A stretch of 64,000 nucleotides of DNA. It comes from a phage. The DNA lies in sequence record PZ027503.1. One strand, 5' to 3'. Both the position numbers and the translations under genes were made by a program. Of this stretch, positions 1 to 64,000 are shown in pieces (the stretch's first letter is position 1; the number at the start of each line of letters is the position of its first letter). A model generated the notes under the pieces. That model was not told the origin of the DNA. It worked only from the letters and a program-made list of their open reading frames with translations, and ran no database searches.

Positions 1-1
1 T

Positions 2-1117
2 AGCGGTTATATTTTAATTAAACCTGAAGATCTTCATTTATATGTCAACGAAGAAACAATAGCTGCAATTGATTATGATCAGATCGCTTTCCAAGCAGCA
101 TCTGCATTAGAGAAAAGAACAATCATTGCGAAGCACATCCCTTCAGGTGCTCAAAAGGAATTTAAAAATAAGACAGAGTTTTGGGGTAAAAGCAAGACTA
201 AAATTGGAGGTTGGCTAGGAGATACAAATGCAGAAAGAGCCTCCAAAAACAAACGTCCCTTCACAAAGGAAGAGTTCGAAATCATTGATAAGCAATACCC
301 GCCAGAAGATATCGGACACACCTTCCAAGCAGCTAAAACAAAAGTCTTAGGTATTCTAAAACATCTACGTTTAGAAAAATATTGCGGAGTTATTGGCGTA
401 GGAAAAACTTTCAGACACGCCTTCAAAATGCCTGTAGAATATAAGTCTGAACGATTAGATATTAAACCACTTCAGCTTTCAGAAACCAAAGATTATCTTG
501 TGGAGTTCCACAATGGTGATGTTGTTACTGTAATAGAGGCTGACGATGAGTTAGAGAAGTATGGTTTCCAAGGTTATAAAGATTATAAAAGGACGGGTAA
601 ATTTTCTTATATCGTAGTGTCTATAGATAAAGATAGTTTACATACTCCTAGTATCCTTTTTAATTTCTACAAAGAGGATGGAGTATTTAAAAATCCAGAT
701 ATAATTCTTATTGACGAGTCTATTGGCGACATATGGATCGTAGATAAAGGTAAAAAGAAAGAAGTTAAAGGTTGGGGAAGTTATTGGTTAGCCTATCAGA
801 TGCTAATGGGAGATAAAACAGATAGTATCCGACCTTATCAAGATTTTGATATTAAGTTCGGAGATATTACTTGTTTTAATCTTCTTTCAGCTTGTAAAAC
901 TCAAGCAGAACTTTTCCAAACAGTTAAAGATACTTACTACTCATGGTTCCCAGATGGTGTTAATTTTACTTCTTGGGATGGAGAAGAAGTCCATATGACA
1001 ACAGATGAATGGATAGAAACAATTTTCCAGTTGGTATACATGAAACGCTGGGATAATGACGATACAACATTTGAGAGTATGCTTCAGTCATACATCTCAC
1101 AACAGGAGGCAGAGTGA
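2..1117 (+). CDS. 5'-3' exonuclease / flap endonuclease family protein (RNase H-like); 5' end lies upstream of window
   Basis: Frame open from window edge to stop at 1115-1117; LMGDKTDSIRPYQDFDIKFGDITCFNLL resembles the H3TH region of FEN-type 5' nucleases. Confidence 0.45.
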   Translation, partial: SGYILIKPEDLHLYVNEETIAAIDYDQIAFQAASALEKRTIIAKHIPSGAQKEFKNKTEFWGKSKTKIGGWLGDTNAERASKNKRPFTKEEFEIIDKQYPPEDIGHTFQAAKTKVLGILKHLRLEKYCGVIGVGKTFRHAFKMPVEYKSERLDIKPLQLSETKDYLVEFHNGDVVTVIEADDELEKYGFQGYKDYKRTGKFSYIVVSIDKDSLHTPSILFNFYKEDGVFKNPDIILIDESIGDIWIVDKGKKKEVKGWGSYWLAYQMLMGDKTDSIRPYQDFDIKFGDITCFNLLSACKTQAELFQTVKDTYYSWFPDGVNFTSWDGEEVHMTTDEWIETIFQLVYMKRWDNDDTTFESMLQSYISQQEAE

Positions 1118-2073
1118 GCAGATTAACAGAAGAGCAGAAAGCAGATATCCTCAGTATGAGTGCAGAGGGTATGTCTTCTCGCAATATTGCAGCAATTGTT
1201 TTAGGTAGTCCAACAAGAAAAAGCACAGTAAATGATTTCCTTGCACGTTTCGGTGCAAGTAAACAAGAGCCAGTTAAAAAGAAACAACCAGTTATTAAAA
1301 TTATTGATGTTGAAACTGCACCAGAGATTGCATATACTTTCCGTCGATTCAAAGCCTTCATTTCTCCAGACCAGGTAATTCGTAGGGGTTATTTGTTATC
1401 TTACTCTTCTGCTGATTTGTATACAGGTGAAGTAGAAGGTAAGAACTTATCTTCTTATCCTCTTTTCGATATTGATCATACAGATGATTGGGAACTTTGC
1501 CAAGATCTTTGGAATCTTCTGAATGAAGCTGATGTTGTTGTGGCTCACAATGGGTACAAGTTTGACCGTGCATACATTAACCAACGCTTCGCATATCATG
1601 ATATGGCTCCACCTTCTAACTATGTAGTTGTTGATACCTTGAAGGCAGCTAAGAAACAGTTTGCACTTCCTTCCAATTCTCTTAAAGAAATGGGAGCGTA
1701 TTTTGAAACAGAAAGTGAAAAACTGGATAACGAGGGGTTCCCTTTATGGAAAGCATGTTGTGAAGGTGATCGTGATGCTTTTGAACGTATGCAGATTTAC
1801 AATGATGGTGATGTTGTTTCACTTCGTGATTTGTATATGAAAATCCTTCCGTGGATTCCACAGCATCCTAACTTATCCGCTTATTACCCAGACGAGAAAG
1901 TCCGTTGTTCTCGTTGCGGCAGTGATCATGTTCACGTTGTTACTGGTAAGCAATACCACACTGCGGTAAGTTCTTTCGATATCATTCGTTGTGAATCTTG
2001 TGGAGGTTTGTCACGTAGTAGAGCAAACACCAGATCCAAAGATAAACGAGCAGCAACCATTATTGGAATCTAA
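1114..2073 (+). CDS. DEDD-type 3'-5' exonuclease (DnaQ-like) with C-terminal Cys4 zinc ribbon
   Basis: Exo motifs IDVETA, VVAHNGYKFD, YNDGD; C-terminal CSRCG...CESCGG; ATGA overlap with upstream gene. Confidence 0.55.
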   Translation: MSRLTEEQKADILSMSAEGMSSRNIAAIVLGSPTRKSTVNDFLARFGASKQEPVKKKQPVIKIIDVETAPEIAYTFRRFKAFISPDQVIRRGYLLSYSSADLYTGEVEGKNLSSYPLFDIDHTDDWELCQDLWNLLNEADVVVAHNGYKFDRAYINQRFAYHDMAPPSNYVVVDTLKAAKKQFALPSNSLKEMGAYFETESEKLDNEGFPLWKACCEGDRDAFERMQIYNDGDVVSLRDLYMKILPWIPQHPNLSAYYPDEKVRCSRCGSDHVHVVTGKQYHTAVSSFDIIRCESCGGLSRSRANTRSKDKRAATIIGI

Positions 2074-2079
2074 TAATCA

Positions 2080-2102
2080 GGGAGCTTATTGCTCCCTTTT
2101 TT
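2080..2102 (+). terminator. intrinsic terminator
   Basis: GGGAGC-ttatt-GCTCCC hairpin followed by TTTTTT. Confidence 0.6.
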
Positions 2103-2103
2103 A

Positions 2104-2132
2104 TTGACAAAAATTTGATATTAGTGTATACT
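2104..2132 (+). promoter_or_regulatory. sigma70-like promoter
   Basis: TTGACA, 17-bp spacer, TATACT. Confidence 0.5.
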
Positions 2133-2159
2133 CTGCTAACCACAATAAAAGGAGGAAAT

Positions 2160-2387
2160 ATGAGCATTACATTAACAGGTAACGAAATTTTCGAACTGTT
2201 TGAAATGTTAGGTTTAAACTATACCATCGAGAAAGACCCAGATTTACTTGATGTTGAAATAACAATTCAAGAAGATACAGCAATCTACAATGATGATGGT
2301 GATGTTATCTATCAAGGTAGGGTAGCTTATTATACAGACTACCCAGAAGAAGGCGCAGTAGGAATTCAGGAGGAAAATTATGTCTAA
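2160..2387 (+). CDS. hypothetical protein
   Basis: AAGGAGG 3 nt upstream of ATG at 2160; track ORF trimmed to this start. Confidence 0.5.
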   Translation: MSITLTGNEIFELFEMLGLNYTIEKDPDLLDVEITIQEDTAIYNDDGDVIYQGRVAYYTDYPEEGAVGIQEENYV

Positions 2388-2781
2388 TGCTTTTGATAAT
2401 CAGGTTGACGGTGATCACTACACAAAAATGGCAATGCAACCTATTGAACTAGCTTATTTGGTTGGTGGCACACCTTGTTTTTGTAAATTGGCAAAATATG
2501 CAACACGTATTAAAGGTGAACGTCAGATTAACCTAGATAAAGCTATTCATTGTATTGAACTAGAAAGAACCCTTATGCAAAATAACACGTATATGGTTCG
2601 TGAAAATTATCCATCTATGACAAATGCAGCTAAACATGATCAAGCTATGCTTCTTATTGATTTCTTCACAAAAGATCCTTTAATACGAGTAGCACTGAAA
2701 CACATGTATAACTCTTCTTATGTAGATGCAATCGAAGCTATTAAACAACTTAAGGAACGTATTAGTGGCGAGCAATACTAA
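2380..2781 (+). CDS. DUF3310-like phage protein
   Basis: GDHY...IELAYLVGG...KLAKYATRIKG pattern recalled for DUF3310; start overlaps upstream stop. Confidence 0.45.
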   Translation: MSNAFDNQVDGDHYTKMAMQPIELAYLVGGTPCFCKLAKYATRIKGERQINLDKAIHCIELERTLMQNNTYMVRENYPSMTNAAKHDQAMLLIDFFTKDPLIRVALKHMYNSSYVDAIEAIKQLKERISGEQY

Positions 2782-2870
2782 ACAATATGGAGCAGGAGAA
2801 GTTTATAAAATATTCAACCGAAAAGGTGATAAACTTTTACTAACTTTGACTATTCCAGAAACAATGTGCA

Positions 2871-2899
2871 AGGCGGGGTTAGACCGCCTTTTGTTTTTT
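2871..2899 (+). terminator. intrinsic terminator
   Basis: AGGCGG-ggttaga-CCGCCT hairpin followed by TTTGTTTTTT. Confidence 0.5.
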
Positions 2900-2948
2900 A
2901 AACACAATATCCCACCAGGGGAATATACAGCTAAAAAGGTGAGCAATA

Positions 2949-3524
2949 TTGGCAGGTGAACCAAAAATAATGTGGGGTGAAGGAACACCCTGGAAAACAC
3001 AAGCTGAATTTTATACTTATCTTAGGGGATGTTTTAGAAAAGCATGGATGAGACACCCTAATAAAATTAAGGTTATCAATGCAAGGCGTTTTAAAGTTGA
3101 TCGAGTAGATAAAGACGGCAATGTAATGATAGACAAGAAAACTGGAAAACCAAAACAAGTTTGGAATTGTGAGTGCGAAATATGTGGACATAGGGGAGGA
3201 ATGAAAGACTTCCAAGTGGATCATATTCACGCAGCAAAACAACTTCAATGTTTTGATGATATTCCTCTTTTTGTTTTCCGTTTGATCTATGTGAAAGAAG
3301 AAGATTTGCGAATGGTTTGTAAATTGTGCAACTCTATTCTTGCTTATGCAGACAAGCAAGGCATATCTTTTGAAGAAGCAAAAGCTGAAAAAGAAGCGAT
3401 AGCTTTGTGTAGAGCTAAGAAAGATAAGGCATGGCTGAAGAAGCGTAAAATAGAACCTGAAAGCACAGTAGCAAAACGCCGTAAACAAATAGTCAAAATC
3501 CTATTGCAGGAAATTGAAAGTTAG
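2949..3524 (+). CDS. HNH endonuclease-like protein
   Basis: CECEICGH...DFQVDHIHAAK resembles HNH motif; TTG start after AAGGTG, alternative ATG at 2970. Confidence 0.4.
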   Translation: MAGEPKIMWGEGTPWKTQAEFYTYLRGCFRKAWMRHPNKIKVINARRFKVDRVDKDGNVMIDKKTGKPKQVWNCECEICGHRGGMKDFQVDHIHAAKQLQCFDDIPLFVFRLIYVKEEDLRMVCKLCNSILAYADKQGISFEEAKAEKEAIALCRAKKDKAWLKKRKIEPESTVAKRRKQIVKILLQEIES

Positions 3525-3561
3525 TATAAGATAACTATACTAAAAAGAGAGAGGAGGTTTT

Positions 3562-4170
3562 ATGCAGATAGTATGTGATTGGGATTTAGTTGTGGCTCCG
3601 TTAGATGTTGCTTGGTTAGAATGGTTGAATAAGATTAGTGGCCTTGGTGTTAAAATCGACACATTCACAAAAAATGCAGATTACGATCTTACCAACTATT
3701 TTCCTGGTTTCAGGGAAGAGTTCAACATAGATCCTTACGGATTTCTGGATAATCCTCATCTCTACGATACAATGGGTTTTGTTCCAGGTATGCCAGATTT
3801 CTTAAAGTATGTTTCAAGGAAAGGTGGCAATCTTTTGATCGCAAGTGTGACAAAAGGTGGTCACTTAAGTTCTAAACATAAACATGTTTTAAGAACATTG
3901 GACACGATTGATTTTAGCAAAGGATCTGGTAACGGCTTTTTTGCTACAAAAGAAAAATATTTATTGCCTTGTGATATAGCCATAGATGACAGGGCTGATA
4001 ACCTACTATATTTTCCAGATGAAGTGGTTAAAATATATTTTAATACGCCTTATAAAGATAACCATCTAGAAGAACTAAAGAAAAAACCAAATGTTGTGAT
4101 CACAGGTTTAGAAGATCAGTGGCTAACATGTTTGGATGTTTTTAACACTTTGAACAATTTTAAAAACTAA
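3562..4170 (+). CDS. HAD-superfamily phosphatase (possible 5'(3')-deoxyribonucleotidase)
   Basis: N-terminal CDWDLV (DxDxV-like), later IASVT, K, and IDDRADN motifs in HAD order; GAGGAGG RBS. Confidence 0.4.
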   Translation: MQIVCDWDLVVAPLDVAWLEWLNKISGLGVKIDTFTKNADYDLTNYFPGFREEFNIDPYGFLDNPHLYDTMGFVPGMPDFLKYVSRKGGNLLIASVTKGGHLSSKHKHVLRTLDTIDFSKGSGNGFFATKEKYLLPCDIAIDDRADNLLYFPDEVVKIYFNTPYKDNHLEELKKKPNVVITGLEDQWLTCLDVFNTLNNFKN

Positions 4171-4179
4171 GGAGAAAAA

Positions 4180-5178
4180 ATGACAAAACAGATTTCGGCT
4201 AGTATTATTGCACATTCCATCACTGAAGACGGAAAAGAGATTGTAACTTTCGAACTTGAATATCCACGTATTATTCATTCAGAACTGATGACTCACCGCC
4301 TGTTCAGTCGTAATGCTGCTTCTAGCCGTGCTATACCTGTTAAAACACTGATCGAAATGGTTCGAAATCAGCCTGCTCGTCCTTATCGTTTTGGGGCTAA
4401 CCAACCTGGTATGCAGGACAAAGGTGTTGATCATGACGCTCTTATTGATGCAGGTTATACTGCTCAAGAGTGGTGGGATCTTGCCGCGCTTAGTGCAGCA
4501 CGTTTTGCAGAAGAATTCTCTTTGGCAGGGTACCACAAACAAGTTGCAAACCGTCTTCTGGAACCTTTCCAACGAATTAAAACAGTTCTGACAGCAACAG
4601 AATATGAAAATTTCTGGTGGCTACGTGATGACAAAGAAGCCGATCCTACTATCGAAGCTTTGGCTAAAGAGATGCACAAAGAGTATGAAGAATCTACACC
4701 AGAAGTGCTGAAACCAGGGCAATGGCACACACCTTATGTAGACCATTTCTATGATACTATTGGCACAGAAGGTGACGATCATTTTGTTTTTGGTGGATAC
4801 TACGTTCAAGATGAATCTGGAGAAGTCGTTGTGCTTACTTTGGAAGAAGCCAAAGCTATTTCAGCTTCGTGTTGTGCACAGGTTAGCTATCGTCGTTTGA
4901 ATGCAACTAAAGATAAAGCTTTAGATATCTATGGTCGTTTGCTGACTGGGCGCAAGGTTCATGCTTCTCCGTTTGAACATCAAGCCACTCCAATGCAAGA
5001 AACATACGAACAATATGGAGAGAACTGTTTTGAAGATTTGTTTATCAATGCTCCTTGGGATTTTAACTCTTGGGAACCAGGTATTACCCATGTAGATCGT
5101 AATGGTAAGTTTTGGTCTGGCAATTTCAAAGGCTGGATTCAACATCGTCAACTTTTAACAAATCATACTAAATGGTGA
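4180..5178 (+). CDS. thyX: flavin-dependent thymidylate synthase (ThyX family)
   Basis: THRLFSRNAASSRA matches the ThyX RHR...S...S.R signature; AAGGAGAAAAA RBS. Confidence 0.7.
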   Translation: MTKQISASIIAHSITEDGKEIVTFELEYPRIIHSELMTHRLFSRNAASSRAIPVKTLIEMVRNQPARPYRFGANQPGMQDKGVDHDALIDAGYTAQEWWDLAALSAARFAEEFSLAGYHKQVANRLLEPFQRIKTVLTATEYENFWWLRDDKEADPTIEALAKEMHKEYEESTPEVLKPGQWHTPYVDHFYDTIGTEGDDHFVFGGYYVQDESGEVVVLTLEEAKAISASCCAQVSYRRLNATKDKALDIYGRLLTGRKVHASPFEHQATPMQETYEQYGENCFEDLFINAPWDFNSWEPGITHVDRNGKFWSGNFKGWIQHRQLLTNHTKW

Positions 5179-5194
5179 TCTGTTTAAATAGTTA

Positions 5195-5222
5195 TTGACT
5201 TTAGTATTAGTTTTAGTATAAT
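5195..5222 (+). promoter_or_regulatory. sigma70-like promoter
   Basis: TTGACT, 16-bp spacer, TATAAT. Confidence 0.5.
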
Positions 5223-5276
5223 ATAGCACAATACTGGGAGGAGGTGAGTCCTCCCGTTCAAAACGAAGGAGAAAAT

Positions 5277-5687
5277 ATGTCATTAGTAAATACTACAACT
5301 TGGGCTACCGTAAGCATGTCTACTGTAATGTCTACCCCTATCTGGAAACTAGAATCAAATAAACACAATGGCAATATCCCACACGAGAAACAAAATGCTG
5401 TTATTAGAGCGTCGCTTGTAATGCTGGGTATGGCTGAAGATTCACACTATTCTGTTGAGCGTAATGTGAATATCCGAAGCAATAACGATAAGCGGGTAGT
5501 GTTTGCAAATACAACGCTTTTCACTTTCCCTGTTTCACCTAATTGTGGTTTTAAACGAATCTACCAAGAAAATGATATTTTTCATTTTGGTGATGAAGAA
5601 TTTACAGGTTGGGGTGCGTCACATATTAAGATGGATGATTTCGGTAACTCTTATGATCCTGCGAAAGCAGATGATACTAATCAATGA
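5277..5687 (+). CDS. hypothetical protein
   Basis: GAAGGAG RBS before ATG at 5277; 5' UTR hairpin GGGAGG/CCTCCC. Confidence 0.5.
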   Translation: MSLVNTTTWATVSMSTVMSTPIWKLESNKHNGNIPHEKQNAVIRASLVMLGMAEDSHYSVERNVNIRSNNDKRVVFANTTLFTFPVSPNCGFKRIYQENDIFHFGDEEFTGWGASHIKMDDFGNSYDPAKADDTNQ

Positions 5688-5695
5688 GAGGGACA

Positions 5696-5938
5696 ATGAC
5701 TGATAATAAATATGAAGGCTGTGAAATCGAAGTCTATTTTGATGAAACTGTTGGTTGTAATGTAACTGTAATTCTAGACACTTCAAAACGTTTATCTCCT
5801 AAAAGACAAGAAGCAGACCGTCGAGCAAAAGCAAAAGGGTTTGATGACATAACTCATTTTGAAGGTTTTCTATATGCTAATGGACTTTTTAATGAAATGA
5901 AGTTTGGTTATGATGTAGATGTTTTGAATATGCATTAA
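5696..5938 (+). CDS. hypothetical protein
   Basis: ORF with GAGAGGG RBS; start chosen at ATG 5696. Confidence 0.45.
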   Translation: MTDNKYEGCEIEVYFDETVGCNVTVILDTSKRLSPKRQEADRRAKAKGFDDITHFEGFLYANGLFNEMKFGYDVDVLNMH

Positions 5939-5954
5939 TAATAGGGAGGAGAAG

Positions 5955-8195
5955 TTGATTCGTTTTGTAACTAAATCTAACGGTAAGACAGAGGAGTTTA
6001 ATCCAGAAAAACTTCGCAAATGGTCTGAATTTGCAGCAGGTAAACTAAACTGGTCTGAAATTGAATTAGAAGCTGTGAAGCGGTGTTATGACGGTGTGTC
6101 TACACGTGATCTGCATAAAGCAATGATTGCAGCGTGTATTGACAAGAAAACACAAGCTTACAGTGATATGGCAGGAAGACTTCTTCTTGGTATGATTTAC
6201 AAACAGGCTCATGGGGGATACCACAGTATCCCTTCACTGAATACCTTTTATCATGATATGGTAGAACGTGGACATTGGGCTAAAATGGATTATACTGATG
6301 AAGAGATCAAAGAAATAGGTAAGATTGTAAAGCATAATAAAAATCTAACTTATGGTTATTCTGTTTTACGTCAGATGGTAGATAAATATCTTATTCGAGA
6401 TGCAGTAAACGATGTGGTGCATGAGTCTCCACAGTTTCTTTTCATTGGTATCGCAATGAAGGTTATGGAGATCCAACCAAAAGAACGCCGTATAGAAGAT
6501 ATTAAAAAACTTTATACTTATGTTAGCGATCTTAAGATTAATCTGCCATCGCCGTATCTGACAACTCTACGAACTCCAATCAAAGGAAGTGCGTCTTGTT
6601 GTTTATTCCGTGCAGACGATACGGCAGAATCTTTAGCCATTGCTAATTACTTAGCTCATGAGTATACGTTGAATAACGCAGGTATTGGTGTTAATCTTCA
6701 AACTCGTGCCACAGGTCAAGGTGTTAAGAATAATCGTATTATTCATGGTGGTCTTCTTCCGTATCTGAAATGGATGGAAGATAGTGTTGGAGCTTCGAAG
6801 CAAGCAAGCCGTGGAGGTAGTGCTACAGTTACTTTTACCATACTTGAACCAGACTTCGACGATCTGATTCGACTGAAGAATCCAACAACACCTATAGATA
6901 AACGAGTAGACAAACTGGATTATTCTATTGTTGTTAACCGTTCGTTCTTGCGTCGAGCAGCAAAAAACGAAGATTGGATGTTAGTTAGTTGTGATGATGC
7001 TCCTGAACTTTATGAAGCTTTGTATAAAAGTGAAGAAGAGTTTGATGCAGTTTATGACAAAGTAAGCCGTCGCCGCATTAAGAAAAAATTTGTTAAGGCT
7101 CGTGATCTTCTGACAGAGATTATTGTTCAACGTGCAGAAACAGGACGTATTTACATGTTCTTTGCTGACAACGTTAACAACCATACACCTTTCCTGGATA
7201 CGGTGTATCAATCAAACCTGTGTCAAGAGATCTTCTTACCAACTAAAGCTTTCCACAGTATGCCGGATCTCTTTACTGGTGAGAATACAGAAGATCAAGA
7301 ATTGGCTTTATGCTTCTTATCTTCTATTGTTGCTGGTCGTGTCTTACCTGAAGAATATGAGGATGTTGCATACTACACTGTATTGACAATTGACAACGTT
7401 ATTGAAACAATGGATTATCCATTTAAACATAACGAAATAACTGCTAAAGCACGTAGATCTATTGGTGTAGGCATTACAAACTTAGCGCATTACTTGGCAA
7501 GTAATTTTGTAAATTATTCAGATGCTTATGCTAAAAAATTAATGCATGAACTTGCAGAACGTCATTACTTCTGGTTGGCAAAAGCCTCTCTGCGTCTGGC
7601 TAAGGAAAAAGGTAATGCGGAATGGATTGATAAGACCAAATGGCCTCAAGGTTGGCTACCAATTGACACTTATGCTAAAACAGTAGATAGTATCGGTAAT
7701 TTTGATCTTAAAATGGACTGGGAAGGCTTACGTGCTGAAATCATTGAACAAGGTGGTATCCGTAACAGTGTCTTGGCTGCTATCGCACCTAATGAGTCCA
7801 GCAGTTTGGTAAGCAATACTACTAACTCTCTGTATCCTGTTCGTGATACTATTATGTATAAACAAAGTCAGAAAGGTAGTGTATTATTTATTGTTCCAGA
7901 CTACGAAAAACTGAAAATGTTCTACCAGTCCGCCTGGGACACTCCGGCTAAAGACCTTGCAGAAATGTATGGTATCTTTACCAAGTTTACGGACCAAGGA
8001 ATTTCTTGTGATTCTTGGCTAGATTATTCTAAATTGGTAGGTGGACGTTTATCAGTGAAAGCTGAGATGCAGTTTATTCTGAATTTTGCTAGACTGGGTG
8101 GTAAGTCGTTGTATTACCTTAATAGTAGAACAAAATCAGCAGACTCTTTAGCACAAGAAGATTCTGATGGTGGTTGTGAAGCTTGCAAGATGTGA
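5955..8195 (+). CDS. nrdA: ribonucleoside-diphosphate reductase large subunit (class Ia, NrdA)
   Basis: 746 aa; N-terminal ATP-cone (VTKSNGKTEEFNPEKL); length and overall pattern typical of NrdA; TTG start after GGGAGGAG. Confidence 0.9.
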   Translation: MIRFVTKSNGKTEEFNPEKLRKWSEFAAGKLNWSEIELEAVKRCYDGVSTRDLHKAMIAACIDKKTQAYSDMAGRLLLGMIYKQAHGGYHSIPSLNTFYHDMVERGHWAKMDYTDEEIKEIGKIVKHNKNLTYGYSVLRQMVDKYLIRDAVNDVVHESPQFLFIGIAMKVMEIQPKERRIEDIKKLYTYVSDLKINLPSPYLTTLRTPIKGSASCCLFRADDTAESLAIANYLAHEYTLNNAGIGVNLQTRATGQGVKNNRIIHGGLLPYLKWMEDSVGASKQASRGGSATVTFTILEPDFDDLIRLKNPTTPIDKRVDKLDYSIVVNRSFLRRAAKNEDWMLVSCDDAPELYEALYKSEEEFDAVYDKVSRRRIKKKFVKARDLLTEIIVQRAETGRIYMFFADNVNNHTPFLDTVYQSNLCQEIFLPTKAFHSMPDLFTGENTEDQELALCFLSSIVAGRVLPEEYEDVAYYTVLTIDNVIETMDYPFKHNEITAKARRSIGVGITNLAHYLASNFVNYSDAYAKKLMHELAERHYFWLAKASLRLAKEKGNAEWIDKTKWPQGWLPIDTYAKTVDSIGNFDLKMDWEGLRAEIIEQGGIRNSVLAAIAPNESSSLVSNTTNSLYPVRDTIMYKQSQKGSVLFIVPDYEKLKMFYQSAWDTPAKDLAEMYGIFTKFTDQGISCDSWLDYSKLVGGRLSVKAEMQFILNFARLGGKSLYYLNSRTKSADSLAQEDSDGGCEACKM

Positions 8196-8203
8196 TGAAA
8201 CTA

Positions 8204-8222
8204 GGGGCTTCGGCCCCTTTTT
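8204..8222 (+). terminator. intrinsic terminator
   Basis: GGGGC-ttcg-GCCCC hairpin followed by TTTTT. Confidence 0.6.
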
Positions 8223-8239
8223 ATTGAGGAGAATTTTAA

Positions 8240-9325
8240 ATGGCAGCAATTAATTTACACAACGAAGTTTACAAAACAGGAAAATATCCAGTATTTTTGG
8301 GGGAGCAATTAGGGATCTTTGATTCTGTTAACGTAACTTATCCAGAAATGCACAAACTCTACAAACTTCAAAAAGCACAAGATTGGGATGAAAACGAAGT
8401 TAACTTGGATCAGACACGTAAAGATTTCGTAGCTTGTTCTAAAAACAACTATGATGTTATGATTAAAAACTTATCGTTCCAATGGGAAAATGATTCTCTT
8501 GCAAAATCAATCATCACTTTGTTCTCTCCATTCTTGAGTAACAATGAAGCCTGTGCTATGATGATGAAGCAGAGTGAAATGGAAGTTCTCCATGCGTTAA
8601 CGTATTCTGAAATAATCCGTCAATGTACTCCAGATCCAATTGAAGTCATCAATCAGATTATGATTAATGATAAAATTTTCAATCGTATGGGTATCATTGC
8701 TGATATCATGGGTCAGTTGGAAGAAGCTGGTCATAAGTATGCTCTAGGATTGATTGAAACTAACGATGAACTTCGATTGCTGATTCTTAAAGGGATGGTA
8801 GCCCTGATTGGATTAGAAGGTATTCAGTTTATATCTTCCTTCTCTGCTACTTTTGCTATGGCAGAACAACAATTGTTTGTTGGGGCTTGTAAGCTGATCC
8901 AGAAAATTATGCTAGATGAAATCTTGCATGTTAAGATGGATTATGCTGTAATTGATGCATTGATGCATGACCCAATTTGGCGTAAAATTTACGAAGACAA
9001 TATTGAAGAGTTGACTTTGATCCTCGACACTGTTGTTGAACAAGAGGAACAGTGGTGTGACTACCTGTTTAGTGAAGGTCGTTTTATTGTAGGTCTTAAC
9101 GCCGAATTGTCTAAACAGTGGGTTTATTTCAATGCTGCTCCTATTTATCGTCGATTGAAAATGAAAGCCAAGTTTAAAGCACCTAAACATAGTCCTTTAG
9201 CTTGGATGGAAAAATGGTTGAATCCTGATTTGATTCAGTCAGCAGCCCAAGAGATTCAGTTAACTAATTACAAATTGAATTCAGCTAACAAAGATCTCTC
9301 TGATGATGAGGAGCTTGACTTCTAA
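8240..9325 (+). CDS. nrdB: ribonucleoside-diphosphate reductase small subunit (NrdB)
   Basis: 361 aa directly after nrdA; di-iron ligand pattern (MEVLHALTYSE) and length typical of NrdB. Confidence 0.85.
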   Translation: MAAINLHNEVYKTGKYPVFLGEQLGIFDSVNVTYPEMHKLYKLQKAQDWDENEVNLDQTRKDFVACSKNNYDVMIKNLSFQWENDSLAKSIITLFSPFLSNNEACAMMMKQSEMEVLHALTYSEIIRQCTPDPIEVINQIMINDKIFNRMGIIADIMGQLEEAGHKYALGLIETNDELRLLILKGMVALIGLEGIQFISSFSATFAMAEQQLFVGACKLIQKIMLDEILHVKMDYAVIDALMHDPIWRKIYEDNIEELTLILDTVVEQEEQWCDYLFSEGRFIVGLNAELSKQWVYFNAAPIYRRLKMKAKFKAPKHSPLAWMEKWLNPDLIQSAAQEIQLTNYKLNSANKDLSDDEELDF

Positions 9326-9534
9326 TGATTTTGAGATGTGTTGGTATAATCGACACATTCAAAGACGTTTTTGACAAAGGGGCTTCTTATGAAGCCTCCG
9401 AAATGAAGAATGGTTTTTGTGATGTATTCGGTAAACGCCTGAAGAAAAACGGCGATCCTTGGCTAGGAGTTATGTCTTGTGGTCATATTATTGTAAATGG
9501 TGTTGCCAAGTTTGAAATAATTAAGGAGGAATAA
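9325..9534 (+). CDS. hypothetical protein
   Basis: ORF in track; start overlaps nrdB stop. Confidence 0.45.
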   Translation: MILRCVGIIDTFKDVFDKGASYEASEMKNGFCDVFGKRLKKNGDPWLGVMSCGHIIVNGVAKFEIIKEE

Positions 9535-9680
9535 TGGCTGAAAAACTTATTTTTTGTCCTGTGTGCGGTGGGACTGGACAGATGGAAGTGGAAATTATGG
9601 TAACATTTCCTTGCCTGAATTGTCATGGTGAGGGACGAGTAGTAGTCTTTGAAAAAGAAGAGGTGGAAGATGGAGAATGA
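9534..9680 (+). CDS. small zinc-ribbon protein (48 aa)
   Basis: Below track cutoff; CPVCGG...CLNCHG; TAATG overlap with upstream stop; GGAGGA RBS. Confidence 0.35.
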   Translation: MAEKLIFCPVCGGTGQMEVEIMVTFPCLNCHGEGRVVVFEKEEVEDGE

Positions 9681-9834
9681 AAAAGAGTATGTCCGTATTC
9701 CACGAGAATTAACAGATCACATTGCAGAAGCAATAGCTTTCGAAGCTAGATGTTGTGGAGGCATTGCTTACGATATTTATGAAGCAATTATTAAAGCTGC
9801 TCAAGAAGAGGAGGAGATGAAAAATGGGTATTGA
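9670..9834 (+). CDS. hypothetical protein
   Basis: ORF in track; start set at ATG 9670 (track begins at TTG 9649). Confidence 0.35.
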   Translation: MENEKEYVRIPRELTDHIAEAIAFEARCCGGIAYDIYEAIIKAAQEEEEMKNGY

Positions 9835-10150
9835 TATCGAATGGCGTATGTTACAGGGTGCACCTTTTAATAAGTGGGAAGAGGCTGTAGGAGAAGATCC
9901 TAGAATTGAAGAAGAATTTGACGGAGATTTTAACTGGTTCTTACAAGAAGGTCTGGACTTAAGTCGCATCTCTCCTTTCTACGATGCTGATGAGTCTTAT
10001 TGCATATATGGTATTTATTTAGAAGGCGGAGAAGGAAGCGTAGCTGTAGATCTTGAGCAATTAAATGAGAATGCAAAAGAAGCCTATGCAGAGCTACTTG
10101 AAAAATATAACATTAAAACGGAAACTATTATTTCTCAACATGTCTGGTAA
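9824..10150 (+). CDS. hypothetical protein
   Basis: ORF in track; acidic protein. Confidence 0.5.
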   Translation: MGIDIEWRMLQGAPFNKWEEAVGEDPRIEEEFDGDFNWFLQEGLDLSRISPFYDADESYCIYGIYLEGGEGSVAVDLEQLNENAKEAYAELLEKYNIKTETIISQHVW

Positions 10151-10159
10151 GGAGAGAAA

Positions 10160-10726
10160 ATGAAAGTAGAAAAAACAAAAATTGAAGGTGCGGTAATTAT
10201 CAAACCAGACGTTTATAAAGATGATCGTGGTTTCTTTTTAGAAACATATAATGAACAAAAATACGAAGATATTATTGGTAGACAAACTTTCGTTCAAGAT
10301 AACATGTCTAAATCAAACTTCGGTGTTTTGCGAGGAATGCACTTCCAAACAAACAACCCGCAAGGTAAGCTTGTTCGTTGTGTAAGTGGAGAAGTATTGG
10401 ATTTCGCTGTAGATTTACGTAAAGATAGTCCAACTTACGGTGCTTGGGACGGTGTTGTTCTTCGTGCACGACACCATACGCAGTTTTGGCTTCCACCTGG
10501 TTTGGCACATGGTTTTATAGTTTTGAGTATGGATGCTATCTTTGAATACAAATGCACAACTCCATACGACCCTTCTAGCGAACAAAGTTTACGTTGGGAT
10601 GATCCTGATATAGGGATCGATTGGGGATTTGATATGATTTTTGATGAAGATTTTAAACCTATTTTATCAACAAAAGATGCAATGGCTAAATCTTTTCAAC
10701 AGCTACGTAGTGAGGGTGTATGCTAA
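10160..10726 (+). CDS. rmlC: dTDP-4-dehydrorhamnose 3,5-epimerase-like cupin (RmlC-like)
   Basis: DDRGFFLETY, LRGMHFQ, KLVRCVSGEVLDFAVDLRKDSPTYG match RmlC hallmark motifs; 188 aa. Confidence 0.75.
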   Translation: MKVEKTKIEGAVIIKPDVYKDDRGFFLETYNEQKYEDIIGRQTFVQDNMSKSNFGVLRGMHFQTNNPQGKLVRCVSGEVLDFAVDLRKDSPTYGAWDGVVLRARHHTQFWLPPGLAHGFIVLSMDAIFEYKCTTPYDPSSEQSLRWDDPDIGIDWGFDMIFDEDFKPILSTKDAMAKSFQQLRSEGVC

Positions 10727-11562
10727 CATATCTGGTATTAGGTGGTAATGGACAACTGGGACAAGCTTTACGTAAAGTGGTTCCTTCGAATGTATCTTTA
10801 ATTTATCCTAAAGAACGTGTAGATATTACAAATTTTGAAGCTGTGCGAAACGCTATTGTTGAAGATTATGTAGACGGTGTTATTAACTGTGCTGCTTATA
10901 CGGCTGTAGATAAAGCAGAACATGATTTTGCTACTGCTTTGGCTGTTAATGCGTATGGACCTGCAAATATTGCGGCAGTGTGCAGCAAACTTAAAATTGA
11001 TTTTGTGCATATTTCTACAGATTATATTTTTAATTATTCTCATCCTATTTTTGAAGATACTACACCTAACCCAATAAACAATTATGGGTATACGAAAGAA
11101 CTTGGTGAAAAAATGGTGCGAGGAGTTAACCCAAATGCATATATTATTCGAACAGCCTCGGTATATAGCGAATTTGGAAATAACTTTCTAAAAACCATGT
11201 TGTCTCGCTATAATGATGGACAACGTGATTTTATTGTTGTTGCTGATCAGTTCTCTTGTCCAACATATGCTCCAGATTTAGCAGAAGCTATTTTTGAAGT
11301 ATTAAAAACAGGTTGGTCAAGGTCTGTTAAGACTTACCATTTTGCAGGAAGCCATCTTATTTCTTGGGCGGAGTTTGCGGAAAAGATCTTGACACAGATG
11401 CCAGAACCTGTTAAGATATCGGCGGTATCAGCTTCAACCTATAATGCTCCAGCAGCACGTCCGGTGAAGTCACAACTAGTAACCAGTCACTATCTTACAA
11501 AATCAGATTTAAATAAAGGTATTGAACAGTCTTTAGCAGTATTACTTAATAAGGAGAGGTAA
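10720..11562 (+). CDS. rmlD: dTDP-4-dehydrorhamnose reductase-like (RmlD-like) NAD(P)-binding protein
   Basis: N-terminal LVLGGNGQLGQAL Rossmann motif, ISTDYIF; 280 aa; overlaps rmlC-like stop. Confidence 0.7.
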   Translation: MLTYLVLGGNGQLGQALRKVVPSNVSLIYPKERVDITNFEAVRNAIVEDYVDGVINCAAYTAVDKAEHDFATALAVNAYGPANIAAVCSKLKIDFVHISTDYIFNYSHPIFEDTTPNPINNYGYTKELGEKMVRGVNPNAYIIRTASVYSEFGNNFLKTMLSRYNDGQRDFIVVADQFSCPTYAPDLAEAIFEVLKTGWSRSVKTYHFAGSHLISWAEFAEKILTQMPEPVKISAVSASTYNAPAARPVKSQLVTSHYLTKSDLNKGIEQSLAVLLNKER

Positions 11563-11822
11563 TGGAATTTGTAATTTTTGGTAAACCTAACTGTCAATTT
11601 TGCGAAATGTCAAAACAACTATTAACCATGCGCAATAAACAGTTTGAATATTTAAGTCTTGATCAAGACTATGATTTAGAATCAATGACTAAAACAGTTG
11701 TTGATCTTACCGGAGTTCCTCCACGCACATTTCCACAAATTCTGTCTGAAGTGAACGGGGAGGTAACATACGTAGGCGGTTTTACCGAACTGCGTGATCT
11801 CATGGCTCAAATTGCGGAGTAA
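11562..11822 (+). CDS. nrdC: glutaredoxin/thioredoxin-like protein (NrdC-like)
   Basis: CQFC active-site pair near N-terminus, 86 aa, resembles T4 NrdC. Confidence 0.6.
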   Translation: MEFVIFGKPNCQFCEMSKQLLTMRNKQFEYLSLDQDYDLESMTKTVVDLTGVPPRTFPQILSEVNGEVTYVGGFTELRDLMAQIAE

Positions 11823-11827
11823 CAATT

Positions 11828-11977
11828 ATGAAAAGTAAACAGAAACGTAAGATCTTTTCTCGTGCTTTGGCAAATGAGCTGAAGTCCAACATAAAGAAAA
11901 CGAAACCAAAACGTGAAACTTCTCCAGAACATCTGTTGTTTAACGAGTTGGATCACGGAGTAGGAGACGACGAATAG
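11828..11977 (+). CDS. small basic protein (49 aa)
   Basis: Below track cutoff; ATG 11828 to TAG 11975-11977. Confidence 0.3.
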   Translation: MKSKQKRKIFSRALANELKSNIKKTKPKRETSPEHLLFNELDHGVGDDE

Positions 11978-11984
11978 GAAGTAA

Positions 11985-12485
11985 ATGGCTAAAGTAGTAG
12001 ATGAGTTTGATATGCTACGAGTCGATGAAGGACTGAAGCTTACTGTTTATCAAGACCATCTTGGTTATTGGACAGTCGGCATAGGACACCTTCTGACTAA
12101 AATAAAAGATAAAGCAAAGGCTATTCAAATCTTAGATAATCTTCTTGGTCGTAAGACTAATGGAGTTATCACAGAAAAAGAAGCCCGTCAAATCTTTGCT
12201 GACGATGTTGCAAAAGTGAAGAGAGACATAAAAAACAGTACTATCTTATCACCAATCTATGATAAGGTTAGTGATACTCGTAAATTGGGAATAATTAACA
12301 TGGTTTTCCAGTTGGGGTTAAAAGGTGCTGAAGGGTTTCAAAATAGCTTGACTTTAATCAGCAATGCATATTATACTCAAGCAGGTAAAAACATGCGTAA
12401 AAGCCGATGGTATAGCCAGACGCCAAACCGTGCTGAACGAGTAATTAAAGTTCTGACTTCTGGAACTTTAGATGCTTACAACTAA
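11985..12485 (+). CDS. T4-type lysozyme (glycoside hydrolase family 24 endolysin)
   Basis: MLRVDEGLKLTVYQDHLGYWTVGIGHLL and KSRWYSQTPNRAERVIKVLTSGTLDAY closely parallel T4 lysozyme. Confidence 0.9.
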   Translation: MAKVVDEFDMLRVDEGLKLTVYQDHLGYWTVGIGHLLTKIKDKAKAIQILDNLLGRKTNGVITEKEARQIFADDVAKVKRDIKNSTILSPIYDKVSDTRKLGIINMVFQLGLKGAEGFQNSLTLISNAYYTQAGKNMRKSRWYSQTPNRAERVIKVLTSGTLDAYN

Positions 12486-12489
12486 TAAA

Positions 12490-12503
12490 GGGGCTTCGGC
12501 CCC
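12490..12503 (+). terminator. terminator-like hairpin (weak U-run)
   Basis: GGGGC-ttcg-GCCCC then TTCTAAAA. Confidence 0.35.
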
Positions 12504-12522
12504 TTCTAAAAGGAGTGCTACT

Positions 12523-13281
12523 ATGGGAAATAAAACCGCAGCTAAAACACAACGGCAGAAACTGGCTAATTCAGCAAAGATTGAAAGCCGTTATGCAGCA
12601 AAAGCGGTAGGTAATGACGATTACCGTTTAGATGAATTTATGCCTGAAGGGGACCAAAATAAGATTGTTCAAAGCATGATCTGGAATGATCTGACTGTTG
12701 TAAATGCTCCGGCAGGGACTGGTAAAACATCTGTTGCTTTATGGAAAGCTTTGCAGATGCTTCGTTCAGGAGACTTCCGTAAACTACTTTTTATCAAGAA
12801 CCCTACTGAAGTCGGAGATGACCAGATTGGTTTCTTGTCTGGGGATAAAACAGATAAACTAGCAGCACACTATGAATCTACAAAACGTATTTTCCAGCAA
12901 TTCATGACAGCCAACAAATTGGAAAACGATATTGGATCAGGTAAGATCGAATTGAATATTCCTAACTATTTGTTGGGGGCTACCCTGGATAATACAATCG
13001 TCATTATTGACGAAGCACAACTTATGTCAACAGAAACACTTAAACTTCTTATTGAACGTGCAGGTATTAATACGCATGTTATTGTATTAGGCGATGTTCG
13101 CCAGACATATGCAATTAAAAAACGTAGCAATGGTCTGCATCAAATTTTGGAACTTTTATATCCAGAAAATGAAGAAGGTGTTCGTGAGCCAATTGTAGAT
13201 TTTATTGGATACGTTGAACTGACAACGGACGATAATAAACGTGGACGTTTGTCTAAACTGATTACTGAAGTGTTTATTTAA
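12523..13281 (+). CDS. phoH: PhoH-like ATPase
   Basis: Walker A NAPAGTGKT, Walker B-like IVIIDEAQ; start set at ATG 12523 after AAAAGGAG. Confidence 0.85.
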   Translation: MGNKTAAKTQRQKLANSAKIESRYAAKAVGNDDYRLDEFMPEGDQNKIVQSMIWNDLTVVNAPAGTGKTSVALWKALQMLRSGDFRKLLFIKNPTEVGDDQIGFLSGDKTDKLAAHYESTKRIFQQFMTANKLENDIGSGKIELNIPNYLLGATLDNTIVIIDEAQLMSTETLKLLIERAGINTHVIVLGDVRQTYAIKKRSNGLHQILELLYPENEEGVREPIVDFIGYVELTTDDNKRGRLSKLITEVFI

Positions 13282-13316
13282 TAACATGGCAGGGAAGCCA
13301 TTTATAAGGAGGATTG

Positions 13317-13817
13317 ATGGGTGTAGCAACAATAGCTATCGGAAGAAGCGGTATAGATGAGTGCTATCAAACGGGACTCGTAAAACCTAACGAATTTCGT
13401 CAAATTTGTGTAAACCATATTGAAAAAGAGATTGCTCTTACTTTAGAGAATATGACCCTCCGAGATAAACTGGAAATGTTTAAATGTTGGTGTCTAGGAG
13501 AAGATTGGCTTTTAAACCATTTTCAAGAACTTTCTGATAGTAAAGAAAGCTTGTTTGATTGTATAATAGGAATAGCTGGCTCCGATCCTAGCCTTCTGCA
13601 CATAACAGAAGAAGAGGCGAAGTTACTGTTCTTAAGTAATTTGTTTAATAAGAAAGCACTGCTTGTTCGTGATTGCAGTGATCTTCTTAATAACCCGCTC
13701 GCAACGTCTGATCAAATTTTTGTTGACAAAGAGACACTACGTGCGATAGAATACATCTGCAAATATGTGAATGGCGGGAAAGCGGTTCTTAAAACGTTAA
13801 CAGAGGAGGAAGAATAG
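13317..13817 (+). CDS. hypothetical protein
   Basis: ORF in track; AAGGAGGA RBS. Confidence 0.5.
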   Translation: MGVATIAIGRSGIDECYQTGLVKPNEFRQICVNHIEKEIALTLENMTLRDKLEMFKCWCLGEDWLLNHFQELSDSKESLFDCIIGIAGSDPSLLHITEEEAKLLFLSNLFNKKALLVRDCSDLLNNPLATSDQIFVDKETLRAIEYICKYVNGGKAVLKTLTEEEE

Positions 13818-14509
13818 TGACGACAATTATTGCGACCAAAAATAAGATTTTGAGTGACGGTAAGGTAACTTTTGGTGGACGTGTAGATTCTATTAATTTC
13901 AAAAAGGTCCGAAAAATTGGAGATTACCTTGTAGGTGGTGCTGGTCGTCTGACCTCCGTGCTTTCTTTCTTTCAATGGTTTGAACAAAATCTACAGTGCG
14001 AAGCAGCACGTGATGCTGTCCCTGGTTTGATGATTCACTCTGATCCAGATAAAGAAGATGAAGAGTTTATTGCACTTGTTGTTCATCCAGACGGACGTAT
14101 TTTCCTGCACGAAGGTAACAACCCAACACGTGCATATCCGATTGATGAAGAATATTATGCGGTAGGAAGCGGGTCAGACTTTGCTTTAGCTGCTCTTGAT
14201 GCAGGAGCAACACCAGAACAGGCTATGGAAGTAGCTAAAAAGCGAGATGCTTTTTCTGGTGGTGAAACATTTATTGAAGAACAAGATGAGATTATTGAAT
14301 TAACAGATGATGATTTAGAAAACTTCTCCAAAGAAGAATTAATCAATCTTTTGAAATTCGGTAATCCCTACGGTGAAGAAGAACCTCGTAACGTGGCAGG
14401 TAACGAGGCGGATACTGAAGAAAAATCTGTTGCAGAAAACAACTTGACTTCTAAATCTGAAAATATTAATCTCGTAAATGTGGCGGATTTCGAAGGAACC
14501 GCTATTTAA
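13817..14509 (+). CDS. HslV/proteasome-like Ntn-hydrolase peptidase with acidic C-terminal tail
   Basis: N-terminal MTTII (Thr right after Met), KKVRK, GGAG, AVGSGSDFALAALDAG parallel HslV; GTG start after GAGGAGGAAG. Confidence 0.55.
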   Translation: MTTIIATKNKILSDGKVTFGGRVDSINFKKVRKIGDYLVGGAGRLTSVLSFFQWFEQNLQCEAARDAVPGLMIHSDPDKEDEEFIALVVHPDGRIFLHEGNNPTRAYPIDEEYYAVGSGSDFALAALDAGATPEQAMEVAKKRDAFSGGETFIEEQDEIIELTDDDLENFSKEELINLLKFGNPYGEEEPRNVAGNEADTEEKSVAENNLTSKSENINLVNVADFEGTAI

Positions 14510-14515
14510 CAAACT

Positions 14516-14529
14516 GCCCCTTCGGGGGC
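14516..14529 (+). terminator. terminator-like hairpin
   Basis: GCCCC-ttcg-GGGGC then ATTTCTT. Confidence 0.35.
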
Positions 14530-14554
14530 ATTTCTTAAACATAGGAGATTAATA

Positions 14555-14989
14555 ATGTTACAAGTTCCTGCTAAGTTTGTTGAAGGCGCTATCCACTCTT
14601 ACCGTCAAACATGTAAGAGGGCAAGAAACTGTTTAGATGGTCTGGTGGCAAAAACCTATACTGTTGAAAAGAAGAAACGTTGGTTTGGCAAAGATGTTTA
14701 CGAAGTTAATATTTTTGGTGAACATAAACTAAACCATGATACTCCTGAAAACATGTTAGAAATATTTCTAAGAGATGACAAAATATCTCCTATGGATTAC
14801 CAACTTTTAAAATTTTATGATTCTTCTTTGGCTATTGATAAGTTTGTTGAAGATATTCTGTCTAGAAAAACAGATAAAAACACTTATCCTCTAGAAGCTG
14901 ATCAAATAGGATTATTAAACGAGATTTCATCCTTTAAAGAGTTGGATAATATTACAAAAGAGGAGATTTTAGATGGCATTAGATTATGA
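14555..14989 (+). CDS. hypothetical protein
   Basis: ORF in track; GGAGA RBS. Confidence 0.5.
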   Translation: MLQVPAKFVEGAIHSYRQTCKRARNCLDGLVAKTYTVEKKKRWFGKDVYEVNIFGEHKLNHDTPENMLEIFLRDDKISPMDYQLLKFYDSSLAIDKFVEDILSRKTDKNTYPLEADQIGLLNEISSFKELDNITKEEILDGIRL

Positions 14990-15482
14990 TCGCCCAACGA
15001 GCGATTATTATCCGACACCGCAAAAAGCAATCAATAGTTTGTTTAGTGTTATAGATTTCAAAAATCTAAAGGAAGAAGGTTGGGTTTTTGCAGAACCTTG
15101 CAGAGGTGAAGCTGAAGCGATTTATCGCCATTTTCCTGAAGGTTCGGAATATTGCGAACTTGAAGAAGGTAAAGATTATTTTAGTCATGAATGGGAAAAT
15201 CGTCCCGACATTATAATCACAAACCCTCCATTTAAGTTAGCAATGGAGTTCTTGGAAAAGAGCTTAAAAGAGGCGGATGTTTGTATTTATCTTCTTCGGT
15301 TGGGCTTCTTGGAGTCAAAGAAACGACGAGAGTTCCATCAAAAGAATCCACCAACAAACCTTATAGTCCTTTCAGAACGGCCTTCGTTTGTTGCAGGTGG
15401 AACAGATAAGACAGCATACGCTTGGTATGTATACGACCCAAAGAATCGTTTGGGCCTCTCTCAACCATTTTATTTTGTTTAA
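14973..15482 (+). CDS. putative N6-adenine DNA methyltransferase (small phage Dam-like)
   Basis: DYYPTP near N-terminus and IIITNPPF motif; 169 aa. Confidence 0.45.
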   Translation: MALDYDRPTSDYYPTPQKAINSLFSVIDFKNLKEEGWVFAEPCRGEAEAIYRHFPEGSEYCELEEGKDYFSHEWENRPDIIITNPPFKLAMEFLEKSLKEADVCIYLLRLGFLESKKRREFHQKNPPTNLIVLSERPSFVAGGTDKTAYAWYVYDPKNRLGLSQPFYFV

Positions 15483-15494
15483 GGAGTGTGAACT

Positions 15495-15731
15495 ATGGGT
15501 AAACTAATTATGACAGTGGCTATTGATTTTGATGAAGTAGATGAAAGCCTCAACCTTTCACTTTCTACTGACGTAGATGGCGAAATGGATAATATTGAAG
15601 CAGCTACTGCTCTTTTCTTCAAAAAAGCCATTGAAGTTTATGCCGAACATGCTGCAAATCAGGCAGTAGATTACGGTGGTATCGTGCGAGCTTTAGTTCA
15701 CTCTACCGAGGGCAATGACTGGGAAGATTAA
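15495..15731 (+). CDS. hypothetical protein
   Basis: ORF in track; acidic. Confidence 0.45.
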   Translation: MGKLIMTVAIDFDEVDESLNLSLSTDVDGEMDNIEAATALFFKKAIEVYAEHAANQAVDYGGIVRALVHSTEGNDWED

Positions 15732-15934
15732 TGGCTTACAATTATTACTGCATTTATGCACATGAAAAGAAAAAAGGTGACACTGGGACTAACGTTTATG
15801 CGGAGTCCGAATCTCATGCAAAAGAGATTGGTGCTATCCTTTTATCACGCTGGACTGGAAATAATTACAGTGCAGAAGATATGTTTGCAGAAGTGGATTC
15901 TAGTATCCAAGAAGACAACATAACAACTACGTGA
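15731..15934 (+). CDS. hypothetical protein
   Basis: ORF in track; ATGG/TAATG-type coupling with upstream gene. Confidence 0.45.
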   Translation: MAYNYYCIYAHEKKKGDTGTNVYAESESHAKEIGAILLSRWTGNNYSAEDMFAEVDSSIQEDNITTT

Positions 15935-15950
15935 TATACTTATACTCCCT

Positions 15951-15978
15951 TTTCGGAGGGAGTATTTTAAGGAGGGAT
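15951..15978 (+). terminator. intrinsic terminator
   Basis: ATACTCCC...GGGAGTAT 8-bp stem followed by TTTT. Confidence 0.5.
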
Positions 15979-15979
15979 T

Positions 15980-16174
15980 ATGCAGAGCGGAGAAGAACTT
16001 TTAGAGAAACAATTCTCAACGCGTCAACAAGCTTTAAGTTATATGGTTTTTCTAAGCAATCTTGATGTGAATGAGATACTTTTACGGCGCGAAGGTAATT
16101 TCTGGAGCGTTAAATATCATGCAACAAGGTCTGTAATCTACCTGGAAGAGGCGGAATTCTCTTTGGTAGAATGA
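15980..16174 (+). CDS. hypothetical protein
   Basis: ORF in track; GGAGGG RBS. Confidence 0.45.
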   Translation: MQSGEELLEKQFSTRQQALSYMVFLSNLDVNEILLRREGNFWSVKYHATRSVIYLEEAEFSLVE

Positions 16175-16188
16175 TCCTAGGAGTAGTT

Positions 16189-16761
16189 ATGCGTTCAACT
16201 TTCACTGGCAAAATAAATGCTGGTTTGATTTTTACAGCAGTAAGCATTCTTAGCAAAAAGTTTAAAGTTGTTAACTTACCTGTGTGTGTCGATTTCGATC
16301 ATGTTTTTGATCCTTCGAACCCCACTCGTTGCATAGTAAGGAGTAATGTTGAAAACCCAACAGAAAATCTTTTTTATGTAACAAAACCATCTCAAAGCAT
16401 ACTTAACCAGGTTGAGGCGAAATTGATACCTAACGGTAAATATTACTCCTTTTTACCTTGTAAGTCGGTTGAAGTAGAGAATAGCAATACTTTCGCTAAT
16501 AACTTGTCTGTATTCGTTTTCTTTGTTTCACAGGAAGACGAAACAGATGAAATGGTAGCAACAGTGAGATCACTTTATGACTCTTTAGGGGTTGTTTATA
16601 GTCAACAAGTGTGCGAAAATAATAAAGCCTGTGTAGATTTCATTATCAACGGTATTTGTGTTTGTAGAGTAGAATCTTTTTGGCTGCACGATACATATGT
16701 GACTGTAGCAGAGGTTATATCTGAACCAAGATTTAGTCATGCGGTTTCGTTAATAATTTGA
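16189..16761 (+). CDS. hypothetical protein
   Basis: ORF in track trimmed to ATG 16189 after AGGAG. Confidence 0.45.
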   Translation: MRSTFTGKINAGLIFTAVSILSKKFKVVNLPVCVDFDHVFDPSNPTRCIVRSNVENPTENLFYVTKPSQSILNQVEAKLIPNGKYYSFLPCKSVEVENSNTFANNLSVFVFFVSQEDETDEMVATVRSLYDSLGVVYSQQVCENNKACVDFIINGICVCRVESFWLHDTYVTVAEVISEPRFSHAVSLII

Positions 16762-16771
16762 GGAGGAAGGA

Positions 16772-17101
16772 ATGGAAATTACTACAGAACAAGCCCTTAT
16801 CGACGAGGGTCGTAAAATCTTAGAAAAGTATTTAGGGGAGATTCATAAAACCCCTGGCTATTTGGGTTGGAGAATTGTTGAAGCTGTAGATTTCCTTCCT
16901 CGTAACAGTAAAAGCGTCGAAATGCGATCTCTTTTCTTATTAGTAAAGGTGGATGGGGATACACCTTTTAAAGATGCCGCAGAACATATTGAAAAAGTTG
17001 AAGAGAAAGCTTATGCAGAGTTTGCCGATCTTGTTTTAGAACAAGAGATTGAAGGGAAGGTGAATATTTTTATTTTCTTAGATTTTGAGGAGGATAAGTG
17101 A
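16772..17101 (+). CDS. hypothetical protein
   Basis: ORF in track; GAGGAGGAAGG RBS. Confidence 0.5.
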   Translation: MEITTEQALIDEGRKILEKYLGEIHKTPGYLGWRIVEAVDFLPRNSKSVEMRSLFLLVKVDGDTPFKDAAEHIEKVEEKAYAEFADLVLEQEIEGKVNIFIFLDFEEDK

Positions 17102-17841
17102 TCATACACAGAGAAATTACTGTTAAAAGCGATCAAGATCTTTTTATAATTGGAGATCTACACGGTTGTTATAATTTGTATGAAAAAGGAAAGGCAAAGT
17201 TAGGTATCAGAGATACAGATGTGGTTGTATCTCTAGGAGATCTTACTGACCGTGGAAAGCAAAACTTTCGTTGTGTTTTAGAATTTACTCGTAAACACAA
17301 TCGCTACGCTATTCGTGGCAATCATGAAGACATGATGATTAAAGGTATGCTAGAAGGAGATCGTAGCTACTACGAGTGTTGGTATCAAAATGGAGGATAT
17401 ACGGTCTTTGAAGAATGTGGTGAAGAAGGAGCTACAGCCTTAGCAATGATGACAGAAGATTTACCTGTTGTTCTCGTTGTTAACTACAGAGGCATGAAAC
17501 TTGCGTTTATTCATGGTGGGTATCCCTCTTCTTTGGAATATCTCCCTGTAACAGATATTCCAGAATACATTTCGAAGATGACAAAAACACAGGAAAACCG
17601 TTTTGCTGAAGCACTTATGTGGGACAGAGATATGGTAGACTGTGCTAAAGAGGGAATGAAACTTCCTGTTGTGATGGGTGTGGATTATGTGTTTCATGGA
17701 CACTCTTATGTAAAAACACCTATTATCAATGCGAATCGTGTTTATATGGATACTGGATCTGTGTTCAATAATAACTTAACATTTGCTTATTTCGATATGG
17801 ACGGTGGTCTTCAATTTTATTCAACTCTTGAGGAGGATTAA
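17098..17841 (+). CDS. Ser/Thr protein phosphatase (calcineurin-like metallophosphoesterase)
   Basis: GDLHG, GDLTDRG, GNHE metallophosphatase motifs in canonical order. Confidence 0.8.
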   Translation: MIIHREITVKSDQDLFIIGDLHGCYNLYEKGKAKLGIRDTDVVVSLGDLTDRGKQNFRCVLEFTRKHNRYAIRGNHEDMMIKGMLEGDRSYYECWYQNGGYTVFEECGEEGATALAMMTEDLPVVLVVNYRGMKLAFIHGGYPSSLEYLPVTDIPEYISKMTKTQENRFAEALMWDRDMVDCAKEGMKLPVVMGVDYVFHGHSYVKTPIINANRVYMDTGSVFNNNLTFAYFDMDGGLQFYSTLEED

Positions 17842-18149
17842 TGTATAAGATTACAATTATTCAAAGTGTAGGTAATATCCGTAAAGAAGTTATCTTAGAA
17901 ACAGAAGATGTTAATCTTGTTCGTGAGATTGTTCTTAAGGAAGATAACCTGCAAGCTGTAGAATCAGATGCACCGAATCTTATGGTGGATCAAGAATATT
18001 CTGAACTTCGTCGTATTTTTGAAGAGATTCAGAAGAAAGAAACACAACCGACCATAAAACCTTTTGGTCCTTATGATCCGAGCAATCCTAGCAGTCCTTG
18101 GATCATGAGAAATACGGAACCGTATACACCTTTTGAAATTACTTGTTGA
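17841..18149 (+). CDS. hypothetical protein
   Basis: ORF in track; ATGA-type overlap. Confidence 0.45.
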   Translation: MYKITIIQSVGNIRKEVILETEDVNLVREIVLKEDNLQAVESDAPNLMVDQEYSELRRIFEEIQKKETQPTIKPFGPYDPSNPSSPWIMRNTEPYTPFEITC

Positions 18150-18156
18150 GGTGATT

Positions 18157-18738
18157 ATGGCAGAACTGTTCTATACGGGAGTTGGAAGTAGAGACATATC
18201 CGAAGAAGAGTGGGCTTTGATGGTAGGCATAGGGAAATGGCTTTCAAACCTTGGGTTTAAATTAAGGTCTGGGAAGGCAGAGGGTAGTGATTCTGCTTTT
18301 GAAACAGGTGTCCAAGAGTCTGAAAATCCTACTAACAAGGAGATTTATGTTCCTTGGGAAAATTTCAAAGGTAATCAGATTCCAGGGGATGTTATTGTTC
18401 TTGCAAAACCAGATACAATGAACTATGCTATCTCTGTGCAATGGATCAAAGATGTTCACCCAGCCTATGAAAAGCTTAAGCAGGGTGCTAGAAAATTGCA
18501 CCAACGTAATGTGCATCAAGTGTTAGGTAGAGATTTGGAGAATCCTGCTCCATCATGTTTCTTGTTGGCTTGTGCTAATACTGATAAACATGGAGATGCA
18601 AAAGGTGGAACAGCTACGGCTTGGAAGATAGCTAAAGCCAATAATGTTCCTTGTTTAAACATTCGTGGGAAAACAAAACAAGAGATTTACGATTTTCTAC
18701 GACCTTTGGTAATGAGGGCAATAACAAGTGATTCCTAA
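18157..18738 (+). CDS. SLOG-superfamily (DprA/LOG-like) Rossmann-fold protein
   Basis: YTGVGSR...RSGKAEGSDSAFETG...KGGTATAWKIA resembles DprA/LOG glycine-rich motifs; start at ATG 18157 after GAGGTGA. Confidence 0.4.
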   Translation: MAELFYTGVGSRDISEEEWALMVGIGKWLSNLGFKLRSGKAEGSDSAFETGVQESENPTNKEIYVPWENFKGNQIPGDVIVLAKPDTMNYAISVQWIKDVHPAYEKLKQGARKLHQRNVHQVLGRDLENPAPSCFLLACANTDKHGDAKGGTATAWKIAKANNVPCLNIRGKTKQEIYDFLRPLVMRAITSDS

Positions 18739-19240
18739 ACGTAAACGTGGTGAACAAAGAACAAACTTGGCAGAAATCTTAGATTACAACATGGTTAATG
18801 ATGTGACAAAAGAAATTCTGCCTGTTGTAGAAGATATTCTTCAAAGAGGGTTACGATTCTGCTCGGATCGGGTGCATTTCATGTGGACACATAAAAGTGA
18901 CTCCGCTTTGAATTTCTATCCTTTGGATTATACTCTGAACAATACAGAGATGAAAGATATCAACAAATACTTAATGGGATATAAAGATATAACCGAAACC
19001 GTTCTTGGAGAATTGGCAGAAATCTTGGCTAACGATATTCTTAGAAATATTAATAAGGCTCTTGACAGAAGCCCAGCAGGAGTAGTAGTATCTTTTGCTG
19101 TGCCAGATATGGTTAAATATGAGTCTACAATACCTAATAAAGCTTATGCCTTTCTTCGGAGAGACGTTCGTGGAAATGTGTTGGAGATGGAGTCAAACTA
19201 CAAGATTGAGGAGGTTTTATGGCAGAGTTCGGATCAGTAA
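18728..19240 (+). CDS. hypothetical protein
   Basis: ORF in track. Confidence 0.45.
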   Translation: MIPKRKRGEQRTNLAEILDYNMVNDVTKEILPVVEDILQRGLRFCSDRVHFMWTHKSDSALNFYPLDYTLNNTEMKDINKYLMGYKDITETVLGELAEILANDILRNINKALDRSPAGVVVSFAVPDMVKYESTIPNKAYAFLRRDVRGNVLEMESNYKIEEVLWQSSDQ

Positions 19241-19509
19241 CAAGTTTTGAAAGTAACTTCGTTACCGCTTGGGAAGCTTGGGATGAAATGGGTGTTGGGG
19301 AACTTTATTTTTACAATGTAACACTACGTCCAGAGTATGCTTACCTGGTACCAGAAGGAACAGTTCAAATTGGCATGTATCTGTCTTCTCAAGATGGTGT
19401 TGTTCAATTTGAGTTTTATTCAAACACAACGGACAACGAATTTACATATCGTGCATTTCATGTCAACATGTCTTTAGGAGAGGAGAAATTTTATGACGAC
19501 CAAGTTTAA
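19219..19509 (+). CDS. hypothetical protein
   Basis: ORF in track. Confidence 0.45.
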   Translation: MAEFGSVTSFESNFVTAWEAWDEMGVGELYFYNVTLRPEYAYLVPEGTVQIGMYLSSQDGVVQFEFYSNTTDNEFTYRAFHVNMSLGEEKFYDDQV

Positions 19510-19690
19510 AACAGTAGAAGAAGCCGTAAAAGCAGCTTATGAGGCTTTAGCGGAAGCAGAGCAGTTAGCAGATGAGACTGGTAAAGGTTTCCGTTTCTCC
19601 CCTGAATATGGGATGGGTGGCTATTATGATCCAGAAGATGAAAATGAGAATACTGGAACAAATTGGCATCCATCTTCTTTAAGTTGTTAA
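19493..19690 (+). CDS. small acidic protein ending in NWHPSSLSC
   Basis: ORF in track; GGAGAGGAG RBS; C-terminal W-x-SS-x-SC shared with next two small genes. Confidence 0.5.
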   Translation: MTTKFKTVEEAVKAAYEALAEAEQLADETGKGFRFSPEYGMGGYYDPEDENENTGTNWHPSSLSC

Positions 19691-19701
19691 TAGGAGGTAA
19701 A

Positions 19702-19971
19702 GTGGGAATCGAAGATATCAAAGGTTATAAACCGCATACCGATGACAAAATTGGTAAAGTGAATGCTATTAAAGATGCTGAAGTTCGATTAGGATTAATC
19801 TTTGATGCTCTAATGTCTGAATTGTGGGCTGAACTGGATGATTGTGAAGATTTGGAAGAGTCTACCAATATATCCACCCGCCTTGACCAAATTTCAATAG
19901 CAAAGACTAAGTTGAAAGAAGCTTCTATGTGGGCCTGTCGTTCCGTTTTCCAACCAGAGGAGAAATACTAA
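19702..19971 (+). CDS. hypothetical protein
   Basis: ORF in track trimmed to GTG 19702 after TAGGAGG. Confidence 0.4.
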   Translation: MGIEDIKGYKPHTDDKIGKVNAIKDAEVRLGLIFDALMSELWAELDDCEDLEESTNISTRLDQISIAKTKLKEASMWACRSVFQPEEKY

Positions 19972-20189
19972 TGAGTGATCGTAATGTTGAAGAATTAACT
20001 GAAAAAGCCCAAGCTATTATGGCTTTAGTGGACGAACTTACAAAAGAAGCTGAAGATGCTGGTTTTGGTCTTAGTTTAGAAAATGACGCAATCTGTTTTG
20101 AAGATTGGCAATCCTCTTCTTGTTATGGTGAAGGTGATGATGGTTTCGTCGTTAATTCTCAAGGCGTTTGGCACAGTAGTAGCTGTTAA
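19971..20189 (+). CDS. small acidic protein with internal WQSSSC and C-terminal VWHSSSC
   Basis: ATG 19971 after GAGGAGAAA; paralogous N-terminal helix with 19493 gene. Confidence 0.5.
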   Translation: MSDRNVEELTEKAQAIMALVDELTKEAEDAGFGLSLENDAICFEDWQSSSCYGEGDDGFVVNSQGVWHSSSC

Positions 20190-20198
20190 GGAGAGATT

Positions 20199-20471
20199 GT
20201 GGAGTCTGAAGGCGAACTGCTGATAAAAAAGAAAGTTAAAGAGATGGAACAAGCACAAAGAAAGTTTCGTAAGGAGATTGAAGAACTTTGTGAACAGTTT
20301 CAGGAACAAGCTTGGATAGGTGACTACGGTAACGGAGAAACTTATTACCCTACAGGAACGCCAGCCGCAGATCACTATATTGATTTCATTTGTGAAGATT
20401 ATGGTGTAGAGTTGGATGAAAATGGTTTAACCACAAGAGGTGTTTGGATCTCTTCTTCCTCAATGTGTTAG
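20199..20471 (+). CDS. small acidic protein ending in VWISSSSMC
   Basis: GTG start after AAGGAGAG; same C-terminal motif class. Confidence 0.5.
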   Translation: MESEGELLIKKKVKEMEQAQRKFRKEIEELCEQFQEQAWIGDYGNGETYYPTGTPAADHYIDFICEDYGVELDENGLTTRGVWISSSSMC

Positions 20472-20480
20472 TAAATAATA

Positions 20481-20502
20481 ACCCGCTTCGGCGGGTTTTT
20501 TA
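20481..20502 (+). terminator. intrinsic terminator
   Basis: ACCCGC-ttcg-GCGGGT hairpin followed by TTTTTT. Confidence 0.6.
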
Positions 20503-20531
20503 TTGACAGGAATCTGGAAGCTTGATAAACT
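20503..20531 (+). promoter_or_regulatory. sigma70-like promoter
   Basis: TTGACA, 17-bp spacer, TAAACT. Confidence 0.45.
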
Positions 20532-20561
20532 TAACCTATCAACCAATAGAGGAGAAATATT

Positions 20562-21503
20562 ATGGTGTTAATTGGTAGCCGTGCATTACAAATTCATGCT
20601 ATGGACATGGGAAAAGACTTGTATCGCCCTTGTGTAGATTTAGATTACCTGTGTACAGAACAAGAGTGGGAAGAATTATCAAAAATGTTCTCTCAAGATG
20701 AGTTTGTTGAACTTGTAGAACGTAAAGGAAACAAAGGCCATGTCAAAATGATAGCTGGTGCACATTTGGAATACGATATTGCTTCTCAAGGAGATAGCAC
20801 AGAAGCTTTGATTAGTTATTGTGAAGATTCTGATGATGTTCGTCGAACTTACGCTGGACATGTTGTTGCTCCTTTAGATGTGCTCTACCTTCTTAAAATG
20901 AGTCATCGTTTTAAAAAAGATAGTCCTCACTTCTTTAAAACTATGAAAGATATTCATTTCATGCGGTCACTGGGCGCAAAGATCCCAGAAAATCTTAAGA
21001 GTATTTATGAGTTGCGTGAGAAAGAAACATACACTTACTCTCATCCGAACTTAAACGTAAAAAGTAAAGACTTTTTTAAAGGTGATGAGGTTCCGTATGT
21101 TTATGATCATGATTCTATCCATGAAGCAATCGCGGTAATGGATGCTCCGGCATATAAATCTTATATGAAAGATGGAAGTGAAGTTATGACCAGCAAAGAA
21201 AAGTTTTTTGCTCAACCAAAACATGTGCGCCTGTTAGGTGTTTATGAAGAAGCGTGTGTTTTGGCTTTGGAACGTTCACAAATTCCTTTCGGTGGAGAGA
21301 TCGGAGGTCCAACCCCTAAGCAAAGTTTTATAATGGCTTTATCTAAAGTCTGCACATCCATCACTAGTGGTTGGTTTAGGGAATATGCTTGGGAAAACTT
21401 TTATGTTGTTATTAAACTATATGAAAACATGGGCGAAAACGACTATGTTGAACGTTTTAAAGCTAATCAACATGTAGTAAAGCCTTTTGAAGGAGGTTAT
21501 TAA
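20562..21503 (+). CDS. hypothetical protein (possible nucleotidyltransferase-like fold, weak)
   Basis: 313 aa; N-terminal IGSRA...VDLDYL loosely resembles GS...DxD of Pol-beta-type NTases but spacing atypical. Confidence 0.5.
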   Translation: MVLIGSRALQIHAMDMGKDLYRPCVDLDYLCTEQEWEELSKMFSQDEFVELVERKGNKGHVKMIAGAHLEYDIASQGDSTEALISYCEDSDDVRRTYAGHVVAPLDVLYLLKMSHRFKKDSPHFFKTMKDIHFMRSLGAKIPENLKSIYELREKETYTYSHPNLNVKSKDFFKGDEVPYVYDHDSIHEAIAVMDAPAYKSYMKDGSEVMTSKEKFFAQPKHVRLLGVYEEACVLALERSQIPFGGEIGGPTPKQSFIMALSKVCTSITSGWFREYAWENFYVVIKLYENMGENDYVERFKANQHVVKPFEGGY

Positions 21504-21504
21504 T

Positions 21505-21900
21505 ATGTGTGGATATCTTTCAGAAAGTTATTTCAAAGTGACGCATGAGGATTTAGAAAAAGCACGATTGAAACTGACAGCTATTATTGAATACTCTAAT
21601 ACTGTTGATCACAGATTAAAGACTACTAAAGTATCTGTTCCTTGTTGGTTAGGTTTACGGCATAAAATAATGTCTCAACATGACCATGTTGTTCGAGAGA
21701 TGCATGGTTGGTGTTGGTTTCACGATGTGGCTCTGCATTTTGGTTATATTACAGAAGAAGAGCATAGATTCTGTGAACTAACATATCGTATTCCAACCCT
21801 TCACGATTTAGATTTGTGGAAGAAAGCAAACGAGATTTTTCTTACAGAAAGTGATTGGCGTAAAGTTATGGCTTGTCTTGAATGGAGGGGTAATGAGTAA
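21505..21900 (+). CDS. hypothetical protein
   Basis: ORF trimmed to ATG 21505 after GAAGGAGG. Confidence 0.5.
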   Translation: MCGYLSESYFKVTHEDLEKARLKLTAIIEYSNTVDHRLKTTKVSVPCWLGLRHKIMSQHDHVVREMHGWCWFHDVALHFGYITEEEHRFCELTYRIPTLHDLDLWKKANEIFLTESDWRKVMACLEWRGNE

Positions 21901-22576
21901 AACAGTTTTGTCTATGTTTGACGGATCTGGGATCATGGTGTTACGTTATGCCGAAGCAGGTCACAAGTGTTTTTGTGTAAACGCTGATGAAGGGGATCAC
22001 GGTAAATACGAGGTTAGGATGGAGCACCCAAACATAACCTATGTGAATGCCTGGATAGATTCTACATTCAACCCTGAAGATCATGGGATACCTAAACCCG
22101 ATATTATTTTTGGATTTCCACCTTGCACTATGTTAGCAGGTAGTGGTAGCAAACACGAACGCAGCACAGAGGAATTGGATGAAGCTTTAGCTAATATTCG
22201 TGTAGTGGAAGCTTTGGGTAACAAATATAATGTTCCTTGGATGATTGAGAACCCAGTAGGTAAACTTTCAACCTTATGGCGTAAACCCGATTTTTACTTT
22301 GATCCTTATGAGTATGGTGGGTATTTGTTTGAAGAGGAAGGAAGCTTTCATCCTAAAATGCCTACCCGTGATGGGTATACAAAGAAAACTTGTATTTGGC
22401 ACGGCAATGGTTTTGTTCAACCAGTTAAGAAACCAGTAGATCATATAGGCTGCTTCTGGGGTTGGAAAAGCTTAGGTGGAGCTAGTGCAAAAACAAAACA
22501 ACTTAGATCACTAACCGCACGTGGTTTTGCTCGTGCAGTGTTTTTGTCTAACAATCTTCTAGATAAGGAGAAATAA
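21893..22576 (+). CDS. C5-cytosine methyltransferase-like catalytic-core protein lacking a target-recognition domain
   Basis: LSMFDGSG (motif I-like), FGFPPC (PC motif), MIENP (ENV-like); only 227 aa; ATG 21893 after GGAGGGG. Confidence 0.35.
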   Translation: MSKTVLSMFDGSGIMVLRYAEAGHKCFCVNADEGDHGKYEVRMEHPNITYVNAWIDSTFNPEDHGIPKPDIIFGFPPCTMLAGSGSKHERSTEELDEALANIRVVEALGNKYNVPWMIENPVGKLSTLWRKPDFYFDPYEYGGYLFEEEGSFHPKMPTRDGYTKKTCIWHGNGFVQPVKKPVDHIGCFWGWKSLGGASAKTKQLRSLTARGFARAVFLSNNLLDKEK

Positions 22577-23229
22577 TGTCAAATTCAAAACCAGTGGTTG
22601 CTTATCAAGTAGATCGTAATGATGGTGAAGGAAGTGTTGTTATTTTCAGTACACACGGTCTTGAGGCTCGTCGAAAAGGTGCATATCGTTTAGAATGTGA
22701 GTTTGAAGACTGCACAAGCCACCGTGTCAAACAATTCGATCAATATGCTGATAAAGGCTTCGTCCCTATCAAAGCGTTACTGGAAGATGGTTGGTGGGTA
22801 TATTCTGCTTTTGATTACTCAAAACTGGAGGAGTCAGCTTCGTGCGCCTCCGAGATCGAATATGATGATTACTATGACACTCTATACCTTCCAGAATGGC
22901 TTGTCTTTTCTCCTGATGAGAGAAGTGTCTGGAAAACGTGGGAAGAAATGGAGAGACATGCGTATAGCATCAATGAAGCTTTAGATCGTAAAGCTTGGTT
23001 TATTGAGGCAGTAAAGGCGGCATACCCCCAATTCTCATTCTGTGATTTCACTGGTGGCCCAGGATACATTACACATACAGCCTCTTTTGAGTTTCCTGGT
23101 TCACGTTATAAGGGTAATGTTTATTGGGACTGGGATGAAAATAAACAACCTTCGGCTCAAGACTTCCGTTGCTATGTTTGTCAAGGCGATCAAGAAGCCC
23201 TTGACAAATACCTACAAAGTCTGGTATAG
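22576..23229 (+). CDS. hypothetical protein
   Basis: ORF in track; TAATG overlap. Confidence 0.5.
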   Translation: MSNSKPVVAYQVDRNDGEGSVVIFSTHGLEARRKGAYRLECEFEDCTSHRVKQFDQYADKGFVPIKALLEDGWWVYSAFDYSKLEESASCASEIEYDDYYDTLYLPEWLVFSPDERSVWKTWEEMERHAYSINEALDRKAWFIEAVKAAYPQFSFCDFTGGPGYITHTASFEFPGSRYKGNVYWDWDENKQPSAQDFRCYVCQGDQEALDKYLQSLV

Positions 23230-23244
23230 TGCCAGCATCTGAAC

Positions 23245-23276
23245 AAAGCCTCCTGTTTCAGGGGGCTTTTCTTTTA
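23245..23276 (+). terminator. intrinsic terminator
   Basis: AAAGCCTCC...GGGGGCTTT 9-bp stem (one G-U) followed by TCTTTTAT. Confidence 0.5.
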
Positions 23277-23287
23277 TAGGAGGGAAT

Positions 23288-23773
23288 ATGTTTCAAGTAA
23301 ATGTCAATGTGCATAATAGTTACTCTGATTGTGAAACGTGTGGCTATAATTCATCTAATGTTATTCGTATTAGTGGCGATTTAGGAGAAGCTTCTTTTGG
23401 AGAAGAAGCAAGTTGCTTTAGTGGTATGGATGCAGAATGGAATGATATTGCACATTGGTTAGTGAGCAAACTAAAAGAAAAAGAGAAACCATTTCCTACT
23501 CTGCTTGATCGTTCTCTTGTGGAAGATGCAGGTAAAGCATACGCAGACTATGCGTATGCAGACGGGAAATATTTGGAAGATGATAAGGCTAACCATTTGC
23601 TTTATGTTTACTATGAAGCTGAATCTGCCTACGATAATTATTACAGCATGTCTAACATCCTACGTCTGTTTGCAGAGTTTGATATTTATTTCGAAGTAGA
23701 ATTTTCAGAAGATGATACTTACGAGTACAATTCTTATGATCCATTTGAGGAGGAAGAATGCCAAGACGAGTGA
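23288..23773 (+). CDS. hypothetical acidic protein
   Basis: ORF in track; GGAGGGA RBS. Confidence 0.5.
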   Translation: MFQVNVNVHNSYSDCETCGYNSSNVIRISGDLGEASFGEEASCFSGMDAEWNDIAHWLVSKLKEKEKPFPTLLDRSLVEDAGKAYADYAYADGKYLEDDKANHLLYVYYEAESAYDNYYSMSNILRLFAEFDIYFEVEFSEDDTYEYNSYDPFEEEECQDE

Positions 23774-24573
23774 TTTTTGTAAGCGGTGCAGGTTTAAGTG
23801 CAGACAGTGGGATTCGAACATTTAGAACAGACACAGATAGTGGTCGTGCTTTATGGGAAGAATATGATTTAGAAGAGGTCTGCGATATTGGAGCTTTCCA
23901 AGCAGGTTATCGTGTTAGAACATCTCCAGATCTTCCAGTGGTCGGTGGTGTAGACGAGAACGGTATGGATTTGTATGCCAAAACACACGAATTTTATAAC
24001 AAAAGACGTGTTGAGCTTAAAGATGTACAACCTAATGCTGCACATATTCAAATAGCAAAGTGGTTTAAGGAATATCCTAACCAAATAGTAAACTTGACAA
24101 CAAACGTTGATGATCTACTAGAGCGAGCAGGTGTAGACAGAGATTCTGTTATTCACGTACACGGCTATCTTCCTGAAGTAGTTTACCGTATGCATCCTGG
24201 AGATTACAAAACACTGGTAGATATTGGTTACAATAGTATAAACATAGATGATTATAACTGGGTGAAGCCTAATGTTGTATTTTTTGGTGAGGCTGCACCT
24301 TTGTATGCAGATATGGCTCACTTGTTCGATACTTTGACCATGCAAGATTTGGTTGTAGTAGTAGGATGTTCAAACCAAGTTATCAATTTTAATTGGGAAT
24401 TATTTCCTGCACTTAGTATGGGTACAAAAATGGTTGTAGTTAACCCTGGAGTTAATTACGAAGAAACACTTCTCTATGAAGATCGTGGAGTTTTTGTTTA
24501 CCGAGAAAAAGCTGCAACAGCCTTCAGCAATGAAGGTTTCATTAAAATGGTCGAAGACCACTTAAACAAATAA
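23758..24573 (+). CDS. Sir2-family (sirtuin/CobB-like) protein lacking the zinc-ribbon cysteines
   Basis: GAGLSADSGIRTFR, QPNAAHIQIAKW, TTNVDDLLERAG, VIHVHG, VVFFGE parallel CobB; the Cys4 segment is absent. Confidence 0.8.
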   Translation: MPRRVIFVSGAGLSADSGIRTFRTDTDSGRALWEEYDLEEVCDIGAFQAGYRVRTSPDLPVVGGVDENGMDLYAKTHEFYNKRRVELKDVQPNAAHIQIAKWFKEYPNQIVNLTTNVDDLLERAGVDRDSVIHVHGYLPEVVYRMHPGDYKTLVDIGYNSINIDDYNWVKPNVVFFGEAAPLYADMAHLFDTLTMQDLVVVVGCSNQVINFNWELFPALSMGTKMVVVNPGVNYEETLLYEDRGVFVYREKAATAFSNEGFIKMVEDHLNK

Positions 24574-24582
24574 ACCACTCAA

Positions 24583-24605
24583 GGGGCTTCGGCCCCTTTC
24601 TTATT
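24583..24605 (+). terminator. intrinsic terminator
   Basis: GGGGC-ttcg-GCCCC followed by TTTCTTATT. Confidence 0.55.
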
Positions 24606-24616
24606 AGGAGAATAAA

Positions 24617-24889
24617 ATGACTGAAGAAATCCGTGATTACTACCTTGCACATTACGTTTACTACTTTGCCAATGCTACACAAAAAGGGGAAGGTAATCTT
24701 TACTTGGCAACAGGACATGGAACAGGCGTTAGGAAATCAAATATTGATAATGCCTTGGCTCAAGTGGCTGCGGGGCTAGAAGATAAACTTCAAACACCTG
24801 TAGTTGTAGTGATGCAAAATATAAGTTACTTAGCAAGTTGTACTGAAACCGAATTTAACGCGTCTGAGACGCAATCTAACGAAGAATAA
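24617..24889 (+). CDS. hypothetical protein
   Basis: ORF in track; AGGAGAATAAA RBS; last gene of plus-strand block. Confidence 0.5.
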   Translation: MTEEIRDYYLAHYVYYFANATQKGEGNLYLATGHGTGVRKSNIDNALAQVAAGLEDKLQTPVVVVMQNISYLASCTETEFNASETQSNEE

Positions 24890-24924
24890 AACAAAGGCAC
24901 CCACTTGGGTGCCTTTTCTATTTT
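24885..24924. terminator. bidirectional terminator at convergent strand switch
   Basis: AGGCACCC-actt-GGGTGCCT hairpin flanked by A-rich 5' side and TTTCTATTTT 3' side. Confidence 0.55.
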
Positions 24925-24958
24925 AGAGCGTCTCTGTTCGATTTAGGTGGGTTCTAGC

Positions 24959-25189
24959 TTACTTGTGTAGTGCTCTCTCGTATAACTCAATGATCAATTC
25001 ATCCTCTACTGTAATACGCGCCATTTGATCCGTCTTAAGTATTGTTGGTTGGTAGTGGTGCATTTCACTATTGATACTACAATCCCATTCGTCATAACCT
25101 AAATACTCTCCTACATGGACCTTAACCATAAAGGGAAACGGGTTATCTACCAAAAATGCCATACAACCTTCTTCGATTTTATTTAACAC
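24959..25189 (-). CDS. hypothetical protein
   Basis: ORF in track; AGGAGG upstream of GTG start. Confidence 0.4.
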   Translation of the reverse strand: MLNKIEEGCMAFLVDNPFPFMVKVHVGEYLGYDEWDCSINSEMHHYQPTILKTDQMARITVEDELIIELYERALHK

Positions 25190-25214
25190 ACGACCTCCTA
25201 TTGCTACAGATATG

Positions 25215-25236
25215 AAAAAACCCGCCGAAGCGGGTT
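25215..25236 (-). terminator. intrinsic terminator (minus strand)
   Basis: ACCCGC-ttcg-GCGGGTT hairpin followed by TTTTTT on minus strand. Confidence 0.55.
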
Positions 25237-25280
25237 CTATTGCTACGATAGGATCACTATCCTATAGTATTGTTTCTGTG

Positions 25281-25562
25281 TCAAGCCTTAGCGTAGAAAA
25301 ACTTCTCATATTCAGATTTTGTTACGATTGTGGGGCAACCTTTTGTTCCATCCTCGATAACAGGGGCTTCTACCATTCTGGTGTTGAATAAGCAATAAGT
25401 TCCACGCATGTAAATACCCAGTTTTGTTTCTACGATGTGCTCTTTACTTACGCTTGAAAACTTAATCTCACCATCGGAGTCTCTTATAGCAATAAGCGCA
25501 TGTTCGGGCCAATCTTTTCCTTTTGCTCCTAAAGCATTATACAATTCTTGAACGAGTTCCAT
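25281..25562 (-). CDS. hypothetical protein
   Basis: ORF in track. Confidence 0.45.
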   Translation of the reverse strand: MELVQELYNALGAKGKDWPEHALIAIRDSDGEIKFSSVSKEHIVETKLGIYMRGTYCLFNTRMVEAPVIEDGTKGCPTIVTKSEYEKFFYAKA

Positions 25563-25574
25563 GTGACCTCCTTA

Positions 25575-25748
25575 TTAAATAACAAATTTTTCTTCTTCTG
25601 GCTTATCGTAATCTGGAGAATAAACATGTGCGGGATTAAAACCTTTAAAATTTCCGCGACCTTTACGTGGACAGTTGAATGTGCGAGCTTGATGATCCCC
25701 AAAAGATTTCCCACAATGCATACATTTAAAATCAGTGCGTTTAGTCAT
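25575..25748 (-). CDS. small zinc-ribbon protein
   Basis: CMHCG...CPRKG; start set at ATG 25748 after AAGGAG; 5' UTR hairpin at 25769-25791. Confidence 0.4.
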   Translation of the reverse strand: MTKRTDFKCMHCGKSFGDHQARTFNCPRKGRGNFKGFNPAHVYSPDYDKPEEEKFVI

Positions 25749-25800
25749 GCCATATCTCCTTTTAAAAGGCTGCACCTATTGAAGATGCAGCTTTGATAGA

Positions 25801-25902
25801 TTATTTAGATGAGTCTAAAATGTCTTTTACTTTTGCCGTGATAACGTCTTGATATTTGTTAATAAGATAGCCTACAACTACACCTACGATAAATGAAACC
25901 AT
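25801..25902 (-). CDS. small hydrophobic peptide (33 aa)
   Basis: Below track cutoff; AAGGAG RBS; MVSFIVGVVVGYLI hydrophobic stretch. Confidence 0.3.
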   Translation of the reverse strand: MVSFIVGVVVGYLINKYQDVITAKVKDILDSSK

Positions 25903-25911
25903 TATTTCTCC

Positions 25912-26520
25912 TTATTTAAGTGGTGAGAGAACAATCTCTCGGTTTTTTAAGAACCAAAGCATGTCATCTTGATCATAATCTGATCCCTCTGTAGTAGAAT
26001 TTTTGATAGAATCAAAAAACCAACGAGGTATACCAAAACAACTTCCAGATGACTGCATGTCTTTCTGCGACATTTTAAATGTGATTGGAAAATCACAATT
26101 ATCAATCTCTCGGATATCTGCTGAAGATAAGATTGTAACTTCAACCAGTTCGTCGTTAGATGTAGTATCGTTGTCTTCCTGAATAATGTCAAATGCTTTT
26201 TGCACATCTTTTGCATCTAATGTTAAACCTGTGGCTTTCTGAAAAGCCGAAACAAAAATTAGAGCTTCTTCAGAGCAAGGGGCTTCCAGCAAATGAGCCA
26301 TAATAGGTGACAAGCAAATGTTAAGATCTTTGTCATACCAACGAACAATCCACACAGGCGTTGCTCCGTTTTGTTTGTCACGAGCCAAAATTGTAACGTG
26401 CTGACCTTCTTCTGGTATATGATACCAACCAGAAAAACCAGGACCTGTAGTAGATTTTTTGACACGTGCTACGTGTCCAACTTCTAAAGGATCTTTACCA
26501 TCCCAAATCTTCTCTTCCAT
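25912..26520 (-). CDS. hypothetical protein
   Basis: ORF in track, 202 aa. Confidence 0.5.
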   Translation of the reverse strand: MEEKIWDGKDPLEVGHVARVKKSTTGPGFSGWYHIPEEGQHVTILARDKQNGATPVWIVRWYDKDLNICLSPIMAHLLEAPCSEEALIFVSAFQKATGLTLDAKDVQKAFDIIQEDNDTTSNDELVEVTILSSADIREIDNCDFPITFKMSQKDMQSSGSCFGIPRWFFDSIKNSTTEGSDYDQDDMLWFLKNREIVLSPLK

Positions 26521-26528
26521 ATAACCTC

Positions 26529-26792
26529 CTAAATAACATCTTTGAAATAGTGAATCACTTCAATATTATGGTACAAAGTGCTTCGCTCTTTTGTGTACTC
26601 TGTTTTAGTAACAAACACTTTTGCAATACCGTACTTATGTGCTGGTAGGTTTGGATTGGTTTGCATAATTTCTTTCACTACACTTATAGTTTCGTGCTCG
26701 GATTCCCAATAAGTGAAGTAACCCTCACTATCAACGATTAAAGACTCGTTTTCAAGATCTACAAAACAGAAAAATATTGACGGATGGCTCAT
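26529..26792 (-). CDS. hypothetical protein
   Basis: ORF in track; ATGA overlap with upstream small gene. Confidence 0.45.
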   Translation of the reverse strand: MSHPSIFFCFVDLENESLIVDSEGYFTYWESEHETISVVKEIMQTNPNLPAHKYGIAKVFVTKTEYTKERSTLYHNIEVIHYFKDVI

Positions 26793-26956
26793 TCTTTTTC
26801 TTCAACCTTCCTCAAAGCTTTTTGATCGAATATGGCGTGTTGCAATTCCCCGTTTTCATCGAACCAAGTTACTTTACAAGATTCACCATAACTTTCTATT
26901 ACTGTCATTTGTTTGTTTGCACCTTTAAGACAAACCACATCACCTACTTGCATCAT
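26789..26956 (-). CDS. small protein, DUF2158-like (55 aa)
   Basis: Below track cutoff; GDVVCLKGANKQMTV pattern; ATGA overlaps on both sides. Confidence 0.35.
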   Translation of the reverse strand: MMQVGDVVCLKGANKQMTVIESYGESCKVTWFDENGELQHAIFDQKALRKVEEKE

Positions 26957-27402
26957 GATTGAGTTCCTTTTTGTTTTTCAATGGCTGCACGAATTTCTGC
27001 TAAAGGCTCTGCTACCAGATCTTCAACTTCTTGGATTTGTTCATTCATTACGTCACGAACCATTTGAATCCGCTCTTCAAGGGAAACAGCAAGTTCATCT
27101 GCATAAGCCATATTAAGAACGTGGTAGAAATTTTCTTGTGCACTTAAAGCACCAGATAACAAATAATCCTGATCTTCCTCTGGTAAAAGCATGTGTTGCT
27201 CATATTCAGCAAAAGTGTTTTTGTTAATCTCAAGCAAAGCACCCATCATAACATCATACTGATAATCTTTATGGCCAGGGTTGTTTAAAATAACATCTTC
27301 AAAGATATTAAGAAGAATCTTAGTAACAAAAGCATTGTTTTCGGCACCTTCCATCTGACGGATTACCGTGATTACTTCTTTTTCTTTAGCGTTTTGGCTC
27401 AT
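26953..27402 (-). CDS. hypothetical protein
   Basis: ORF in track. Confidence 0.5.
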   Translation of the reverse strand: MSQNAKEKEVITVIRQMEGAENNAFVTKILLNIFEDVILNNPGHKDYQYDVMMGALLEINKNTFAEYEQHMLLPEEDQDYLLSGALSAQENFYHVLNMAYADELAVSLEERIQMVRDVMNEQIQEVEDLVAEPLAEIRAAIEKQKGTQS

Positions 27403-27592
27403 AGTGTTTCTCCTCTGATTCTATTTGGATATAACCTGTGGTTTTGCACGGGTTACACTCGTAAATTTGACCTACATCCGCCATAACATATCCTGCACCA
27501 CCACAATAGGGGCAAGGCATAGGAGAACAAGGTGTGGACGTAGTGATTGTTACGACATTATCAATTTCCAACATTTTCGCCATTATTACCAT
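27386..27592 (-). CDS. small zinc-finger protein
   Basis: CPYCGG...CNPC; ORF in track. Confidence 0.4.
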   Translation of the reverse strand: MVIMAKMLEIDNVVTITTSTPCSPMPCPYCGGAGYVMADVGQIYECNPCKTTGYIQIESEEKHYEPKR

Positions 27593-27834
27593 TCCGCTAT
27601 TAACGTCAAACCAAGTGCATCGTTAAAACGCTCAACATTTGAGTATAGGTATGGAGGGGTTATTTGCTCTAAAATTTGTGCTGCTTCCACTTGGTGTTCT
27701 ATGTTTTGAGAAGTTCGGGCATAAACTAAGACACCCATTTTATTCAAAATAAAAACAGAATCAGACCCATCCAGCTTATCAACGGCTGCATACATTTTAG
27801 TCATATTTTCTCCTGGATTACCATTCAGCAACAA
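27586..27834 (-). CDS. hypothetical protein
   Basis: ORF in track. Confidence 0.4.
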   Translation of the reverse strand: MLLNGNPGENMTKMYAAVDKLDGSDSVFILNKMGVLVYARTSQNIEHQVEAAQILEQITPPYLYSNVERFNDALGLTLIAEW

Positions 27835-28033
27835 GACTGGGATTCATTGCAAAAGCTTTGAAAGTTGTTATGTCATGACTAACATTAAAACTAACACCTT
27901 TTACTTTCTCCAGTATTTGAACTTTTGTCTCTCCGTCCCACGGTAGGATGATAACACCATCTCCTGTGATCAACCACCAATGTTTCTCTCCATCTCGTGA
28001 ATCTTTTGCTTTGTATAGAAAATTGGAACTCAT
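27818..28033 (-). CDS. hypothetical protein
   Basis: ORF in track; AGGAGGAAGA RBS; promoter-like TTGACA upstream. Confidence 0.45.
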   Translation of the reverse strand: MSSNFLYKAKDSRDGEKHWWLITGDGVIILPWDGETKVQILEKVKGVSFNVSHDITTFKAFAMNPSLVAEW

Positions 28034-28393
28034 TCTTCCTCCTGTTCGGTATTATTCACCTGTGAGACACAATGTAACACAAGTTTTGTGAGTTTGTCAA
28101 GGATCTAATTACATTCTATAGAAGAAGAGGGTTAATAACCATAGGAATAATCTTACTATAGGTGCAATACTAGTTAAGAGTTAGATTGATAGGTAAGACT
28201 TATCTTAAACAGATAATTGATAGGTGAATCAGCATTGACTTTTTCAAAAAAATATGGTACCCTAAACATATGTTTACGAGCGATAGCGAGTAGTAGATTT
28301 CTATATAATAATGTTTCATGTTACTCACGATAGTGAGGTATGAAACGTAAGTGAAGGTAGATAAACTATGATCATCTATCTACCATCTATTAA

Positions 28394-28603
28394 TCAATAT
28401 AGATCTAATGTTAGACTAACAGTTATCCAACAAACAATAGCAGTCCATATAACAAGTAATGATCTACAAACTACATCCCATTCAAATACATTGTATGTTA
28501 ACCATTCTCCCATCACAACAGAAGAACCCAACCAACATCCAACAACAACTATAATCCAATAAAAGAATCCTACAGTAGAGTATACAGCAAAAGCTTTTAA
28601 CAT
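28394..28603 (-). CDS. small membrane protein
   Basis: Strongly hydrophobic 69-aa ORF; GGAGGA RBS. Confidence 0.45.
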   Translation of the reverse strand: MLKAFAVYSTVGFFYWIIVVVGCWLGSSVVMGEWLTYNVFEWDVVCRSLLVIWTAIVCWITVSLTLDLY

Positions 28604-29016
28604 CTTTCCTCCAGAAGTTGTTCAACAGTTTGACGAGTATGATTGTCCCAGTAAACCTTAGTGAAGTCAAGAGTTCCTTGTTCGTTTCTCTTAGTTTCGA
28701 AGAAGTATCCGCCTTCTCTTTCTACTCTGTCTCTAATGTGCTCTATAAGGTGCTTTTTACAAGATGCTGATAAACAATAGTCATACTCCCCACGAAGCAA
28801 TGCTATAGCTGCAAGTCTGTTATCACCAACTTGAGATATTGTCCAAGAAAGCATACTACCTTTTATACCTAAAGGTGTTTGTCGAATGGAATATCCACCA
28901 TGCCGACTGATAGAAATTATGGCAAGTGGTTCTCCTGTTAGGGATCTTCCTAATGCACCTTCTGTTGGACTTCCTTCAATAACACGTTTGAAAAAAGCTT
29001 TGATCTTACCTAACAT
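28597..29016 (-). CDS. hypothetical protein
   Basis: ORF in track. Confidence 0.5.
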   Translation of the reverse strand: MLGKIKAFFKRVIEGSPTEGALGRSLTGEPLAIISISRHGGYSIRQTPLGIKGSMLSWTISQVGDNRLAAIALLRGEYDYCLSASCKKHLIEHIRDRVEREGGYFFETKRNEQGTLDFTKVYWDNHTRQTVEQLLEERC

Positions 29017-29034
29017 AAGTCCCCCCTTAAAAAC

Positions 29035-29169
29035 TTACTTGTTTAAAGTATCTCTTACTTGTTCTGCTTGACGTTTAGTAATAAAAGTCCCAACCGAAAC
29101 GTTAAATTCATTGACTACAGAGAACGATCCATCACGATTCTCACGAATATTAAACAATTTCTTACTCAT
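29035..29169 (-). CDS. small protein (44 aa)
   Basis: Below track cutoff; AAGGAGG RBS 5 nt before ATG. Confidence 0.35.
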   Translation of the reverse strand: MSKKLFNIRENRDGSFSVVNEFNVSVGTFITKRQAEQVRDTLNK

Positions 29170-29365
29170 TTCTACCTCCTTCGATGCTTTGTGCCGTACC
29201 ATCCCAAGCCATTAGAATATTTGCCAATAGTTCACGAGGCTCTTTAAACCAAACTTCCATTTCATCAAGAATCTCGTCCGTGTCGTAAGTATAACCTGGA
29301 ACACCAAGTTCGCATTTCTTAAGATAGCTTTCTAACCAGCGGTGATAATTCTTAACCCCATTCAT
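29162..29365 (-). CDS. hypothetical protein
   Basis: ORF in track. Confidence 0.4.
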   Translation of the reverse strand: MNGVKNYHRWLESYLKKCELGVPGYTYDTDEILDEMEVWFKEPRELLANILMAWDGTAQSIEGGRNE

Positions 29366-29738
29366 ACTGTGCTACCTTTTCTTTTACCCAATCTACACGA
29401 TCTTTATCATAATGTTGAGTGCCAAGGAAAAGACCATTGTGGAAACTTTCCTCACCGAAAGGATAAATCGGATCTAAACCATCTTCTTCAAATAACATTT
29501 TTAGTCTCTGTGATGTAGATTTCTTAGTTTCTGAGTTGTAGTTTGTGGTTATAAGCCAATCTTCCAAACAACGACACAAACCTTGACGAGAATCCCAAGG
29601 AAAAACGCAATCTCCGACAGGAGCTTGTTCAGCCCATTTCAACCAGCCTTTAAAAAAGTTATACAGTATGTAGTCTTCAGTGTAATACATTAGCGCCTCC
29701 TTTACGTATACAATAACACCCCGAAGAACGGGGTGCAA
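29352..29738 (-). CDS. paralogous small-protein family A member
   Basis: Shares GLC...PF...VDWVKEKV pattern with six other ORFs; AAGGAGG RBS. Confidence 0.55.
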   Translation of the reverse strand: MHPVLRGVIVYVKEALMYYTEDYILYNFFKGWLKWAEQAPVGDCVFPWDSRQGLCRCLEDWLITTNYNSETKKSTSQRLKMLFEEDGLDPIYPFGEESFHNGLFLGTQHYDKDRVDWVKEKVAQYEWG

Positions 29739-29741
29739 CTG

Positions 29742-30353
29742 TTATTTAATCTGTTTGAAAATTTCGTTTGGAACGGTACCGTTTAAAATACCTTCTACGA
29801 TCTCCTGTGCAGACGTGTAAGAGAGTCCAAAAGAAGCTACGCCTAAAATTGCCTCCTTCAAAGGATCTGGCAGGGGTTCAAAATTACCTGCAACAAAGCC
29901 ACCTGCACAAGCAGCGCCTTCATCATCCCAGAAAACAACTGCTACATCGTTACCATGCGAAGTTGTGCGATGTGCAATAACTTCAACTTCGGTGCCTTCT
30001 TTAGGAACAGAATAAGAACTGTCCCAAGAATATCTTTCCAAATCAGGAACAAAGATAACCTTTTCACCTACTGGTGGCAGTTCACAACGATAGTACCAAG
30101 AATTTTTTTCGTTCATTGTTTTATTTTCCTCCACGTCTTCAAAAGTAACGATCCAATCGTAGCCGTAAGAAAACGGATATTTTAGATCTAAAGAATAAGT
30201 TTGACCTAGATCATCCTCAACAAGAACCATCCTGTCAAAGTTTGCGATGTTAGGATTATGTTTAATGATAGGGTATGTTTCCCCTACAGTAAATTGTCCC
30301 AAATGGTAAAGTTCATCTCTCCAAGTAATTTGGATATGAGTGCATTGAATCAT
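29742..30353 (-). CDS. hypothetical protein
   Basis: ORF in track, 203 aa. Confidence 0.5.
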   Translation of the reverse strand: MIQCTHIQITWRDELYHLGQFTVGETYPIIKHNPNIANFDRMVLVEDDLGQTYSLDLKYPFSYGYDWIVTFEDVEENKTMNEKNSWYYRCELPPVGEKVIFVPDLERYSWDSSYSVPKEGTEVEVIAHRTTSHGNDVAVVFWDDEGAACAGGFVAGNFEPLPDPLKEAILGVASFGLSYTSAQEIVEGILNGTVPNEIFKQIK

Positions 30354-30357
30354 AAAA

Positions 30358-30633
30358 TCACCCCCAAGAAATATTTATATATCTTACAATGTTTGCACTG
30401 TCTAAAGCCATGTTTGCACCACACCCACGCTCGCGCCAGTAACTAACAATACCTTCGCAGATACTTTCTTGTATCTTCTTATCACTTGGCATTTCTAGTA
30501 TAAGACTTGGGTTGTGGATGTTTATGTTATAATATCCTTCCTCTGCGGCTTGAGCTACCAACTTACTTACTTTTTCAAAGTACGGGGAATTAGTAGCATC
30601 TGCCATTGTTTTTAAGGTTTGTCTATCCATCAT
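30358..30633 (-). CDS. hypothetical protein
   Basis: ORF in track. Confidence 0.45.
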   Translation of the reverse strand: MMDRQTLKTMADATNSPYFEKVSKLVAQAAEEGYYNINIHNPSLILEMPSDKKIQESICEGIVSYWRERGCGANMALDSANIVRYINISWG

Positions 30634-31028
30634 TCTACCTCATCATAGAAGAAATCCAACTCTTGTTCCAGTTGTTTAACTCGATCCTTAACCCACTGTA
30701 CACGTTTTTCATTAAACATACAACGTTTTTCCTTACACTCTTGCTCAAAAGATTTTGCTGTGTTAAATGGGAAAGTTGTATCTAAGCCAGCGTTTTCAAA
30801 ACTGGCTAATTGCATACCATAAACAGAATATGCTAAAGAATGCTCTGCCCGAAATTCATCACTTATATACATACGCAGACCTCGGCATAAGCCAACATCA
30901 GCGTAACCACTTTCTCTTGGAAAGAGACGGAGGTGTTCTAACCAATTATTATAGAAATCTAAAAGAATCCTCTTACACTTCAAATCAATTGTCATAAAAA
31001 GTTTCTCCTTCATCAAACAAGTTGGCAA
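30630..31028 (-). CDS. paralogous small-protein family A member
   Basis: GLCRGL...PFN...RVQWVKDRV pattern. Confidence 0.5.
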   Translation of the reverse strand: MPTCLMKEKLFMTIDLKCKRILLDFYNNWLEHLRLFPRESGYADVGLCRGLRMYISDEFRAEHSLAYSVYGMQLASFENAGLDTTFPFNTAKSFEQECKEKRCMFNEKRVQWVKDRVKQLEQELDFFYDEVE

Positions 31029-31395
31029 GATTGTTCATGGCAATCTGGGTGGAAAGAAGACAACTGTTTGCAGACACATAAGCACGAGCTATTTTGTAAA
31101 CATAGACTTTCGTATTACAATTGTCTAGGATCGGAAGGCTTTCGTCGATAGCATCTATAACACTAAACATCACATCTAAAACTTTAATGGTGAGTGTTGT
31201 ATTTGTATCTTCGTAACCTTTTTCAATCAGACCTGAATAGAAGGTATAGTCCTCAACAGTTCGTCGTTTAAATTGGCGCATAAAATCGGAACCATCTGTA
31301 GCAGAATTGAACAAATTTTCAAAAAATACGTCCCATCCGGCAAAAAGGGCTGACAGCATGATTAAGTGATCTACAGATTCATTTTCTTGTTTCAT
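30985..31395 (-). CDS. hypothetical protein
   Basis: ORF in track. Confidence 0.45.
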   Translation of the reverse strand: MKQENESVDHLIMLSALFAGWDVFFENLFNSATDGSDFMRQFKRRTVEDYTFYSGLIEKGYEDTNTTLTIKVLDVMFSVIDAIDESLPILDNCNTKVYVYKIARAYVSANSCLLSTQIAMNNLANLFDEGETFYDN

Positions 31396-31403
31396 ATCCT
31401 CTC

Positions 31404-32075
31404 CTATTTAATGTTAAGTCTGGCACACAAACGAGAAACAGTTTTAGCATCCCATTTACCACCACGTGCTGTTGCTATTTTCTTACTGTTGAATTTTTCA
31501 GCAATAGTTTTGTAAGGTGTATTTAAATCTCTAAGGATCTCCAAACGTTCACGGAATGTCTCTGCAAAAGCATCTGCTTTAACAGAGTTGTATTCCATTT
31601 TTCCTTTTCTACGCGCAGCGGCAGTTTTAGGATTAGCACTGCCTAATAAAACACCTTTGCTTTTTGCTACAGCAAGACCCTTTTTAATACGATCAGCAAT
31701 ACCTCTAACCTCTTGTTCAGCCAGAACAGACAGAAGCTGTATAACCATTTTATCTGCATCTGGCATAATGGCTATCTTAACATCAATCATTTCTAGAAGA
31801 GTTGCTACGGAGGCGTTGTTACGACCCAAGCGGTCAACTTTAGCTACCAATAAAGTTGCTCCGGTAGCTTTACACATTTCAACCGCTTTAACCAGTTCCT
31901 TACGTTGCTTCCAATCGCCCTTACCCGAATAGTATTCAGAAAATTGACCAATAACTTCCGCATCAGGCACAGAGTCTAAGAAGTAACGGATATCGTTCTC
32001 TTGGCTCTCCATACCATATTGTGCCTCGCCTTTTTTCTGTTTAGAAAGACGACTGTAAACAACAAACTTTTTCAT
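31404..32075 (-). CDS. small serine recombinase (resolvase/invertase family)
   Basis: YSRLS...SQE catalytic region, KVDRLGRN, LAEQEVRGIADRIKKGLAVAKSKG, C-terminal HTH; start ATG 32075 after AGGAG; TTGACA-17-TAAAGT upstream. Confidence 0.8.
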   Translation of the reverse strand: MKKFVVYSRLSKQKKGEAQYGMESQENDIRYFLDSVPDAEVIGQFSEYYSGKGDWKQRKELVKAVEMCKATGATLLVAKVDRLGRNNASVATLLEMIDVKIAIMPDADKMVIQLLSVLAEQEVRGIADRIKKGLAVAKSKGVLLGSANPKTAAARRKGKMEYNSVKADAFAETFRERLEILRDLNTPYKTIAEKFNSKKIATARGGKWDAKTVSRLCARLNIK

Positions 32076-32145
32076 AACCACTCCTAAACCATTGCTGTAT
32101 TCTCACTTTACAAAATGAATAAACACTTGTCAAGGTATTTATTAT

Positions 32146-32358
32146 TTACAGCCATTCTACTCTTAAGCAGTATTCCTCGACATGTTGTTTACGCTTGTTT
32201 TTGTCTATGTAAGTGTATTCAACAAATGTCCCAAGATAGTCCTTGTCTACATTGTGTGGGCTATTGATTGGACATTTAGTACGACAAACCCGTTGCCACT
32301 GACGAAGAATTACGGCTTTGTTTTTAGGATCAAACGGATGAGGGTAATATACCTTCAT
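32146..32358 (-). CDS. hypothetical protein
   Basis: ORF in track. Confidence 0.45.
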   Translation of the reverse strand: MKVYYPHPFDPKNKAVILRQWQRVCRTKCPINSPHNVDKDYLGTFVEYTYIDKNKRKQHVEEYCLRVEWL

Positions 32359-32682
32359 TCACGCCCCCTGTTTTAGTCGAAAAATATTTTGAATAACTAG
32401 AGATGTATAGTTATCACCTAGTCCCATAAGTTCTACTTCCAAGTTTCGAATATCTTCCACCGTAGGAGGATATGTTGGTAAAAATGCTTGAGCATTGCCA
32501 GATCCAACCTCATTGCTGTAAGCAGTTGTAAAATTGTAAGATACAAAACATGAAACACCTTTTTGTCGGTACCCGATTAATCGACGAATACACCAGATAA
32601 GAGCCAAACCTATGAGAACACCTCCTAAACCAGCTAACAAGAAGGATAAGTTCATAATAGCTTCGTTAACAACTGCTTGCAT
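32359..32682 (-). CDS. membrane protein (one predicted TM helix)
   Basis: NLSFLLAGLGGVLIGLALIWCI hydrophobic segment. Confidence 0.45.
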   Translation of the reverse strand: MQAVVNEAIMNLSFLLAGLGGVLIGLALIWCIRRLIGYRQKGVSCFVSYNFTTAYSNEVGSGNAQAFLPTYPPTVEDIRNLEVELMGLGDNYTSLVIQNIFRLKQGA

Positions 32683-32692
32683 TCTTTTCTCC

Positions 32693-32992
32693 TTAGTTAT
32701 GTAAACCCAAATGTGCTACAACTTCTCTACGATAAGATAACTGCATAGCGATTTTATAGCCAGGATGAAAACCATTTACATCAATGTCATCAAACCAAAC
32801 CTCAAACGAACCGTGCTTAAGAGTCATTAAGTTGATATACCATTCGATAGTATAATGATCGTCAGCAATACCTTCGATGTAAAACTCTCGGCAACAATGA
32901 GATAAATCTTCACTTGTTTCACGTTTCCAGTCTTTGATAGCACCCTTCTCTTTAGCTTTATTCAGAATGTGGATCAGGTCTTCAACTTGCAT
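32693..32992 (-). CDS. hypothetical protein
   Basis: ORF in track. Confidence 0.45.
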   Translation of the reverse strand: MQVEDLIHILNKAKEKGAIKDWKRETSEDLSHCCREFYIEGIADDHYTIEWYINLMTLKHGSFEVWFDDIDVNGFHPGYKIAMQLSYRREVVAHLGLHN

Positions 32993-33044
32993 ATTCTCTC
33001 CTTTGTGGTTAATCTTTATATTTTAAATATTGTACCGTCTTCTG

Positions 33045-33458
33045 TCAAATAGTCTCTTTCTCTAAAACAACTCTTTGGATCACAACATCTTCAATGTTTG
33101 CCAAACAATGACCCAAAGTCAATCCCGCCTTGAAAGGTGCTTGTAGTTTGGATTCGGCTTCTACGCGAACAGAATGTTCCGCTCCGCACATGGTGTAATC
33201 TACACGGTAAACGTTTAAACCTAAGAACATAGATTCTTCTTCCTCACAACAAGGATGAAGTTCAGCCCAGTCCCAAGCATCTCCTTCTAAAGCAAATGGA
33301 GTATTGTAATTGAAGAAAGTGCAGCGCGGATATTCCCCGTTGAAAGAATCTTTCAGCAGAATATATTTCTTACCGTTTGCATGGAAGAGTTCTCCTTTGA
33401 TAACTTTACCTACAAGGATATCACTGTTAGTGGAACGGGTGCAAATAAACTTTTTCAT
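33045..33458 (-). CDS. hypothetical protein
   Basis: ORF in track. Confidence 0.45.
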   Translation of the reverse strand: MKKFICTRSTNSDILVGKVIKGELFHANGKKYILLKDSFNGEYPRCTFFNYNTPFALEGDAWDWAELHPCCEEEESMFLGLNVYRVDYTMCGAEHSVRVEAESKLQAPFKAGLTLGHCLANIEDVVIQRVVLEKETI

Positions 33459-33512
33459 GATTTTCTCCTCTCTGTTTCGATGAGATGATTATGACAAAGA
33501 CAGATCCTTCTG

Positions 33513-33839
33513 TCAACCAATTATTTCTTCTGCTACACGTTCTTTTACCCAGTTCACACGATCCACATTCAAATGACAACGGCCTTTTTCCGCTTCTAAG
33601 GTGTACTTTCCAAAATTACTGTTGAAAGGCAACACCATAACCAAACCTTTGAGGTAGAACTGCTCATGCATTTCATCCAGTACAGGTTCGTATCGTTCGC
33701 TTTCTCCTATGTCGTAAAAATCATAGAGGTTCGTGCACAAACCTGTGCAACGGGTGAACGGTTCACCTTCAGGAGCACCAGCTTCCAACCATGCCAAATA
33801 CGTGCGGTAAAATGTTAATAGCTCTTCGCTCATTTCCAC
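33513..33839 (-). CDS. paralogous small-protein family A member
   Basis: FYRTYLAWLEAGAP...GLC...QFY.KGL...PFN...CHLNVDRVNWVKERV. Confidence 0.55.
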   Translation of the reverse strand: MEMSEELLTFYRTYLAWLEAGAPEGEPFTRCTGLCTNLYDFYDIGESERYEPVLDEMHEQFYLKGLVMVLPFNSNFGKYTLEAEKGRCHLNVDRVNWVKERVAEEIIG

Positions 33840-34042
33840 TCTCCTTCGTGATAGTAAACCTCAAAAGAATAGTAAGTGAACATGCTCATTGTAACACCTG
33901 CCATTTCTGGATCAAAGGGGGTGTTGTTATACATGTCAACTACTGCCTGACCCGCTGCTTTGGCATGTGCTGCTGAATCACAGGCACAAACATCTTTCTC
34001 CCACGGAAACTTGCCATCATACTTAAGACGGACAATCCACAT
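33830..34042 (-). CDS. hypothetical protein
   Basis: ORF in track. Confidence 0.4.
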   Translation of the reverse strand: MWIVRLKYDGKFPWEKDVCACDSAAHAKAAGQAVVDMYNNTPFDPEMAGVTMSMFTYYSFEVYYHEGEWK

Positions 34043-34044
34043 GC

Positions 34045-34272
34045 TTATTCCTCCATCTCAAACCATTCAGGGAACACTTTATGGAAGACACGGGTTGTTT
34101 CCAAAAGGAATTCCAATTCTTTTTCCAGATCTGCGTTCCAATCGTGCACTTTAACATTGATTGCCAATGCACTTGCACGGCGACTCAATTCTTGACAGAT
34201 TGGATCACGCAGAACTATTGAGTCATAAAACTGACAAACAGCCTCAAGTTCATACCAGTTATAATCCGACAT
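34045..34272 (-). CDS. hypothetical protein
   Basis: ORF in track. Confidence 0.4.
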   Translation of the reverse strand: MSDYNWYELEAVCQFYDSIVLRDPICQELSRRASALAINVKVHDWNADLEKELEFLLETTRVFHKVFPEWFEMEE

Positions 34273-34598
34273 TATTCATCCTCCTCTGCAATACGATCTC
34301 TTACCCAATTAATCCTGTCCACGTTCAGGTGACATACCTCTGCATCTGATTCTAAGACATATGCATCGTAGTTCTCATTGAAAGGGAGTTCTTGACTCAA
34401 CCCTTTGTGGTAAAACTGTGAGTGCATTTCATCTGACAAGGTTGTTATAAGAGGATTGTAGCCATCCGCGTGCACATAGTCGAATAAGTTGGCACACAAA
34501 CCGCAATCCCGCCGAAAAGGTTTACCATCAGGAGCACCAACATCAATCCACGCTAGATAAATTTTATAAAACTCCATCAACCTTGCACTTGTTTTCAT
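34272..34598 (-). CDS. paralogous small-protein family A member
   Basis: Near-colinear with 33513 gene (FYKIYLAWIDVGAP...CHLNVDRINWVRDRI). Confidence 0.55.
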   Translation of the reverse strand: MKTSARLMEFYKIYLAWIDVGAPDGKPFRRDCGLCANLFDYVHADGYNPLITTLSDEMHSQFYHKGLSQELPFNENYDAYVLESDAEVCHLNVDRINWVRDRIAEEDE

Positions 34599-34836
34599 TT
34601 AGCCACCTCGTTAGTTTTTCTTGCTCTTTGTTTGCGCGTTCTAAGCTTCTGAACTTTAAACAGAGGGAACGAGAATCCCTACCCATGCACAAGCTTTCAT
34701 CTAAGCTGTGCTCCCCAACCAACCAAAGAGAGTATGTTTGAACATCTAACCCATAGTTTCTGTCTTTCCATAATCTCACCCCAAGAACATCAAAAGGCGC
34801 TTCCGCGACTAAAGAAAGAAACCGATCTTTATTCAT
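34564..34836 (-). CDS. hypothetical protein
   Basis: ORF in track. Confidence 0.4.
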   Translation of the reverse strand: MNKDRFLSLVAEAPFDVLGVRLWKDRNYGLDVQTYSLWLVGEHSLDESLCMGRDSRSLCLKFRSLERANKEQEKLTRWLNENKCKVDGVL

Positions 34837-34898
34837 ATTACACCACCTTGCTCACGTTGATAATGTATGTATACCATACATAAAATAAATGTCAAGGC

Positions 34899-35099
34899 TT
34901 ATCGACACAGATAGTTGTAACGATCTGCTTTATCCTCTGCTTCAGCAAAGTCAGCAATCAAGGAAGTTTTGAGTTCTTCCAACTCTTTCACCCAAGAGTC
35001 GTAATCGTTCTGTGTTTCTCCAATAGTTTGGAGAAAACAATCGTCGTAGCCAATAGACATGGCTAACTCGATAATACGTTCCAGTTTTTCTTCCATCAT
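34899..35099 (-). CDS. hypothetical protein
   Basis: ORF in track. Confidence 0.4.
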   Translation of the reverse strand: MMEEKLERIIELAMSIGYDDCFLQTIGETQNDYDSWVKELEELKTSLIADFAEAEDKADRYNYLCR

Positions 35100-35458
35100 T
35101 TCTCTCCTTCTACAGGCTTCTGTTTAACATAAAAGTAAGCACCACGAGCAAGATACAAATCATGTTCAATATCGCTCACAGGAAAACCATCTGGATTTTT
35201 AAAACCATCTTCTACAGCCAAAATGAGAGATCGTAAACTGATAGCTAACAACTCCATTTGATCTTGTAGTTTTCTATTTTCTGCGTAAAGGTTTTTGCAT
35301 TTTTGTTCTGCATTTTTCCATTGTTCTAATGCATGATCATAGCGGTGCATAAGAATAGCTTTTTCTTGTTCACGCTTAAAAGTTTCTTCGCAAATGAAAC
35401 CTGTGCCTAAACCAGTTTCTTCGTCTTTGACAAACACTTCAACAAAATCTTTAGACAT
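35096..35458 (-). CDS. hypothetical protein
   Basis: Track ORF trimmed to ATG 35458 after AGGAG, removing overlap with upstream gene. Confidence 0.4.
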   Translation of the reverse strand: MSKDFVEVFVKDEETGLGTGFICEETFKREQEKAILMHRYDHALEQWKNAEQKCKNLYAENRKLQDQMELLAISLRSLILAVEDGFKNPDGFPVSDIEHDLYLARGAYFYVKQKPVEGEK

Positions 35459-35459
35459 A

Positions 35460-35750
35460 TTATCTCCTATTTGCTTTAGGATACTCCCAACCCTCTGGGA
35501 GATCTTCTTTACACATCCACTCAAAAGGCCAGCGACAATAACTGTGCCATTTTCCATTGAGATACAAACAATCTTCATCTACTGGTCCACAAGGGTTGAT
35601 AACTACAACACACCCTTTCGCTCGCCAATATTGAACTATTTCAGGGTAAAAACAAGAAACGTCGGTCCACTCCCAAATACGTTCATCATTCAGACGGTAG
35701 GCTGCTGGTAATGTTTCTTTCATAGTATTAAACCTGAGCCAAGGAGTCAC
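35460..35750 (-). CDS. hypothetical Cys/Trp-rich protein
   Basis: ORF in track. Confidence 0.4.
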   Translation of the reverse strand: MTPWLRFNTMKETLPAAYRLNDERIWEWTDVSCFYPEIVQYWRAKGCVVVINPCGPVDEDCLYLNGKWHSYCRWPFEWMCKEDLPEGWEYPKANRR

Positions 35751-36183
35751 GCCAATTACGGCTATCTCCTTCTCCTAAATACCAGTAATCCGCAGCATTA
35801 AAAACTTGATAAGGAATACGCCACGCATAAGCGAAATCTGGAATCTCCGGTTTATGACTGTAACCATAACGCTCGCCATTCGAATCTGTTGCAATATAAT
35901 TAACAAATTCAGGAACCTCTAAAGTTTCACCTTGATACTCTACACGCTTGAAGCCATCTTCCACTTGTTCCTCCCCTTCTACCAGAAGGGCAAGAAGTTT
36001 GATGTGAGGGCAAGTGAAATCTTGTCCTGGATAACGTGAACGGATATCAGTTAACAATGCGATCACAGCATCCGATAACTCTTTATAATCCTCATATCTT
36101 ACAAATGTGCCTTCTGTCGGATCATCAGGACATAAACGCCAAACATCGTTGCAGTTTACAGCATAATGTCGCATTTTAGTCAT
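35728..36183 (-). CDS. hypothetical protein
   Basis: ORF in track. Confidence 0.45.
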   Translation of the reverse strand: MTKMRHYAVNCNDVWRLCPDDPTEGTFVRYEDYKELSDAVIALLTDIRSRYPGQDFTCPHIKLLALLVEGEEQVEDGFKRVEYQGETLEVPEFVNYIATDSNGERYGYSHKPEIPDFAYAWRIPYQVFNAADYWYLGEGDSRNWRDSLAQV

Positions 36184-36193
36184 AAATACCCCC

Positions 36194-36592
36194 TTATCGT
36201 TGCGTACAATCAGCTTCTAGAGTAAGAACATTCGTTATTGTTTTATCATTTTTTAGAAATGCAAACCAAGCCAAAGTGTCTCGATACTCTGTGCGCATCA
36301 TTACTACTTCAGTAGTGCCAATAAACTGTTGTGAACCGTACATAGCACTACCATCTTTACTTTTTTCTCCTGTGTATTGCAGAATGCCACTCATCAAAGC
36401 ACCACCTGAATTTTTAAGGATAAAGGAGTTATCTTTGTTAATGACAACAGAAGCCATTTTCTTAGGACCAGAAATAACTTCACCTTTCAGATTTTTAACA
36501 ACCACCTCTGACACACACTCATAAACTTGAGACGCATTTGCTGTTCCAAGTGATGCAATGAGTAACAATAAACCTACAATGATCTTTTTCAT
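36194..36592 (-). CDS. secreted protein with N-terminal signal peptide
   Basis: MKKIIVGLLLLIASLGTANA then polar mature region; GAGGAG RBS. Confidence 0.5.
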   Translation of the reverse strand: MKKIIVGLLLLIASLGTANASQVYECVSEVVVKNLKGEVISGPKKMASVVINKDNSFILKNSGGALMSGILQYTGEKSKDGSAMYGSQQFIGTTEVVMMRTEYRDTLAWFAFLKNDKTITNVLTLEADCTQR

Positions 36593-36687
36593 ATAAACTC
36601 TCCTCTTTATTTACCCGACGCGCCCCTGTTGGGCGGAAAGGGTTGTACGCAAAATTTTTAGCTCCAATCGTCGGGTGTCCCGACTCC

Positions 36688-36894
36688 TTACGCTTTTAAT
36701 GTTTTAACAGAATGACAAGCTTTGCAAACCATAACCGGAACAAGTTCATCTCCATTATCCGCATAAATCACTGTTTTCTTCATTCTGCCACCACATGAAC
36801 AATACTCCGTATGATCCACTGGAATATTAAATATTCCGTAATCACTTTCATACTGTTTCTTACATATGGACACTGCTTTTGTAAAACAAGACAT
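36688..36894 (-). CDS. small zinc-binding protein
   Basis: CSCGG...CKAC pairs. Confidence 0.4.
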   Translation of the reverse strand: MSCFTKAVSICKKQYESDYGIFNIPVDHTEYCSCGGRMKKTVIYADNGDELVPVMVCKACHSVKTLKA

Positions 36895-36896
36895 AC

Positions 36897-37118
36897 CTAC
36901 TCCGAAAGAACATTCACTTCATCAGAGAAAAATACGTAATCACAACCTTCCCAAACATCTTCTTCAAACCACTCCCATCCCTCAACTTTGGACATTTCTT
37001 CTATCGTAACAAAGAATGTTGTCATGTCATCGCTAACAAGATGTGCTTCAACAACAAAAGGAATCTGAACATTCTCAAAACCAACATAACCCAATACATC
37101 GCAAACTCTAATTTTCAT
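36897..37118 (-). CDS. hypothetical protein (paralog of 42078..42308)
   Basis: Shared KIR...EWF.E...EG.DYVFF pattern. Confidence 0.45.
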   Translation of the reverse strand: MKIRVCDVLGYVGFENVQIPFVVEAHLVSDDMTTFFVTIEEMSKVEGWEWFEEDVWEGCDYVFFSDEVNVLSE

Positions 37119-37119
37119 A

Positions 37120-37320
37120 TTATGCTCCTTTGTAGATTATGTTGGTGCGTTCACACTCTGCCACCAGCAAGCGATTAGCAATGTTGTCCATAGGAACATC
37201 AATCTCTACGCTCCAGGCATTGATATACACTTCTTCAATCTTTGCTCCAAGCGTTTGTGCGATCAGAGCAACAGCCCCAGCATATTCAAGTTTAATCTCA
37301 ATTACCATTTTGCACCTCAA
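37120..37320 (-). CDS. hypothetical protein
   Basis: ORF in track. Confidence 0.4.
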   Translation of the reverse strand: MRCKMVIEIKLEYAGAVALIAQTLGAKIEEVYINAWSVEIDVPMDNIANRLLVAECERTNIIYKGA

Positions 37321-37322
37321 GG

Positions 37323-37559
37323 TTATTTATCTTGCTTGTATCTTACAAGGCGATCACACTCTAGGTCAAGAAATTTCTCCGCATTTCGTTCATGTTTGAG
37401 CACAATACATTGTTCTTTCCAGTCTGTAGCTCTTTGCTGCGCTGCTCCTGGGTCAAAATCCCAAAGCCATGCCGCGAAAAGAACTACCATAACAATTACT
37501 AAGAAACTAAACACTATTGGCATTGCACATCCTCCTGTGTGGCATGGTCTTTTACCCAT
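37323..37559 (-). CDS. small membrane protein
   Basis: MPIVFSFLVIVMVVLFAAWLW hydrophobic helix. Confidence 0.4.
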   Translation of the reverse strand: MGKRPCHTGGCAMPIVFSFLVIVMVVLFAAWLWDFDPGAAQQRATDWKEQCIVLKHERNAEKFLDLECDRLVRYKQDK

Positions 37560-37828
37560 TTTATACGGGCAGCATTCAAATGCAATAGCCCGTTTCTTTG
37601 TGCAAAATCATATTTAAACCAGTCTCCGTCATCAAACGGGTATTCTTCAGACAATCCTGCCTCACGGAATTGCATTTGCATTTCATAATTTAGATCATCA
37701 TAACCTCCAGTCCAAAGGTAGAGGCAACTACATAATCCTTTATCATGCCAGAAAGGATTATTATCTGGAGCACCAGCTAACAGCCAGTTATGATATGCTT
37801 GATAAAATTCTTTAAGTTCTTCTGACAT
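37514..37828 (-). CDS. paralogous small-protein family A member
   Basis: FYQAYHNWLLAGAP...GLC...QF.EAGL...PFD...LHLNAARIKWVKDH. Confidence 0.5.
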   Translation of the reverse strand: MSEELKEFYQAYHNWLLAGAPDNNPFWHDKGLCSCLYLWTGGYDDLNYEMQMQFREAGLSEEYPFDDGDWFKYDFAQRNGLLHLNAARIKWVKDHATQEDVQCQ

Positions 37829-38005
37829 TTAACCTCCTGTGTACAGGGTTGAAAGATACACAGCAAACGCATTCTCGGCTGTTTTCACCTCCTCTTCAAG
37901 ATCTTCACGCTCTGCTGGCGTTAATGCATTCCGCACAGCAGCGTCTGCTTCTCGGATTTTTCTTACTAAACGTGAAACATCTTTCAATTGTTGAAAAGTA
38001 GCCAT
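37829..38005 (-). CDS. small protein (58 aa)
   Basis: Below track cutoff; AGGAG RBS; TAAATG junction with downstream gene. Confidence 0.35.
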   Translation of the reverse strand: MATFQQLKDVSRLVRKIREADAAVRNALTPAEREDLEEEVKTAENAFAVYLSTLYTGG

Positions 38006-38019
38006 AATTTTCTCCTGTT

Positions 38020-38379
38020 TTAGTGAGTATCACGCCATTCGGCAATCTCTTCGGCTAAACGATCACAAGAATCGAAAGCCACTTTACCTTCACCAGGGTA
38101 GTTCCAGAAGACACCCCGTGAATCTGTAATGTTTATATGATACTTGTCCCACATCTCTTTTGCAAGTGGTCGATCAACATATCCTTCAAAATATATTTCA
38201 GTTTCTGCTGAATATGGAGTGTAATCACTGGCAGCAAAAGCATCCTGGAAGATCACCATCACGTTACGTGTTGTGCTTGGGTACATCAATTGGTGAAATT
38301 TCAACAACCTTCCGTTGATCCTAACAACATCTCCTTCAAACAAGGAGATATCTTTTACTTTACGAAATTCTCCGCTCAT
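38020..38379 (-). CDS. hypothetical protein
   Basis: ORF in track. Confidence 0.45.
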   Translation of the reverse strand: MSGEFRKVKDISLFEGDVVRINGRLLKFHQLMYPSTTRNVMVIFQDAFAASDYTPYSAETEIYFEGYVDRPLAKEMWDKYHINITDSRGVFWNYPGEGKVAFDSCDRLAEEIAEWRDTH

Positions 38380-38388
38380 TTTACCCCC

Positions 38389-38580
38389 TTAATACACATC
38401 TCCTACAAACCAGATTTCTGGATCGCCATACTGATCCTTCTCGTAAGATTTATAGACATTACAGCAATATTTCAAAACACCATCGACAAAGATTGTTGAT
38501 CTTTCTTCTGGAATCTCTGTGATTTCACCTTTACGGGTTTCGAAGATGGTATCACCATTTTCAATTAGTCTGATTTTCAT
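38389..38580 (-). CDS. hypothetical protein
   Basis: ORF in track. Confidence 0.4.
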   Translation of the reverse strand: MKIRLIENGDTIFETRKGEITEIPEERSTIFVDGVLKYCCNVYKSYEKDQYGDPEIWFVGDVY

Positions 38581-38779
38581 ATCGTACTTCCTTCAATGCG
38601 AGTAATGCATTCACCAGATTATCAACACCTTGATCATCCAGTGCAATAACATCAAAGTTAAACCCTGTATCAGTTGGGACTTTACGTTTTATGGTGTAAT
38701 AGTCTCCTTCATGACGTTCAACATCCGCGTATGGGTAACTGCTGTTTGGATCATGTTTTACGCGAATAGATGTTTTCAT
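38561..38779 (-). CDS. hypothetical protein
   Basis: ORF in track. Confidence 0.4.
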   Translation of the reverse strand: MKTSIRVKHDPNSSYPYADVERHEGDYYTIKRKVPTDTGFNFDVIALDDQGVDNLVNALLALKEVRYENQTN

Positions 38780-39249
38780 GTTTTGTTCTCCTCTTTAATT
38801 GCAACACGGAACTTATTAGCTTCTCTCACCTGGTGCATGAAGTCTTTCTTCTTCATAATCCAGATGGACATTTCATCCAGTTCTTCTGGGTGAATCTGAA
38901 GATTACGGCGATCAGACAGGAACCAAGTTTTCTCCCACCAGAAGCGTTGATCCTCCTCTTCGTGATATTTATATGTCTCTTTTTCTTCTTCTGTGAGAAG
39001 TTTGAATCGGTTTTTCGCTTCGTACCTCATTGGGGTATGAAAAGGAATGCCATTATCACCATTATACACCGCAGACGTACCCAGACAATAACCAGTTTCT
39101 GCGTCGATCATTTGGTAGTGAAACTCACACTCCAGTTCAACATACTCTAAATCCCCATAAAAATCACTAATCAAGAAAGCAATGTAAGTTTCACCGTGTT
39201 CGGGAACAAATTCTTGCTTTGTCAACATCTCCAGTTTCAAACCTGCCAT
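38776..39249 (-). CDS. hypothetical protein
   Basis: ORF in track, 157 aa. Confidence 0.45.
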   Translation of the reverse strand: MAGLKLEMLTKQEFVPEHGETYIAFLISDFYGDLEYVELECEFHYQMIDAETGYCLGTSAVYNGDNGIPFHTPMRYEAKNRFKLLTEEEKETYKYHEEEDQRFWWEKTWFLSDRRNLQIHPEELDEMSIWIMKKKDFMHQVREANKFRVAIKEENKT

Positions 39250-39261
39250 TGCTTTTTCCTT

Positions 39262-39513
39262 TTAGTCAAACCAGTTGTATTCAGAAGGGTAACGAGCGTA
39301 GTTTGGCTTGTACCCCAGCCTTTTCATCTTAACAGACATACGAGTGAAGCCAAAGGTTGTTTTGCCCTTAGACATAAACTTCTTCCCACTCTTCATTGGC
39401 TTCTTAGGGTCTTTGATCGTCTGGTGTAACGCTCGCGCAAGCCATAAAGTGTATGCGCTCGGCACTTGATTAACTTTCATCTTGTTACCTTTCATCATTT
39501 CACCTCGGACCAA
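39262..39513 (-). CDS. small basic protein
   Basis: Lys/Arg-rich 83-aa ORF. Confidence 0.4.
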   Translation of the reverse strand: MVRGEMMKGNKMKVNQVPSAYTLWLARALHQTIKDPKKPMKSGKKFMSKGKTTFGFTRMSVKMKRLGYKPNYARYPSEYNWFD

Positions 39514-39794
39514 TCAATAGTGATCCACTCATATGCTCCGTTTAGGTCCATTTCTTTATAAACAACAAGCCCACGCTCACGAAGAATTGCTACTGCTTCA
39601 TCCATCCACTTCACCTGATTGTAGATCTGCTCTGGGTGGGTGGGAGAATTATTCAGACCAAAATCAGATGGCGTGAAATTTCTTGAAGAGTTTCCCGCTC
39701 GTGCTTCAGCAAAACATGTCTCGATCACTTCTTCAACAGGGAAGTTGAAGGAAGCTTCTTTTGCAATACGGCGTAACTGTTCGGTCAGATTCAT
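39495..39794 (-). CDS. hypothetical protein
   Basis: ORF in track. Confidence 0.45.
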   Translation of the reverse strand: MNLTEQLRRIAKEASFNFPVEEVIETCFAEARAGNSSRNFTPSDFGLNNSPTHPEQIYNQVKWMDEAVAILRERGLVVYKEMDLNGAYEWITIDWSEVK

Positions 39795-39821
39795 CTTATT
39801 CTCCTTTCGTTGTGCGAAACA

Positions 39822-40259
39822 TTACAGCAGATCTAATGCTTTCAACTCTTCTTTCAATGATTCAGGCAGGTCACATTCAATGTCAATCAGAGATAACAAG
39901 TGACCAACAATGCCTTCCAGATGTTGATACTCACTATAACTTATAAATTCAGAATTGTAAACAGAAACATCCTTAGTTTCTTTCACAACTTCCCCCGCAG
40001 ACACGCACATAAAAAAGTTACGCTCTCCGCGAGCTAACAATATCTCCCAACTCCTGAACGGATACTGTCCAGCTTCAATAATATCCCCGCTGTCCAATAA
40101 AGTCAATGAGCAAACAGACCCTGATTCACTAACATCTTCGACGCGGAAACAAGACCCTTCAATCAAAGCTGCCATTTTGAAATTTTCATCAGAGATCATA
40201 GAGAAAGCTTCACATGCAGCTTTACTTTTGAAACAGTAAACAGCATTAACTTTAAACAT
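39822..40259 (-). CDS. hypothetical protein
   Basis: ORF in track. Confidence 0.45.
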   Translation of the reverse strand: MFKVNAVYCFKSKAACEAFSMISDENFKMAALIEGSCFRVEDVSESGSVCSLTLLDSGDIIEAGQYPFRSWEILLARGERNFFMCVSAGEVVKETKDVSVYNSEFISYSEYQHLEGIVGHLLSLIDIECDLPESLKEELKALDLL

Positions 40260-40271
40260 AACATTCCCCTT

Positions 40272-40727
40272 TTAAACAAAAGATACGCCGATGGTAGCAA
40301 CAACCAAACGTTTATAAACTTCAACCTCTTCTGTAGGATTAGCCATTTTATGCTCTGCTGCTTCTTTCAAAGCTTCTTCATAACTTTCAAATCCAGAAAT
40401 ACAGGTGTCATCAGTCATTACAACATACCACTCTTCTTTTGTTGTATCAACAGGTTCTTCTTGGGGTTTTCCACGACCACCACGAATACCACCGTCAACA
40501 AAATAATCTATATGAGCAGAATTGATTATGTAACGATCCCCATCACTAGCAGTGATAATACCGTCTCTCCCTATCACAACAATTGACAAGATATTACCAT
40601 TTGCATCAGTGCTCAACACCTCGAAAAAATTCTCTCCAATGATAGCAGCCATACTGTTATCAAAGGTAGAATATAATTGCATATAATCTTCATCCTGGAA
40701 ACGGTAGACATGACCTTCTTTGAACAT
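40272..40727 (-). CDS. hypothetical protein (tandem paralog B1)
   Basis: C-terminal WYVVMTDD...EVYKRLVVATIG resembles adjacent gene. Confidence 0.45.
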   Translation of the reverse strand: MFKEGHVYRFQDEDYMQLYSTFDNSMAAIIGENFFEVLSTDANGNILSIVVIGRDGIITASDGDRYIINSAHIDYFVDGGIRGGRGKPQEEPVDTTKEEWYVVMTDDTCISGFESYEEALKEAAEHKMANPTEEVEVYKRLVVATIGVSFV

Positions 40728-40732
40728 TGGCT

Positions 40733-41269
40733 TTACTCCTTATCAATAGTGATTGTGGCGTTTGCTACTGCAACACGAGCGTAAATCTCAACCGTCTTCG
40801 ACGGATAATCCTTCTTAGCTTTTGTAGCGACTTCAGAAGCTTTTTCAAAACTAGAACAAACATCTACACACTCTGATCCTACGATCACAACATGCCATTG
40901 TGGTTCTGCTTTACCCATTGTTTCCTCCTTTACTTCTTCAAAATATTTAAATTCTTCGTTATCAATCAAATAAGTATACGAATTAAACCCTGGGGTAACA
41001 CCTGCTGTATAGAGGGTACCATTGATATAAAACTCAAGAACATGACCATACTTATCATCTGTATTCATAACTTTGAAAACTTCGTTTCCAATTGCTTGAC
41101 AAACAGCAATATTTGCTTTGTCCTGTGTTGCCATAGCTCCTTGGTCAGCAACGCTTTTGAATTTATAAGTAAACCCTACTTTAAACACGATGTGCTCCTT
41201 CTTGTTCAAGAGTAAAAGGAATGATTTCACCGTAGCTGTATCGCATAGCATCCACTTCTTCTTCTGCAC
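40733..41269 (-). CDS. hypothetical protein (tandem paralog B2)
   Basis: C-terminal WHVVIVGS...EIYARVAVANAT resembles adjacent gene. Confidence 0.45.
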   Translation of the reverse strand: MQKKKWMLCDTATVKSFLLLLNKKEHIVFKVGFTYKFKSVADQGAMATQDKANIAVCQAIGNEVFKVMNTDDKYGHVLEFYINGTLYTAGVTPGFNSYTYLIDNEEFKYFEEVKEETMGKAEPQWHVVIVGSECVDVCSSFEKASEVATKAKKDYPSKTVEIYARVAVANATITIDKE

Positions 41270-41375
41270 GTTGTGCTAGTTCTAATGTTGCACAGATTTT
41301 GTAAGGGACAGTGCTGCATTGGCTCCAGCCTGGGGTATTCTTTGTTACTAAATATACAGTAGTTCCTTTATTCAT
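41181..41375 (-). CDS. hypothetical protein
   Basis: ORF in track; overlaps upstream ORF end, start uncertain. Confidence 0.3.
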   Translation of the reverse strand: MNKGTTVYLVTKNTPGWSQCSTVPYKICATLELAQRAEEEVDAMRYSYGEIIPFTLEQEGAHRV

Positions 41376-41829
41376 AACTTTCTCCTCCTAGTTCATCATA
41401 CCATTTCAAAGCGTCTTTTGGAAGCATACCAAAATCTTCTTTCAGTTCTTTTTCAATCTCTTCTTGCATTTCCATCAGCGTTTTCAGTTGACGGACTTTT
41501 TTGTGCATAGCCACATTCCTTTCATTAAGGTTTGTCACTACATTATTTGCACGACTCGGTGGAAATGACAAAGGTTTCACGGGAAGATAATCTTCGATAT
41601 TATCTAGTGCGTTACGAAAATTATGATCCAAGAAACGCACATCTACACGATTGTAATCAGCAGCTACAACAGTGAACACTTTAAACGGCACGTTGGATAA
41701 AGTATGTTGCACACAGACAGTACCCATATTACCTTCAATTTTACTGGTAACTTCCAGCAAACCTGTATGAGCACTAACATAATCGTGAACACATTGCACA
41801 TAAGCTGCCAGTATAGTGAATTGTCTCAT
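41368..41829 (-). CDS. hypothetical protein
   Basis: ORF in track. Confidence 0.45.
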   Translation of the reverse strand: MRQFTILAAYVQCVHDYVSAHTGLLEVTSKIEGNMGTVCVQHTLSNVPFKVFTVVAADYNRVDVRFLDHNFRNALDNIEDYLPVKPLSFPPSRANNVVTNLNERNVAMHKKVRQLKTLMEMQEEIEKELKEDFGMLPKDALKWYDELGGESYE

Positions 41830-42074
41830 TTTCTACCTCCCCATAATGCTAACATTTTATTGAAAATGGAAACGCGTCGTGCGCGAGATGCCATATCATA
41901 GTTCATTCTTTCCGTCTCTGCAAGAAATTGATCTACTGTAATCAACGCTTCTGTTTTCTCTTTCAGAGTTTGCATATTCATCCATTCACATTCGGAGTAC
42001 CAATTATCGAAATACAAACTATCAAGAAGATCCATTGCTGCTTCGTTCTGTTGTGGTGTGATCATTGCACACAA
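41826..42074 (-). CDS. hypothetical protein
   Basis: ORF in track. Confidence 0.4.
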   Translation of the reverse strand: MCAMITPQQNEAAMDLLDSLYFDNWYSECEWMNMQTLKEKTEALITVDQFLAETERMNYDMASRARRVSIFNKMLALWGGRK

Positions 42075-42077
42075 CCT

Positions 42078-42308
42078 TTAATAGACAATTTCATATTCGT
42101 GAGGAAAGAAAACATAATCTTCCCCTTCTCGTGCATCTATCTCGTCCCAAAACCACTCCTGCACTTCCATCATCTTCGAGAATCGCACATGAGCAAGCCC
42201 ACTGTATTCCACTGTAGCTTCCAACACAAGTGGAAATTTTGCATGTGCCAATCCTTTATAACCACCATCATTCTCAATACGAATTTTCATACGTTTCATG
42301 TTATGCAT
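42078..42308 (-). CDS. hypothetical protein (paralog of 36897..37118)
   Basis: Shared EWFWDEIDAREGEDYVFF pattern. Confidence 0.45.
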   Translation of the reverse strand: MHNMKRMKIRIENDGGYKGLAHAKFPLVLEATVEYSGLAHVRFSKMMEVQEWFWDEIDAREGEDYVFFPHEYEIVY

Positions 42309-42510
42309 CTTTCATATTCTCCACGAAGTGACGAGCAACAGGATTCCCGTGGAAATATTCATTGATGAAATCGATCACACACGTTTCACTGCCTGTCACA
42401 ACGGACGGTGCGAAGTTTCGGAACTGCACGAGTACACGACTTGCATTAGCAAGGGTGTGCACACGATCAGTGTTAGCTAAATACAAGGATACAGTTTTCA
42501 TATTTGACAT
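42301..42510 (-). CDS. hypothetical protein
   Basis: ORF in track. Confidence 0.4.
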   Translation of the reverse strand: MSNMKTVSLYLANTDRVHTLANASRVLVQFRNFAPSVVTGSETCVIDFINEYFHGNPVARHFVENMKDA

Positions 42511-42569
42511 TTCAATCTCCTCATTGGCTATCTGTTATGTGCGGTATGCAAACCACTATACAGACATTT

Positions 42570-42953
42570 TTATTCAATGCAAGCATTATTTGCATCTTCA
42601 ATGCGATCTTTCACCCATTGAAGACGTAACGTGTTGGTATGACACGCCAAGTTTATACACTCTGAAAGGTAATCCATGCAATCTGCATTGAACGGAAGAT
42701 TGTAGTCCAGCCCTGCACATGTAAATTGTTTCCTCATTTCATATTTCAAACGGTCTAACAAACTATCCCGCCATCTTCTATCTTCTTCTCTAGTTGTCTC
42801 ACCAACAAAATCATCTACATAATCTACCAGACAACCACATAAGCCACTCGTTGTGCGATTCATTGCAGGATAGTTGGCAATCCATGCTTTATAGAAGCGA
42901 AGCAATGTTGCACTACTCAACGGAATATTATTTGTCATTTTTCTCTCCTTCAT
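42570..42953 (-). CDS. paralogous small-protein family A member
   Basis: FYKAWIANYP...SGLCGCL...QF.CAGLDYNLPFN...RLQWVKDRI. Confidence 0.5.
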   Translation of the reverse strand: MKERKMTNNIPLSSATLLRFYKAWIANYPAMNRTTSGLCGCLVDYVDDFVGETTREEDRRWRDSLLDRLKYEMRKQFTCAGLDYNLPFNADCMDYLSECINLACHTNTLRLQWVKDRIEDANNACIE

Positions 42954-43272
42954 AATCCTGAATTCTATCTAACACCCATTGTATACGATGTTTGTTTTTA
43001 TGGCAAATATGTTTTTTATGTTCGAAGGTGTATTCTTCATAACCACCTTCATTAAACGGGAAATTGTAATCTAGTCCTGCACTAATAAACTGTGATTTCA
43101 TCTCCTGTTGTAGACGAGGTAACAGTTCATCAGGGTATGTTCCCTCTACATACTTAATCAAACATATGCACAAACCACTCGTTGTGTGACCTTCTACCTC
43201 ACCAGTAAGCCAAGCTTTGTAAAACTTCATTAGACGTAAGCTACTCAACGGAACATTTCTACTCTCTTGCAT
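42928..43272 (-). CDS. paralogous small-protein family A member
   Basis: FYKAWLTGE...SGLCICL...QF.SAGLDYNFPFN...RIQWVLDRI; GAGAGGAG RBS. Confidence 0.5.
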   Translation of the reverse strand: MQESRNVPLSSLRLMKFYKAWLTGEVEGHTTSGLCICLIKYVEGTYPDELLPRLQQEMKSQFISAGLDYNFPFNEGGYEEYTFEHKKHICHKNKHRIQWVLDRIQDYEGEKNDK

Positions 43273-43793
43273 GATAATCTCCTCTCATTCTTAGCCATCT
43301 TTCATGGCAATCATCAATCACCAACATCATACGATCAATCTTAGGGAATTACAATCGAATTATCATAGGGGATTCCTATCAATTATCCCATATATACCGA
43401 TTATTTTTGACACCCCACTCTTGTATAAAAAGTAACCCAAAATATCTACGGGGAGAGATTATTTCGGGACACCCTGTTTCATGGCAATCATGGCAAGAAT
43501 ATCTAATAGAATCAATATGATATGGCAAAAATCATGGCGCATACGTAAGAAGTGCTTAACGCGAACTTTCGGGCCGTCAGGTCCACGCAGCGACAATTCC
43601 CAAATATCATGCGAATGAGAATAATTATCATTCGTATTCAATGACTTATGCAAGGCTCATGCCAACATAGCGACAAGGTGGGCCACTTGATTATAAATCA
43701 CACAAACACTTATTTATCAATAGGTTGGCAACTTCATCATATGACGGAACAATGTCAACTAATCCCGCTCATAACAGACAGACTATTATTTAT

Positions 43794-43807
43794 ATGAGAA
43801 TGATTAT
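43794..43807. repeat. ATGAGAATGATTAT direct repeat, copy 1
   Basis: Identical 14-mer at 56494-56507; both within near-palindromic AT-rich sites. Confidence 0.4.
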
Positions 43808-44202
43808 TATTTAAACGTTTATTAACATAAAACCAGAATAAATCAAGAATTTTCTGATTTTATTTACGTTTAAGAGAAGATGCTCAACATCCTACCGGAT
43901 CGCCGTTGGCAATCCTGCGGATATTTACGCCCCCATGATTAAGGTTTATCTCTTTTCTTAGTGCTCAACATTCCCGCCCGTGGCGGTAACATTTCGCCCC
44001 CAAAATTATTGACTTTTATTCTATTATGTGCATAGTGTGCAATGTATCGGAATGATGATAATCATCCTCCCATTGCCCCCAATAATTATTGCCATGCTAA
44101 TGATCTCATATTGTAATTATTACAATGATTATTGTTATTGCGCTAATGTTATGATCTTGGTAATTACATATAATGCTAATAATAAGCCAGCGCAATGAGT
44201 GT

Positions 44203-44218
44203 AAGCGTAATTACGCTT
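44203..44218. repeat. perfect 16-bp palindrome AAGCGTAATTACGCTT
   Basis: Self-complementary over 16 bp. Confidence 0.5.
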
Positions 44219-44379
44219 GCAATTATTGCAAGCTACGCAATAACAAGAAATAACCGTCACCGATGGTTATGATTGTTGGGGTGTAGTTGGCTTATTATTA
44301 GCTCGCTATGTGTCCGGCATAGCGTGCTAATGATGATCCTGGGAATGATTCGTTTTGTAATGATTTCATTCAGTCACTA

Positions 44380-44620
44380 TTATGGCAATAGTTATTATTT
44401 TAATGGTTTCGTTTGTTATTGTTCGTTAGTTGGTTGTTTTGTCGTGTTATCGTTATTTTGCTTAGTATTCATCATGGTTTGATTGTTTGTCGTTATCAAT
44501 CATCTTGCTATTATTCCTTTGATTATGATTAGTTTGCTTATTGTTTTATGTTGTTTGTTGGTTAGTTGTTGCGAACTATTATCAACATTATAATTATGCG
44601 CTTATATTGCATAGATAATC
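44380..44620. repeat. strand-skewed GT-rich low-complexity tract
   Basis: About 240 bp composed mostly of T and G on the plus strand with degenerate GTT/ATT repeats. Confidence 0.4.
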
Positions 44621-44852
44621 ATGGGTAGATGATAATGGTTATCATTGCACTAGAAAGGAGGTAGAAGGGTGTTTTTGATGGTTTGTTGTTGGTTGTTGAT
44701 CGATTTTAACCGCTATAAATGGCTCTCTAACAGCCTGTTACCCTGGGAGGTATGGTTATTCGTTTAATGGTTGATTAGCTCGATACCGCGATTTATTCAA
44801 TTTTGTTCTGTGTCGGTTTTTCATAGGCGAAAGCTATCAACATTGTTCGGGC

Positions 44853-44889
44853 AAAAAGAAAGGGCGCTTGGTGCGCCCTTGTTTTGTTG
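44853..44889. terminator. bidirectional terminator
   Basis: GGGCGC-ttggt-GCGCCC hairpin flanked by AAAAAGAAA and TTGTTTTGTTG. Confidence 0.5.
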
Positions 44890-44893
44890 TCAA

Positions 44894-45313
44894 TTATAAC
44901 GCTTCATAGATTGAGTAGATCCGGTTTGCCAGGTCATTACGAAAGCGGAATTTTTCATCACGTTTGATCATCAGATCCTTAAAACCGCATTCTTTCAGTG
45001 CTTCATTAACTTTACTGCGGCATACTTTCATATTGTCCTGCGCGTCACCAATAAACTTGTTACTATGATGCATTGCTTTGATCTCTTCTTCCAGGACCAG
45101 GGCAACTACACGGATCGGATCAAGCTGATACGCGGTAACATCCATGCGGCATTGTAAACGGCTTTTAACGTCTGCCACCGGATATACTGCAACCTCTTCC
45201 CCGTCAACGTTCACAATAACCAATTTACCATCGATTTCGAAGCCTTTAGCGGCGCTACCGTGACAAAAAGCGTTGTCGAAGGAGTAAGCTGGATTATTTG
45301 ATTTAATGTTCAT
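44894..45313 (-). CDS. hypothetical protein
   Basis: ORF in track; first gene of the GC-richer sub-region. Confidence 0.5.
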   Translation of the reverse strand: MNIKSNNPAYSFDNAFCHGSAAKGFEIDGKLVIVNVDGEEVAVYPVADVKSRLQCRMDVTAYQLDPIRVVALVLEEEIKAMHHSNKFIGDAQDNMKVCRSKVNEALKECGFKDLMIKRDEKFRFRNDLANRIYSIYEAL

Positions 45314-45453
45314 GGTGTTGTCCTTTGTTTCGTTTCGTTGTTTGCTGCCAGTGAGTTAAATATAATATAACGCCGATCCCCTGTCAATAGGGGATAGCGC
45401 ATTATTTACATTTCTTTACGTTAAAGGGCGCTTAGTGCGCCCCTTGTACAATC

Positions 45454-45822
45454 TTACTTTGTGCGGTTGTGAACGTTATCGCGTTCAACCATCAGGGCAA
45501 GGCGGATCAGTTGATCAGTTGTATCGCGTAAATTGTCGGGCCATGTTTTACTGTTCCAGCTATCCATGTTTGATTGTATATAGGTTTCAATGGCTTGATC
45601 CATATTATCAAACAAGTTTTCCTCCAGGCTCTCGGCTGTTTCACACTGGAAAGCATTAGCGACACTATTAATCAATAAGCAAGCCAGTAAATCAGCATTA
45701 CGCCAATTTTTACGGATAGTTTCATCTGTCAGATAACCAACGAGATTAACCTTTGCGCCAGTGGTTGACGTTGCGATCACTTCTTGTGCTTTTTCAAGTG
45801 CTTTAATTGCTGATTTGCTCAT
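45454..45822 (-). CDS. hypothetical protein
   Basis: Track ORF trimmed to ATG 45822 after AAAGAGGAAAA. Confidence 0.45.
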   Translation of the reverse strand: MSKSAIKALEKAQEVIATSTTGAKVNLVGYLTDETIRKNWRNADLLACLLINSVANAFQCETAESLEENLFDNMDQAIETYIQSNMDSWNSKTWPDNLRDTTDQLIRLALMVERDNVHNRTK

Positions 45823-46206
45823 TTTATTTTCCTCTTTGTGGGCTTGCTGTATTGCTCGCCCTACGTGATAAATAATAATGTAAGCGTGATCCGGTGTCAA
45901 TAGGTAGCATTGTAAAGATTTGATAGTTTATTCCTTTGATGTTTTGTTGTTTGATAGATGTTAGCTATCAATATATGGCGGGGTCGTCCGGTGATTATCT
46001 TCCCCTGCTCCCAGGTGCCGCCCGTTCAATAAGTATAACAAAAAACAGGACAAAAACAAGCCCTGTTTATTTATCTTAAAACCAGTTGCCAACCGTTTCC
46101 AATAGGTCACTGACTACCAGGACAACATTGATCAGCACATATTTAATCAGGAAGGGGATTAGCGCCAGCGCCGCTACTATGATCCCCATTGTCATGATTA
46201 CCTTTC

Positions 46207-46497
46207 TCATTGTTGGCGGTTTACGTAAGCTTTACCGTTTACGGTCATCTGTATGGCTTCAAGGTCTGGATCTTCCTTAAGGTCGCGTGCAAGCTCACCG
46301 CAGCGGATACCCTCGAATCCGTAGTATTCTGTTTCCCCGTCCTTAAAAGTTTTAGCGGCAAGGCATAGGCGATAATTAACGCCGATCCGGTTTACCGCGT
46401 TGATATCGGTTAACGCGATGGATTCAGGCAAATCATTAGCCATTACAGGCGCGTTAATACCAACAACCAGGGCAACTACTGCGATCATCTTTTTCAT
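46207..46497 (-). CDS. secreted protein with N-terminal signal peptide
   Basis: MKKMIAVVALVVGINAPVMA signal-like N-terminus; hairpin GGGGCGGTAACGCCCC in leader. Confidence 0.5.
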   Translation of the reverse strand: MKKMIAVVALVVGINAPVMANDLPESIALTDINAVNRIGVNYRLCLAAKTFKDGETEYYGFEGIRCGELARDLKEDPDLEAIQMTVNGKAYVNRQQ

Positions 46498-46552
46498 GCT
46501 TTCTAGCCTCTTCCTATTGCGTTTAATGGGGCGTTACCGCCCCGCTTATGGT

Positions 46553-46789
46553 TTATTGATTGATGTTATAATGAAAATTATTTTCTTCAATAGCTTTTAA
46601 AATAAAAGCCGTGATCGCTTTCGTGTCTACTTGTTCGAACGTATCGGAATAGCACCAATAATGATCATCCCCTACTTTCGGCGGGTAAACCTGGACAAGG
46701 AGATCGCCACCTGGTTGATCTATAAGCTCAACATGTAAGCCGGATGATTCAGCGGTTTTAACGGCGTTTAATACTGTTGCAATACTCAT
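46553..46789 (-). CDS. hypothetical protein
   Basis: ORF in track; AAAGGAA RBS; leader hairpin. Confidence 0.45.
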   Translation of the reverse strand: MSIATVLNAVKTAESSGLHVELIDQPGGDLLVQVYPPKVGDDHYWCYSDTFEQVDTKAITAFILKAIEENNFHYNINQ

Positions 46790-46833
46790 AATCTTTTCCT
46801 TTCTGATGTGGGGCGTTGCCGCCCCTTTGTTGA

Positions 46834-47133
46834 TTAGATCGCTGTTTCCAGTAGTTCGGCTAACGTCTTACCGCCTGATAGTTGGTCTAACGTTTGCTCT
46901 TCTGGCAAGAAATTAGCTGATATTAATCCGACTTGATTCCCTTTGTGCCAATTGGCTTGACGGATGATTCCATCCTTTAAAGATTTTACCGCCATTGTGC
47001 AACCGTCGCCAAATGATTCATTTTTATGATCCATTACTTCATAAGCGCCCAGCTTGCTGCTGTTAGGCACCATCAACGCGAATACATCACCAACAACCAG
47101 TTTTTCTACGGTAACAATAGCGATAGTTTCCAT
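46834..47133 (-). CDS. hypothetical protein
   Basis: ORF in track; GAGGAAAG RBS; leader hairpin. Confidence 0.5.
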   Translation of the reverse strand: METIAIVTVEKLVVGDVFALMVPNSSKLGAYEVMDHKNESFGDGCTMAVKSLKDGIIRQANWHKGNQVGLISANFLPEEQTLDQLSGGKTLAELLETAI

Positions 47134-47151
47134 TTTACTTTCCTCATTATC

Positions 47152-47169
47152 GGCGGCACCATTGCCGCC
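47152..47169 (-). promoter_or_regulatory. 5' leader stem-loop of promoter/stem-loop cassette
   Basis: GGCGGCA-atgg-TGCCGCC on the sense (minus) strand, no U-run, preceded by TTGATC/TATATT promoter-like elements. Confidence 0.5.
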
Positions 47170-47211
47170 CTACGCATTAAATATAAGTTATCTAAGAGAT
47201 TAGATCAAGGA

Positions 47212-47403
47212 TTATTTTGTAAAGATTACAGCTTCATCAAAATTTTCAACATAGTAAGCAAGCTCCTCATTTGCTGCAACCATTCCTAAAAGTTGGCTAT
47301 AAGATAAACCTTTGATCCCTTCCTCGTTGTTTAATGCTTCGATGATTTCATCAACGGGCGCAAAAAACATGTTATTCGATTCCAGGTAGGAGATGGTTTT
47401 CAT
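47212..47403 (-). CDS. hypothetical protein
   Basis: ORF in track. Confidence 0.45.
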   Translation of the reverse strand: MKTISYLESNNMFFAPVDEIIEALNNEEGIKGLSYSQLLGMVAANEELAYYVENFDEAVIFTK

Positions 47404-47424
47404 AATGTTTACCTTTTTCGGGGA

Positions 47425-47480
47425 GCGGCACCATTGCCGCCCTACGTGGTAAATATTAGCACACTGGCGATCTGTGTCAA
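47425..47480 (-). promoter_or_regulatory. promoter plus 5' stem-loop cassette
   Basis: TTGACA (plus tgtcaa 47475-47480), -10-like AT-rich hexamer, then GCGGCAATGGTGCCGC hairpin. Confidence 0.5.
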
Positions 47481-47486
47481 TACTTT

Positions 47487-47873
47487 TTATTCAATATAAA
47501 TCAAATTATCTTCACCAATGTAAGCCGACACGTTCGGCATAAACTTAGCTGCATTGGTTAGGCGGTTCGCCGTGTTAGTGGTGTATATTTCAGGGCGATC
47601 CCAAAAGCCTACGCCGTGACTGTTACGGGTAAAATGTAAATCATTCCCGATCTGGTTGGCTGTTGCGCCGTCGCTCATTGCCTCAGAGATAGCGGCAAGA
47701 TTAGCATTAATAAAGGCTGTTACATCCTGGGCGATCCGTTGATCCGCACTAGGAGAAAAATCATAATCGTCTAAGTTATCAATAAAATTACCTTCATAAT
47801 CCCTTGCTGATTCAGCAAAAATAAAGGCTTCTTTATAGCCGTTGATGATTTCAATAATGATTTCTGTTTTCAT
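47487..47873 (-). CDS. hypothetical protein
   Basis: ORF in track; ATGA overlap. Confidence 0.5.
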   Translation of the reverse strand: MKTEIIIEIINGYKEAFIFAESARDYEGNFIDNLDDYDFSPSADQRIAQDVTAFINANLAAISEAMSDGATANQIGNDLHFTRNSHGVGFWDRPEIYTTNTANRLTNAAKFMPNVSAYIGEDNLIYIE

Positions 47874-48085
47874 GCTGTACGCTCGACAATAATAATAGTT
47901 TGCGGGATCTCGTTTTCTACTACTAACAAGGCTTTTTTCTGTGTGATAGATATTTTAACACGTTGTAAAGTAGCGGTAAAATCTTTCATTTCATTATGCG
48001 CGGATTTAGTACAATGCCAGATCTCAGGTTTACCAACTTGCAAGCCGCGTAAAAATTCCGTTTTACCTGTCTTATTCGTGATCAT
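47870..48085 (-). CDS. hypothetical protein
   Basis: Track ORF trimmed to ATG 48085 after AAGGTGA. Confidence 0.45.
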   Translation of the reverse strand: MITNKTGKTEFLRGLQVGKPEIWHCTKSAHNEMKDFTATLQRVKISITQKKALLVVENEIPQTIIIVERTA

Positions 48086-48095
48086 TTGTTTCACC

Positions 48096-48200
48096 TTAAC
48101 CGATACCGTGGGAAGATAGGATCATATTAGCCATAGTTGCAACTACTCCAACCGATAACGCCAGGCCAACCACTGCAACCGTGAAAATTTTCTCTAACAT
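48096..48200 (-). CDS. small hydrophobic peptide (34 aa)
   Basis: Below track cutoff; GAGGG RBS; directly downstream of a cassette. Confidence 0.35.
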   Translation of the reverse strand: MLEKIFTVAVVGLALSVGVVATMANMILSSHGIG

Positions 48201-48218
48201 GATTCTACCCTCATTAAT

Positions 48219-48280
48219 GGGCGTTGCACCATTGCCCCGCCCTACGTAATACACTTTACCAGATAACAAACCATTGTCAA
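48219..48280 (-). promoter_or_regulatory. promoter plus 5' stem-loop cassette
   Basis: TTGACA at 48275-48280 (minus), nested hairpin GGGCG..GCA-ccat-TGC..CGCCC. Confidence 0.45.
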
Positions 48281-48338
48281 GGTTTATTTACTACATCTTT
48301 TAAGCTGTATTTTTAAAATACAGCTTTCAGGCTGTCAA

Positions 48339-48509
48339 TTACTCTTCATCGTCGCCGTTATAGTATTCAATGCCGTTTTCATCGGTTACGGTGATGTTAA
48401 CGCCACCGATAGCAACACGATCACGGGCAAACGTCATAGCTTCGTTTAAATCTTCAGACCAAAAAATATTGTGACCTTTGCGCGATACATAAAACATAGT
48501 TGGGATCAT
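48339..48509 (-). CDS. hypothetical protein
   Basis: Track ORF trimmed to ATG 48509; the longer N-terminus would translate the leader hairpin. Confidence 0.4.
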   Translation of the reverse strand: MIPTMFYVSRKGHNIFWSEDLNEAMTFARDRVAIGGVNITVTDENGIEYYNGDDEE

Positions 48510-48594
48510 GATTTGTTTCTCTTCTGTTGTGAGCGGTGGACCATTCCGCCGCTCTATGTAATAAACTTTACTACGTTGTTTGCCTACTGTCAAA

Positions 48595-48879
48595 TTATTT
48601 TTTAATGTTTTGCCCTACAAAATTGATCACTTCCTTAAGCTGTCTCTCTGTCATGATCGTACCTGGTAACTCTTCTTTAATTTCTTCCGGTAAATAAATA
48701 TTACCGCGCCAGGTTAACAAACAACCGTTTTGATCTTCGCAGATAGAATAAGAAAACATCCACTCGCAATCATTCTCAAGCTCCCAAAAACACAAAAAGT
48801 CTTCTTTCCCTAAGTTTTCAACGGTTAAACATAATCCGCGACGTGCTGCATAATTAGTTAGGCTTTTTGTGATTTTCAT
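48595..48879 (-). CDS. hypothetical protein
   Basis: Track ORF trimmed to ATG 48879; track start at 48912 lies inside the hairpin loop. Confidence 0.45.
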   Translation of the reverse strand: MKITKSLTNYAARRGLCLTVENLGKEDFLCFWELENDCEWMFSYSICEDQNGCLLTWRGNIYLPEEIKEELPGTIMTERQLKEVINFVGQNIKK

Positions 48880-48959
48880 GATTTTTCTCTCTTCTGTTGT
48901 GAGCGGCACCATTGCCGCCCTACAAGATACATATTATCAGACTACGCGGACTTGTCAAA

Positions 48960-49070
48960 CTATTTTTTCTTTTTCTTTGCTTCCAACCGTCTAAGGTTAC
49001 GGCTTGACTTATTGCGCAAGGCGCTTAGATCGTCGTACCCTTTCCATGCTTGCATATCTTTCGGATTCAT
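48960..49070 (-). CDS. small basic protein (36 aa)
   Basis: AAGGGGGA RBS before ATG 49070; the longer track ORF would overlap the upstream gene by 150 nt. Confidence 0.35.
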   Translation of the reverse strand: MNPKDMQAWKGYDDLSALRNKSSRNLRRLEAKKKKK

Positions 49071-49080
49071 GTTATCCCCC

Positions 49081-49359
49081 TTAACGATTATAAACATTAT
49101 GGATGGCTTCAAAGGCAAGATGACCATAAGCCGCCAAATCGGGATTGATCCAAGCGTTATCCAACATCGTTTCAAGGACTGTGGAATCATCGTATAAAGC
49201 ATCATAGAAATCTGCACGGATGATCGTTTCAATGTCGTCCGGTGTTAGTTTGTCGTTCAACTTGCACACTGTTTCAACGTCAACACCAATTTTCCAATTT
49301 TGTAAATTAGTGGTTAACATTGTTTTCATTTCTTCGGTTGTTAATTTAACGATGGTCAT
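49081..49359 (-). CDS. hypothetical protein
   Basis: ORF in track; cassette immediately upstream. Confidence 0.5.
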   Translation of the reverse strand: MTIVKLTTEEMKTMLTTNLQNWKIGVDVETVCKLNDKLTPDDIETIIRADFYDALYDDSTVLETMLDNAWINPDLAAYGHLAFEAIHNVYNR

Positions 49360-49383
49360 GATTTTTTCTCTCTTCTGTTAGGC

Positions 49384-49400
49384 GGGGCGCTTGTCGCCCC
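49384..49400 (-). promoter_or_regulatory. 5' leader stem-loop (cassette variant)
   Basis: GGGGCG-acaag-CGCCCC with TTGACA about 40 nt upstream on minus strand. Confidence 0.45.
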
Positions 49401-49439
49401 TATGTGATACATCTTATCAGGTTGATTCAGCTTGTCAAA

Positions 49440-49601
49440 CTATTTGTTAGCCGGATTATATGCCAGGACCGCGCCGCTTGCTTTCACGCTTTCCGCTTCA
49501 TAGTTGCGCAGATCGTTTTCTGTAAGATTGAGCGCGATCACTTCCTCAATCTCAACACCAGCGGCAATGGCGATCTCTTTGATAATGTCTGCTGTTTTCA
49601 T
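49440..49601 (-). CDS. hypothetical protein
   Basis: Track ORF trimmed to ATG 49601. Confidence 0.4.
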   Translation of the reverse strand: MKTADIIKEIAIAAGVEIEEVIALNLTENDLRNYEAESVKASGAVLAYNPANK

Positions 49602-49611
49602 GGTATGTACC

Positions 49612-49731
49612 TTATAAGATGATTGATAAGATAGTGACAACGAAAGCGATTATACTGATGGCAAATGTCATCTTTTTACCTTCGGATACTGCCGGATTTT
49701 CTACCGTGTATTCTACTGTGTACTTGCTCAT
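49612..49731 (-). CDS. small hydrophobic peptide (39 aa)
   Basis: Below track cutoff; GAGAGGA RBS; C-terminal hydrophobic helix. Confidence 0.3.
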   Translation of the reverse strand: MSKYTVEYTVENPAVSEGKKMTFAISIIAFVVTILSIIL

Positions 49732-49829
49732 CGTGTAATCCTCTCGTTTGCTTTGGGAACTATTCCCGCCGCCCTATGAATTAAATATACACTATCTCAA
49801 AATGATTGCAAGCCTTTTTCTAAATTATT

Positions 49830-50114
49830 TTATGCAGTAAACAAACCATCATTTACAACGGCGGCGATGATCTCCCGTGCCATTGATTCAGGGAAAGGGG
49901 CGCTATAGTCCTGGCTTGTCTCATCGGTATCGGTGATCCAATGATAAGCTAACGAGTAAAAGCCTTTACTAACTGTTTTCAGTGAGATGATGATCACTCG
50001 GTCAAGCTTATTGGTGAATGTTGCCGTTAATGTGTCACCCTCCTGCGTCATGTTGGACAAGTAAGCGGGATCATTAATCAGGGAAAACATTAGCACGGTG
50101 TTAGCTTTACTCAT
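49830..50114 (-). CDS. hypothetical protein
   Basis: Track ORF trimmed to ATG 50114 after GAGGA. Confidence 0.45.
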   Translation of the reverse strand: MSKANTVLMFSLINDPAYLSNMTQEGDTLTATFTNKLDRVIIISLKTVSKGFYSLAYHWITDTDETSQDYSAPFPESMAREIIAAVVNDGLFTA

Positions 50115-50186
50115 GATTGCATCCTCAAAGGGGGCGCGGCACCATTGCCGCCCTACACGATAACTATAACACAATATAAAACAGGA

Positions 50187-50393
50187 TCAACCTTTATTTT
50201 TCCACGGTGTCAGCTTGTTAATCATTGGTGATAAATAGCGTTTACCAACGTAAAACAGCACGCCAACTGATGCAACGGCGGCGACCTCATGCATAGCCGA
50301 CGGGAAACGGGTATCATAATAAGATCCAATAATAGCAATAGCGGCAACGGCTGCAACGTCGATAATGATTTTTTCTTGTTTTGCGGTGATCAT
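50187..50393 (-). CDS. small membrane protein (two hydrophobic segments)
   Basis: IIIDVAAVAAIAIIG and VAAVASVGVLFYVG segments. Confidence 0.45.
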   Translation of the reverse strand: MITAKQEKIIIDVAAVAAIAIIGSYYDTRFPSAMHEVAAVASVGVLFYVGKRYLSPMINKLTPWKNKG

Positions 50394-50478
50394 AATATTT
50401 ACCTTTTTGTATGGTGGGGAACTATTCCCCGCCTGATGTAATACAGTTTAACAGGTCCGGTTATGGTGTCAACCACTT

Positions 50479-50664
50479 TTAAAGATATTTTATGTTAATG
50501 ATGTTTTCAGGTTTTACCTTGTTATGATGTGCATCAACATAGATCAAACCATCGTCAGAAAAGCCCAGGATCACGCCCTGCGCAATAAAACCGTATTCGT
50601 CACGGTAACGCACGGCTATTTTTAATGTTGCGCTGTAGGCTGTTTTAAGCTCGTTTAAAGTCAT
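50479..50664 (-). CDS. hypothetical protein
   Basis: ORF in track; GAGGA RBS. Confidence 0.45.
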   Translation of the reverse strand: MTLNELKTAYSATLKIAVRYRDEYGFIAQGVILGFSDDGLIYVDAHHNKVKPENIINIKYL

Positions 50665-50685
50665 TTTTGTTTATCCTCTACATGT

Positions 50686-50711
50686 AAAAAGAAAGGGCGC
50701 TTGGTGCGCCC
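50686..50711 (-). terminator. intrinsic terminator (minus strand)
   Basis: GGGCGC-accaa-GCGCCC followed by TTTCTTTTT on minus strand. Confidence 0.55.
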
Positions 50712-50719
50712 TTGTTATG

Positions 50720-50866
50720 TTAATCCTCTAAATCCATCCAATTATATTTGTCACTCTTCCCGCGCTTTGTTTTATTGCGCTTGTCGCCTTTGCGGATCAC
50801 TTCCTCGTTCCAGGCCTTGCGGATCTTGGAAGATTGAATTTTTTCTGCGCGATTAGATGTATTCAT
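50720..50866 (-). CDS. small basic protein (48 aa)
   Basis: Below track cutoff; AAAGAGGAAA RBS. Confidence 0.35.
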   Translation of the reverse strand: MNTSNRAEKIQSSKIRKAWNEEVIRKGDKRNKTKRGKSDKYNWMDLED

Positions 50867-50945
50867 TTTGTTTCCTCTTTATATGAGCGGCACTATTGCC
50901 GCTATATTGTTAATTTAAACTGTTTTGTAAAATTGTCAAGGTTTA

Positions 50946-51299
50946 TCATTCATAAGAGCAAGCAAGGATCACGCCTGCAATATAAAGCCAATAATTTTCC
51001 CTTTCTCGTTGGATTTTATCATCGCTGCTATTCTCTTTAATGTATCCCCAGGATGTTAACAACCGATCTACTTCCCAATACTCGAAAGCTATATTAATAT
51101 TTGACGGTAAACCTTGTAACCATGATGCTATTGCTCTGATAATGTTATGATCGTAACGTTTTTGATTATCGGTGTACCAATATTCAGATTTAAAACAGCG
51201 CATCAATTCCGCGATCTTCTCTTTCTCTTCTGTGATGCCATACTCGCTATAATCAATTGAGGCCAGAATATAAAGTTTAATTGCATTTTGTGCTTTCAT
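50946..51299 (-). CDS. hypothetical protein
   Basis: ORF in track; cassette upstream. Confidence 0.5.
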   Translation of the reverse strand: MKAQNAIKLYILASIDYSEYGITEEKEKIAELMRCFKSEYWYTDNQKRYDHNIIRAIASWLQGLPSNINIAFEYWEVDRLLTSWGYIKENSSDDKIQRERENYWLYIAGVILACSYE

Positions 51300-51319
51300 G
51301 GTGTCTCTCTTCTGTTGTT

Positions 51320-51337
51320 GGCGGCACCATTGCCGCC
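51320..51337 (-). promoter_or_regulatory. 5' leader stem-loop of cassette
   Basis: GGCGGCA-atgg-TGCCGCC. Confidence 0.5.
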
Positions 51338-51376
51338 CTATGTGTTACATCTTACCGGATTTTTAAAACTTGTCAA

Positions 51377-51598
51377 TCATTTTTCTACTATCATTTGATA
51401 CCCTGTTTCCAGGTTAGTAAACACCGTGATCCCGTCCTGGCGTTCACTCATTAGCATACAAGGCGCTAACATCCTTTCTACTGCCTTGCACTCATTGTAA
51501 ACGGCGGTTATGTCTCCTGCGGCCTTGTCTTCTGTGGTGAATGTATCGTTTACGTAAACCTGACCAGCGACAACGGCGACAATAGCGAAAGTGATCAT
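51377..51598 (-). CDS. hypothetical protein
   Basis: ORF in track; N-terminus MITFA shared with next small ORF. Confidence 0.45.
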   Translation of the reverse strand: MITFAIVAVVAGQVYVNDTFTTEDKAAGDITAVYNECKAVERMLAPCMLMSERQDGITVFTNLETGYQMIVEK

Positions 51599-51665
51599 GG
51601 TGTTTCCTTGTTAGTAGTGGTTTCTCTTCTCTATAGCGCCCATTGTAAGGCGCTATAACGAAAAG

Positions 51666-51839
51666 TCAACGATTATTTTTAAGGCTTAAAGTACCTAACT
51701 TGTCAGCATGACGCAGACCAGGGAAGATCCATTTGCCTGATTCATCTTTTACAGGTGCTTTAAACGTAGCGCCCAGGTTGGCGGCGTTAATTTTACGGGC
51801 AACGTTGCGAGCGGCTTCACGGGTAGCGAAAGTGATCAT
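51666..51839 (-). CDS. small protein (57 aa)
   Basis: Below track cutoff; begins MITFA like neighbouring gene. Confidence 0.3.
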   Translation of the reverse strand: MITFATREAARNVARKINAANLGATFKAPVKDESGKWIFPGLRHADKLGTLSLKNNR

Positions 51840-51931
51840 GGTGTTTTCCTCTTCTCTTTGTTAGGCGGTGGACCATTCCGCCGCCTTGATGTAATACAGT
51901 TTACTTTATTTTTGCAGTATTGCAAGCGGTT

Positions 51932-52144
51932 TTATGAAATAATCGTCAAAGTAAAATTGTAATCACCTGATTGATACAATACTTTATCACCGAACGTTCC
52001 AACACGTTTAACATTGCAATATATACCCATAACACTTTTTACATCTTTGATATTCTTCACGCCTGTAATATCTTTATTAAAATGATCGTGATCAGAAAAT
52101 AAAACTTGACTTGCATTTTTTAACAGTGTGCGGATATTAGCCAT
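51932..52144 (-). CDS. hypothetical protein
   Basis: ORF in track; cassette upstream. Confidence 0.45.
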   Translation of the reverse strand: MANIRTLLKNASQVLFSDHDHFNKDITGVKNIKDVKSVMGIYCNVKRVGTFGDKVLYQSGDYNFTLTIIS

Positions 52145-52234
52145 CGTAATAATCTCTCTTCTGTTGTGAGCGGCACCATTGCCGCCCTACGTAATATAGT
52201 TTACTCTTTTTCTTTCCCGTGTCAACAATCTTTT

Positions 52235-52462
52235 TCAGATTAATTCATCCAGGCATAACAGGCGATCAACGTTGAGATCGGTTAGGCTGATGGTTGGCAC
52301 CTGGTAGGATTCGATGTACTCGACGCTTGCATATTCCCCAAAATTAGCAATAGCCCACTTATTCAAGATCTCACATACATCATTAATCTTTTTGTTTGTT
52401 ACGACTGCAATAACCTGGGAAGTGCCAACGGTGCCGGATACGCGAACAATATTGATAGCCAT
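52235..52462 (-). CDS. hypothetical protein
   Basis: ORF in track; N-terminus MAINI shared with 52882 gene. Confidence 0.45.
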   Translation of the reverse strand: MAINIVRVSGTVGTSQVIAVVTNKKINDVCEILNKWAIANFGEYASVEYIESYQVPTISLTDLNVDRLLCLDELI

Positions 52463-52552
52463 AATCTTTAATCTCTCTGTTTTGGCGGGAAACCACTTCC
52501 CGCCCTATGTGATACATCTTACACTAATTTTAAACGTTGTCAACTGTTTTTA

Positions 52553-52792
52553 TTACATTCCAACCATCGCGGCACGGATCGCAGTAGTGCTATATTTGAA
52601 ACCGTCTGGCGTTTTATCTTGTCCAGTTTGTTCCAGAAAAAGCATCATATCCCGCGCCGCATCATTACGATTAGCATTAGCGTTAATAAAATCTTGGGCC
52701 AACCGGTATAACGATTCATCGTTATTAATCCAAAGGCTTACATTCCAATGAGTTTTGTTTTTGTGACCGTTGTACATTTTAGATTTAGCCAT
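52553..52792 (-). CDS. hypothetical protein
   Basis: ORF in track. Confidence 0.45.
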   Translation of the reverse strand: MAKSKMYNGHKNKTHWNVSLWINNDESLYRLAQDFINANANRNDAARDMMLFLEQTGQDKTPDGFKYSTTAIRAAMVGM

Positions 52793-52881
52793 GATTTTTC
52801 TCTCTTTTTCAGTGAGGCGGGAAGTGTTCCCGCTCTCTATGTAATACAGTTTACTCTTTTTATTCGTGCTGTCAATGCTTT

Positions 52882-53247
52882 TTATAAATCTTTTTTACGT
52901 TTTACATCGCTCGCATGACTGTATACAGTGATCCCATTGTCACGGCAAAAACGGGAAAGGTAGGCATAATTTGAAAACTCTTTACCTTCCAGGTTGATAA
53001 CCTTGCTAAACTCTTCTAGGGCAACGGTATCAAAATGATCACCATAGCCATATTGAAACGGAACGTTAACCACCTCGATCAGTTTACCGCCGATCTCAAC
53101 GTCAACCATTAAAGAGAAATATGTGTTACCGTAGGACCGTTGAAACCAGCGACGGGCGCTAATGTGCACCGCTTCAATGCTGGATAATTCAATTTTAGCC
53201 GTGTTAGCCAGGGTAGCATAAGCGGAAACATTGATATTAATAGCCAT
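52882..53247 (-). CDS. hypothetical protein
   Basis: ORF in track. Confidence 0.5.
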   Translation of the reverse strand: MAININVSAYATLANTAKIELSSIEAVHISARRWFQRSYGNTYFSLMVDVEIGGKLIEVVNVPFQYGYGDHFDTVALEEFSKVINLEGKEFSNYAYLSRFCRDNGITVYSHASDVKRKKDL

Positions 53248-53344
53248 GATGATAATCTCTCTTTTTGGTTAGTGGGAAGTATTCCCGATAAAAGTTATTA
53301 TGCTTATACTATCACTCATTGTCAATAGTATAAGACTAAAACTT

Positions 53345-53524
53345 TTAACGATAATCGTTATAGGCTTTATTGACCTGGCGAATGTAACATTCGAAAGCAA
53401 GATCAATGTATTCGTATTCACGCACATAATCACCATAGGTCACTACATACATTTTTAAAGTTTCCTCATAAGCCAGGAGGATCGAATCTAAACCTATAAT
53501 CTCAGTTTTTGCAATGATAGCCAT
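53345..53524 (-). CDS. small protein (59 aa)
   Basis: Below track cutoff; begins MAII; cassette directly upstream. Confidence 0.35.
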   Translation of the reverse strand: MAIIAKTEIIGLDSILLAYEETLKMYVVTYGDYVREYEYIDLAFECYIRQVNKAYNDYR

Positions 53525-53544
53525 GATGTTAACCTTTTATTGTT

Positions 53545-53602
53545 GGCGGCACCATTGCCGCCCTACGTGATAAACTATACCAGAAGTTTAAACAGTGTCA
53601 AC
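53545..53602 (-). promoter_or_regulatory. promoter plus 5' stem-loop cassette (best-resolved copy)
   Basis: Minus strand: TTGACA (53602-53597), 17-bp spacer, TATAGT (53579-53574), 11 nt, GGCGGCA-atgg-TGCCGCC (53562-53545). Confidence 0.55.
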
Positions 53603-53607
53603 CGTTT

Positions 53608-53970
53608 TTATTCGTAAATTTTACCGCTTTCGGCCCATACCATAACGCGGCGCATACTATCCCAAGTGTTTTGATCCAGGTTTAAGCCGTGCAACTCTTC
53701 GGTACTTCCCAGACCAGGTACCGCTTTGTTGTAAGTCGCATATAAGCGCCCTTGATACTCATACGCCAGAGTAAGATCCGTTTGAATCATCTTTTTAAGC
53801 ATAGCATTAAGCATCATATTAGCGGCATGTTGATCACGTTTTAGCGGTAACATATCAATAAGGGCGCGATAAGCTGAAACATGGATATCAACCGTTTCAC
53901 GTGGTAAATTTTTCATATCATCGCGGAAAGATACCAGATTAAATATGATAGTATTGATTTGCTTGCTCAT
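53608..53970 (-). CDS. hypothetical protein
   Basis: ORF in track. Confidence 0.5.
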   Translation of the reverse strand: MSKQINTIIFNLVSFRDDMKNLPRETVDIHVSAYRALIDMLPLKRDQHAANMMLNAMLKKMIQTDLTLAYEYQGRLYATYNKAVPGLGSTEELHGLNLDQNTWDSMRRVMVWAESGKIYE

Positions 53971-54185
53971 TGTGTTACCCTTTTTTGTTTTGGCGGGGAA
54001 GTATTCCGCCGCCCTATGTGATACATCTTATCAGATTAAAAAACGTTGTCAAGAATATTTTTAGAAAATAATATCCGCTACTACAACCCAAAATGGAACG
54101 GCTAGAATGATAGCGTTAATCGTTCCAACCGTCAAGCTATTTTCTTTATTAATCATTGTAAGCCTCTTGCATAATTTCACTATGA

Positions 54186-54201
54186 GCGGCACCATTGCCG
54201 C
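54186..54201 (-). promoter_or_regulatory. 5' leader stem-loop of cassette
   Basis: GCGGCA-atgg-TGCCGC. Confidence 0.45.
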
Positions 54202-54238
54202 CCTACGTGGTAAATATTATGCCAGTGGCGGCGATATG

Positions 54239-54805
54239 TCAAAGACTATTTTCAAAGTTTTCTAGTGCGATCCTTTTTTCTTCCTCTGTCGGCTGATAAT
54301 CAGGAAAAGCATCAACACACAACAACGGCGGGATCTCTTCGTACTCTTCCTCTTCCGTTGTCTCCTCGTCTTCCTCCTGGGCTATGGCTGCAATTTTGGC
54401 TAATTTTCTTTCGGCTTGAATCAATTTACCATCAAGTACGTTTTTTGCCATGTTGTAAGCGGTCCAGGTGATGCGCTTACTTTCCAACGCTTCATCAAGC
54501 GCCGCTATCTTGCTGGGGTATTCATCCAGGACACGAAAAGCCGGATCAATTTTGTACAAAGGATTATCTTTCGCGCCGTCGCTTGCATCTTCCGCACTGG
54601 ATAAATCAGCGTTACCATTTGCCAGCCAGCCAGGGCGCACATAACGCGCTTTTACGTTGCCGTTACTACGTGCTAATCTGTTACCTATTTGCTCACCGCT
54701 ATATCCCGTGGATTCATCGATAAGATGATCGGGAATGATGCGCGGATCATCTGCTTCATGTTTTACCCAAGACTGGATCACATATTCGCGGCCCATATTA
54801 ACCAC
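54239..54805 (-). CDS. hypothetical acidic protein
   Basis: ORF in track, 188 aa with Glu-rich segment. Confidence 0.5.
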   Translation of the reverse strand: MVNMGREYVIQSWVKHEADDPRIIPDHLIDESTGYSGEQIGNRLARSNGNVKARYVRPGWLANGNADLSSAEDASDGAKDNPLYKIDPAFRVLDEYPSKIAALDEALESKRITWTAYNMAKNVLDGKLIQAERKLAKIAAIAQEEDEETTEEEEYEEIPPLLCVDAFPDYQPTEEEKRIALENFENSL

Positions 54806-55055
54806 CTTTTTTCAACAATTGGCATACTTTAAAAAGACTTGCTGAATCCTTGCAAGGGTAGAAAGATGTACGATAATCACGTACGCCAACCTTGCGGATC
54901 TCGATGTTCTCGCATGTTGTTTGATCAAAGATATTTATTTCATCACGCCCCCTTATATAAACATAGTGGGGATGTATTAACGCATATTTTGCTAATCTGT
55001 AAAAAGCGTTATCTTTGAACGCGATCACGTGACCTTTTAATTTGATGTAAAACAT
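54798..55055 (-). CDS. hypothetical protein
   Basis: ORF in track; cassette upstream. Confidence 0.45.
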   Translation of the reverse strand: MFYIKLKGHVIAFKDNAFYRLAKYALIHPHYVYIRGRDEINIFDQTTCENIEIRKVGVRDYRTSFYPCKDSASLFKVCQLLKKGG

Positions 55056-55131
55056 TCTACCACCTTACAAATAGCGGGAACTATTCCCGCTTTATGTAAC
55101 ATATTAACAAATTATTCGTTAATGTCAAGCC

Positions 55132-55404
55132 TTAAAGCAAAAACGCTACATCTTGCGCTTTTAGTGTAGTATCAACCATTTTCGGGCTTTTATAATCAAC
55201 AAAGCGCGCGGTTTTTTCAATAGCGAAACCGAGATAATCTTGCTTGTTGAAATTACACTCTTTCTTAAATGTTTCCCGTGCAATGGCAATCGCTGCGTCC
55301 AGGGATAAACGCCCGTCAATATTGATATTAGCGAAAGATCCGCCACCGCTCATAGGTTTACCAGTTGTGCCAGCTACGATCATTGTTGCGCTATATGATG
55401 CCAT
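55132..55404 (-). CDS. hypothetical protein
   Basis: ORF in track; cassette upstream. Confidence 0.45.
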   Translation of the reverse strand: MASYSATMIVAGTTGKPMSGGGSFANINIDGRLSLDAAIAIARETFKKECNFNKQDYLGFAIEKTARFVDYKSPKMVDTTLKAQDVAFLL

Positions 55405-55494
55405 GATGATAATCTCTCTTCTGTTACGAGCGGGAAACCACTTCCCGCCCTATGTGATACATCTTATCAGGTTGTTGTTTGTTGTCAATACTTT

Positions 55495-55692
55495 TTATTC
55501 TATCCCTGCAATTTGATTAACGCGCTTGCATTTTGTAGCGTGCTGGTCTTCTGTAATGACTCCCATTTCTAACAGGGAATCAATGAAAGATAAAACCGTT
55601 TCATGATCATCCTGGGGATGACTGAACTCAGTAAAACCGTTTACCACGACGCTGATTTGTCCTGCTTTCGCCACAATGTGCAATGTTGCCAT
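55495..55692 (-). CDS. hypothetical protein
   Basis: ORF in track; last gene of the cassette array. Confidence 0.45.
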   Translation of the reverse strand: MATLHIVAKAGQISVVVNGFTEFSHPQDDHETVLSFIDSLLEMGVITEDQHATKCKRVNQIAGIE

Positions 55693-55891
55693 GATTTTAA
55701 CTCCAGGTGATGAATGATGTTTTTTGTTGGTGGACGGTGGATTATGGAGATCCTCACCTTTGCCCGTCCTGCATTGCGCCCCTCCTGTTGTTTATTGTCG
55801 TTGTGCCGCGCCCCCCTCGACAAGATGAATACTACGCCACCAGGTGAGGAACGTCAACCACTTTTTCAATCTTTTTTATTTTCTTTTTTGC

Positions 55892-55920
55892 TTGCTGTAT
55901 ATGAAGGAAACGGCTATCAT
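55892..55920 (+). promoter_or_regulatory. possible sigma70-like promoter
   Basis: TTGCTG, 17-bp spacer, TATCAT upstream of lone plus-strand gene. Confidence 0.3.
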
Positions 55921-55967
55921 CTTTCTACCGCGCCAACCAGGGCGCACAACAAAGAAAGGGCGATACC

Positions 55968-56234
55968 ATGACAAATACTACATTACACCTTATGCACTCA
56001 TTGGGCTGGCAAGGCGGCACGGTGCACCAGGTAGCAAGCGCAACGGGCTTAAAGGTTGAAACAGTTCTCAACCTGGGCGATCATAAGGTGGAAGAGATAG
56101 ATCATTTTGATTCGTTCGCTGATGGTTATTTATGGGCTTGCAGTGGCGGCGGGGAAAGCAAGATACCGCCAGGGGAGCGGGGTAATATGTATTTTTGGTT
56201 AGGTGTCCTATCCTGGCAAGAAGATAAAAAATAA
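55968..56234 (+). CDS. hypothetical protein (lone plus-strand gene inside minus-strand block)
   Basis: 88-aa ORF with AAGGG RBS; GC-richer than surroundings. Confidence 0.45.
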   Translation: MTNTTLHLMHSLGWQGGTVHQVASATGLKVETVLNLGDHKVEEIDHFDSFADGYLWACSGGGESKIPPGERGNMYFWLGVLSWQEDKK

Positions 56235-56262
56235 TCTTGACAAGCCCAGGGATCGGGCTTAT
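56234..56262 (+). promoter_or_regulatory. sigma70-like promoter
   Basis: TTGACA, 17-bp spacer, TATACT; no sizeable ORF downstream. Confidence 0.5.
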
Positions 56263-56269
56263 ACTGTTT

Positions 56270-56480
56270 TACATACAGAAGAGGAAGCGCCACCCCACGG
56301 CGTAAAGGCGGGGCTAACATACCAGGGCGCTGGTTGGAAGGTTGATCGCCGGTAGGCTGGGCGCTATATATTTGTAAAGAAATGTAAAGATAAAATAATC
56401 GCTTGCTTTCCTGGCTGGATCTGTTATTCTTATTACATGGCGAGGGGACACGGGAGCGCGAGACAAACACCACCCCTGCG
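56270..56480 (+). ncRNA. candidate non-coding transcribed region (unclassified)
   Basis: Downstream of consensus promoter; GC-rich with several potential helices; no ORF over 20 codons. Confidence 0.2.
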
Positions 56481-56493
56481 CGTCATTCTCTAG

Positions 56494-56507
56494 ATGAGAA
56501 TGATTAT
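56494..56507. repeat. ATGAGAATGATTAT direct repeat, copy 2
   Basis: Identical to 43794-43807; lies in Fur-box-like near-palindrome GAGAATGATTATCATTC. Confidence 0.4.
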
Positions 56508-56617
56508 CATTCACCTTATTAAATAAGAATCAATCTCATTTATAAACTTAAATGCGAATCATTATCATTTGCATTTCCATATGAGAACTCTTCTCATTCT
56601 CACCTGCATAAATTTTT

Positions 56618-56660
56618 GTAAACTTTAAATTTTGCTTTTGTACTTTCATTTTTGTAAAAG
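56618..56660. repeat. about 40-bp direct repeat, copy 1 (AAACTTTAAATTTTG...TTTTGTAAA)
   Basis: About 35 of 39 positions identical to copy at 56756-56798; period about 138 bp. Confidence 0.5.
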
Positions 56661-56755
56661 CAAAAAAACTTTAAATACTGTGGGCGCGCAAAATTTTTAA
56701 AATTTTCCTTGACTTTTGAGTTTTGTTTTGTATCTAACATTTTAAGATAATTTTC

Positions 56756-56798
56756 CTAAACTTTAAATTTTGGTTTTCAACTTTCACTTTTGTAAATT
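56756..56798. repeat. about 40-bp direct repeat, copy 2
   Basis: See 56618-56660; each copy followed by a shorter related AAAACTTTAAATA motif. Confidence 0.5.
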
Positions 56799-56957
56799 CT
56801 TAAAAAGTTTAAATAATTTGAGGGATTTTTGAGATAATGGATAGTGGGAATTTGATATAACCTTTAATCTTATTAGTAGACCTTCAGGAACCCACTTAGA
56901 TCGAATCCTAGTGATGCAAACTGAAAAAGATAAGGGTTTGTATAGGACAAAATAACA

Positions 56958-56990
56958 GGCTCTCTACGGTGCTGTAGGAGCCTTATTTCT
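56958..56990. terminator. bidirectional terminator-like hairpin
   Basis: GGCTC.CTAC-ggtgct-GTAG.GAGCC followed by TTATTTCT (plus) and TGTTATTTTG (minus). Confidence 0.45.
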
Positions 56991-57038
56991 ATGCTACAAA
57001 GTGACACCTTTGTTCTAAAAATGAAAAAAGTTAAAATA

Positions 57039-57581
57039 TCACAAATATCGTCTTTGCGGTATTTTGTCTGGGAAAAGTATTTCGATCAGTTTATTATGAT
57101 ATTTACCTAAAAGATTCTGCCCTTTCCAGGTGGCAGGGTTTAGCACCCCTGGTTCATACATCCCCATTCCAATTCCGTAAACCTTATCGTAGGGGCTTGC
57201 TTCAACAAACGTTTTGTATTGGTAAAGGTGTAAGTCTGCATACAAATCTGGATTCTGTACATATTTCAAGCATAAACCTCGCATAACAATACGCTCACGG
57301 TTCTCTTCCCATACGTTGTTATCAAAATCCGACACTGCCCTACCCATACGTTTGTAATAAGCTTGGATCTTCTCATCTTTCCGTATCAAACTATGAGTCA
57401 GAATAGCCTGTGCAGTGTTGTGATCATTAAAAAGCAAAGCTTTACGCCACATCATGTATTGTTCGACACAATTAAATGTCTGATTGTAACCTGGTTCGGT
57501 TTCTGTAAAGGGTGCAATATACCAATTACTAAAAACATCTTTATGTGAAAAGAAGAATACATAATCATCAGTTATTCGCAT
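57039..57581 (-). CDS. NADAR-domain protein (YbiA-like, DUF1768)
   Basis: FFFS...FSNW, VEQYMMWRKALLF, KRMGR, VEASPYDKVYGIGMG, NLLGK follow the YbiA/NADAR pattern. Confidence 0.75.
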   Translation of the reverse strand: MRITDDYVFFFSHKDVFSNWYIAPFTETEPGYNQTFNCVEQYMMWRKALLFNDHNTAQAILTHSLIRKDEKIQAYYKRMGRAVSDFDNNVWEENRERIVMRGLCLKYVQNPDLYADLHLYQYKTFVEASPYDKVYGIGMGMYEPGVLNPATWKGQNLLGKYHNKLIEILFPDKIPQRRYL

Positions 57582-57756
57582 TTTTCATACTCTCCAAAAT
57601 TTCACGTTGCCCTTGCTGATAGGCTTTCATCAGAACTACTTTAAGGTTTGTCTCCAAGAGGTCTTCATTGTAATTATACCGCTCCACAACATATGTCAAT
57701 TCATCATAAAGATCAAGAACGGGGTAGAATACAGGGTTATCTGCTAAACGTGCCAT
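57568..57756 (-). CDS. hypothetical protein
   Basis: Track ORF trimmed to ATG 57756 after AAAGGAGAAA. Confidence 0.4.
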   Translation of the reverse strand: MARLADNPVFYPVLDLYDELTYVVERYNYNEDLLETNLKVVLMKAYQQGQREILESMKNANN

Positions 57757-57769
57757 AATTTCTCCTTTG

Positions 57770-58135
57770 TTAGTCCATCCACCAGTAGCCATAAACTGCG
57801 TCTGCGTCGATGAGTTTGTGTTTGTTGTTTCGCATGTAGTCTAAGATAAGTAGACGTTTATTGTATCTGGAGAGATTATGACCCTCTTTTCCGCCATAGT
57901 CAAAATATTTTGCAAGATCTTTGCACTCAAACAAAATTAGTTCGGGAGTTTCTTCACACTGGTCTGTCTGGTACACTTGACGAATGATCATGTATACATC
58001 ATCGTCTTCCGCTAAATGCTCTACTGGTCCACATCCAGCAGGAACAAATTCATAGTCCCATCTGATCAGATGTTTCTCTACTGCTTCAAAGAAGTCCATT
58101 CTTTCGTTGCGCATAATTTGAACGTCAACTAACAT
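57770..58135 (-). CDS. hypothetical protein
   Basis: ORF in track; AGGAGGAAAC RBS. Confidence 0.5.
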   Translation of the reverse strand: MLVDVQIMRNERMDFFEAVEKHLIRWDYEFVPAGCGPVEHLAEDDDVYMIIRQVYQTDQCEETPELILFECKDLAKYFDYGGKEGHNLSRYNKRLLILDYMRNNKHKLIDADAVYGYWWMD

Positions 58136-59136
58136 GTTTCCTCCTGTAATATTCCACCATAAAGTTTATAAATGTTTTGTATTGATGCCAGACAAGATAG
58201 CTCCACTGTTTCTGTGTAGCCGTCTGGCATAGCATATTTGCTCACTGCTTCTGTGTCTAACACCTTTTTGCAATACTTTTCTGAATTTTTGCACTGCTTC
58301 ACAGTGGGGAACTGCCACACTTGAACTTGTCTCATAGTAAACACATTGCGGCTATTCTGTTCTTTGATACGGCGATCACTACTATTGGCAATACCAAACT
58401 TCAGTGCACAAAGAATACCATCTTCATCATAAATATGATTAATGTAACATTGTTGTTGGTTTTGGCCCCCGCACTGCGGACACCCACTCCCCTTATGTAG
58501 CAAACCATCTGCACGCCCTATCTGTTCCCCGTGCTCCTTACATCCATATTTAAACTTACCCATTGTTGAAGGTTTACCGATCCATCCTACCCATATATAT
58601 CCTCTCCTTTCTACTTCCTTTCTTGTTCTATAGGTGGTCTGATCCTCTGTGTATTTGTAACTTGTAGAACAGCGGCAAGGGAGACACCCACGTTTAAGAT
58701 GACTTCCGGTAGCATAGAATTTACCATCACACACCCCAGCTTCCACATATTCATCATGAGAGCAAACAGGACATTCAACCATCCATACTATATCACACCC
58801 TTTACGTTCCCCTGTATTGGTGAAAATAGTGCCTTCCTTAAATTTACCTACCTTCATAAAATCTTGTATGTGTTGCTGGTCTGGAATAGTGATAGCTTTG
58901 CTTCTCTTTTTCGAACGTTCCCTGTAGGCGCACTTAGGACAACCTCGACCATCTTTAAAACTGTGAAACGTTGTAGTATTCCATTCATGACCATGCTCAC
59001 AACGATTGATCATCTTCGTATGCACACCTTTATCTTCTCCATACGTGCCGAGAATGGTAATCCCTTTAGCCTCAGCTATCGGCTTACATTCTTCCATATA
59101 TGTTTCAATACTCTTCTTTACTGGCATATCTAACAA
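58129..59136 (-). CDS. Cys-rich protein with repeated G-x-G-C-P-x-C zinc-ribbon-like motifs
   Basis: CEHGHEW...GRGCPKC, ECPVC, RGCLPCRC, GSGCPQCGG; 335 aa. Confidence 0.45.
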   Translation of the reverse strand: MLDMPVKKSIETYMEECKPIAEAKGITILGTYGEDKGVHTKMINRCEHGHEWNTTTFHSFKDGRGCPKCAYRERSKKRSKAITIPDQQHIQDFMKVGKFKEGTIFTNTGERKGCDIVWMVECPVCSHDEYVEAGVCDGKFYATGSHLKRGCLPCRCSTSYKYTEDQTTYRTRKEVERRGYIWVGWIGKPSTMGKFKYGCKEHGEQIGRADGLLHKGSGCPQCGGQNQQQCYINHIYDEDGILCALKFGIANSSDRRIKEQNSRNVFTMRQVQVWQFPTVKQCKNSEKYCKKVLDTEAVSKYAMPDGYTETVELSCLASIQNIYKLYGGILQEETC

Positions 59137-59164
59137 TTCTCTTCCTATTAAACTGAAATCAATA

Positions 59165-59188
59165 TAACAAAACCCGCCGAAGCGGGTT
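59165..59188 (-). terminator. intrinsic terminator (minus strand)
   Basis: ACCCGC-ttcg-GCGGGTT followed by TTTGTT on minus strand, just after ATPase stop. Confidence 0.5.
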
Positions 59189-59205
59189 TAGCTATTTGTG
59201 CTGTA

Positions 59206-60345
59206 TCAGAATACGCTACCCAGTGTGGTAGATCGCTGCGTTACAGGCTCCAGCACCACTCGCAGAGTGTTTCCTGGTGTAGTGCTCATCACCAGGATCT
59301 TACCACCTTCAATCAGATCACAAGTTAGACCATCAGCAGTTGCACATAGATCAATATGTGGGTCGCCATCTTCGTCTAGGATAACATAACTATTGGTTTC
59401 CATTGCTTCCACTTCATCATCTTTCAAGCTTTGTAGATAGATGTTCAAGGAACAAGCACCCGACAAAAACTTAGTAGGGGTAAAGTCGTGCCAGTTATTG
59501 ATCCAATTCACCTTCAAGGTTTTACCATTAGCTACAATAGAAGCCACATTCCATTTAGCATCATTGCCTAAAGAAATACCCATCATTTCAAGACATTCTT
59601 TAAAAGTCATTTTTGGATAGAAATTCAATTCTTCTACAATGCCTTGAATAACATCGAAAGACAACTCTGTGCTAACATCCCATAAACGTTGGAAGTTATC
59701 TACGTGTTTTTTATTTACCAAGTTCTTATCCAAGTAATCTAACATAGTTTCACTAGACAGTTTATCGTAATTGAAACTGTAGTAGATACGACTAGGACGG
59801 TTTACAAAATATTCCGAGATATAGCCACTATTTTTAGTGAGGATGTAAAGTTTATTCCCACTTCCTGTTCCATCCAACAAGGTCAACAGTGCTTCCTGAT
59901 CTTCTTTCTTAGCGTACACTTTATCAAATTCGTCAAATAAAACAACAGCACGATCTGTAATTTTACTCATAAATTCTAAGAAGCCAGCATCTGTGTAAGG
60001 CTGTGTAACCAAAATGGTTGGAATACCTAAACCTTCTGTGGACATTAGAGACATGCTAATCAGTTTAGCTAACATCGTCTTACCACTGCCTTTTGTCCCT
60101 GTCAGTAACACCCCAGTATTTTTACCTTCTTTACTACGACGAGCAAATGTTTTAATAACATGTGCGGCGCGATCTTTAGTTTCCCCATAAAGAGTGTTCG
60201 GAAGAGAGAAACTTTCGCCACGCACTAAAGAGTAGTTACCGTGCGGATCGCAGTTGACAACCCAAACTCCAGCAGGAAGTTTATTAGCTTCAACACCATA
60301 TTCCTTATTTACAACAGCCACATCTCCAAAAATAGTGTATTTCAT
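59206..60345 (-). CDS. P-loop ATPase (AAA-like)
   Basis: Walker A LTGTKGSGKT, Walker B VVLFDEFD; 379 aa; TAATG coupling to upstream gene. Confidence 0.6.
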   Translation of the reverse strand: MKYTIFGDVAVVNKEYGVEANKLPAGVWVVNCDPHGNYSLVRGESFSLPNTLYGETKDRAAHVIKTFARRSKEGKNTGVLLTGTKGSGKTMLAKLISMSLMSTEGLGIPTILVTQPYTDAGFLEFMSKITDRAVVLFDEFDKVYAKKEDQEALLTLLDGTGSGNKLYILTKNSGYISEYFVNRPSRIYYSFNYDKLSSETMLDYLDKNLVNKKHVDNFQRLWDVSTELSFDVIQGIVEELNFYPKMTFKECLEMMGISLGNDAKWNVASIVANGKTLKVNWINNWHDFTPTKFLSGACSLNIYLQSLKDDEVEAMETNSYVILDEDGDPHIDLCATADGLTCDLIEGGKILVMSTTPGNTLRVVLEPVTQRSTTLGSVF

Positions 60346-60701
60346 TAGAACGTTTCTCCTTTTAAAATAATTACTGTAAACTTTGCAGTTTTTTCACTCT
60401 TAATATTCTTGATTAATAAGTACTCTCCTCCAGGGGCATCTTTGTATTGTTTAATAGCTACTATTTCATTTTTGCAAGTAGCTATAATCGAATAAAAAGG
60501 ACGTTCCGTGTTATCTTCTTTTCCTGTATATGCCTCAACATCTTGGCACTCTTCTAGAACACCATTTCCAGGTGTATAGTAAAATTTGTTGCCTGTGATC
60601 ACAACATCTTTACCAATATCTGTTTTAACTGCTACAAATTTTTGAGCGTAAGTGGTGAAGCTTACGGTAGCCAGCAATGTGGCTAAGATTAATTTTTTCA
60701 T
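60345..60701 (-). CDS. secreted protein with N-terminal signal peptide
   Basis: MKKLILATLLATVSFTTYA signal-like N-terminus; AGGAGGGAAG RBS; start set at ATG 60701. Confidence 0.5.
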   Translation of the reverse strand: MKKLILATLLATVSFTTYAQKFVAVKTDIGKDVVITGNKFYYTPGNGVLEECQDVEAYTGKEDNTERPFYSIIATCKNEIVAIKQYKDAPGGEYLLIKNIKSEKTAKFTVIILKGETF

Positions 60702-60712
60702 AAACTTCCCTC

Positions 60713-60877
60713 CTATTCCCACAACATACAAATCGCAGCGACAAACATATTAGCAATAGCTGCACCAAGAACTATAAACATCGCCAGTTCAGAACAATAT
60801 TCACCAACCAGAGGGGATACTATTGCACAGAGTAGTCCCAATGTCAAACACAAGTTGATGATGAAGTTTAAAATCAT
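60713..60877 (-). CDS. small hydrophobic membrane protein (54 aa)
   Basis: Below track cutoff; AAGGAGAGAAT RBS; two hydrophobic segments. Confidence 0.4.
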   Translation of the reverse strand: MILNFIINLCLTLGLLCAIVSPLVGEYCSELAMFIVLGAAIANMFVAAICMLWE

Positions 60878-60886
60878 ATTCTCTCC

Positions 60887-61078
60887 TTACAACCAACCCT
60901 TTGCCTGGTAGCCTTTAGAAAATCCATTTTCCCATTCTTCGAATTCCTTTTTGTGTGTCATTGGACAGTATGGATTTACTTTATTAAACATACCAAACTT
61001 GAACCCTGCGGTATACCCTTTCTTAAAAGCTATTGATTCTAAAGAGATCATATTCTTTCTCCTCTTAGAACTCGACAA
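60887..61078 (-). CDS. hypothetical protein
   Basis: ORF in track. Confidence 0.4.
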   Translation of the reverse strand: MSSSKRRKNMISLESIAFKKGYTAGFKFGMFNKVNPYCPMTHKKEFEEWENGFSKGYQAKGWL

Positions 61079-61316
61079 TGATTTTGTCTAAGTGTTCTGC
61101 TTCAACTTGGGATAATGTTAACACCTGCACCAAACCTCTGTCAATGCCTAATTTGATCACTTGCAAATAATCACCGAAAAGATCAGAGATTTCAATCTGG
61201 TGTTCAGTAACCACCACGACCTCGTTACCCTTGGTATACTCTCTCCAGATTCGTCCACACTTGTAAATGAAATCTTTCTGGTCTTCACTGATCATCTTAG
61301 GCTTAACGCTTAACAT
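61065..61316 (-). CDS. hypothetical protein
   Basis: ORF in track. Confidence 0.4.
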   Translation of the reverse strand: MLSVKPKMISEDQKDFIYKCGRIWREYTKGNEVVVVTEHQIEISDLFGDYLQVIKLGIDRGLVQVLTLSQVEAEHLDKIIVEF

Positions 61317-61672
61317 TACATACTCCCGTATTCTGGTTCAATATTATGTTTACGACAAATGGTATCCCAACGTTCATTACCAAAACTTCTTCCATGTAGA
61401 GCGTTAAATGCGAAATGCTCTGCCAACCACAATACTACATCATCAGGATCTGTGTCAAGAGGAATTCTAAACTCTCGATCATAACGCATACGCAGAATAA
61501 AATCCTTATCATCTTCAAGGAGATACATGTGACTTTTAGCCCGTGATGCCAAATCAAAGAAAGGAGGCTCATCTTTCCAAACGTGACGCTCAACTTCAAC
61601 ACCATGATCAACTACCAGAGTAGCGATTACCTCTCTCATTTCTTTACTAAACATATTACCTCCATTAACCAA
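61316..61672 (-). CDS. hypothetical protein
   Basis: ORF in track. Confidence 0.45.
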   Translation of the reverse strand: MVNGGNMFSKEMREVIATLVVDHGVEVERHVWKDEPPFFDLASRAKSHMYLLEDDKDFILRMRYDREFRIPLDTDPDDVVLWLAEHFAFNALHGRSFGNERWDTICRKHNIEPEYGSM

Positions 61673-61853
61673 TTAGTTCAACCGATTTGCAAATGTAAAT
61701 CCAAACTGGAGTGAGCATAAGAGCTATACCGAATGCACAATTCCACTTAATTCCCATTTCCTCTATTAGAGACATGATTAAGCCAACAGCACTAATAATC
61801 AGATAGATCCCTAAGAAAGCCATTGTGAAGAATTCAGACATATTTAGCTCCAA
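61665..61853 (-). CDS. small membrane protein
   Basis: Two hydrophobic segments (FFTMAFLGIYLIISAVGLIM, FGIALMLTPVWIYI). Confidence 0.45.
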   Translation of the reverse strand: MELNMSEFFTMAFLGIYLIISAVGLIMSLIEEMGIKWNCAFGIALMLTPVWIYICKSVELIG

Positions 61854-62200
61854 AGATTATCAAAATAACTAGCGAATAAAAGACGGCCCTCTAACCGTGC
61901 CTTCCTTTGATCTTCAGCATACACGATTTCTGGATTACCACTATCAATAAAAGCATTCTCCATCTTTTCTAAAATATTTAACCACTCTCTTCTACCTGTC
62001 TCCTCTTCTTCATCTGTATACGGCGCACTTCTATTTGGATACAAAACACGCATCAGTTTAGTGGGGATCATGACAAACGTGCTATTGTTTGCCTTCTCAC
62101 GGAAGGCTTTAATTCCTGCATAGATTACCTTCCCCAAAGCTGCATCCAAATCCATCAGGTCACTTTCTTCTATTTGAATTTCATCGTGTACAATTTTCAT
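61844..62200 (-). CDS. hypothetical protein
   Basis: ORF in track. Confidence 0.45.
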   Translation of the reverse strand: MKIVHDEIQIEESDLMDLDAALGKVIYAGIKAFREKANNSTFVMIPTKLMRVLYPNRSAPYTDEEEETGRREWLNILEKMENAFIDSGNPEIVYAEDQRKARLEGRLLFASYFDNLWS

Positions 62201-62484
62201 CGTGCCTTCTCCCGATCTGCATCTAATTTCAACAAGAAAGCTGTATACTCTTCCGAACCTTGGTGTAAAAACATGTGATAAGAGCTTACCAGTTTCTTCG
62301 TTGTCGTATAACGTTCCATTTCCCCAACAACACCTCCACCTAGTGTGTAGAGCACAATACCTTCAACTCCAACATAGGTTACTACTTCAACCAAGTCTGT
62401 GTTATCCCAATAGTAGTTAGGTGACACAATAAGATCGCCAACTGCCAGTTTAATGTTTGCTACTTCATCTTGTGAATAATACAT
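62197..62484 (-). CDS. hypothetical protein
   Basis: Track ORF trimmed to ATG 62484 after AGAGAGGAGAA. Confidence 0.4.
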   Translation of the reverse strand: MYYSQDEVANIKLAVGDLIVSPNYYWDNTDLVEVVTYVGVEGIVLYTLGGGVVGEMERYTTTKKLVSSYHMFLHQGSEEYTAFLLKLDADREKAR

Positions 62485-62521
62485 TTGGTTCTCCTCTCTT
62501 AATTGATGGAAATAGTATACC

Positions 62522-63013
62522 TTACCACATAATCTCGCGCAACTCTTTTTCTTCTTTAAAATTACGCAAGTTTTCCAGTGCACGGTTTAGGTCTTCTTCC
62601 GTCTCTGCTTTCTGGACTTTTTCCATCATTTTCGCAACAATATTTTTCTTAACTTGCAAATCTGGAACAGGCATACGTTTTTCCATTTCATAAACTTCTC
62701 GTTTATGACGTTCCTCCATCTCTGCTTTTTCTTTTACCCAATCCGCCTCGTCCATTGCACCTTTGCAGACACAAGTGTAACCTTTAATAGTATAATCACC
62801 ATGTTCAATACCAGGTTGAAGAGCTAAGGCTTCATTACCACAATACGCGCACAACGGACGACCTGGCATTTTCAAAGTTTTGGTAGCCTTAGCGCCACAT
62901 TGACTATCCCAGCTTGTTTTATAACTGGAACCGTTGTCTCCGTGAGAACGACCAACCAAGAAGTTACGGAAGAAACCCATAGCACGTTCGTCAATGTAAT
63001 CAGGGTAAGCCAT
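62522..63013 (-). CDS. hypothetical protein with Cys cluster
   Basis: ORF in track; CAYCG...CVCKG. Confidence 0.45.
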   Translation of the reverse strand: MAYPDYIDERAMGFFRNFLVGRSHGDNGSSYKTSWDSQCGAKATKTLKMPGRPLCAYCGNEALALQPGIEHGDYTIKGYTCVCKGAMDEADWVKEKAEMEERHKREVYEMEKRMPVPDLQVKKNIVAKMMEKVQKAETEEDLNRALENLRNFKEEKELREIMW

Positions 63014-63025
63014 TATATTCTCCTT

Positions 63026-63319
63026 TCACATTAAGACACGTTTTGTGTCGATGGGTGCATTATCAAACATGTTAAGAACATTGTCAAGCAGTTTTACTAA
63101 TTCGTTTGTAATTTGTTCCTTTGAACGGGAGGAAGTGAGCACTTTGCTTTCACCAACAATATGCATAACTTTTATAGGAGCGTCTAAAATGATGTTGTGC
63201 TGACGATCCTCTTCAAAAGAAGCCAACCATTTCTCATTGTTACCGTGCAAGGCTATAATCACACCAAAACCGTTAATTGTTTCAGAAATATTCTTAGTTG
63301 CTAAAGTAATGTTCATCAT
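63026..63319 (-). CDS. hypothetical protein
   Basis: ORF in track; first gene of minus block; TTGATC-16-TATCAT promoter-like element upstream. Confidence 0.45.
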   Translation of the reverse strand: MMNITLATKNISETINGFGVIIALHGNNEKWLASFEEDRQHNIILDAPIKVMHIVGESKVLTSSRSKEQITNELVKLLDNVLNMFDNAPIDTKRVLM

Positions 63320-63375
63320 CTACCTCTCTTGTTAATGTTCATACATGATACCTGAAAATAATTTCAGATCAAGTG

Positions 63376-63403
63376 TTGACATGCTTTTTAGTCCTGTTAA
63401 GAT
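63376..63403 (+). promoter_or_regulatory. sigma70-like promoter at divergent junction
   Basis: TTGACA, 16-bp spacer, TAAGAT. Confidence 0.45.
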
Positions 63404-63433
63404 CAACTCATACAAAACGAGAGGAGAAAACAA

Positions 63434-63862
63434 ATGCAAAACATGACTTGGACCGAAGCTAAAGAAGCGATGCAGAATGGCAAACGTGTGAAGCACGAAT
63501 ACTTCTGTAGTGATGAGTGGTTTGAGATGCAATACGGTGTTATTCTGGATGAGCATGGCTACAATATGTCAAACTGGTTCCGAGGGGAAGCTTGGCAGGA
63601 ACAGGGTTGGTTTGTAATTGAAAAAGAAGACAGTAAGGAAGAAGGCGTGTTGTCTAATGTAGAACGCGAGATGAGGGAAACAAAGATACCTGCTTTGGAT
63701 TTTGTATACCTGGAAGAACTTGTGGCAGCATCTTTTGTAGCAGGAAACCTTTGGAATACACCTGTTAGCCGACTGGAGAACCAAAATAACCCGTCTGCTC
63801 GTAATCACAAGCTTTATAAGGGTAAAGGTCACAACAAATTAAAGAAAGGAAAGAAGAAATGA
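63434..63862 (+). CDS. DUF2829-like protein with basic C-terminal tail
   Basis: N-terminal MTWTEAKEAMQNGKRVKHEYF...GWFVIE resembles DUF2829 pattern; GAGAGGAGAAAAC RBS. Confidence 0.4.
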   Translation: MQNMTWTEAKEAMQNGKRVKHEYFCSDEWFEMQYGVILDEHGYNMSNWFRGEAWQEQGWFVIEKEDSKEEGVLSNVEREMRETKIPALDFVYLEELVAASFVAGNLWNTPVSRLENQNNPSARNHKLYKGKGHNKLKKGKKK

Positions 63863-63999
63863 TCTACAAAAACAAGTTCACTGGTTGTCTCCGTAAATTT
63901 ATCGATAAGAAAGGGTATGTTTCTCTTGACAACGGGGCTACATGGATAGAGAATGGTGCTTCAGAACAATTGATTAAAGCTTTGCCTTACTACGAGGAG
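63859..63999 (+). CDS. hypothetical protein, 3' end beyond window
   Basis: ATGA overlap with upstream stop; frame open to window end. Confidence 0.4.
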   Translation, partial: MIYKNKFTGCLRKFIDKKGYVSLDNGATWIENGASEQLIKALPYYEE

Positions 64000-64000
64000 G

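Follow-up and report, generated by a model that had tools for sequence, protein, structure and literature searches.

The dcm locus

The window analysed here is a stretch of 64,000 nucleotides of phage DNA (sequence record PZ027503.1), and all positions given below refer to it. The gene of interest, dcm, is an open reading frame of 227 codons, with an ATG at 21893 and a TAA at 22574-22576, as read from both the ORF table and the sequence (Table 1). Its start codon lies inside the 3′ end of the upstream ORF, whose stop codon is at 21898-21900, while its stop codon shares one nucleotide with the ATG of the downstream ORF. The ORF table shows no competing ORF of note on the opposite strand. The translation contains F9-D-G-S-G13, F73-G-F-P-P-C78 and M117-I-E-N-P121 in that order, exactly as described in the initial annotation, which was made from the sequence alone.

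The gene is one of four tightly packed genes, which encode in order a DUF7277/DUF7275 protein, a 131-residue protein, Dcm, and a 217-residue protein. The first of these has two domains, matching DUF7277 (E 8.5e-14) and DUF7275 (E 7.5e-76). The promoter listed in Table 1 probably marks the start of this unit, which may be expressed early in infection; the promoter and both terminators are consensus matches. There is no Vsr or restriction enzyme encoded beside dcm. Just past the unit is a Sir2-family gene (23758-24573, forward strand; PF02146, E 1.9e-22), which in related phages is named NAD-dependent deacetylase.

Table 1. Features of the dcm unit, of the encoded protein, and of a second methyltransferase-like gene in the window.
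Feature	Position	Strand	Basis
169-aa methyltransferase-like gene, NPPF motif	14973-15482	+	Translation, phrog_799
Terminator-like hairpin just before the promoter	20480-20497		Consensus scan
Putative sigma-70-like promoter, TTGACA-17-TAAACT with TG extension	20503-20531	+	Consensus scan
Gene for 313-aa DUF7277/DUF7275 protein, first of the unit	20562-21503	+	Domain matches
Gene for 131-aa protein (phrog_16551), upstream of dcm	21505-21900	+	ORF table, phrog match
Shine-Dalgarno sequence GGAGGGG, 2 nt before the dcm ATG	21884-21890	+	Read from sequence
dcm gene, 227-aa short phage C5-cytosine DNA methyltransferase (phrog_757 family)	21893-22576	+	ORF, phrog_757, KarlJaspers Dcm homology, fold
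Motif I, F9-D-G-S-G13, SAM-binding loop after strand 1	21917-21931	+	phmmer and hhalign alignments, family conservation
Motif IV, F75-P-P-C78-T79, catalytic cysteine C78	22115-22129	+	Conservation and alignments
Motif VI, E119-N120-P121, ENV-type glutamate	22247-22255	+	Conservation and alignments
Variable loop, residues 146-161, between the last two core strands	22328-22375	+	Length and conservation profile
Motif VIII-like block, Y162-T-K164-K165-T166, start of last core strand	22376-22390	+	Conservation, model
Residues 172-198, sole segment at the place of a TRD	22406-22486	+	Model secondary structure, conservation and length profile
C-terminal block, T201-K..R205-S-L-T208-A-R210-G-F-A-R-A215-V..N220, two helices, motif IX-like	22493-22552	+	Conservation
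Gene for 217-aa protein (phrog_8514), downstream of dcm	22576-23229	+	ORF table, phrog match
Strong terminator-like hairpin, 11-bp stem and T tract, closing the unit	23245-23269	+	Consensus scan

A large family of short proteins

Neither the gene nor its family is new. The 3 kb around dcm is 99.7-99.9% identical to the corresponding region of phAPEC8-like Phapecoctavirus myoviruses (among them Escherichia phage anhysbys, ESCO13 and Schickermooser). The same ORF is named Dcm (anhysbys_166) at the same position in MN850648, and is called DNA methyltransferase, DNA methylase or putative site-specific DNA methylase in other records.

The protein belongs to phrog_757, annotated as DNA methyltransferase (E 1.8e-84, with residues 1-225 matching profile positions 13-223 of 247). 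With tblastn, relatives were found in 1488 phage records, among them Drexlerviridae, Klebsiella weberviruses, rV5-like phages and phage D6; many are annotated as cytosine methylases. When 1.84 billion representatives of 50%-identity clusters were searched with a profile, 1868 proteins had E of 1e-3 or below. Given the full-length match to phrog_757 and this wide set of relatives, the ORF is a genuine gene and not there by chance.

Nearly all of the full-length relatives are 200-260 residues long, and the 88 that were aligned are of 202-261 residues. The protein studied here, at 227 residues and with no extra domains, is within this range, and its small size is therefore normal for the family and not the result of truncation. 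The longer relatives carry no fused specificity domain; only one intein and one HNH domain were found among them. The intein (Hint plus LAGLIDADG) is in a metagenomic protein of 548 residues (P0260), and sits exactly at the junction of FGFPP and the catalytic cysteine. It begins CFTGDTLV and finishes VHN, so that the catalytic cysteine is the intein +1 residue. The HNH endonuclease domain (PF13391, E 5.9e-8) is C-terminal to a short Dcm-family domain in another metagenomic protein, of 348 residues (P0214).

Conservation was scored on the 88 aligned relatives, each of which is 31-58% identical to our protein. Invariant residues are C78, E119, P121, P138, Y162, W169 and P177, while F75, P76, N120, K164, T166, R205, P209, G211 and A215 are nearly invariant. 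Strong conservation is seen in the motif blocks and in residues 129-145, 162-171 and 199-220. The regions 35-70, 146-161 and approximately 183-193 are poorly conserved and variable in length.

Sequence relationship to C5-methyltransferases

Profile searches for a C5-methyltransferase domain gave a divided result. The Pfam model PF00145 scores 11.6 bits against a gathering threshold of 22 (E 0.18) and covers only residues 4-92; it reaches E<1 in only 8 of the 88 relatives, with a best value of 0.0067. No NCBIfam model matches the protein. Two profiles of the family were compared with the sequences of solved structures, of which one (A1) gave no match and the other (A2) only chance matches with E>0.2. 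Sequence alone thus fails to tie the family to the C5-methyltransferases of known structure.

A positive result came from local hhalign comparison of the family with a profile of canonical enzymes, which consisted of M.HhaI and M.HaeIII (whose sequences were verified against the PDB) and E. coli Dcm. This profile is narrow, as a search with M.HhaI gave only relatives more than 70% identical to it. The alignment has E 2.7e-4 and places residues 1-126 on residues 12-126 of M.HhaI, with motif I aligned, C78 on C81 and E119 on E119. For the family, neither hhalign against M.HhaI alone nor a global alignment to the canonical profile was significant. In a phmmer search, residues 5-87 were aligned to M.HaeIII (E 0.08), with FDGSG on FSGAGG and PPC on PPC. 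A C5-methyltransferase profile search on its own would therefore have been equivocal, since the sequence link to the canonical enzymes is weak.

The alignments agree on the position of the main motifs. Motif I matches FSGAGG of M.HaeIII in the phmmer alignment and FAGLGG of M.HhaI in that from hhalign, and has the family consensus SLFDxTG. The catalytic cysteine, C78, corresponds to C71 of M.HaeIII, C81 of M.HhaI and C82 of the Dcm protein of phage KarlJaspers, which is discussed below. Close relatives have P-D-C here, so that within motif IV only P76 and C78 are fixed. ENP is aligned with ENV at 119-121 of M.HhaI and with E128 of KarlJaspers Dcm, the position of the valine being taken by the invariant proline.

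No sequence alignment reaches the motif VIII region. From its position in the structural model, the block Y162-T-K-K-T166 may be equivalent to the motif VIII sequence QxRxR. K164 and K165 correspond to K175 and K176 of KarlJaspers Dcm, which are among the residues changed in an inactive mutant of the K42 enzyme. A search of the C-terminal half for motifs VIII-X gave only a ten-residue match to motif IX, which was not significant.

Predicted structure

The AlphaFold2 model, which was built from 42 relatives, is confident, with a pLDDT of 88.4 and a pTM of 0.87. Only residues 81-86, directly after the catalytic cysteine, are poorly defined, and the low pLDDT here is in keeping with a mobile catalytic loop. 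The core consists of five strand-helix units that carry motifs I, IV and VI. Next come a short strand at 134-136, residues 138-165 with a helix and a loop, and the last core strand (166-171), which is preceded by Y-T-K-K-T. The C-terminus comprises a segment of approximately 27 residues that has a single short helix (172-198), followed by the helices 199-206 and 210-219.

Foldseek matches this model to DNMT3B and DNMT3A with E 2e-8, and the protein is thus predicted to have the fold of a C5-methyltransferase catalytic domain. The original assignment to this class stands up well: a match to the methyltransferase fold was found, and C78 is aligned with the PC motif. The nearest viral models in BFVD are members of the family named as cytosine methylases; other short C5-methyltransferase-like viral proteins, of approximately 210-250 residues, are matched as well. 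Domains that match the Dcm model, at 25-27% identity, were also seen within two much larger uncultured-phage proteins, A0A6J5SE15 (1397 residues, E 7e-11) and A0A6J5NPY6 (1126 residues, E 3e-10), one of which is named 'Helicase/UvrB, N-terminal'.

The similarity to the catalytic domain of mammalian DNMT3A and DNMT3B is at the level of only 14-19% identity. The DNMT3 domains are of approximately 280 residues, retain motif X, form DNMT3-DNMT3L tetramers and are accompanied by chromatin-reading domains. The resemblance probably reflects the fact that both lack a bulky target-recognition domain (TRD), and not a close kinship.

A different possibility is that the main substrate is RNA or tRNA, as for DNMT2 and NSUN, or single-stranded DNA, or free dCMP or dCTP; the initial annotation had raised free nucleotides and RNA. 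Neither the ranking of folds nor the motifs give any support to a free-nucleotide or RNA substrate. DNMT2 and the RNA m5C methyltransferases (RsmB/Fmu, NSUN) match the model less well and over fewer residues. The pair of cysteines expected for the RNA m5C class (RsmB/NSUN), in a motif IV PC and a motif VI TC, is not found, the second cysteine of the NSUN-type motif VI being absent, and the protein has no RNA-binding domain. The model also does not have the thymidylate-synthase fold of the free-nucleotide class (thymidylate synthase/dCMP hydroxymethylase). We consider a main substrate of any of these kinds very improbable.

Absence of a canonical target-recognition domain

In M.HhaI and M.HaeIII, which are approximately 100 residues longer than the phage protein, ENV is followed by a helix-containing segment, a TRD of 80-100 residues, and motif X. 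None of these is recognisable in the phage protein. A TRD of approximately 80 or more residues between motifs VIII and IX is absent, and the lengths of the segments and loops in the model and the family profile leave no room for one. The claim that there is no TRD is thus borne out, the only sequence at that place being approximately 27 residues (172-198). This segment varies from 21 to 40 residues in relatives, with residues 183-193 being variable, and might act as a mini-TRD. The poorly conserved loop 146-161, which is from 2 to 30 residues long across the family, is a candidate DNA-contact loop, and these two variable stretches are the most obvious candidates for reading the bases.

The initial annotation had also proposed that motifs IX and X are missing. 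For motif X this holds at the sequence level, as there is no recognisable GNxV and only 13 residues remain after the motif IX-like stretch; the helix 210-219 might stand in for it. For motif IX it is probably incorrect. The C-terminal block has the family consensus TKxIRSxTPRGFAxAVFxAN, and the best local match of RSLTARGFAR (R205-R214) is to motif IX of M.HhaI, RKLHPRECAR at 272-281 (5 of 10 residues identical; E 0.17, and so not significant on its own). The corresponding sequence in E. coli Dcm is RRLTPRECAR, which is similar, the glutamate of motif IX being replaced by glycine in the phage protein. The block is therefore described here as motif IX-like, a resemblance and no more than that.

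E. coli Dcm and M.EcoRII-type enzymes (PF00145) share the fold, the chemistry and the presumed target, CCWGG, with the phage protein. E. coli Dcm, however, is 472 residues long and has an N-terminal extension, a complete TRD and the motif X sequence GNSV, compared to 227 residues here. Because there is no large TRD, recognition of DNA by the phage enzyme would have to rest on the short loops (approximately 146-161, and 172-198) and the motif IX-like block. It might be helped by self-association, as in the DNMT3 enzymes.

A studied relative activates retron Ec86

The most informative relative is the 'Dcm-like C5 cytosine methyltransferase' of phage KarlJaspers (Bas06; MZ501090), which is encoded by a gene of 711 bp. 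The two proteins are 50% identical (E 1e-71, aligned over residues 5 to 220), and C78, E119, K164 and K165 are matched by C82, E128, K175 and K176. They have the same end-to-end architecture, with the catalytic cysteine, the glutamate and the lysine pair all in common, and both are products of orphan genes, that of KarlJaspers being located among small early-type genes. The KarlJaspers protein has 236 residues rather than 227, and the two sequences differ at half of their positions, some of them within the variable loops. The phages are themselves different, KarlJaspers being a T1-like siphovirus of the Drexlerviridae and the phage described here a myovirus of the Stephanstirmvirinae.

It has been shown by others that this 50%-identical relative produces 5mC on DNA when expressed alone, and that it triggers a retron. 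In the KarlJaspers-like phage K42, mutants that escape retron Ec86 (Eco1) have lesions in the 711-bp dcm gene, and this gene, when expressed by itself, is toxic to retron-carrying cells only (bioRxiv 10.1101/2023.08.16.553469). By LC-MS, 5mC in the msDNA was high with wild-type K42 dcm and low with either a C82A/E128A/K175A/K176A mutant or the empty vector (bioRxiv 10.1101/2023.08.16.553469). The retron-triggering result has been repeated in later papers.

These observations have a direct bearing on three further explanations. The first is that the protein is a degenerate and catalytically dead remnant, retained for another function, for example DNA binding or service as a decoy, as might be thought from its very short length, its score below the Pfam threshold, and its lack of a canonical TRD and motif X. 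Against this, relatives of only 31-58% identity have C78, E119 and P121 without exception and a conserved motif I, the family has very many members of uniform length, and the K42 enzyme generates 5mC in a manner that depends on the aligned catalytic residues. It is extremely unlikely that the protein is inactive in this way.

The second is that the protein is a catalytic subunit that needs a separate phage-encoded specificity partner, for example the translationally coupled 217-residue downstream protein. It is suggested by the missing TRD of normal size, and by the overlap of start and stop codons with both neighbouring genes, whose products have no known function. However, K42 Dcm expressed alone from a plasmid is enough for methylation of msDNA and activation of the retron (bioRxiv 10.1101/2023.08.16.553469). 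Nor do the neighbours have homologues next to dcm in KarlJaspers, PaulSarasin or D6 (tblastn gave no match below E 0.02), and the neighbourhoods in these three phages yielded no conserved partner gene. A two-part enzyme is very unlikely; self-association of the DNMT3 kind may occur, and is compatible with a protein that acts alone.

The third is that a group other than methyl is placed on C5 of cytosine, such as carboxymethyl from carboxy-SAM, which is made by E. coli. The match concerned is no better than those to ordinary methyltransferases, and the product of the relative matched a 5mC standard in LC-MS, making this explanation scarcely credible.

Predicted function and target site

We consider it highly probable that the product of dcm, a member of the short 'phage Dcm' family, is an orphan DNA (cytosine-5)-methyltransferase that is active and works by itself, most likely on CCWGG and with a protective role. 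The initial annotation had described a C5-methyltransferase without a normal TRD, which agrees with our results, and had suggested that it may be degenerate, in need of a partner, or active on nucleotides or RNA. In place of these suggestions, the protein is most likely active, autonomous and directed at DNA.

By analogy with the known enzymes, motif I would bind S-adenosylmethionine, C78 of FPPC would attack C6 of a flipped-out cytosine, and E119 of ENP would hold the base, with K164 and K165 at the place of the motif VIII arginines. Most likely CCWGG, which is the host Dcm/EcoRII site, would be methylated in phage DNA and incidentally in host DNA. This would guard the genome against restriction at CCWGG where the host methylates too slowly, and could at the same time expose the phage to retron Eco1 (Ec86).

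The choice of CCWGG follows the K42 work, in which the specificity was presumed and unmapped, and in which mutation of the CCTGG in the msDNA stem abolished Ec86 defence (bioRxiv 10.1101/2023.08.16.553469). A dcm+ host, MG1655, showed low methylation of msDNA when the phage gene was not present (bioRxiv 10.1101/2023.08.16.553469), implying that specificity or preferred substrate may not be the same for the phage enzyme as for host Dcm.

Site frequencies in the 64-kb window were compared with those expected from a maximal-order Markov model. There are 98 CCWGG and 340 GATC sites, both with an observed/expected ratio of 1.12. Strong avoidance is seen for CTSAG (0.23), GGCC (0.31), GTAC (0.35), CCGG (0.39) and CTAG (0.52), and CCSGG is absent, with 0 sites against approximately 10 expected. 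These counts fit with CCWGG and GATC sites that are protected by methylation, a picture that host Dam and Dcm alone would also give. We found no methylome or restriction data for Phapecoctavirus in the literature, and in the BASEL study the methyltransferase genes of phages were not linked in any simple way to restriction resistance.

What remains of interest is structural, namely how an enzyme of 227 residues chooses its target with no normal recognition domain. A bolder suggestion, which we think rather unlikely, is that the phage Dcm family may have the smallest architecture of any natural DNA C5-methyltransferase, a bare catalytic core with neither TRD nor motif X and with an unconventional mode of recognition. 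Recognition might then involve DNMT3-like self-association, use a target that is very short or relaxed, or favour DNA in hairpin or single-stranded form. If true, it would explain why Ec86 msDNA is methylated sufficiently to trigger defence by the phage enzyme and not by host Dcm.

It is probable that this phage methylates cytosines in its own DNA and, by means of the second small methyltransferase in Table 1, adenines too. Such methylation would bear on sensitivity to restriction and on sensing by retron Eco1, and is thus relevant to phage therapy candidates of this genus. The second gene had been noted previously as Dam-like; it is present, and encodes a protein of 169 residues, unusually small, with the motif IIITNPPF that is typical of amino-methyltransferases. 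There is no Pfam or NCBIfam match to this protein, whose target might be GATC. It matches phrog_799, annotated as DNA methyltransferase, with E 2.8e-59, over only positions 206-373 of the 458 in the profile. In the P1-like phage D6 (L007 2471-4049), a short Dcm-family gene, 32% identical to that described here, shares 8 nt with another methyltransferase gene, one similar to the C-terminal half of P1 dmt.

Follow-up and report, generated by a model that had tools for sequence, protein, structure and literature searches.

Sirtuins and related NAD-dependent systems

Among solved structures, the one nearest to the phage protein considered here is E. coli CobB, a class III sirtuin of the CobB/SIRT5 type. 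Human SIRT5 is a desuccinylase and demalonylase that uses a Tyr/Arg pair for acidic acyl groups, together with a small residue, Ala86. E. coli CobB (PDB 1S5P, 6RXJ-6RXS) has the equivalent pair, Y92/R95, a small residue at A76 and four zinc-ribbon cysteines (C118, C137, C139 and C140 in the numbering of the short isoform). A Rossmann-type NAD-binding domain of the Sir2 superfamily is also found in the defence-associated SIR2 NADases (ThsA, DSR1/DSR2, SIR2-HerA, SIR2-APAZ/pAgo), which, like the phage protein, lack the canonical Cys4 ribbon. As for protein ADP-ribosylation, the precedents are Alt, ModA and ModB of T4, all unrelated to sirtuins, and, among sirtuins, SirTM, SIRT4 and SIRT6 are capable of it.

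Phage sirtuins have already entered the literature. In 2016, Skliros et al. reported the loss of the zinc ligands in the Vibrio phage homologues and listed homologues in T5 and SPC35; they also claimed, from modelling and transcript levels only, that Acs is reactivated by deacetylation (PMC5107563). In 2022, Iyer, Burroughs, Anantharaman and Aravind proposed a role in RNA repair for the phage clade, with Escherichia phage V5, Proteus phage Mydo, Escherichia phage SP15 and Serratia phage BF as examples (PMC9503650, section 3.7.3). A literature search found no biochemical or genetic characterisation of any clade member.

The clade itself, PHROG 2162, is large, is confined to virulent phages and descends from class III CobB/SIRT5-type sirtuins. 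Sir2 homologues occur in 984 phage records; among the carriers are some jumbo phages and the T5-like, rV5-like, phAPEC8-like and KVP40-like groups. A scan of 185,579 species genomes for the clade motif found no occurrence. Identity to the Sir2 described below is 52% for the T5-like homologues, 47% for rV5 and 37% for Serratia BF, and all of these share a ribbon free of cysteines and the motif T[TA]NV. The homologue of Vibrio phage nt-1 (35.6% identity over 99% of the length, E=5e-38) places the Vibrio schizoT4-like phages (KVP40, phiSt2, phiGrn1, nt-1) beside it: nt-1 belongs to the same clade, and these phages likewise have a Cys-free ribbon and a replaced Gln (TANVS). They differ in lacking a 22-aa insertion and in their gene contexts, and nt-1 has Ser for the motif Asp.

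The sir2 gene and its surroundings

The DNA analysed, 64,000 nucleotides of sequence record PZ027503.1 (hereafter the window), comes from a Phapecoctavirus, i.e., a phAPEC8-like E. coli myovirus. The open reading frame described earlier is present exactly as claimed: it lies on the plus strand at 23758..24573, stop codon included, and encodes a Sir2/CobB-like sirtuin of 271 aa, as judged from the ORF list, the Pfam, PHROG and CobB matches and the AF2 model. Most of the near-identical GenBank records listed already carry this gene under the name Sir2 or NAD-dependent deacetylase, and this window adds nothing beyond that annotation and the published in-silico work.

A Shine-Dalgarno sequence, GAGGAGG, can be read at 23747..23753 (+), 4 nt upstream of the sir2 ATG. 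Further upstream begins a plus-strand ORF of 161 aa (23288..23773), very acidic (pI 4.05) and assigned to phrog_9509, which overlaps the start of sir2 by 16 nt and shares with it a two-gene unit bounded by a common terminator. Is this ORF a conserved partner of Sir2? That idea was ruled out, for the ORF is confined to three closely related Phapecoctavirus-like lineages. Downstream, a terminator scan placed an intrinsic terminator (AAGGGGC-TTCG-GCCCCTT plus a T-rich tail) at 24581..24608 (+), with its hairpin at 24581-24598; it closes the unit and is also annotated as a terminator in NC_048196. The preliminary description had put sir2 at the end of the plus-strand block next to a terminator. 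The terminator is indeed there, but sir2 is not the last gene, as a 90-aa plus-strand ORF (24617-24889) follows before the strand switch.

In this phage, then, sir2 is a stand-alone gene whose only unit-mate is a lineage-specific acidic ORF. Its expression would fall within the early/middle gene block. No tRNA genes were found in the window.

Membership of the sirtuin family

The protein is almost certainly a genuine sirtuin, and here the assignment made in the preliminary description is well borne out. A profile search against Pfam gave SIR2 (PF02146) as the sole match, its score (80.5 bits, E=1.9e-22) exceeding the gathering cut-off of 24; PHROG 2162, "Sir2", matched over residues 2-271 (E=2.8e-104); and the best sequence match was E. 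coli CobB (1s5p; E=7.6e-19, ~28% identity). The AF2 model is confident (pLDDT 90.8, pTM 0.88). Foldseek again placed CobB first (E about 2e-17; TM-score, normalised to the target, 0.80-0.83). All 50 of the structural matches listed are sirtuins, headed by deacylases, of which CobB, Sir2Af1 and SIRT5 match best. SIRT5 is matched as a fold with an E of about 1e-14, although identity to it is only about 19-20%.

These matches, together with those to NCBIfam deacylase subfamily models and the confident model, argue for a protein deacylase. The same NCBIfam search also holds a point against it: the CobB equivalog cut-offs are far from reached (NF040867, 85.9 vs 320 bits; NF001753, 106.3 vs 243 bits), and because of this the phage Sir2 is not regarded as a CobB orthologue. 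Capture of a CobB orthologue from the host was accordingly rejected as an origin, given also the low identity and the lack of a close relative in the species genomes scanned.

A parallel with the NADase effectors of anti-phage systems had been drawn at first sight of the sequence; it found no support. The PADLOC defence models gave only a weak partial match (E=0.017), Pfam returned the canonical SIR2 family and nothing else, and the nearest folds are those of deacylases. Unlike the defence proteins, the phage Sir2 is a single domain with no sensor (SLOG, HerA, CTD or APAZ) and no partner gene, and its neighbours are unrelated. A defence-type Sir2 NADase is thus ruled out by the lack of a defence match in PADLOC or Pfam and by the sirtuin folds among the 50 listed matches.

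NAD site, catalytic residues and acyl pocket

Residue conservation was counted over 135 representatives, and a separate alignment of 120 phage sequences was also used. Of the E. coli CobB sequence used in the alignments, the blocks at query residues 4-46 and 77-209 agree with the HMMER alignments.

All of the motifs quoted in the preliminary description, including GAGLSADSGIRTFR, TTNVDDLLERAG, VIHVHG and VVFFGE, were located in the protein. The NAD-binding motif GAGLSADSGIRTFR (residues 10-23; 23785..23826, +) aligns to GAGISAESGIRTFR of CobB, and its G10, G12, F22 and R23 are kept in 125-134 of the 135 representatives. With S14, G203, S205 and N229, which are also conserved in the family, these residues indicate that the Rossmann NAD-binding motifs are present. 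QPNAAH follows at residues 91-96, TTNVDDLLERAG at 114-125, VIHVHG at 131-136 and VVFFGE at 173-178. In short, the GAGxS, FR, QPNxAH, NxD, HG and FGE motifs are common to CobB and the phage protein.

The catalytic residues have their equivalents in the alignment, as had been expected. His135, in the HG motif (codon at 24160..24162, +), aligns to the catalytic His of CobB, and it and G136 are invariant (135/135). The motif TTNVD (residues 114-118; 24097..24111, +) corresponds to the canonical TQN[IV]D with Gln replaced by Thr: T114 and N116 are found in all 135 representatives and D118 in 130, while at position 115 Q occurs in 80 of them and T in 42, the canonical Gln being absent here (Thr115).

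The residues that would face the acyl group are conserved as well. The class III Tyr/Arg pair lies in FYNKR (Y80...R83; 23995..24006, +) and equals Y92/R95 of CobB by alignment; Tyr occupies the first position in 129 and Arg the second in 104 of the 135 representatives, and the 120-sequence phage alignment shows no variation at Y80, R83 or R84. The acyl pocket as a whole (C42, Y80, R83, V117, V173 and F176) is equivalent to CobB A76, Y92, R95, I131, V187 and F190. Since C42 is a small residue at the position of CobB A76 and SIRT5 Ala86, the protein has, with Y80/R83, the combination by which class III sirtuins are recognised, and in this it resembles both CobB and SIRT5. Four of the CobB positions (A76, Y92, I131 and V187) are those engineered for acyl specificity and named in PDB 6rxm/6rxs, and their equivalents are conserved. 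Both the invariant H135, G136, N116 and T114 and the conserved pocket with its Tyr/Arg pair speak for a deacylase.

Other parts of the active site have been remodelled. The stretch GCSNQVINFNWELFP (residues 203-217; 24364..24408, +) is the counterpart of the cofactor/substrate loop G-T-S-x-x-V-x-P. In the phage alignment, its G203, S205, V208 and F211 are invariant, N212, W213, F216 and P217 are conserved at 90% or more, and a conserved VINFNWELFP takes the place of the canonical V-x-P substrate loop. CobB thus has TQNID, GTS and VYP where the phage protein has TTNVD, GCS and VIN; SIRT5, too, has the canonical TQNID. In addition, the small helical domain of the phage protein carries a lineage-specific insertion of ~22 aa at residues 49-70 (23902..23967, +), which the alignments show to be absent from CobB and from the homologues of rV5, the T5-like phages, Vibrio nt-1 and Serratia BF. 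Given the changed NAD-site motifs and the replaced V-x-P loop, the reaction or the substrate may differ, and the substitutions (Gln to Thr in TQNxD, Thr to Cys/Ser/Ala in GTS, VINFNWELFP for V-x-P) weigh against a deacylase.

One such different reaction would be the NAD+-dependent mono-ADP-ribosylation of a host or phage protein, so as to reprogram it. The NAD-cleaving machinery is intact as far as the conserved residues tell, the changes Q115T and GTS to GCS could tip the balance from deacylation towards transfer, and sirtuin ADP-ribosyltransferases exist: SirTM (class M) has QG for HG, retains its zinc domain and invariably comes with a linked macrodomain gene (Rack et al. 2015, PMC4518038). 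The phage protein shares with SirTM the sirtuin fold and the use of NAD, but it has the invariant HG and no zinc ligands, and no macrodomain was found by Pfam in the scanned neighbouring ORFs here or in the rV5 and T5-like phages. The retained HG and the absent macrodomain neighbour rule out SirTM identity, and with these hallmarks missing, and the invariant His and class III acyl pocket pointing to deacylation chemistry, mono-ADP-ribosyltransferase activity is quite improbable.

A zinc ribbon without cysteines

Cysteine occurs only twice in the protein, as C42 and C204, and neither falls in the segment between HG and FGE (residues 136-176), in agreement with what had been reported for this segment in the preliminary description. 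That description had gone further, stating that the zinc-ribbon module itself is lacking and that structure prediction should confirm its loss, and this part does not stand. The segment at residues 136-172 (24163..24273, +) is a Cys-free remnant, as seen from its homology to Zn-type relatives and from the AF2 model and DSSP. It can be matched column by column to the CxxC...IGY...CxxC of those relatives, its length is 39 aa vs 41-43 aa in the Cys4 relatives, and the central D[IV]GY is kept as DIGY. Instead of a gap, the model has a confident beta-ribbon (pLDDT about 95), with DSSP strands at 136-144, 152-155 and 168-173. According to the model, then, this is a ligand-less zinc ribbon in which the fold is retained and only the Cys ligands are gone. 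CobB and SIRT5 differ from the phage protein in this respect, as both have the four cysteines.

The loss of the cysteines co-varies with the change of Gln to Thr in TQNxD and with the loss of Thr from GTS, which is Thr in 100% of the Zn-type relatives and Cys, Ser or Ala in the Cys-less group (GCS here). With its catalytic residues in place, the phage Sir2 is predicted to be a catalytically competent, metal-free sirtuin.

A possible lysine deacylase

What would such an enzyme do? The best guess, to which a probability of about 0.45 is given, is a CobB-like, NAD-dependent lysine deacylase acting on acyl-lysine in proteins. The phage Sir2 would bind NAD+ and expel nicotinamide; an O-ADP-ribosyl adduct would then form with the carbonyl oxygen of the acyl-lysine; and His135 would promote attack by a ribose hydroxyl to give free lysine and O-acyl-ADP-ribose. 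Such a three-step mechanism would therefore make it an NAD-dependent lysine deacylase. Acetyl and acidic acyl groups (succinyl, malonyl) would probably both be handled, as they are by CobB, and class III sirtuins tested in vitro have shown broad deacylase activity (PMC10652111), which also favours this reading. The enzyme may relieve host or phage enzymes of inhibitory acylation, candidate targets being the AMP-forming enzymes and ligases that depend on a Lys. Modification of host or phage proteins, one of the roles first suggested for this gene, is plausible.

The protein is acidic (pI 4.83, net charge -15; the family ranges from pI 4.7 to 6.1), a feature that it shares with CobB and that would be unusual for an enzyme that has to grip RNA. 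A further argument comes from the gene itself, which stands alone here with no RNA-repair gene within 8 kb. On the other side, the host already has a CobB of its own, and, according to one report, CobB restricts T4 and lambda instead of aiding them (PMC4271551).

Gene neighbourhoods and RNA repair

The main rival of the lysine deacylase is the RNA-repair sirtuin of Iyer et al., in which the protein would remove RNA 2'-phosphates in an NAD+-dependent manner, as Tpt1/KptA does. In their scheme, a damaged tRNA or RNA end bears a 2'-phosphate, generated when a 2',3'-cyclic phosphate is opened by cREC, 2H or HAD enzymes; this phosphate attacks C1'' of NAD+ and nicotinamide leaves. A ribose hydroxyl activated by the His then frees the phosphate as ADP-ribose 1'',2''-cyclic phosphate, so that the RNA end becomes ligatable, and the by-product is cleared by MazG, Nudix or 2H enzymes. 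The two steps run parallel to those of a sirtuin reaction, and the Tyr/Arg pair could offer a site for an anionic group. The likeness to Tpt1/KptA (PF01885) is one of proposed chemistry only, via an ADP-ribosylated intermediate (PMC9503650): the fold is unrelated, no sequence similarity exists, and the best fold matches of the phage protein are all deacylases.

This proposal draws on the company that some of the homologues keep, a pattern that a general protein deacylase does not predict. In rV5-like phages, the genes run Rnl1, cREC (PF20274, E=3e-15), Sir2 and MazG-like, Sir2 being separated from its neighbours by 9 and 14 nt, and an AAA_33 kinase and a metallophosphoesterase are found next to the operon. 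In T5-like phages, HAD_SAK_2 (PF18143, E=2e-20), an RNA-end phosphatase, lies 124-280 nt downstream of Sir2 at 29 of the 55 loci. The genes of Serratia phage BF follow one another as Nampt, an annotated "RNA ligase" of 148 aa, Sir2, Nudix and PhoH; Iyer et al. assign a 2H-family enzyme to this neighbourhood, the annotated ligase (PMC9503650). Of the 18 Sir2 lineages overall, 9 carry a gene for RNA end healing no more than about 3 kb away, and the linkage is confirmed in the rV5-like and T5-like phages, although it amounts to two or three independent syntenies only.

How does the present locus compare? Here the Sir2 does not sit beside Rnl1, cREC, kinase, phosphoesterase, MazG or HAD_SAK_2: neither in the window nor at the other Phapecoctavirus-like loci was an RNA-repair gene found within 8 kb of it, and tblastn of the window with the rV5 Rnl1, cREC, kinase, phosphoesterase and MazG and the T5 HAD_SAK_2 found no homologue. 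The genus does encode orthologues of the whole rV5 cassette, which counts for RNA repair; in NC_048196, the cassette is outside the window, about 27-33 kb from Sir2, and this separation, which holds in all Phapecoctavirus-like lineages, counts against it. Similarly, Rnl1 occurs in 14 Salmonella records vs 289 for Sir2, and T5-like phages are few, if any, among the Rnl1 matches; the large T5-like group therefore appears to be without a detectable Rnl1, which is easier to reconcile with a lysine deacylase. Two features of the protein would also be awkward for a polymeric RNA substrate, namely the intact hydrophobic acyl-lysine tunnel (V117, V173, F176) and the strongly negative charge. All considered, the RNA-repair sirtuin is a somewhat unlikely alternative.

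A broader form of the same idea, which goes back to the 2022 prediction (PMC9503650), is that the Cys-less clade with Gln replaced by Thr contains no protein deacylase at all and is instead the first group of nucleic-acid sirtuins, whether NAD+-dependent analogues of Tpt1 or other processors of RNA ends. In that case, the Sir2 would cooperate with cREC, HAD_SAK_2 or 2H enzymes and would remove 2'-phosphates from cleaved tRNA ends, as a counter-defence against anticodon nucleases. This is rated as unlikely.

The neighbourhoods have also a bearing on whether the protein may consume NAD+ or produce an NAD-derived signal, be it to manipulate the NAD pool of the host, to interfere with NAD-based defence signalling or to exclude competing phages. 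The early annotation of the KVP40 protein was that of an NAD-hydrolysing enzyme (quoted in PMC5107563), the Sir2 of Serratia BF is near the genes for Nampt, an enzyme of NAD salvage, and Nudix, and a SLOG/DprA-like gene lies within 8 kb of Sir2 in 7 lineages. This proposal is nonetheless highly improbable. The Pfam, PADLOC and Foldseek searches found no similarity to the defence NADase Sir2 families; the protein has neither a sensor or regulatory domain nor a partner gene; and the conserved acyl-pocket residues would be left without a role. Moreover, an unregulated NADase would drain a cofactor that the phage needs, and no NAD salvage gene is annotated in the window except a dubious 71-aa "PRPP synthetase" ORF in one record.

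Implications

Whatever its reaction, this clade of phage Sir2 proteins offers a natural sirtuin whose ribbon is predicted to fold without zinc, and it can help to understand the role of the zinc module. Roughly a thousand sequenced virulent phages have such a sirtuin, and many of the carriers are candidates for phage therapy. If the protein is a lysine deacylase, then phages actively rewrite the lysine-acylation state of their hosts. If it acts on RNA ends, sirtuin chemistry would extend to nucleic acids, and the repair of tRNA by phages would gain an NAD-dependent step.

A sirtuin with a cysteine-free ribbon

The gene at 23758-24573 on the plus strand is present in the ORF list as a coding sequence of 271 aa, with the ribosome-binding site GAGGAGG 4 nt 5' of its ATG, and the sirtuin motifs quoted for it in the preliminary description are all found in its translation. 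A profile search bears out the family named there: the product, Sir2, scores 80.5 bits with Pfam SIR2 (PF02146), where 24 is the threshold (E = 1.9e-22), and over its whole length matches PHROG 2162, "Sir2 (NAD-dependent deacetylase)" (E = 2.8e-104). Judged from such profiles, the family match is far beyond chance. NCBIfam deacylase subfamily models match as well (E down to 1e-30), every one below its equivalog cut-off, and the closest solved relative is E. coli CobB (1s5p, E = 7.6e-19). The AlphaFold2 model is confident (mean pLDDT 90.8, pTM 0.88), and CobB is its top hit in a Foldseek search of the PDB (E about 2e-17, TM 0.80-0.83 normalized to the target), followed by Sir2Af1 and SIRT5.

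In an alignment of 135 representatives clustered at 50% identity, the catalytic H135 and N116 are invariant, as are G136 and T114, while D118 is found in 130 of the 135. By alignment, the residues of the CobB acyl pocket are matched by conserved ones in the phage protein: A76 corresponds to C42, Y92 to Y80, R95 to R83, I131 to V117, V187 to V173, and F190 to F176. CobB has been engineered at four of these positions (A76, Y92, I131, V187; PDB entries 6rxm and 6rxs). The class III Tyr/Arg pair is invariant across the phage alignment. In CobB and SIRT5, this pair recognizes acidic acyl groups.

What has become of the zinc ribbon? The segment between H135-G136 and the FGE motif was correctly described as devoid of cysteines; the protein has only two, C42 and C204, both outside it, and no conserved cysteine column occurs in this segment among 119 close homologues (at least 54% identity). 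To speak of a protein "lacking the zinc-ribbon module" was nevertheless an overstatement. Among the 135 representatives, the canonical CxxC...CxxC is found in the more distant relatives, and the phage-like sequences align with them column by column, minus the cysteines; their segment is 39 aa long versus 41-43 aa in the relatives with cysteines, and the central D[IV]GY turn is retained. Structure prediction, proposed as a check on the missing module, instead places strands at 136-144, 152-155 and 168-173 within residues 136-173, at pLDDT of about 95. Because alignment, length, turn and strands are all kept, the ribbon is, in the model, retained as a fold, with the metal ligands alone lost. Taken by alignment, the NAD-binding and nicotinamide-cleaving machinery is predicted to be intact, with the general-base His and the class III acyl pocket conserved and the ribbon metal-free.

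Other motifs are remodeled too. The change of Gln to Thr in TQNxD accompanies the loss of cysteines (Gln with at least three Cys, 69 sequences; Thr with no Cys, 27; mixed, 9 and 9). The Thr of the G-T-S motif, present in 100% of the zinc-type group, is Cys, Ser or Ala in the Cys-less group, and a conserved VINFNWELFP stands in place of the canonical V-x-P loop. In rV5, T5-like phages, Vibrio phage nt-1 and Serratia phage BF alike, Sir2 has a ribbon without cysteines together with a T[TA]NV motif. The nt-1 protein (4998-5759 of its locus, L059) reads TANVS, with Ser replacing the otherwise nearly invariant motif Asp, and binding of the nicotinamide moiety may differ in its subgroup.

Local context and distribution

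Sir2 shares a unit bounded by intrinsic terminators (23245-23269 and 24581-24598) with a 161-aa ORF (23288-23773, plus strand), whose last 16 nt overlap the start of Sir2. This ORF (phrog_9509, no Pfam hit) is found in Phapecoctavirus-like lineages only, where it always abuts Sir2; its product is very acidic (pI 4.05) and rich in D, E and Y, a composition resembling that of DNA-mimic or anti-restriction proteins. Sir2 had been thought to end the plus-strand block next to a terminator; the terminator does adjoin it, but a further plus-strand ORF follows at 24617-24889. A 10-bp perfect stem at 24893-24916 has the form of a terminator on either strand; placed where the plus block meets the minus block, it looks to be a bidirectional terminator separating two convergent units.

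On the 5' side lie a 217-aa protein of unknown function and a Dcm-like DNA methyltransferase (21851-22576, plus strand; phrog_757, E = 1.8e-84) with an FGFPPC motif and no Pfam match at E ≤ 0.01, which appears to be a divergent C5-methyltransferase-like protein. Next comes a 313-aa protein (20562-21503, plus strand; phrog_2141) with DUF7277 (E = 8.5e-14) and DUF7275 (E = 7.5e-76), conserved 5' of Sir2 in several Phapecoctavirus-like lineages. Two adjoining plus-strand ORFs of 86 and 90 aa (19929-20189 and 20199-20471) each match the C-terminal part of phrog_899 and end in alike tails, ...VW(H/I)SSS(M)C, which suggests tandem duplication of a small gene. About 5 kb 5' of Sir2 is a 193-aa "DprA-like" protein (18133-18738, plus strand; 6394-6975 in locus L001; phrog_768, no Pfam hit), whose gene is no more than 8 kb from Sir2 in seven lineages, two of them T5-like (loci L014 and L025). 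The SLOG superfamily, whose members bind nucleotides and ADP-ribose, includes Rossmann domains of the DprA type. The 64-kb window holds no tRNA gene.

The Sir2 gene is 99.6-100% identical to genes of Phapecoctavirus genomes (Stephanstirmvirinae), the phAPEC8-like E. coli myoviruses of about 150 kb; among the 20 records listed, most are annotated as Sir2, NAD-dependent deacetylase or deacylase, and several as hypothetical. In a protein-level search, 984 phage records proved to hold a homologue (Escherichia 376, Salmonella 289, Klebsiella 131, Vibrio 50), and the carriers include T5-like, rV5-like, Phapecoctavirus, Justusliebigvirus and KVP40-like Vibrio phages, together with Klebsiella myoviruses of about 142-143 kb. 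Because a motif scan with narrow patterns gave no relative in 185,579 bacterial and archaeal species (one genome each), the clade looks confined to virulent phages. Three records of "Campylobacter phages" (B15, A141 and C3, host given as C. jejuni; MG065650.1, MG065672.1, MG065656.1) hold a Sir2 protein 98% identical to that of E. coli Phapecoctavirus, or an rV5-like Sir2 or Phapecoctavirus-like Rnl1, and their host assignment or sample purity looks doubtful.

Neighborhoods and the substrate

All ORFs were clustered at 55 Sir2 loci (52 from IMG/VR, rV5, a T5-like phage and the window), representing 18 Sir2 lineages at 75% identity. No constant companion gene runs through all 18, and three syntenies emerge. 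The rV5-like order is Rnl1, cREC (PF20274), Sir2 and MazG-like, with gaps of 9 and 14 nt, and an AAA_33 polynucleotide-kinase-like gene and a metallophosphoesterase alongside. In the T5-like order, a HAD_SAK_2 "Swiss-army-knife RNA repair" phosphatase (PF18143) lies 124-280 nt 3' of Sir2, near NrdD and PhoH. Phapecoctavirus-like loci, the window included, hold no RNA-repair gene within 8 kb of Sir2. Serratia phage BF has Nampt, an annotated "RNA ligase" of 148 aa, Sir2, Nudix and PhoH; a 2H enzyme was placed in this neighborhood by Iyer et al. (PMC9503650).

The whole rV5 cassette has Phapecoctavirus orthologues (Rnl1 48% identity, cREC 53%, kinase 43%, phosphoesterase 36%, MazG 31%), clustered about 27-33 kb from Sir2, just beyond the window. 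In the Phapecoctavirus genome NC_048196.1 this end-healing and sealing cassette of MazG-like, PseT-like kinase, Rnl1, metallophosphoesterase and cREC genes occupies 46461-52199 (14962-20700 of its part L006), and 10 tRNA genes cluster about 4 kb beyond it. Some product names in the reference records look doubtful: a 190-aa "histidyl tRNA synthetase" without a Pfam hit (NC_048196.1, 26588-27160), and a 71-aa "phosphoribosylpyrophosphate synthetase" and a 65-aa "DNA ligase" (NC_052656.1, 47544-47759 and 70440-70637).

Such neighborhoods led Iyer et al. (2022), who set apart a group of phage sirtuins as "a distinct clade", naming phages V5, Mydo, SP15 and Serratia BF, to propose a KptA/Tpt1-like removal of RNA 2'-phosphates (PMC9503650). 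This NAD-dependent reaction is the main rival to deacylation and, in our estimate, the less probable of the two. The repeated linkage to three cyclic-phosphate or RNA-end enzymes (cREC, HAD_SAK_2, 2H), which a general deacylase does not predict, speaks for it, as do the remodeled motifs and loops that surround the sites for NAD and substrate. Sir2 would nonetheless most plausibly be a CobB-like lysine deacylase, at a probability of roughly 0.45, because the hydrophobic lysine tunnel and Tyr/Arg pair are retained, because the nearest relatives in sequence and fold are all deacylases, and because the protein is acidic (pI 4.83, net charge -15; family pI range 4.7-6.1, similar to CobB). It also stands apart from RNA ligase here, and apparently in T5-like phages: Rnl1 occurs in 14 Salmonella records versus 289 for Sir2, and the T5-like group, the largest set of carriers, appears to have no Rnl1 homologue. 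A substrate oxygen nucleophile would form an O-ADP-ribosyl intermediate, and His135 would drive the second step. CobB keeps the catalytic lysine of Acs free of acylation; in the rV5 operon, a deacylase Sir2 might likewise keep that of AMP-forming ligases unacylated.

Protein ADP-ribosyltransferase activity is improbable, and a role as NADase or signal-maker slightly more so. The parallel once drawn with NADases of anti-phage defense did not hold up: PADLOC models give one partial match (E = 0.017), Pfam the canonical SIR2 only, and a defense NADase was rejected. SirTM, with QG replacing HG and an adjacent macrodomain (PMC4518038), was rejected as well; Sir2 keeps HG, and Pfam finds no macrodomain in the neighboring ORFs scanned.

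The interpretation in the preliminary description holds in part. Databases and published work already cover the gene, its family and the absent zinc ligands, and the finding is thus already known. Skliros et al. (2016) described Sir2/CobB of Vibrio phages phiSt2, phiGrn1 and KVP40 without the zinc ligand, for which they proposed salt bridges as a substitute, pointed to homologues in T5 and SPC35, and suggested Acs deacetylation as the role (PMC5107563). Host CobB, for its part, restricts T4 and lambda (Koyuncu et al. 2014, PMC4271551). The literature search found no experimental characterization of any member of the phage clade. About a thousand phages carry this sirtuin; what it truly acts on is a real question, but not one newly raised by the window.

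Follow-up and report, generated by a model that had tools for sequence, protein, structure and literature searches.

Coliphage N4 gp3 and phage phi92 gp006 are both members of PHROG 2510 (pVOG VOG7392), a family of small proteins described as hypothetical in all records. The N4 gp3 gene (1226-1504) lies inside the first-injected left end of the genome and encodes a 104-aa protein that was recovered by tblastn with family members. No function for it was found in the literature searched. In phi92 (Justusliebigvirus, same subfamily as the phage described here), gp006 and gp010 belong to the family and occupy the corresponding left-end block, which in that phage adjoins the terminal repeat. A tandem array in phage PTXU04 (gp85, gp86 and gp87) also belongs to the family, and PHROG 2510 is matched by gp87 (E 7e-26), by phi92 gp010 and by the gp3-annotated homologue of the N4-like phage vB_Eco_SPSP (E 7e-24). 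Searches covering PHROG 2510, N4 gp3, the phAPEC8 paralogues and accessory-gene screens found experimental data on family members only for the three PTXU04 proteins. These come from CRISPRi-ART, where each was scored 'Not Fit', knock-down being costless to the phage (PMC11879866, supplementary file 16), and where the authors' HHpred annotation of all three is 'unknown' (PMC11879866). The single PTXU04 homologues are thus dispensable on one laboratory host, which redundancy among three tandem copies could explain.

The DNA analysed here (the window, 64,000 nt) comes from a Phapecoctavirus, a phAPEC8-like coliphage with ~98% identity to Mt1B1_P17. Seven genes of this family sit in its left-end block of small genes, spread over 14 kb:

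29352..29690, minus strand: copy 1, 112 aa; PHROG 2510 E 5e-27; family HMM E 5e-23; ATG 29690 after AAGGAGG
30630..30995, minus strand: copy 2, 121 aa; PHROG 2510 E 3e-26; family HMM E 2e-24; ATG 30995 after AAGGAG
33513..33833, minus strand: copy 3, 106 aa; PHROG 2510 E 2e-31; family HMM E 5e-36
34272..34598, minus strand: copy 4, 108 aa, canonical; PHROG 2510 E 3e-32
37514..37828, minus strand: copy 5, 104 aa; PHROG 2510 E 8e-29
42570..42938, minus strand: copy 6, 122 aa; PHROG 2510 E 3e-25; ATG 42938 after AAGGAG; downstream partner in a tandem pair
42928..43272, minus strand: copy 7, 114 aa; PHROG 2510 E 4e-26; upstream partner in the tandem pair

The initial annotation had described seven minus-strand ORFs as a colinear paralogous family, and all seven are present where it placed them. 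A MAFFT alignment is colinear, with 15 invariant columns that include GLC..L, F..GL..PF and R..WV. Of the sequence pattern originally proposed, the G-A-P element occurs in only three copies, and a fourth has QAP there. Each of the 21 pairs was scored by Smith-Waterman alignment and exceeded 200 shuffles (z = 7.4 to 65). Copies 1 and 6 score lowest (29352/42570, 23% identity), and the strongest pairs are the two noted at the outset as closest, 33513/34272 (51%) and 42570/42928 (45%). Because the similarity extends over ~100 residues and five helices, a low-complexity stretch does not account for it. A profile of the seven copies, searched over the full window translated in six frames, returned exactly these seven (E < 1e-38), the next-best match having an E value of 0.54. 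All seven also match PHROG 2510 over profile positions ~4-113 (E 2.5e-25 to 3.4e-32). These results confirm that the seven ORFs are homologous and constitute a genuine gene family.

Shine-Dalgarno sites precede all seven copies. In four of them the longest-ORF start lies too far upstream, and the better starts, each with a good Shine-Dalgarno site, are at 29690, 30995, 33833 and 42938. For copy 1, the longer TTG start at 29738 crosses a terminator-like hairpin (29716-29736); for copy 2, this 366-nt gene is also the one annotated in public records. With these corrections the size range first given as about 105-130 aa becomes 104-122 aa. All seven products are small and acidic (pI 4.5-6.2).

That the family had gone unrecognised is fair: it is catalogued, but all records call it hypothetical. 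It is large; with an E-value limit of 1e-3 there are 1,944 representatives (~1,900 clusters at 50% identity). The 261 phage records that contain homologues comprise N4-like, T1-like and rV5/phi92/phAPEC8-like phages, Xuquatrovirus, one T4-like phage and jumbo phages; a second, word-indexed search for homologues extended the set only slightly. T4 has no homologue, and JC221 is the only T4-like phage to carry one. Phages and bacteria were compared using a hand-made degenerate DNA pattern, for which all 59 of the 59 matches in viral contigs were true members. The same pattern gave only two true matches in 596 Gb of bacterial genomes, each on a tiny contig that differs very little from a Phapecoctavirus copy; these fragments are contaminants. 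The single plasmid match is to a P1-like phage-plasmid, whose homologue also matches PHROG 2510. In the collections scanned, the family appears confined to phages.

Neither the seven copies nor distant homologues matched Pfam, NCBIfam or PADLOC at the curated cut-off (membership being taken as a score above that cut-off or E < 1e-3). Three candidate relationships were rejected. DUF8296, whose gene neighbours homologues on two phage contigs from metagenomes, gave an hhalign probability of 0.5% as a distant relative. Atd1, reported as an anti-TIR factor of Phapecoctavirus, is a MazG enzyme and unrelated, and the copies do not qualify as MazG proteins, which have a pyrophosphatase domain bearing catalytic acidic motifs. 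Nor do they qualify as HEPN-like RNases, a group defined by a four-helix HEPN fold and a conserved R-x(4-6)-H motif.

An AlphaFold2 model of copy 4 predicts five helices with high confidence (pLDDT 95.2, pTM 0.87). The predicted fold had no match among solved structures, a sequence-profile search of the PDB was empty, and Foldseek against viral models returned uncharacterised phage proteins only. Across 218 domains the conserved polar residues include Cys35 and Arg95 (99% each), Asn92 (92%), Glu57 (82%), Gln61 (80%) and His90 (70%). Cys35, located in the model where helix 2 begins (its N-terminal end), is almost never replaced by Ser or Ala, while position 90 is Tyr instead of His in 15% of members. 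Phages that infect Escherichia, Rhizobium, Burkholderia, Delftia and Xanthomonas share this conserved polar set, and amid it lie two variable stretches that also differ in length (residues 39-56 and 75-89), copy 6 having an 11-residue insertion in a variable loop. The conserved polar residues may form one site. Copy 3, like copy 4, is canonical and keeps every conserved polar residue; the two are nearest paralogues (z = 65). Copies 1 and 2 are divergent subtypes which lack Glu57 and Gln61, with Asn92 replaced by Asp in copy 1 and His90 by Met in copy 2, and therefore one common site cannot hold for all seven.

A Cys and an Arg that are near-invariant would suit a small enzyme of new fold, in which a Cys nucleophile aided by Arg95, Asn92, Glu57 and His90 would alter or break down a universal host metabolite, a nucleotide signal or a macromolecule, the paralogues differing in substrate. 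Retention of the Cys and Arg in both halves of natural two-domain fusions is in keeping with such an enzyme, as are strong purifying selection and conservation among phages of very different hosts. The substitutions at position 90 are harder to reconcile with catalysis, as is the absence of Glu57 and Gln61 from copies 1 and 2, both of which are still under selection. No enzyme family was matched by sequence or fold, moreover, and an all-helical domain of ~100 residues is small for an enzyme. We regard an enzymatic role as unlikely.

In comparisons with three relatives, the family genes had dN/dS values of 0.06-0.09 against 0.11-0.14 for other genes of the block, and each copy is under purifying selection. 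Copy 5 shows no non-synonymous change relative to ASO2A or SF1-1, and resembles homologues from unrelated phages (47-49% identity) more than it does its own paralogues (at most 41%). The low dN/dS, together with the retention of the same polar residues across very different hosts, speaks against an arms-race protein that evolves fast to inhibit variable defence proteins; these features are equally compatible with an enzyme and with a protein that binds a universal molecule. The genes also duplicate, fuse and recombine recurrently. Tandem arrays are found in unrelated phages, with four copies in JC221, three in PTXU04 and three plus four in one viral contig, and fusions of two or three domains make up ~11% of representatives. 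Natural chimeras join copies 6 and 7: in ASO2A and SF1-1, copy 7 is missing as a separate gene and a chimera of copy 7 head and copy 6 body stands in its place, so that copy 7 is lost through recombination in some relatives.

The initial annotation had assigned the genes to an early region. Position supports this, since they lie in the left-end block, which adjoins the terminal repeat in phi92 and contains predicted host-type promoters in phAPEC8; the literature yielded no expression data or timing for the phAPEC8-like group. From the left-end location, the seven genes are presumably expressed early. A gene-free stretch of 1.5 kb directly precedes copy 7, the first gene after it. The downstream neighbours of the seven copies belong to unrelated PHROGs and include no common partner family, and scans of 20 neighbouring genes with Pfam, NCBIfam and PADLOC gave no match. 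Instead of acting on the host, the proteins might serve the phage's own programme, by regulating its transcription or replication, as adaptors in either process, or by chaperoning the products of adjacent genes, a role we think distinctly improbable.

Our preferred reading, held tentatively, is that the seven copies are accessory host-directed factors which act as dimers and apply the conserved polar site to a host molecule. [quoted passage not shown] The site formed by Cys35, Glu57, Gln61, Asn92, Arg95 and His/Tyr90 would grip a conserved host molecule, be it a protein or some small ligand resembling a nucleotide, with the hypervariable residues 39-56 and 75-89 tuning each copy to a separate target or variant. 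Several copies could thereby broaden the range of what the phage neutralises or takes over. An accessory, host-directed role is plausible, with a host component as the putative target. The initial annotation had suggested host takeover or anti-defence, a candidate role with which the apparent confinement to phages, the left-end position, the small acidic character of the proteins and the dispensable PTXU04 homologues agree. Pairing is suggested by the frequency of fusions and by a model of a natural two-domain fusion, whose scores (pLDDT 95, pTM 0.82) imply that both domains pack in a fixed arrangement. A bolder version, which we consider doubtful, is that the unrecognised fold with its Cys/Arg/Asn/Glu site represents a new effector class (enzyme or ligand trap) aimed at a target common to many Proteobacteria, its seven specialised variants pairing with one another.

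The family is one of the larger phage-confined orphan domains, and several of the phages that carry it are used in phage therapy. It offers a good experimental target, combining a confident predicted structure that has no solved relative with near-invariant polar residues resembling a functional site, in genes that are repeatedly rearranged yet stay under selection. A function, once assigned, would give thousands of phage genes an annotation in one step, an early gene of the model phage N4 among them. The contribution made here is a well-documented case of seven copies, with a clear delimitation of a family already catalogued as hypothetical; it adds no function.

Acb2, Tad1, Tad2 and Ocr are small oligomeric counter-defence proteins of phages, Ocr being acidic. 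Like Acb2, Tad1 and Tad2, the seven proteins might be oligomeric 'sponges' that trap nucleotide immune signals, each paralogue suited to another signal. Their small size, apparent confinement to phages and predicted domain-domain packing would agree with this, as would several diverged copies in each genome and the conserved aromatic His/Tyr90 beside Arg, Asn, Glu and Gln, residue types suited to holding nucleotides; we nevertheless rate it as very unlikely. The resemblance to all four is a functional analogy only, the seven being likewise small, phage-encoded, acidic (compare Ocr) and likely oligomeric. Within the family itself, N4 gp3 is of similar size and is a single copy, against seven diverged copies in the phAPEC8-like phage. 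There are only two copies in phi92, gp010 having an extra C-terminal region of ~80 residues (PHROG 27059), and the 61.6-kb phage PTXU04 has three adjacent copies of 95-96 aa where the Phapecoctavirus has seven dispersed along its left-end block.

All seven minus-strand ORFs that the initial annotation had grouped from sequence alone as a family of small paralogous proteins are present, and a profile of the seven copies searched against the six-frame translation of the 64-kb window retrieves exactly seven (E below 1e-38, next best 0.54). Four starts were shortened to ATG at 29690, 30995, 33833 and 42938, each following an AAGGAG-type ribosome-binding site, and the longer version of copy 1, starting at TTG, runs through a terminator-like hairpin. 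The trimmed copies are 104-122 aa in length with pI 4.5-6.2.

29352..29690, minus strand, copy 1
30630..30995, minus strand, copy 2
33513..33833, minus strand, copy 3
34272..34598, minus strand, copy 4
37514..37828, minus strand, copy 5
42570..42938, minus strand, copy 6, tandem with copy 7
42928..43272, minus strand, copy 7, upstream of copy 6

The proposed colinear pattern is borne out by a MAFFT alignment of the seven copies, which has 15 invariant columns (GLC..L, F..GL..PF, R..WV), and all 21 pairwise local alignments score above 200 shuffles (z = 7.4 to 65). As originally noted, 33513/34272 (51% identity) and 42570/42928 (45%) are the pairs most alike, and the observation of a paralogous family is fully confirmed.

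Every copy matches PHROG 2510 (function unknown; E 1e-25 to 1e-32) and, more weakly, the seven match PHROGs 6418, 27059 and 2176; some copies are labelled pVOG VOG7392 in one public record, and no Pfam, NCBIfam or PADLOC family matches them. When 1.84 billion cluster representatives were searched exhaustively with a profile, 1,944 members were found at E <=1e-3 and 961 at 1e-10. Homologues were located by tblastn in 261 phage records, including coliphage N4 (gp3), other N4-like phages, T1-like phages, jumbo phages, rV5-, phi92- and phAPEC8-like myoviruses, Xuquatrovirus PTXU04 and one T4-like phage, JC221; the sole plasmid match is a P1-like phage-plasmid. DUF8296 was rejected as a relative (hhalign probability 0.5%). 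Pairs of DUF8296 proteins (W..ALRSG.Y.Q...CCLGVLC motif) adjoin a family member in two unrelated metagenomic phage contigs (L005, 5477-6546; L006, 7684-9266).

Restriction to phages was tested with a degenerate DNA pattern for PFN...H.N..R..WV, which detects four of the seven window copies with 0 expected by chance. All 59 of its matches in IMG/VR are true; in species genomes of bacteria and archaea totalling 596 Gb, only 2 of 12 are. These two are contigs of 367 and 717 nt from the Lysobacteraceae bacterium JHOS43 assembly (L019, L023) that encode fragments of family copies, and because they are tiny and nearly identical to Phapecoctavirus copies they are most likely phage contamination.

The window derives from a Phapecoctavirus, a phAPEC8-like E. 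coli myovirus with a genome of about 150 kb. The 15-kb region shares 98% identity with phage Mt1B1_P17, and at least 80% of the region is covered by 49 records. Four records named as Campylobacter phage or Acinetobacter phage (MG065650.1, MG065645.1, MG065689.1, OP562383.1) match this region of the E. coli Phapecoctavirus at 96-98% identity, and the hosts given in their names should be checked. The family genes of phAPEC8 and ASO2A lie within a one-directional block of small hypothetical genes (~24 kb) whose start is the left genome end and for which host-type promoters are predicted; the equivalent block of their relative phi92 starts directly past the left terminal repeat. From this position we infer that the family is expressed early. 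None of twenty genes neighbouring the copies has a Pfam match.

Several other features of the window were observed. A serine recombinase gene (31404-32075, minus), labelled DNA invertase or resolvase in relatives, lies mid-way in the early block of this virulent phage. Four small genes at 38020-39249 (minus) lack any BLAST match in either phAPEC8 or ASO2A and have just partial matches in SF1-1; within the early block, this segment looks like a hot spot for insertions and deletions. At 39822-40259, 40272-40727 and 40733-41251 (minus), three neighbouring genes of 145-172 aa resemble a set of tandem paralogues, of which the last two share 25% identity (E 3e-12), and the one trio gene tested has no Pfam match. 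A second paralogous pair lies at 36897-37118 and 42078-42308 (minus; 73 and 76 aa; identity 37%, E 9e-11), and a public record labels one of the two 'protein ea8.5'. One member lies downstream of copy 5 and the other downstream of copy 6, in each case by a few hundred bases, suggesting that a segment carrying a multi-gene cassette was duplicated long ago. Outside the studied region, plus-strand ORFs at 52314-52751 and 55283-55516 share 54% identity over 54 residues (E 3e-11). Directly upstream of copy 7 is an AT-rich, gene-free stretch of ~1.5 kb (43273-44860) that contains several inverted repeats as well as degenerate TATGGCAATA.TTATTATT-like repeats and is closed by a strong bidirectional terminator hairpin (44860-44880). 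The equivalent gap is also unannotated in phAPEC8 (5512-7022) and ASO2A; the window's gap has no Rfam match and could be a regulatory or origin-like region.

Copy number varies, with seven in the window phage and phAPEC8, six in ASO2A and SF1-1, two in phi92, four in tandem in JC221, three in tandem in PTXU04, one in an N4-like phage, and at least seven, including a triple tandem, in one 153-kb viral contig. A chimera of copy 7 head and copy 6 body (crossover near residue 11) is all that is left of the tandem pair in ASO2A and SF1-1, and another natural protein, P0009, is likewise chimeric (crossover near residue 70). Copy 5 resembles homologues from unrelated phages more than it does the other window copies, and copies 1 and 2 have about 30% identity to everything, so the set, its two ~50% pairs excepted, is ancient or assembled by transfer and not the product of a recent burst. 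About 11% of family representatives are two- or three-domain fusions. The model of one (pLDDT 95, pTM 0.82; no PDB match) implies a fixed packing of its two domains, which suggests that single-domain members pair up.

Conservation of family residues, computed over 218 domains
Cys35, Arg95, Pro72, Phe73: 99% each
Gly33: 97%
Asn92: 92%
Ser4: 90%
Glu57: 82%
Gln61: 80%
Glu83: 77%
Asn74: 74%
His90: 70% (Tyr in 15%)

Stretches 39-56 and 75-89 are near-random in sequence and variable in length, and copies 1 and 2, without Glu57 and Gln61, form a divergent subtype. A bare scaffold would not need this much conserved polar chemistry, which points to a probable shared site between specificity loops.

Purifying selection on the family's orthologues inside the genus is strong, with dN/dS of 0.06-0.09 versus 0.11-0.14 for the rest of the block's genes. 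Both this low ratio and the conservation seen in phages whose hosts are distant speak against a classical arms-race inhibitor and favour a conserved target. The only experimental data found on the family come from a CRISPRi-ART screen of PTXU04, in which the tandem members gp85, gp86 and gp87, annotated 'unknown' by the authors using HHpred, were each 'Not Fit', meaning that knock-down leaves phage fitness undiminished on the laboratory host (PMC11879866, supplementary files 8 and 16). The family is absent from two accessory-gene screens. Atd1, an anti-TIR factor reported in Phapecoctavirus, is an unrelated MazG-like enzyme and was rejected as a relative.

The best-supported reading, which we hold tentatively, is that these are accessory proteins directed at the host. 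Made early and acting as dimers, they would hold a conserved host molecule in a conserved polar site, and their variable loops would diversify specificity across paralogues. Unlikely alternatives are an enzyme of new fold that is small and depends on a cysteine and, less probable still, a role in the phage's own programme; the least probable is a sponge for nucleotide signals, suggested purely by analogy. The role first suggested, host-takeover or anti-defense effectors, is a plausible conjecture, and the family is an experimental target of moderate interest. Phage orthologue catalogues already list it as an uncharacterised group; the orphan family is thus a known one, and the finding a well-characterised example of it in multiple copies.
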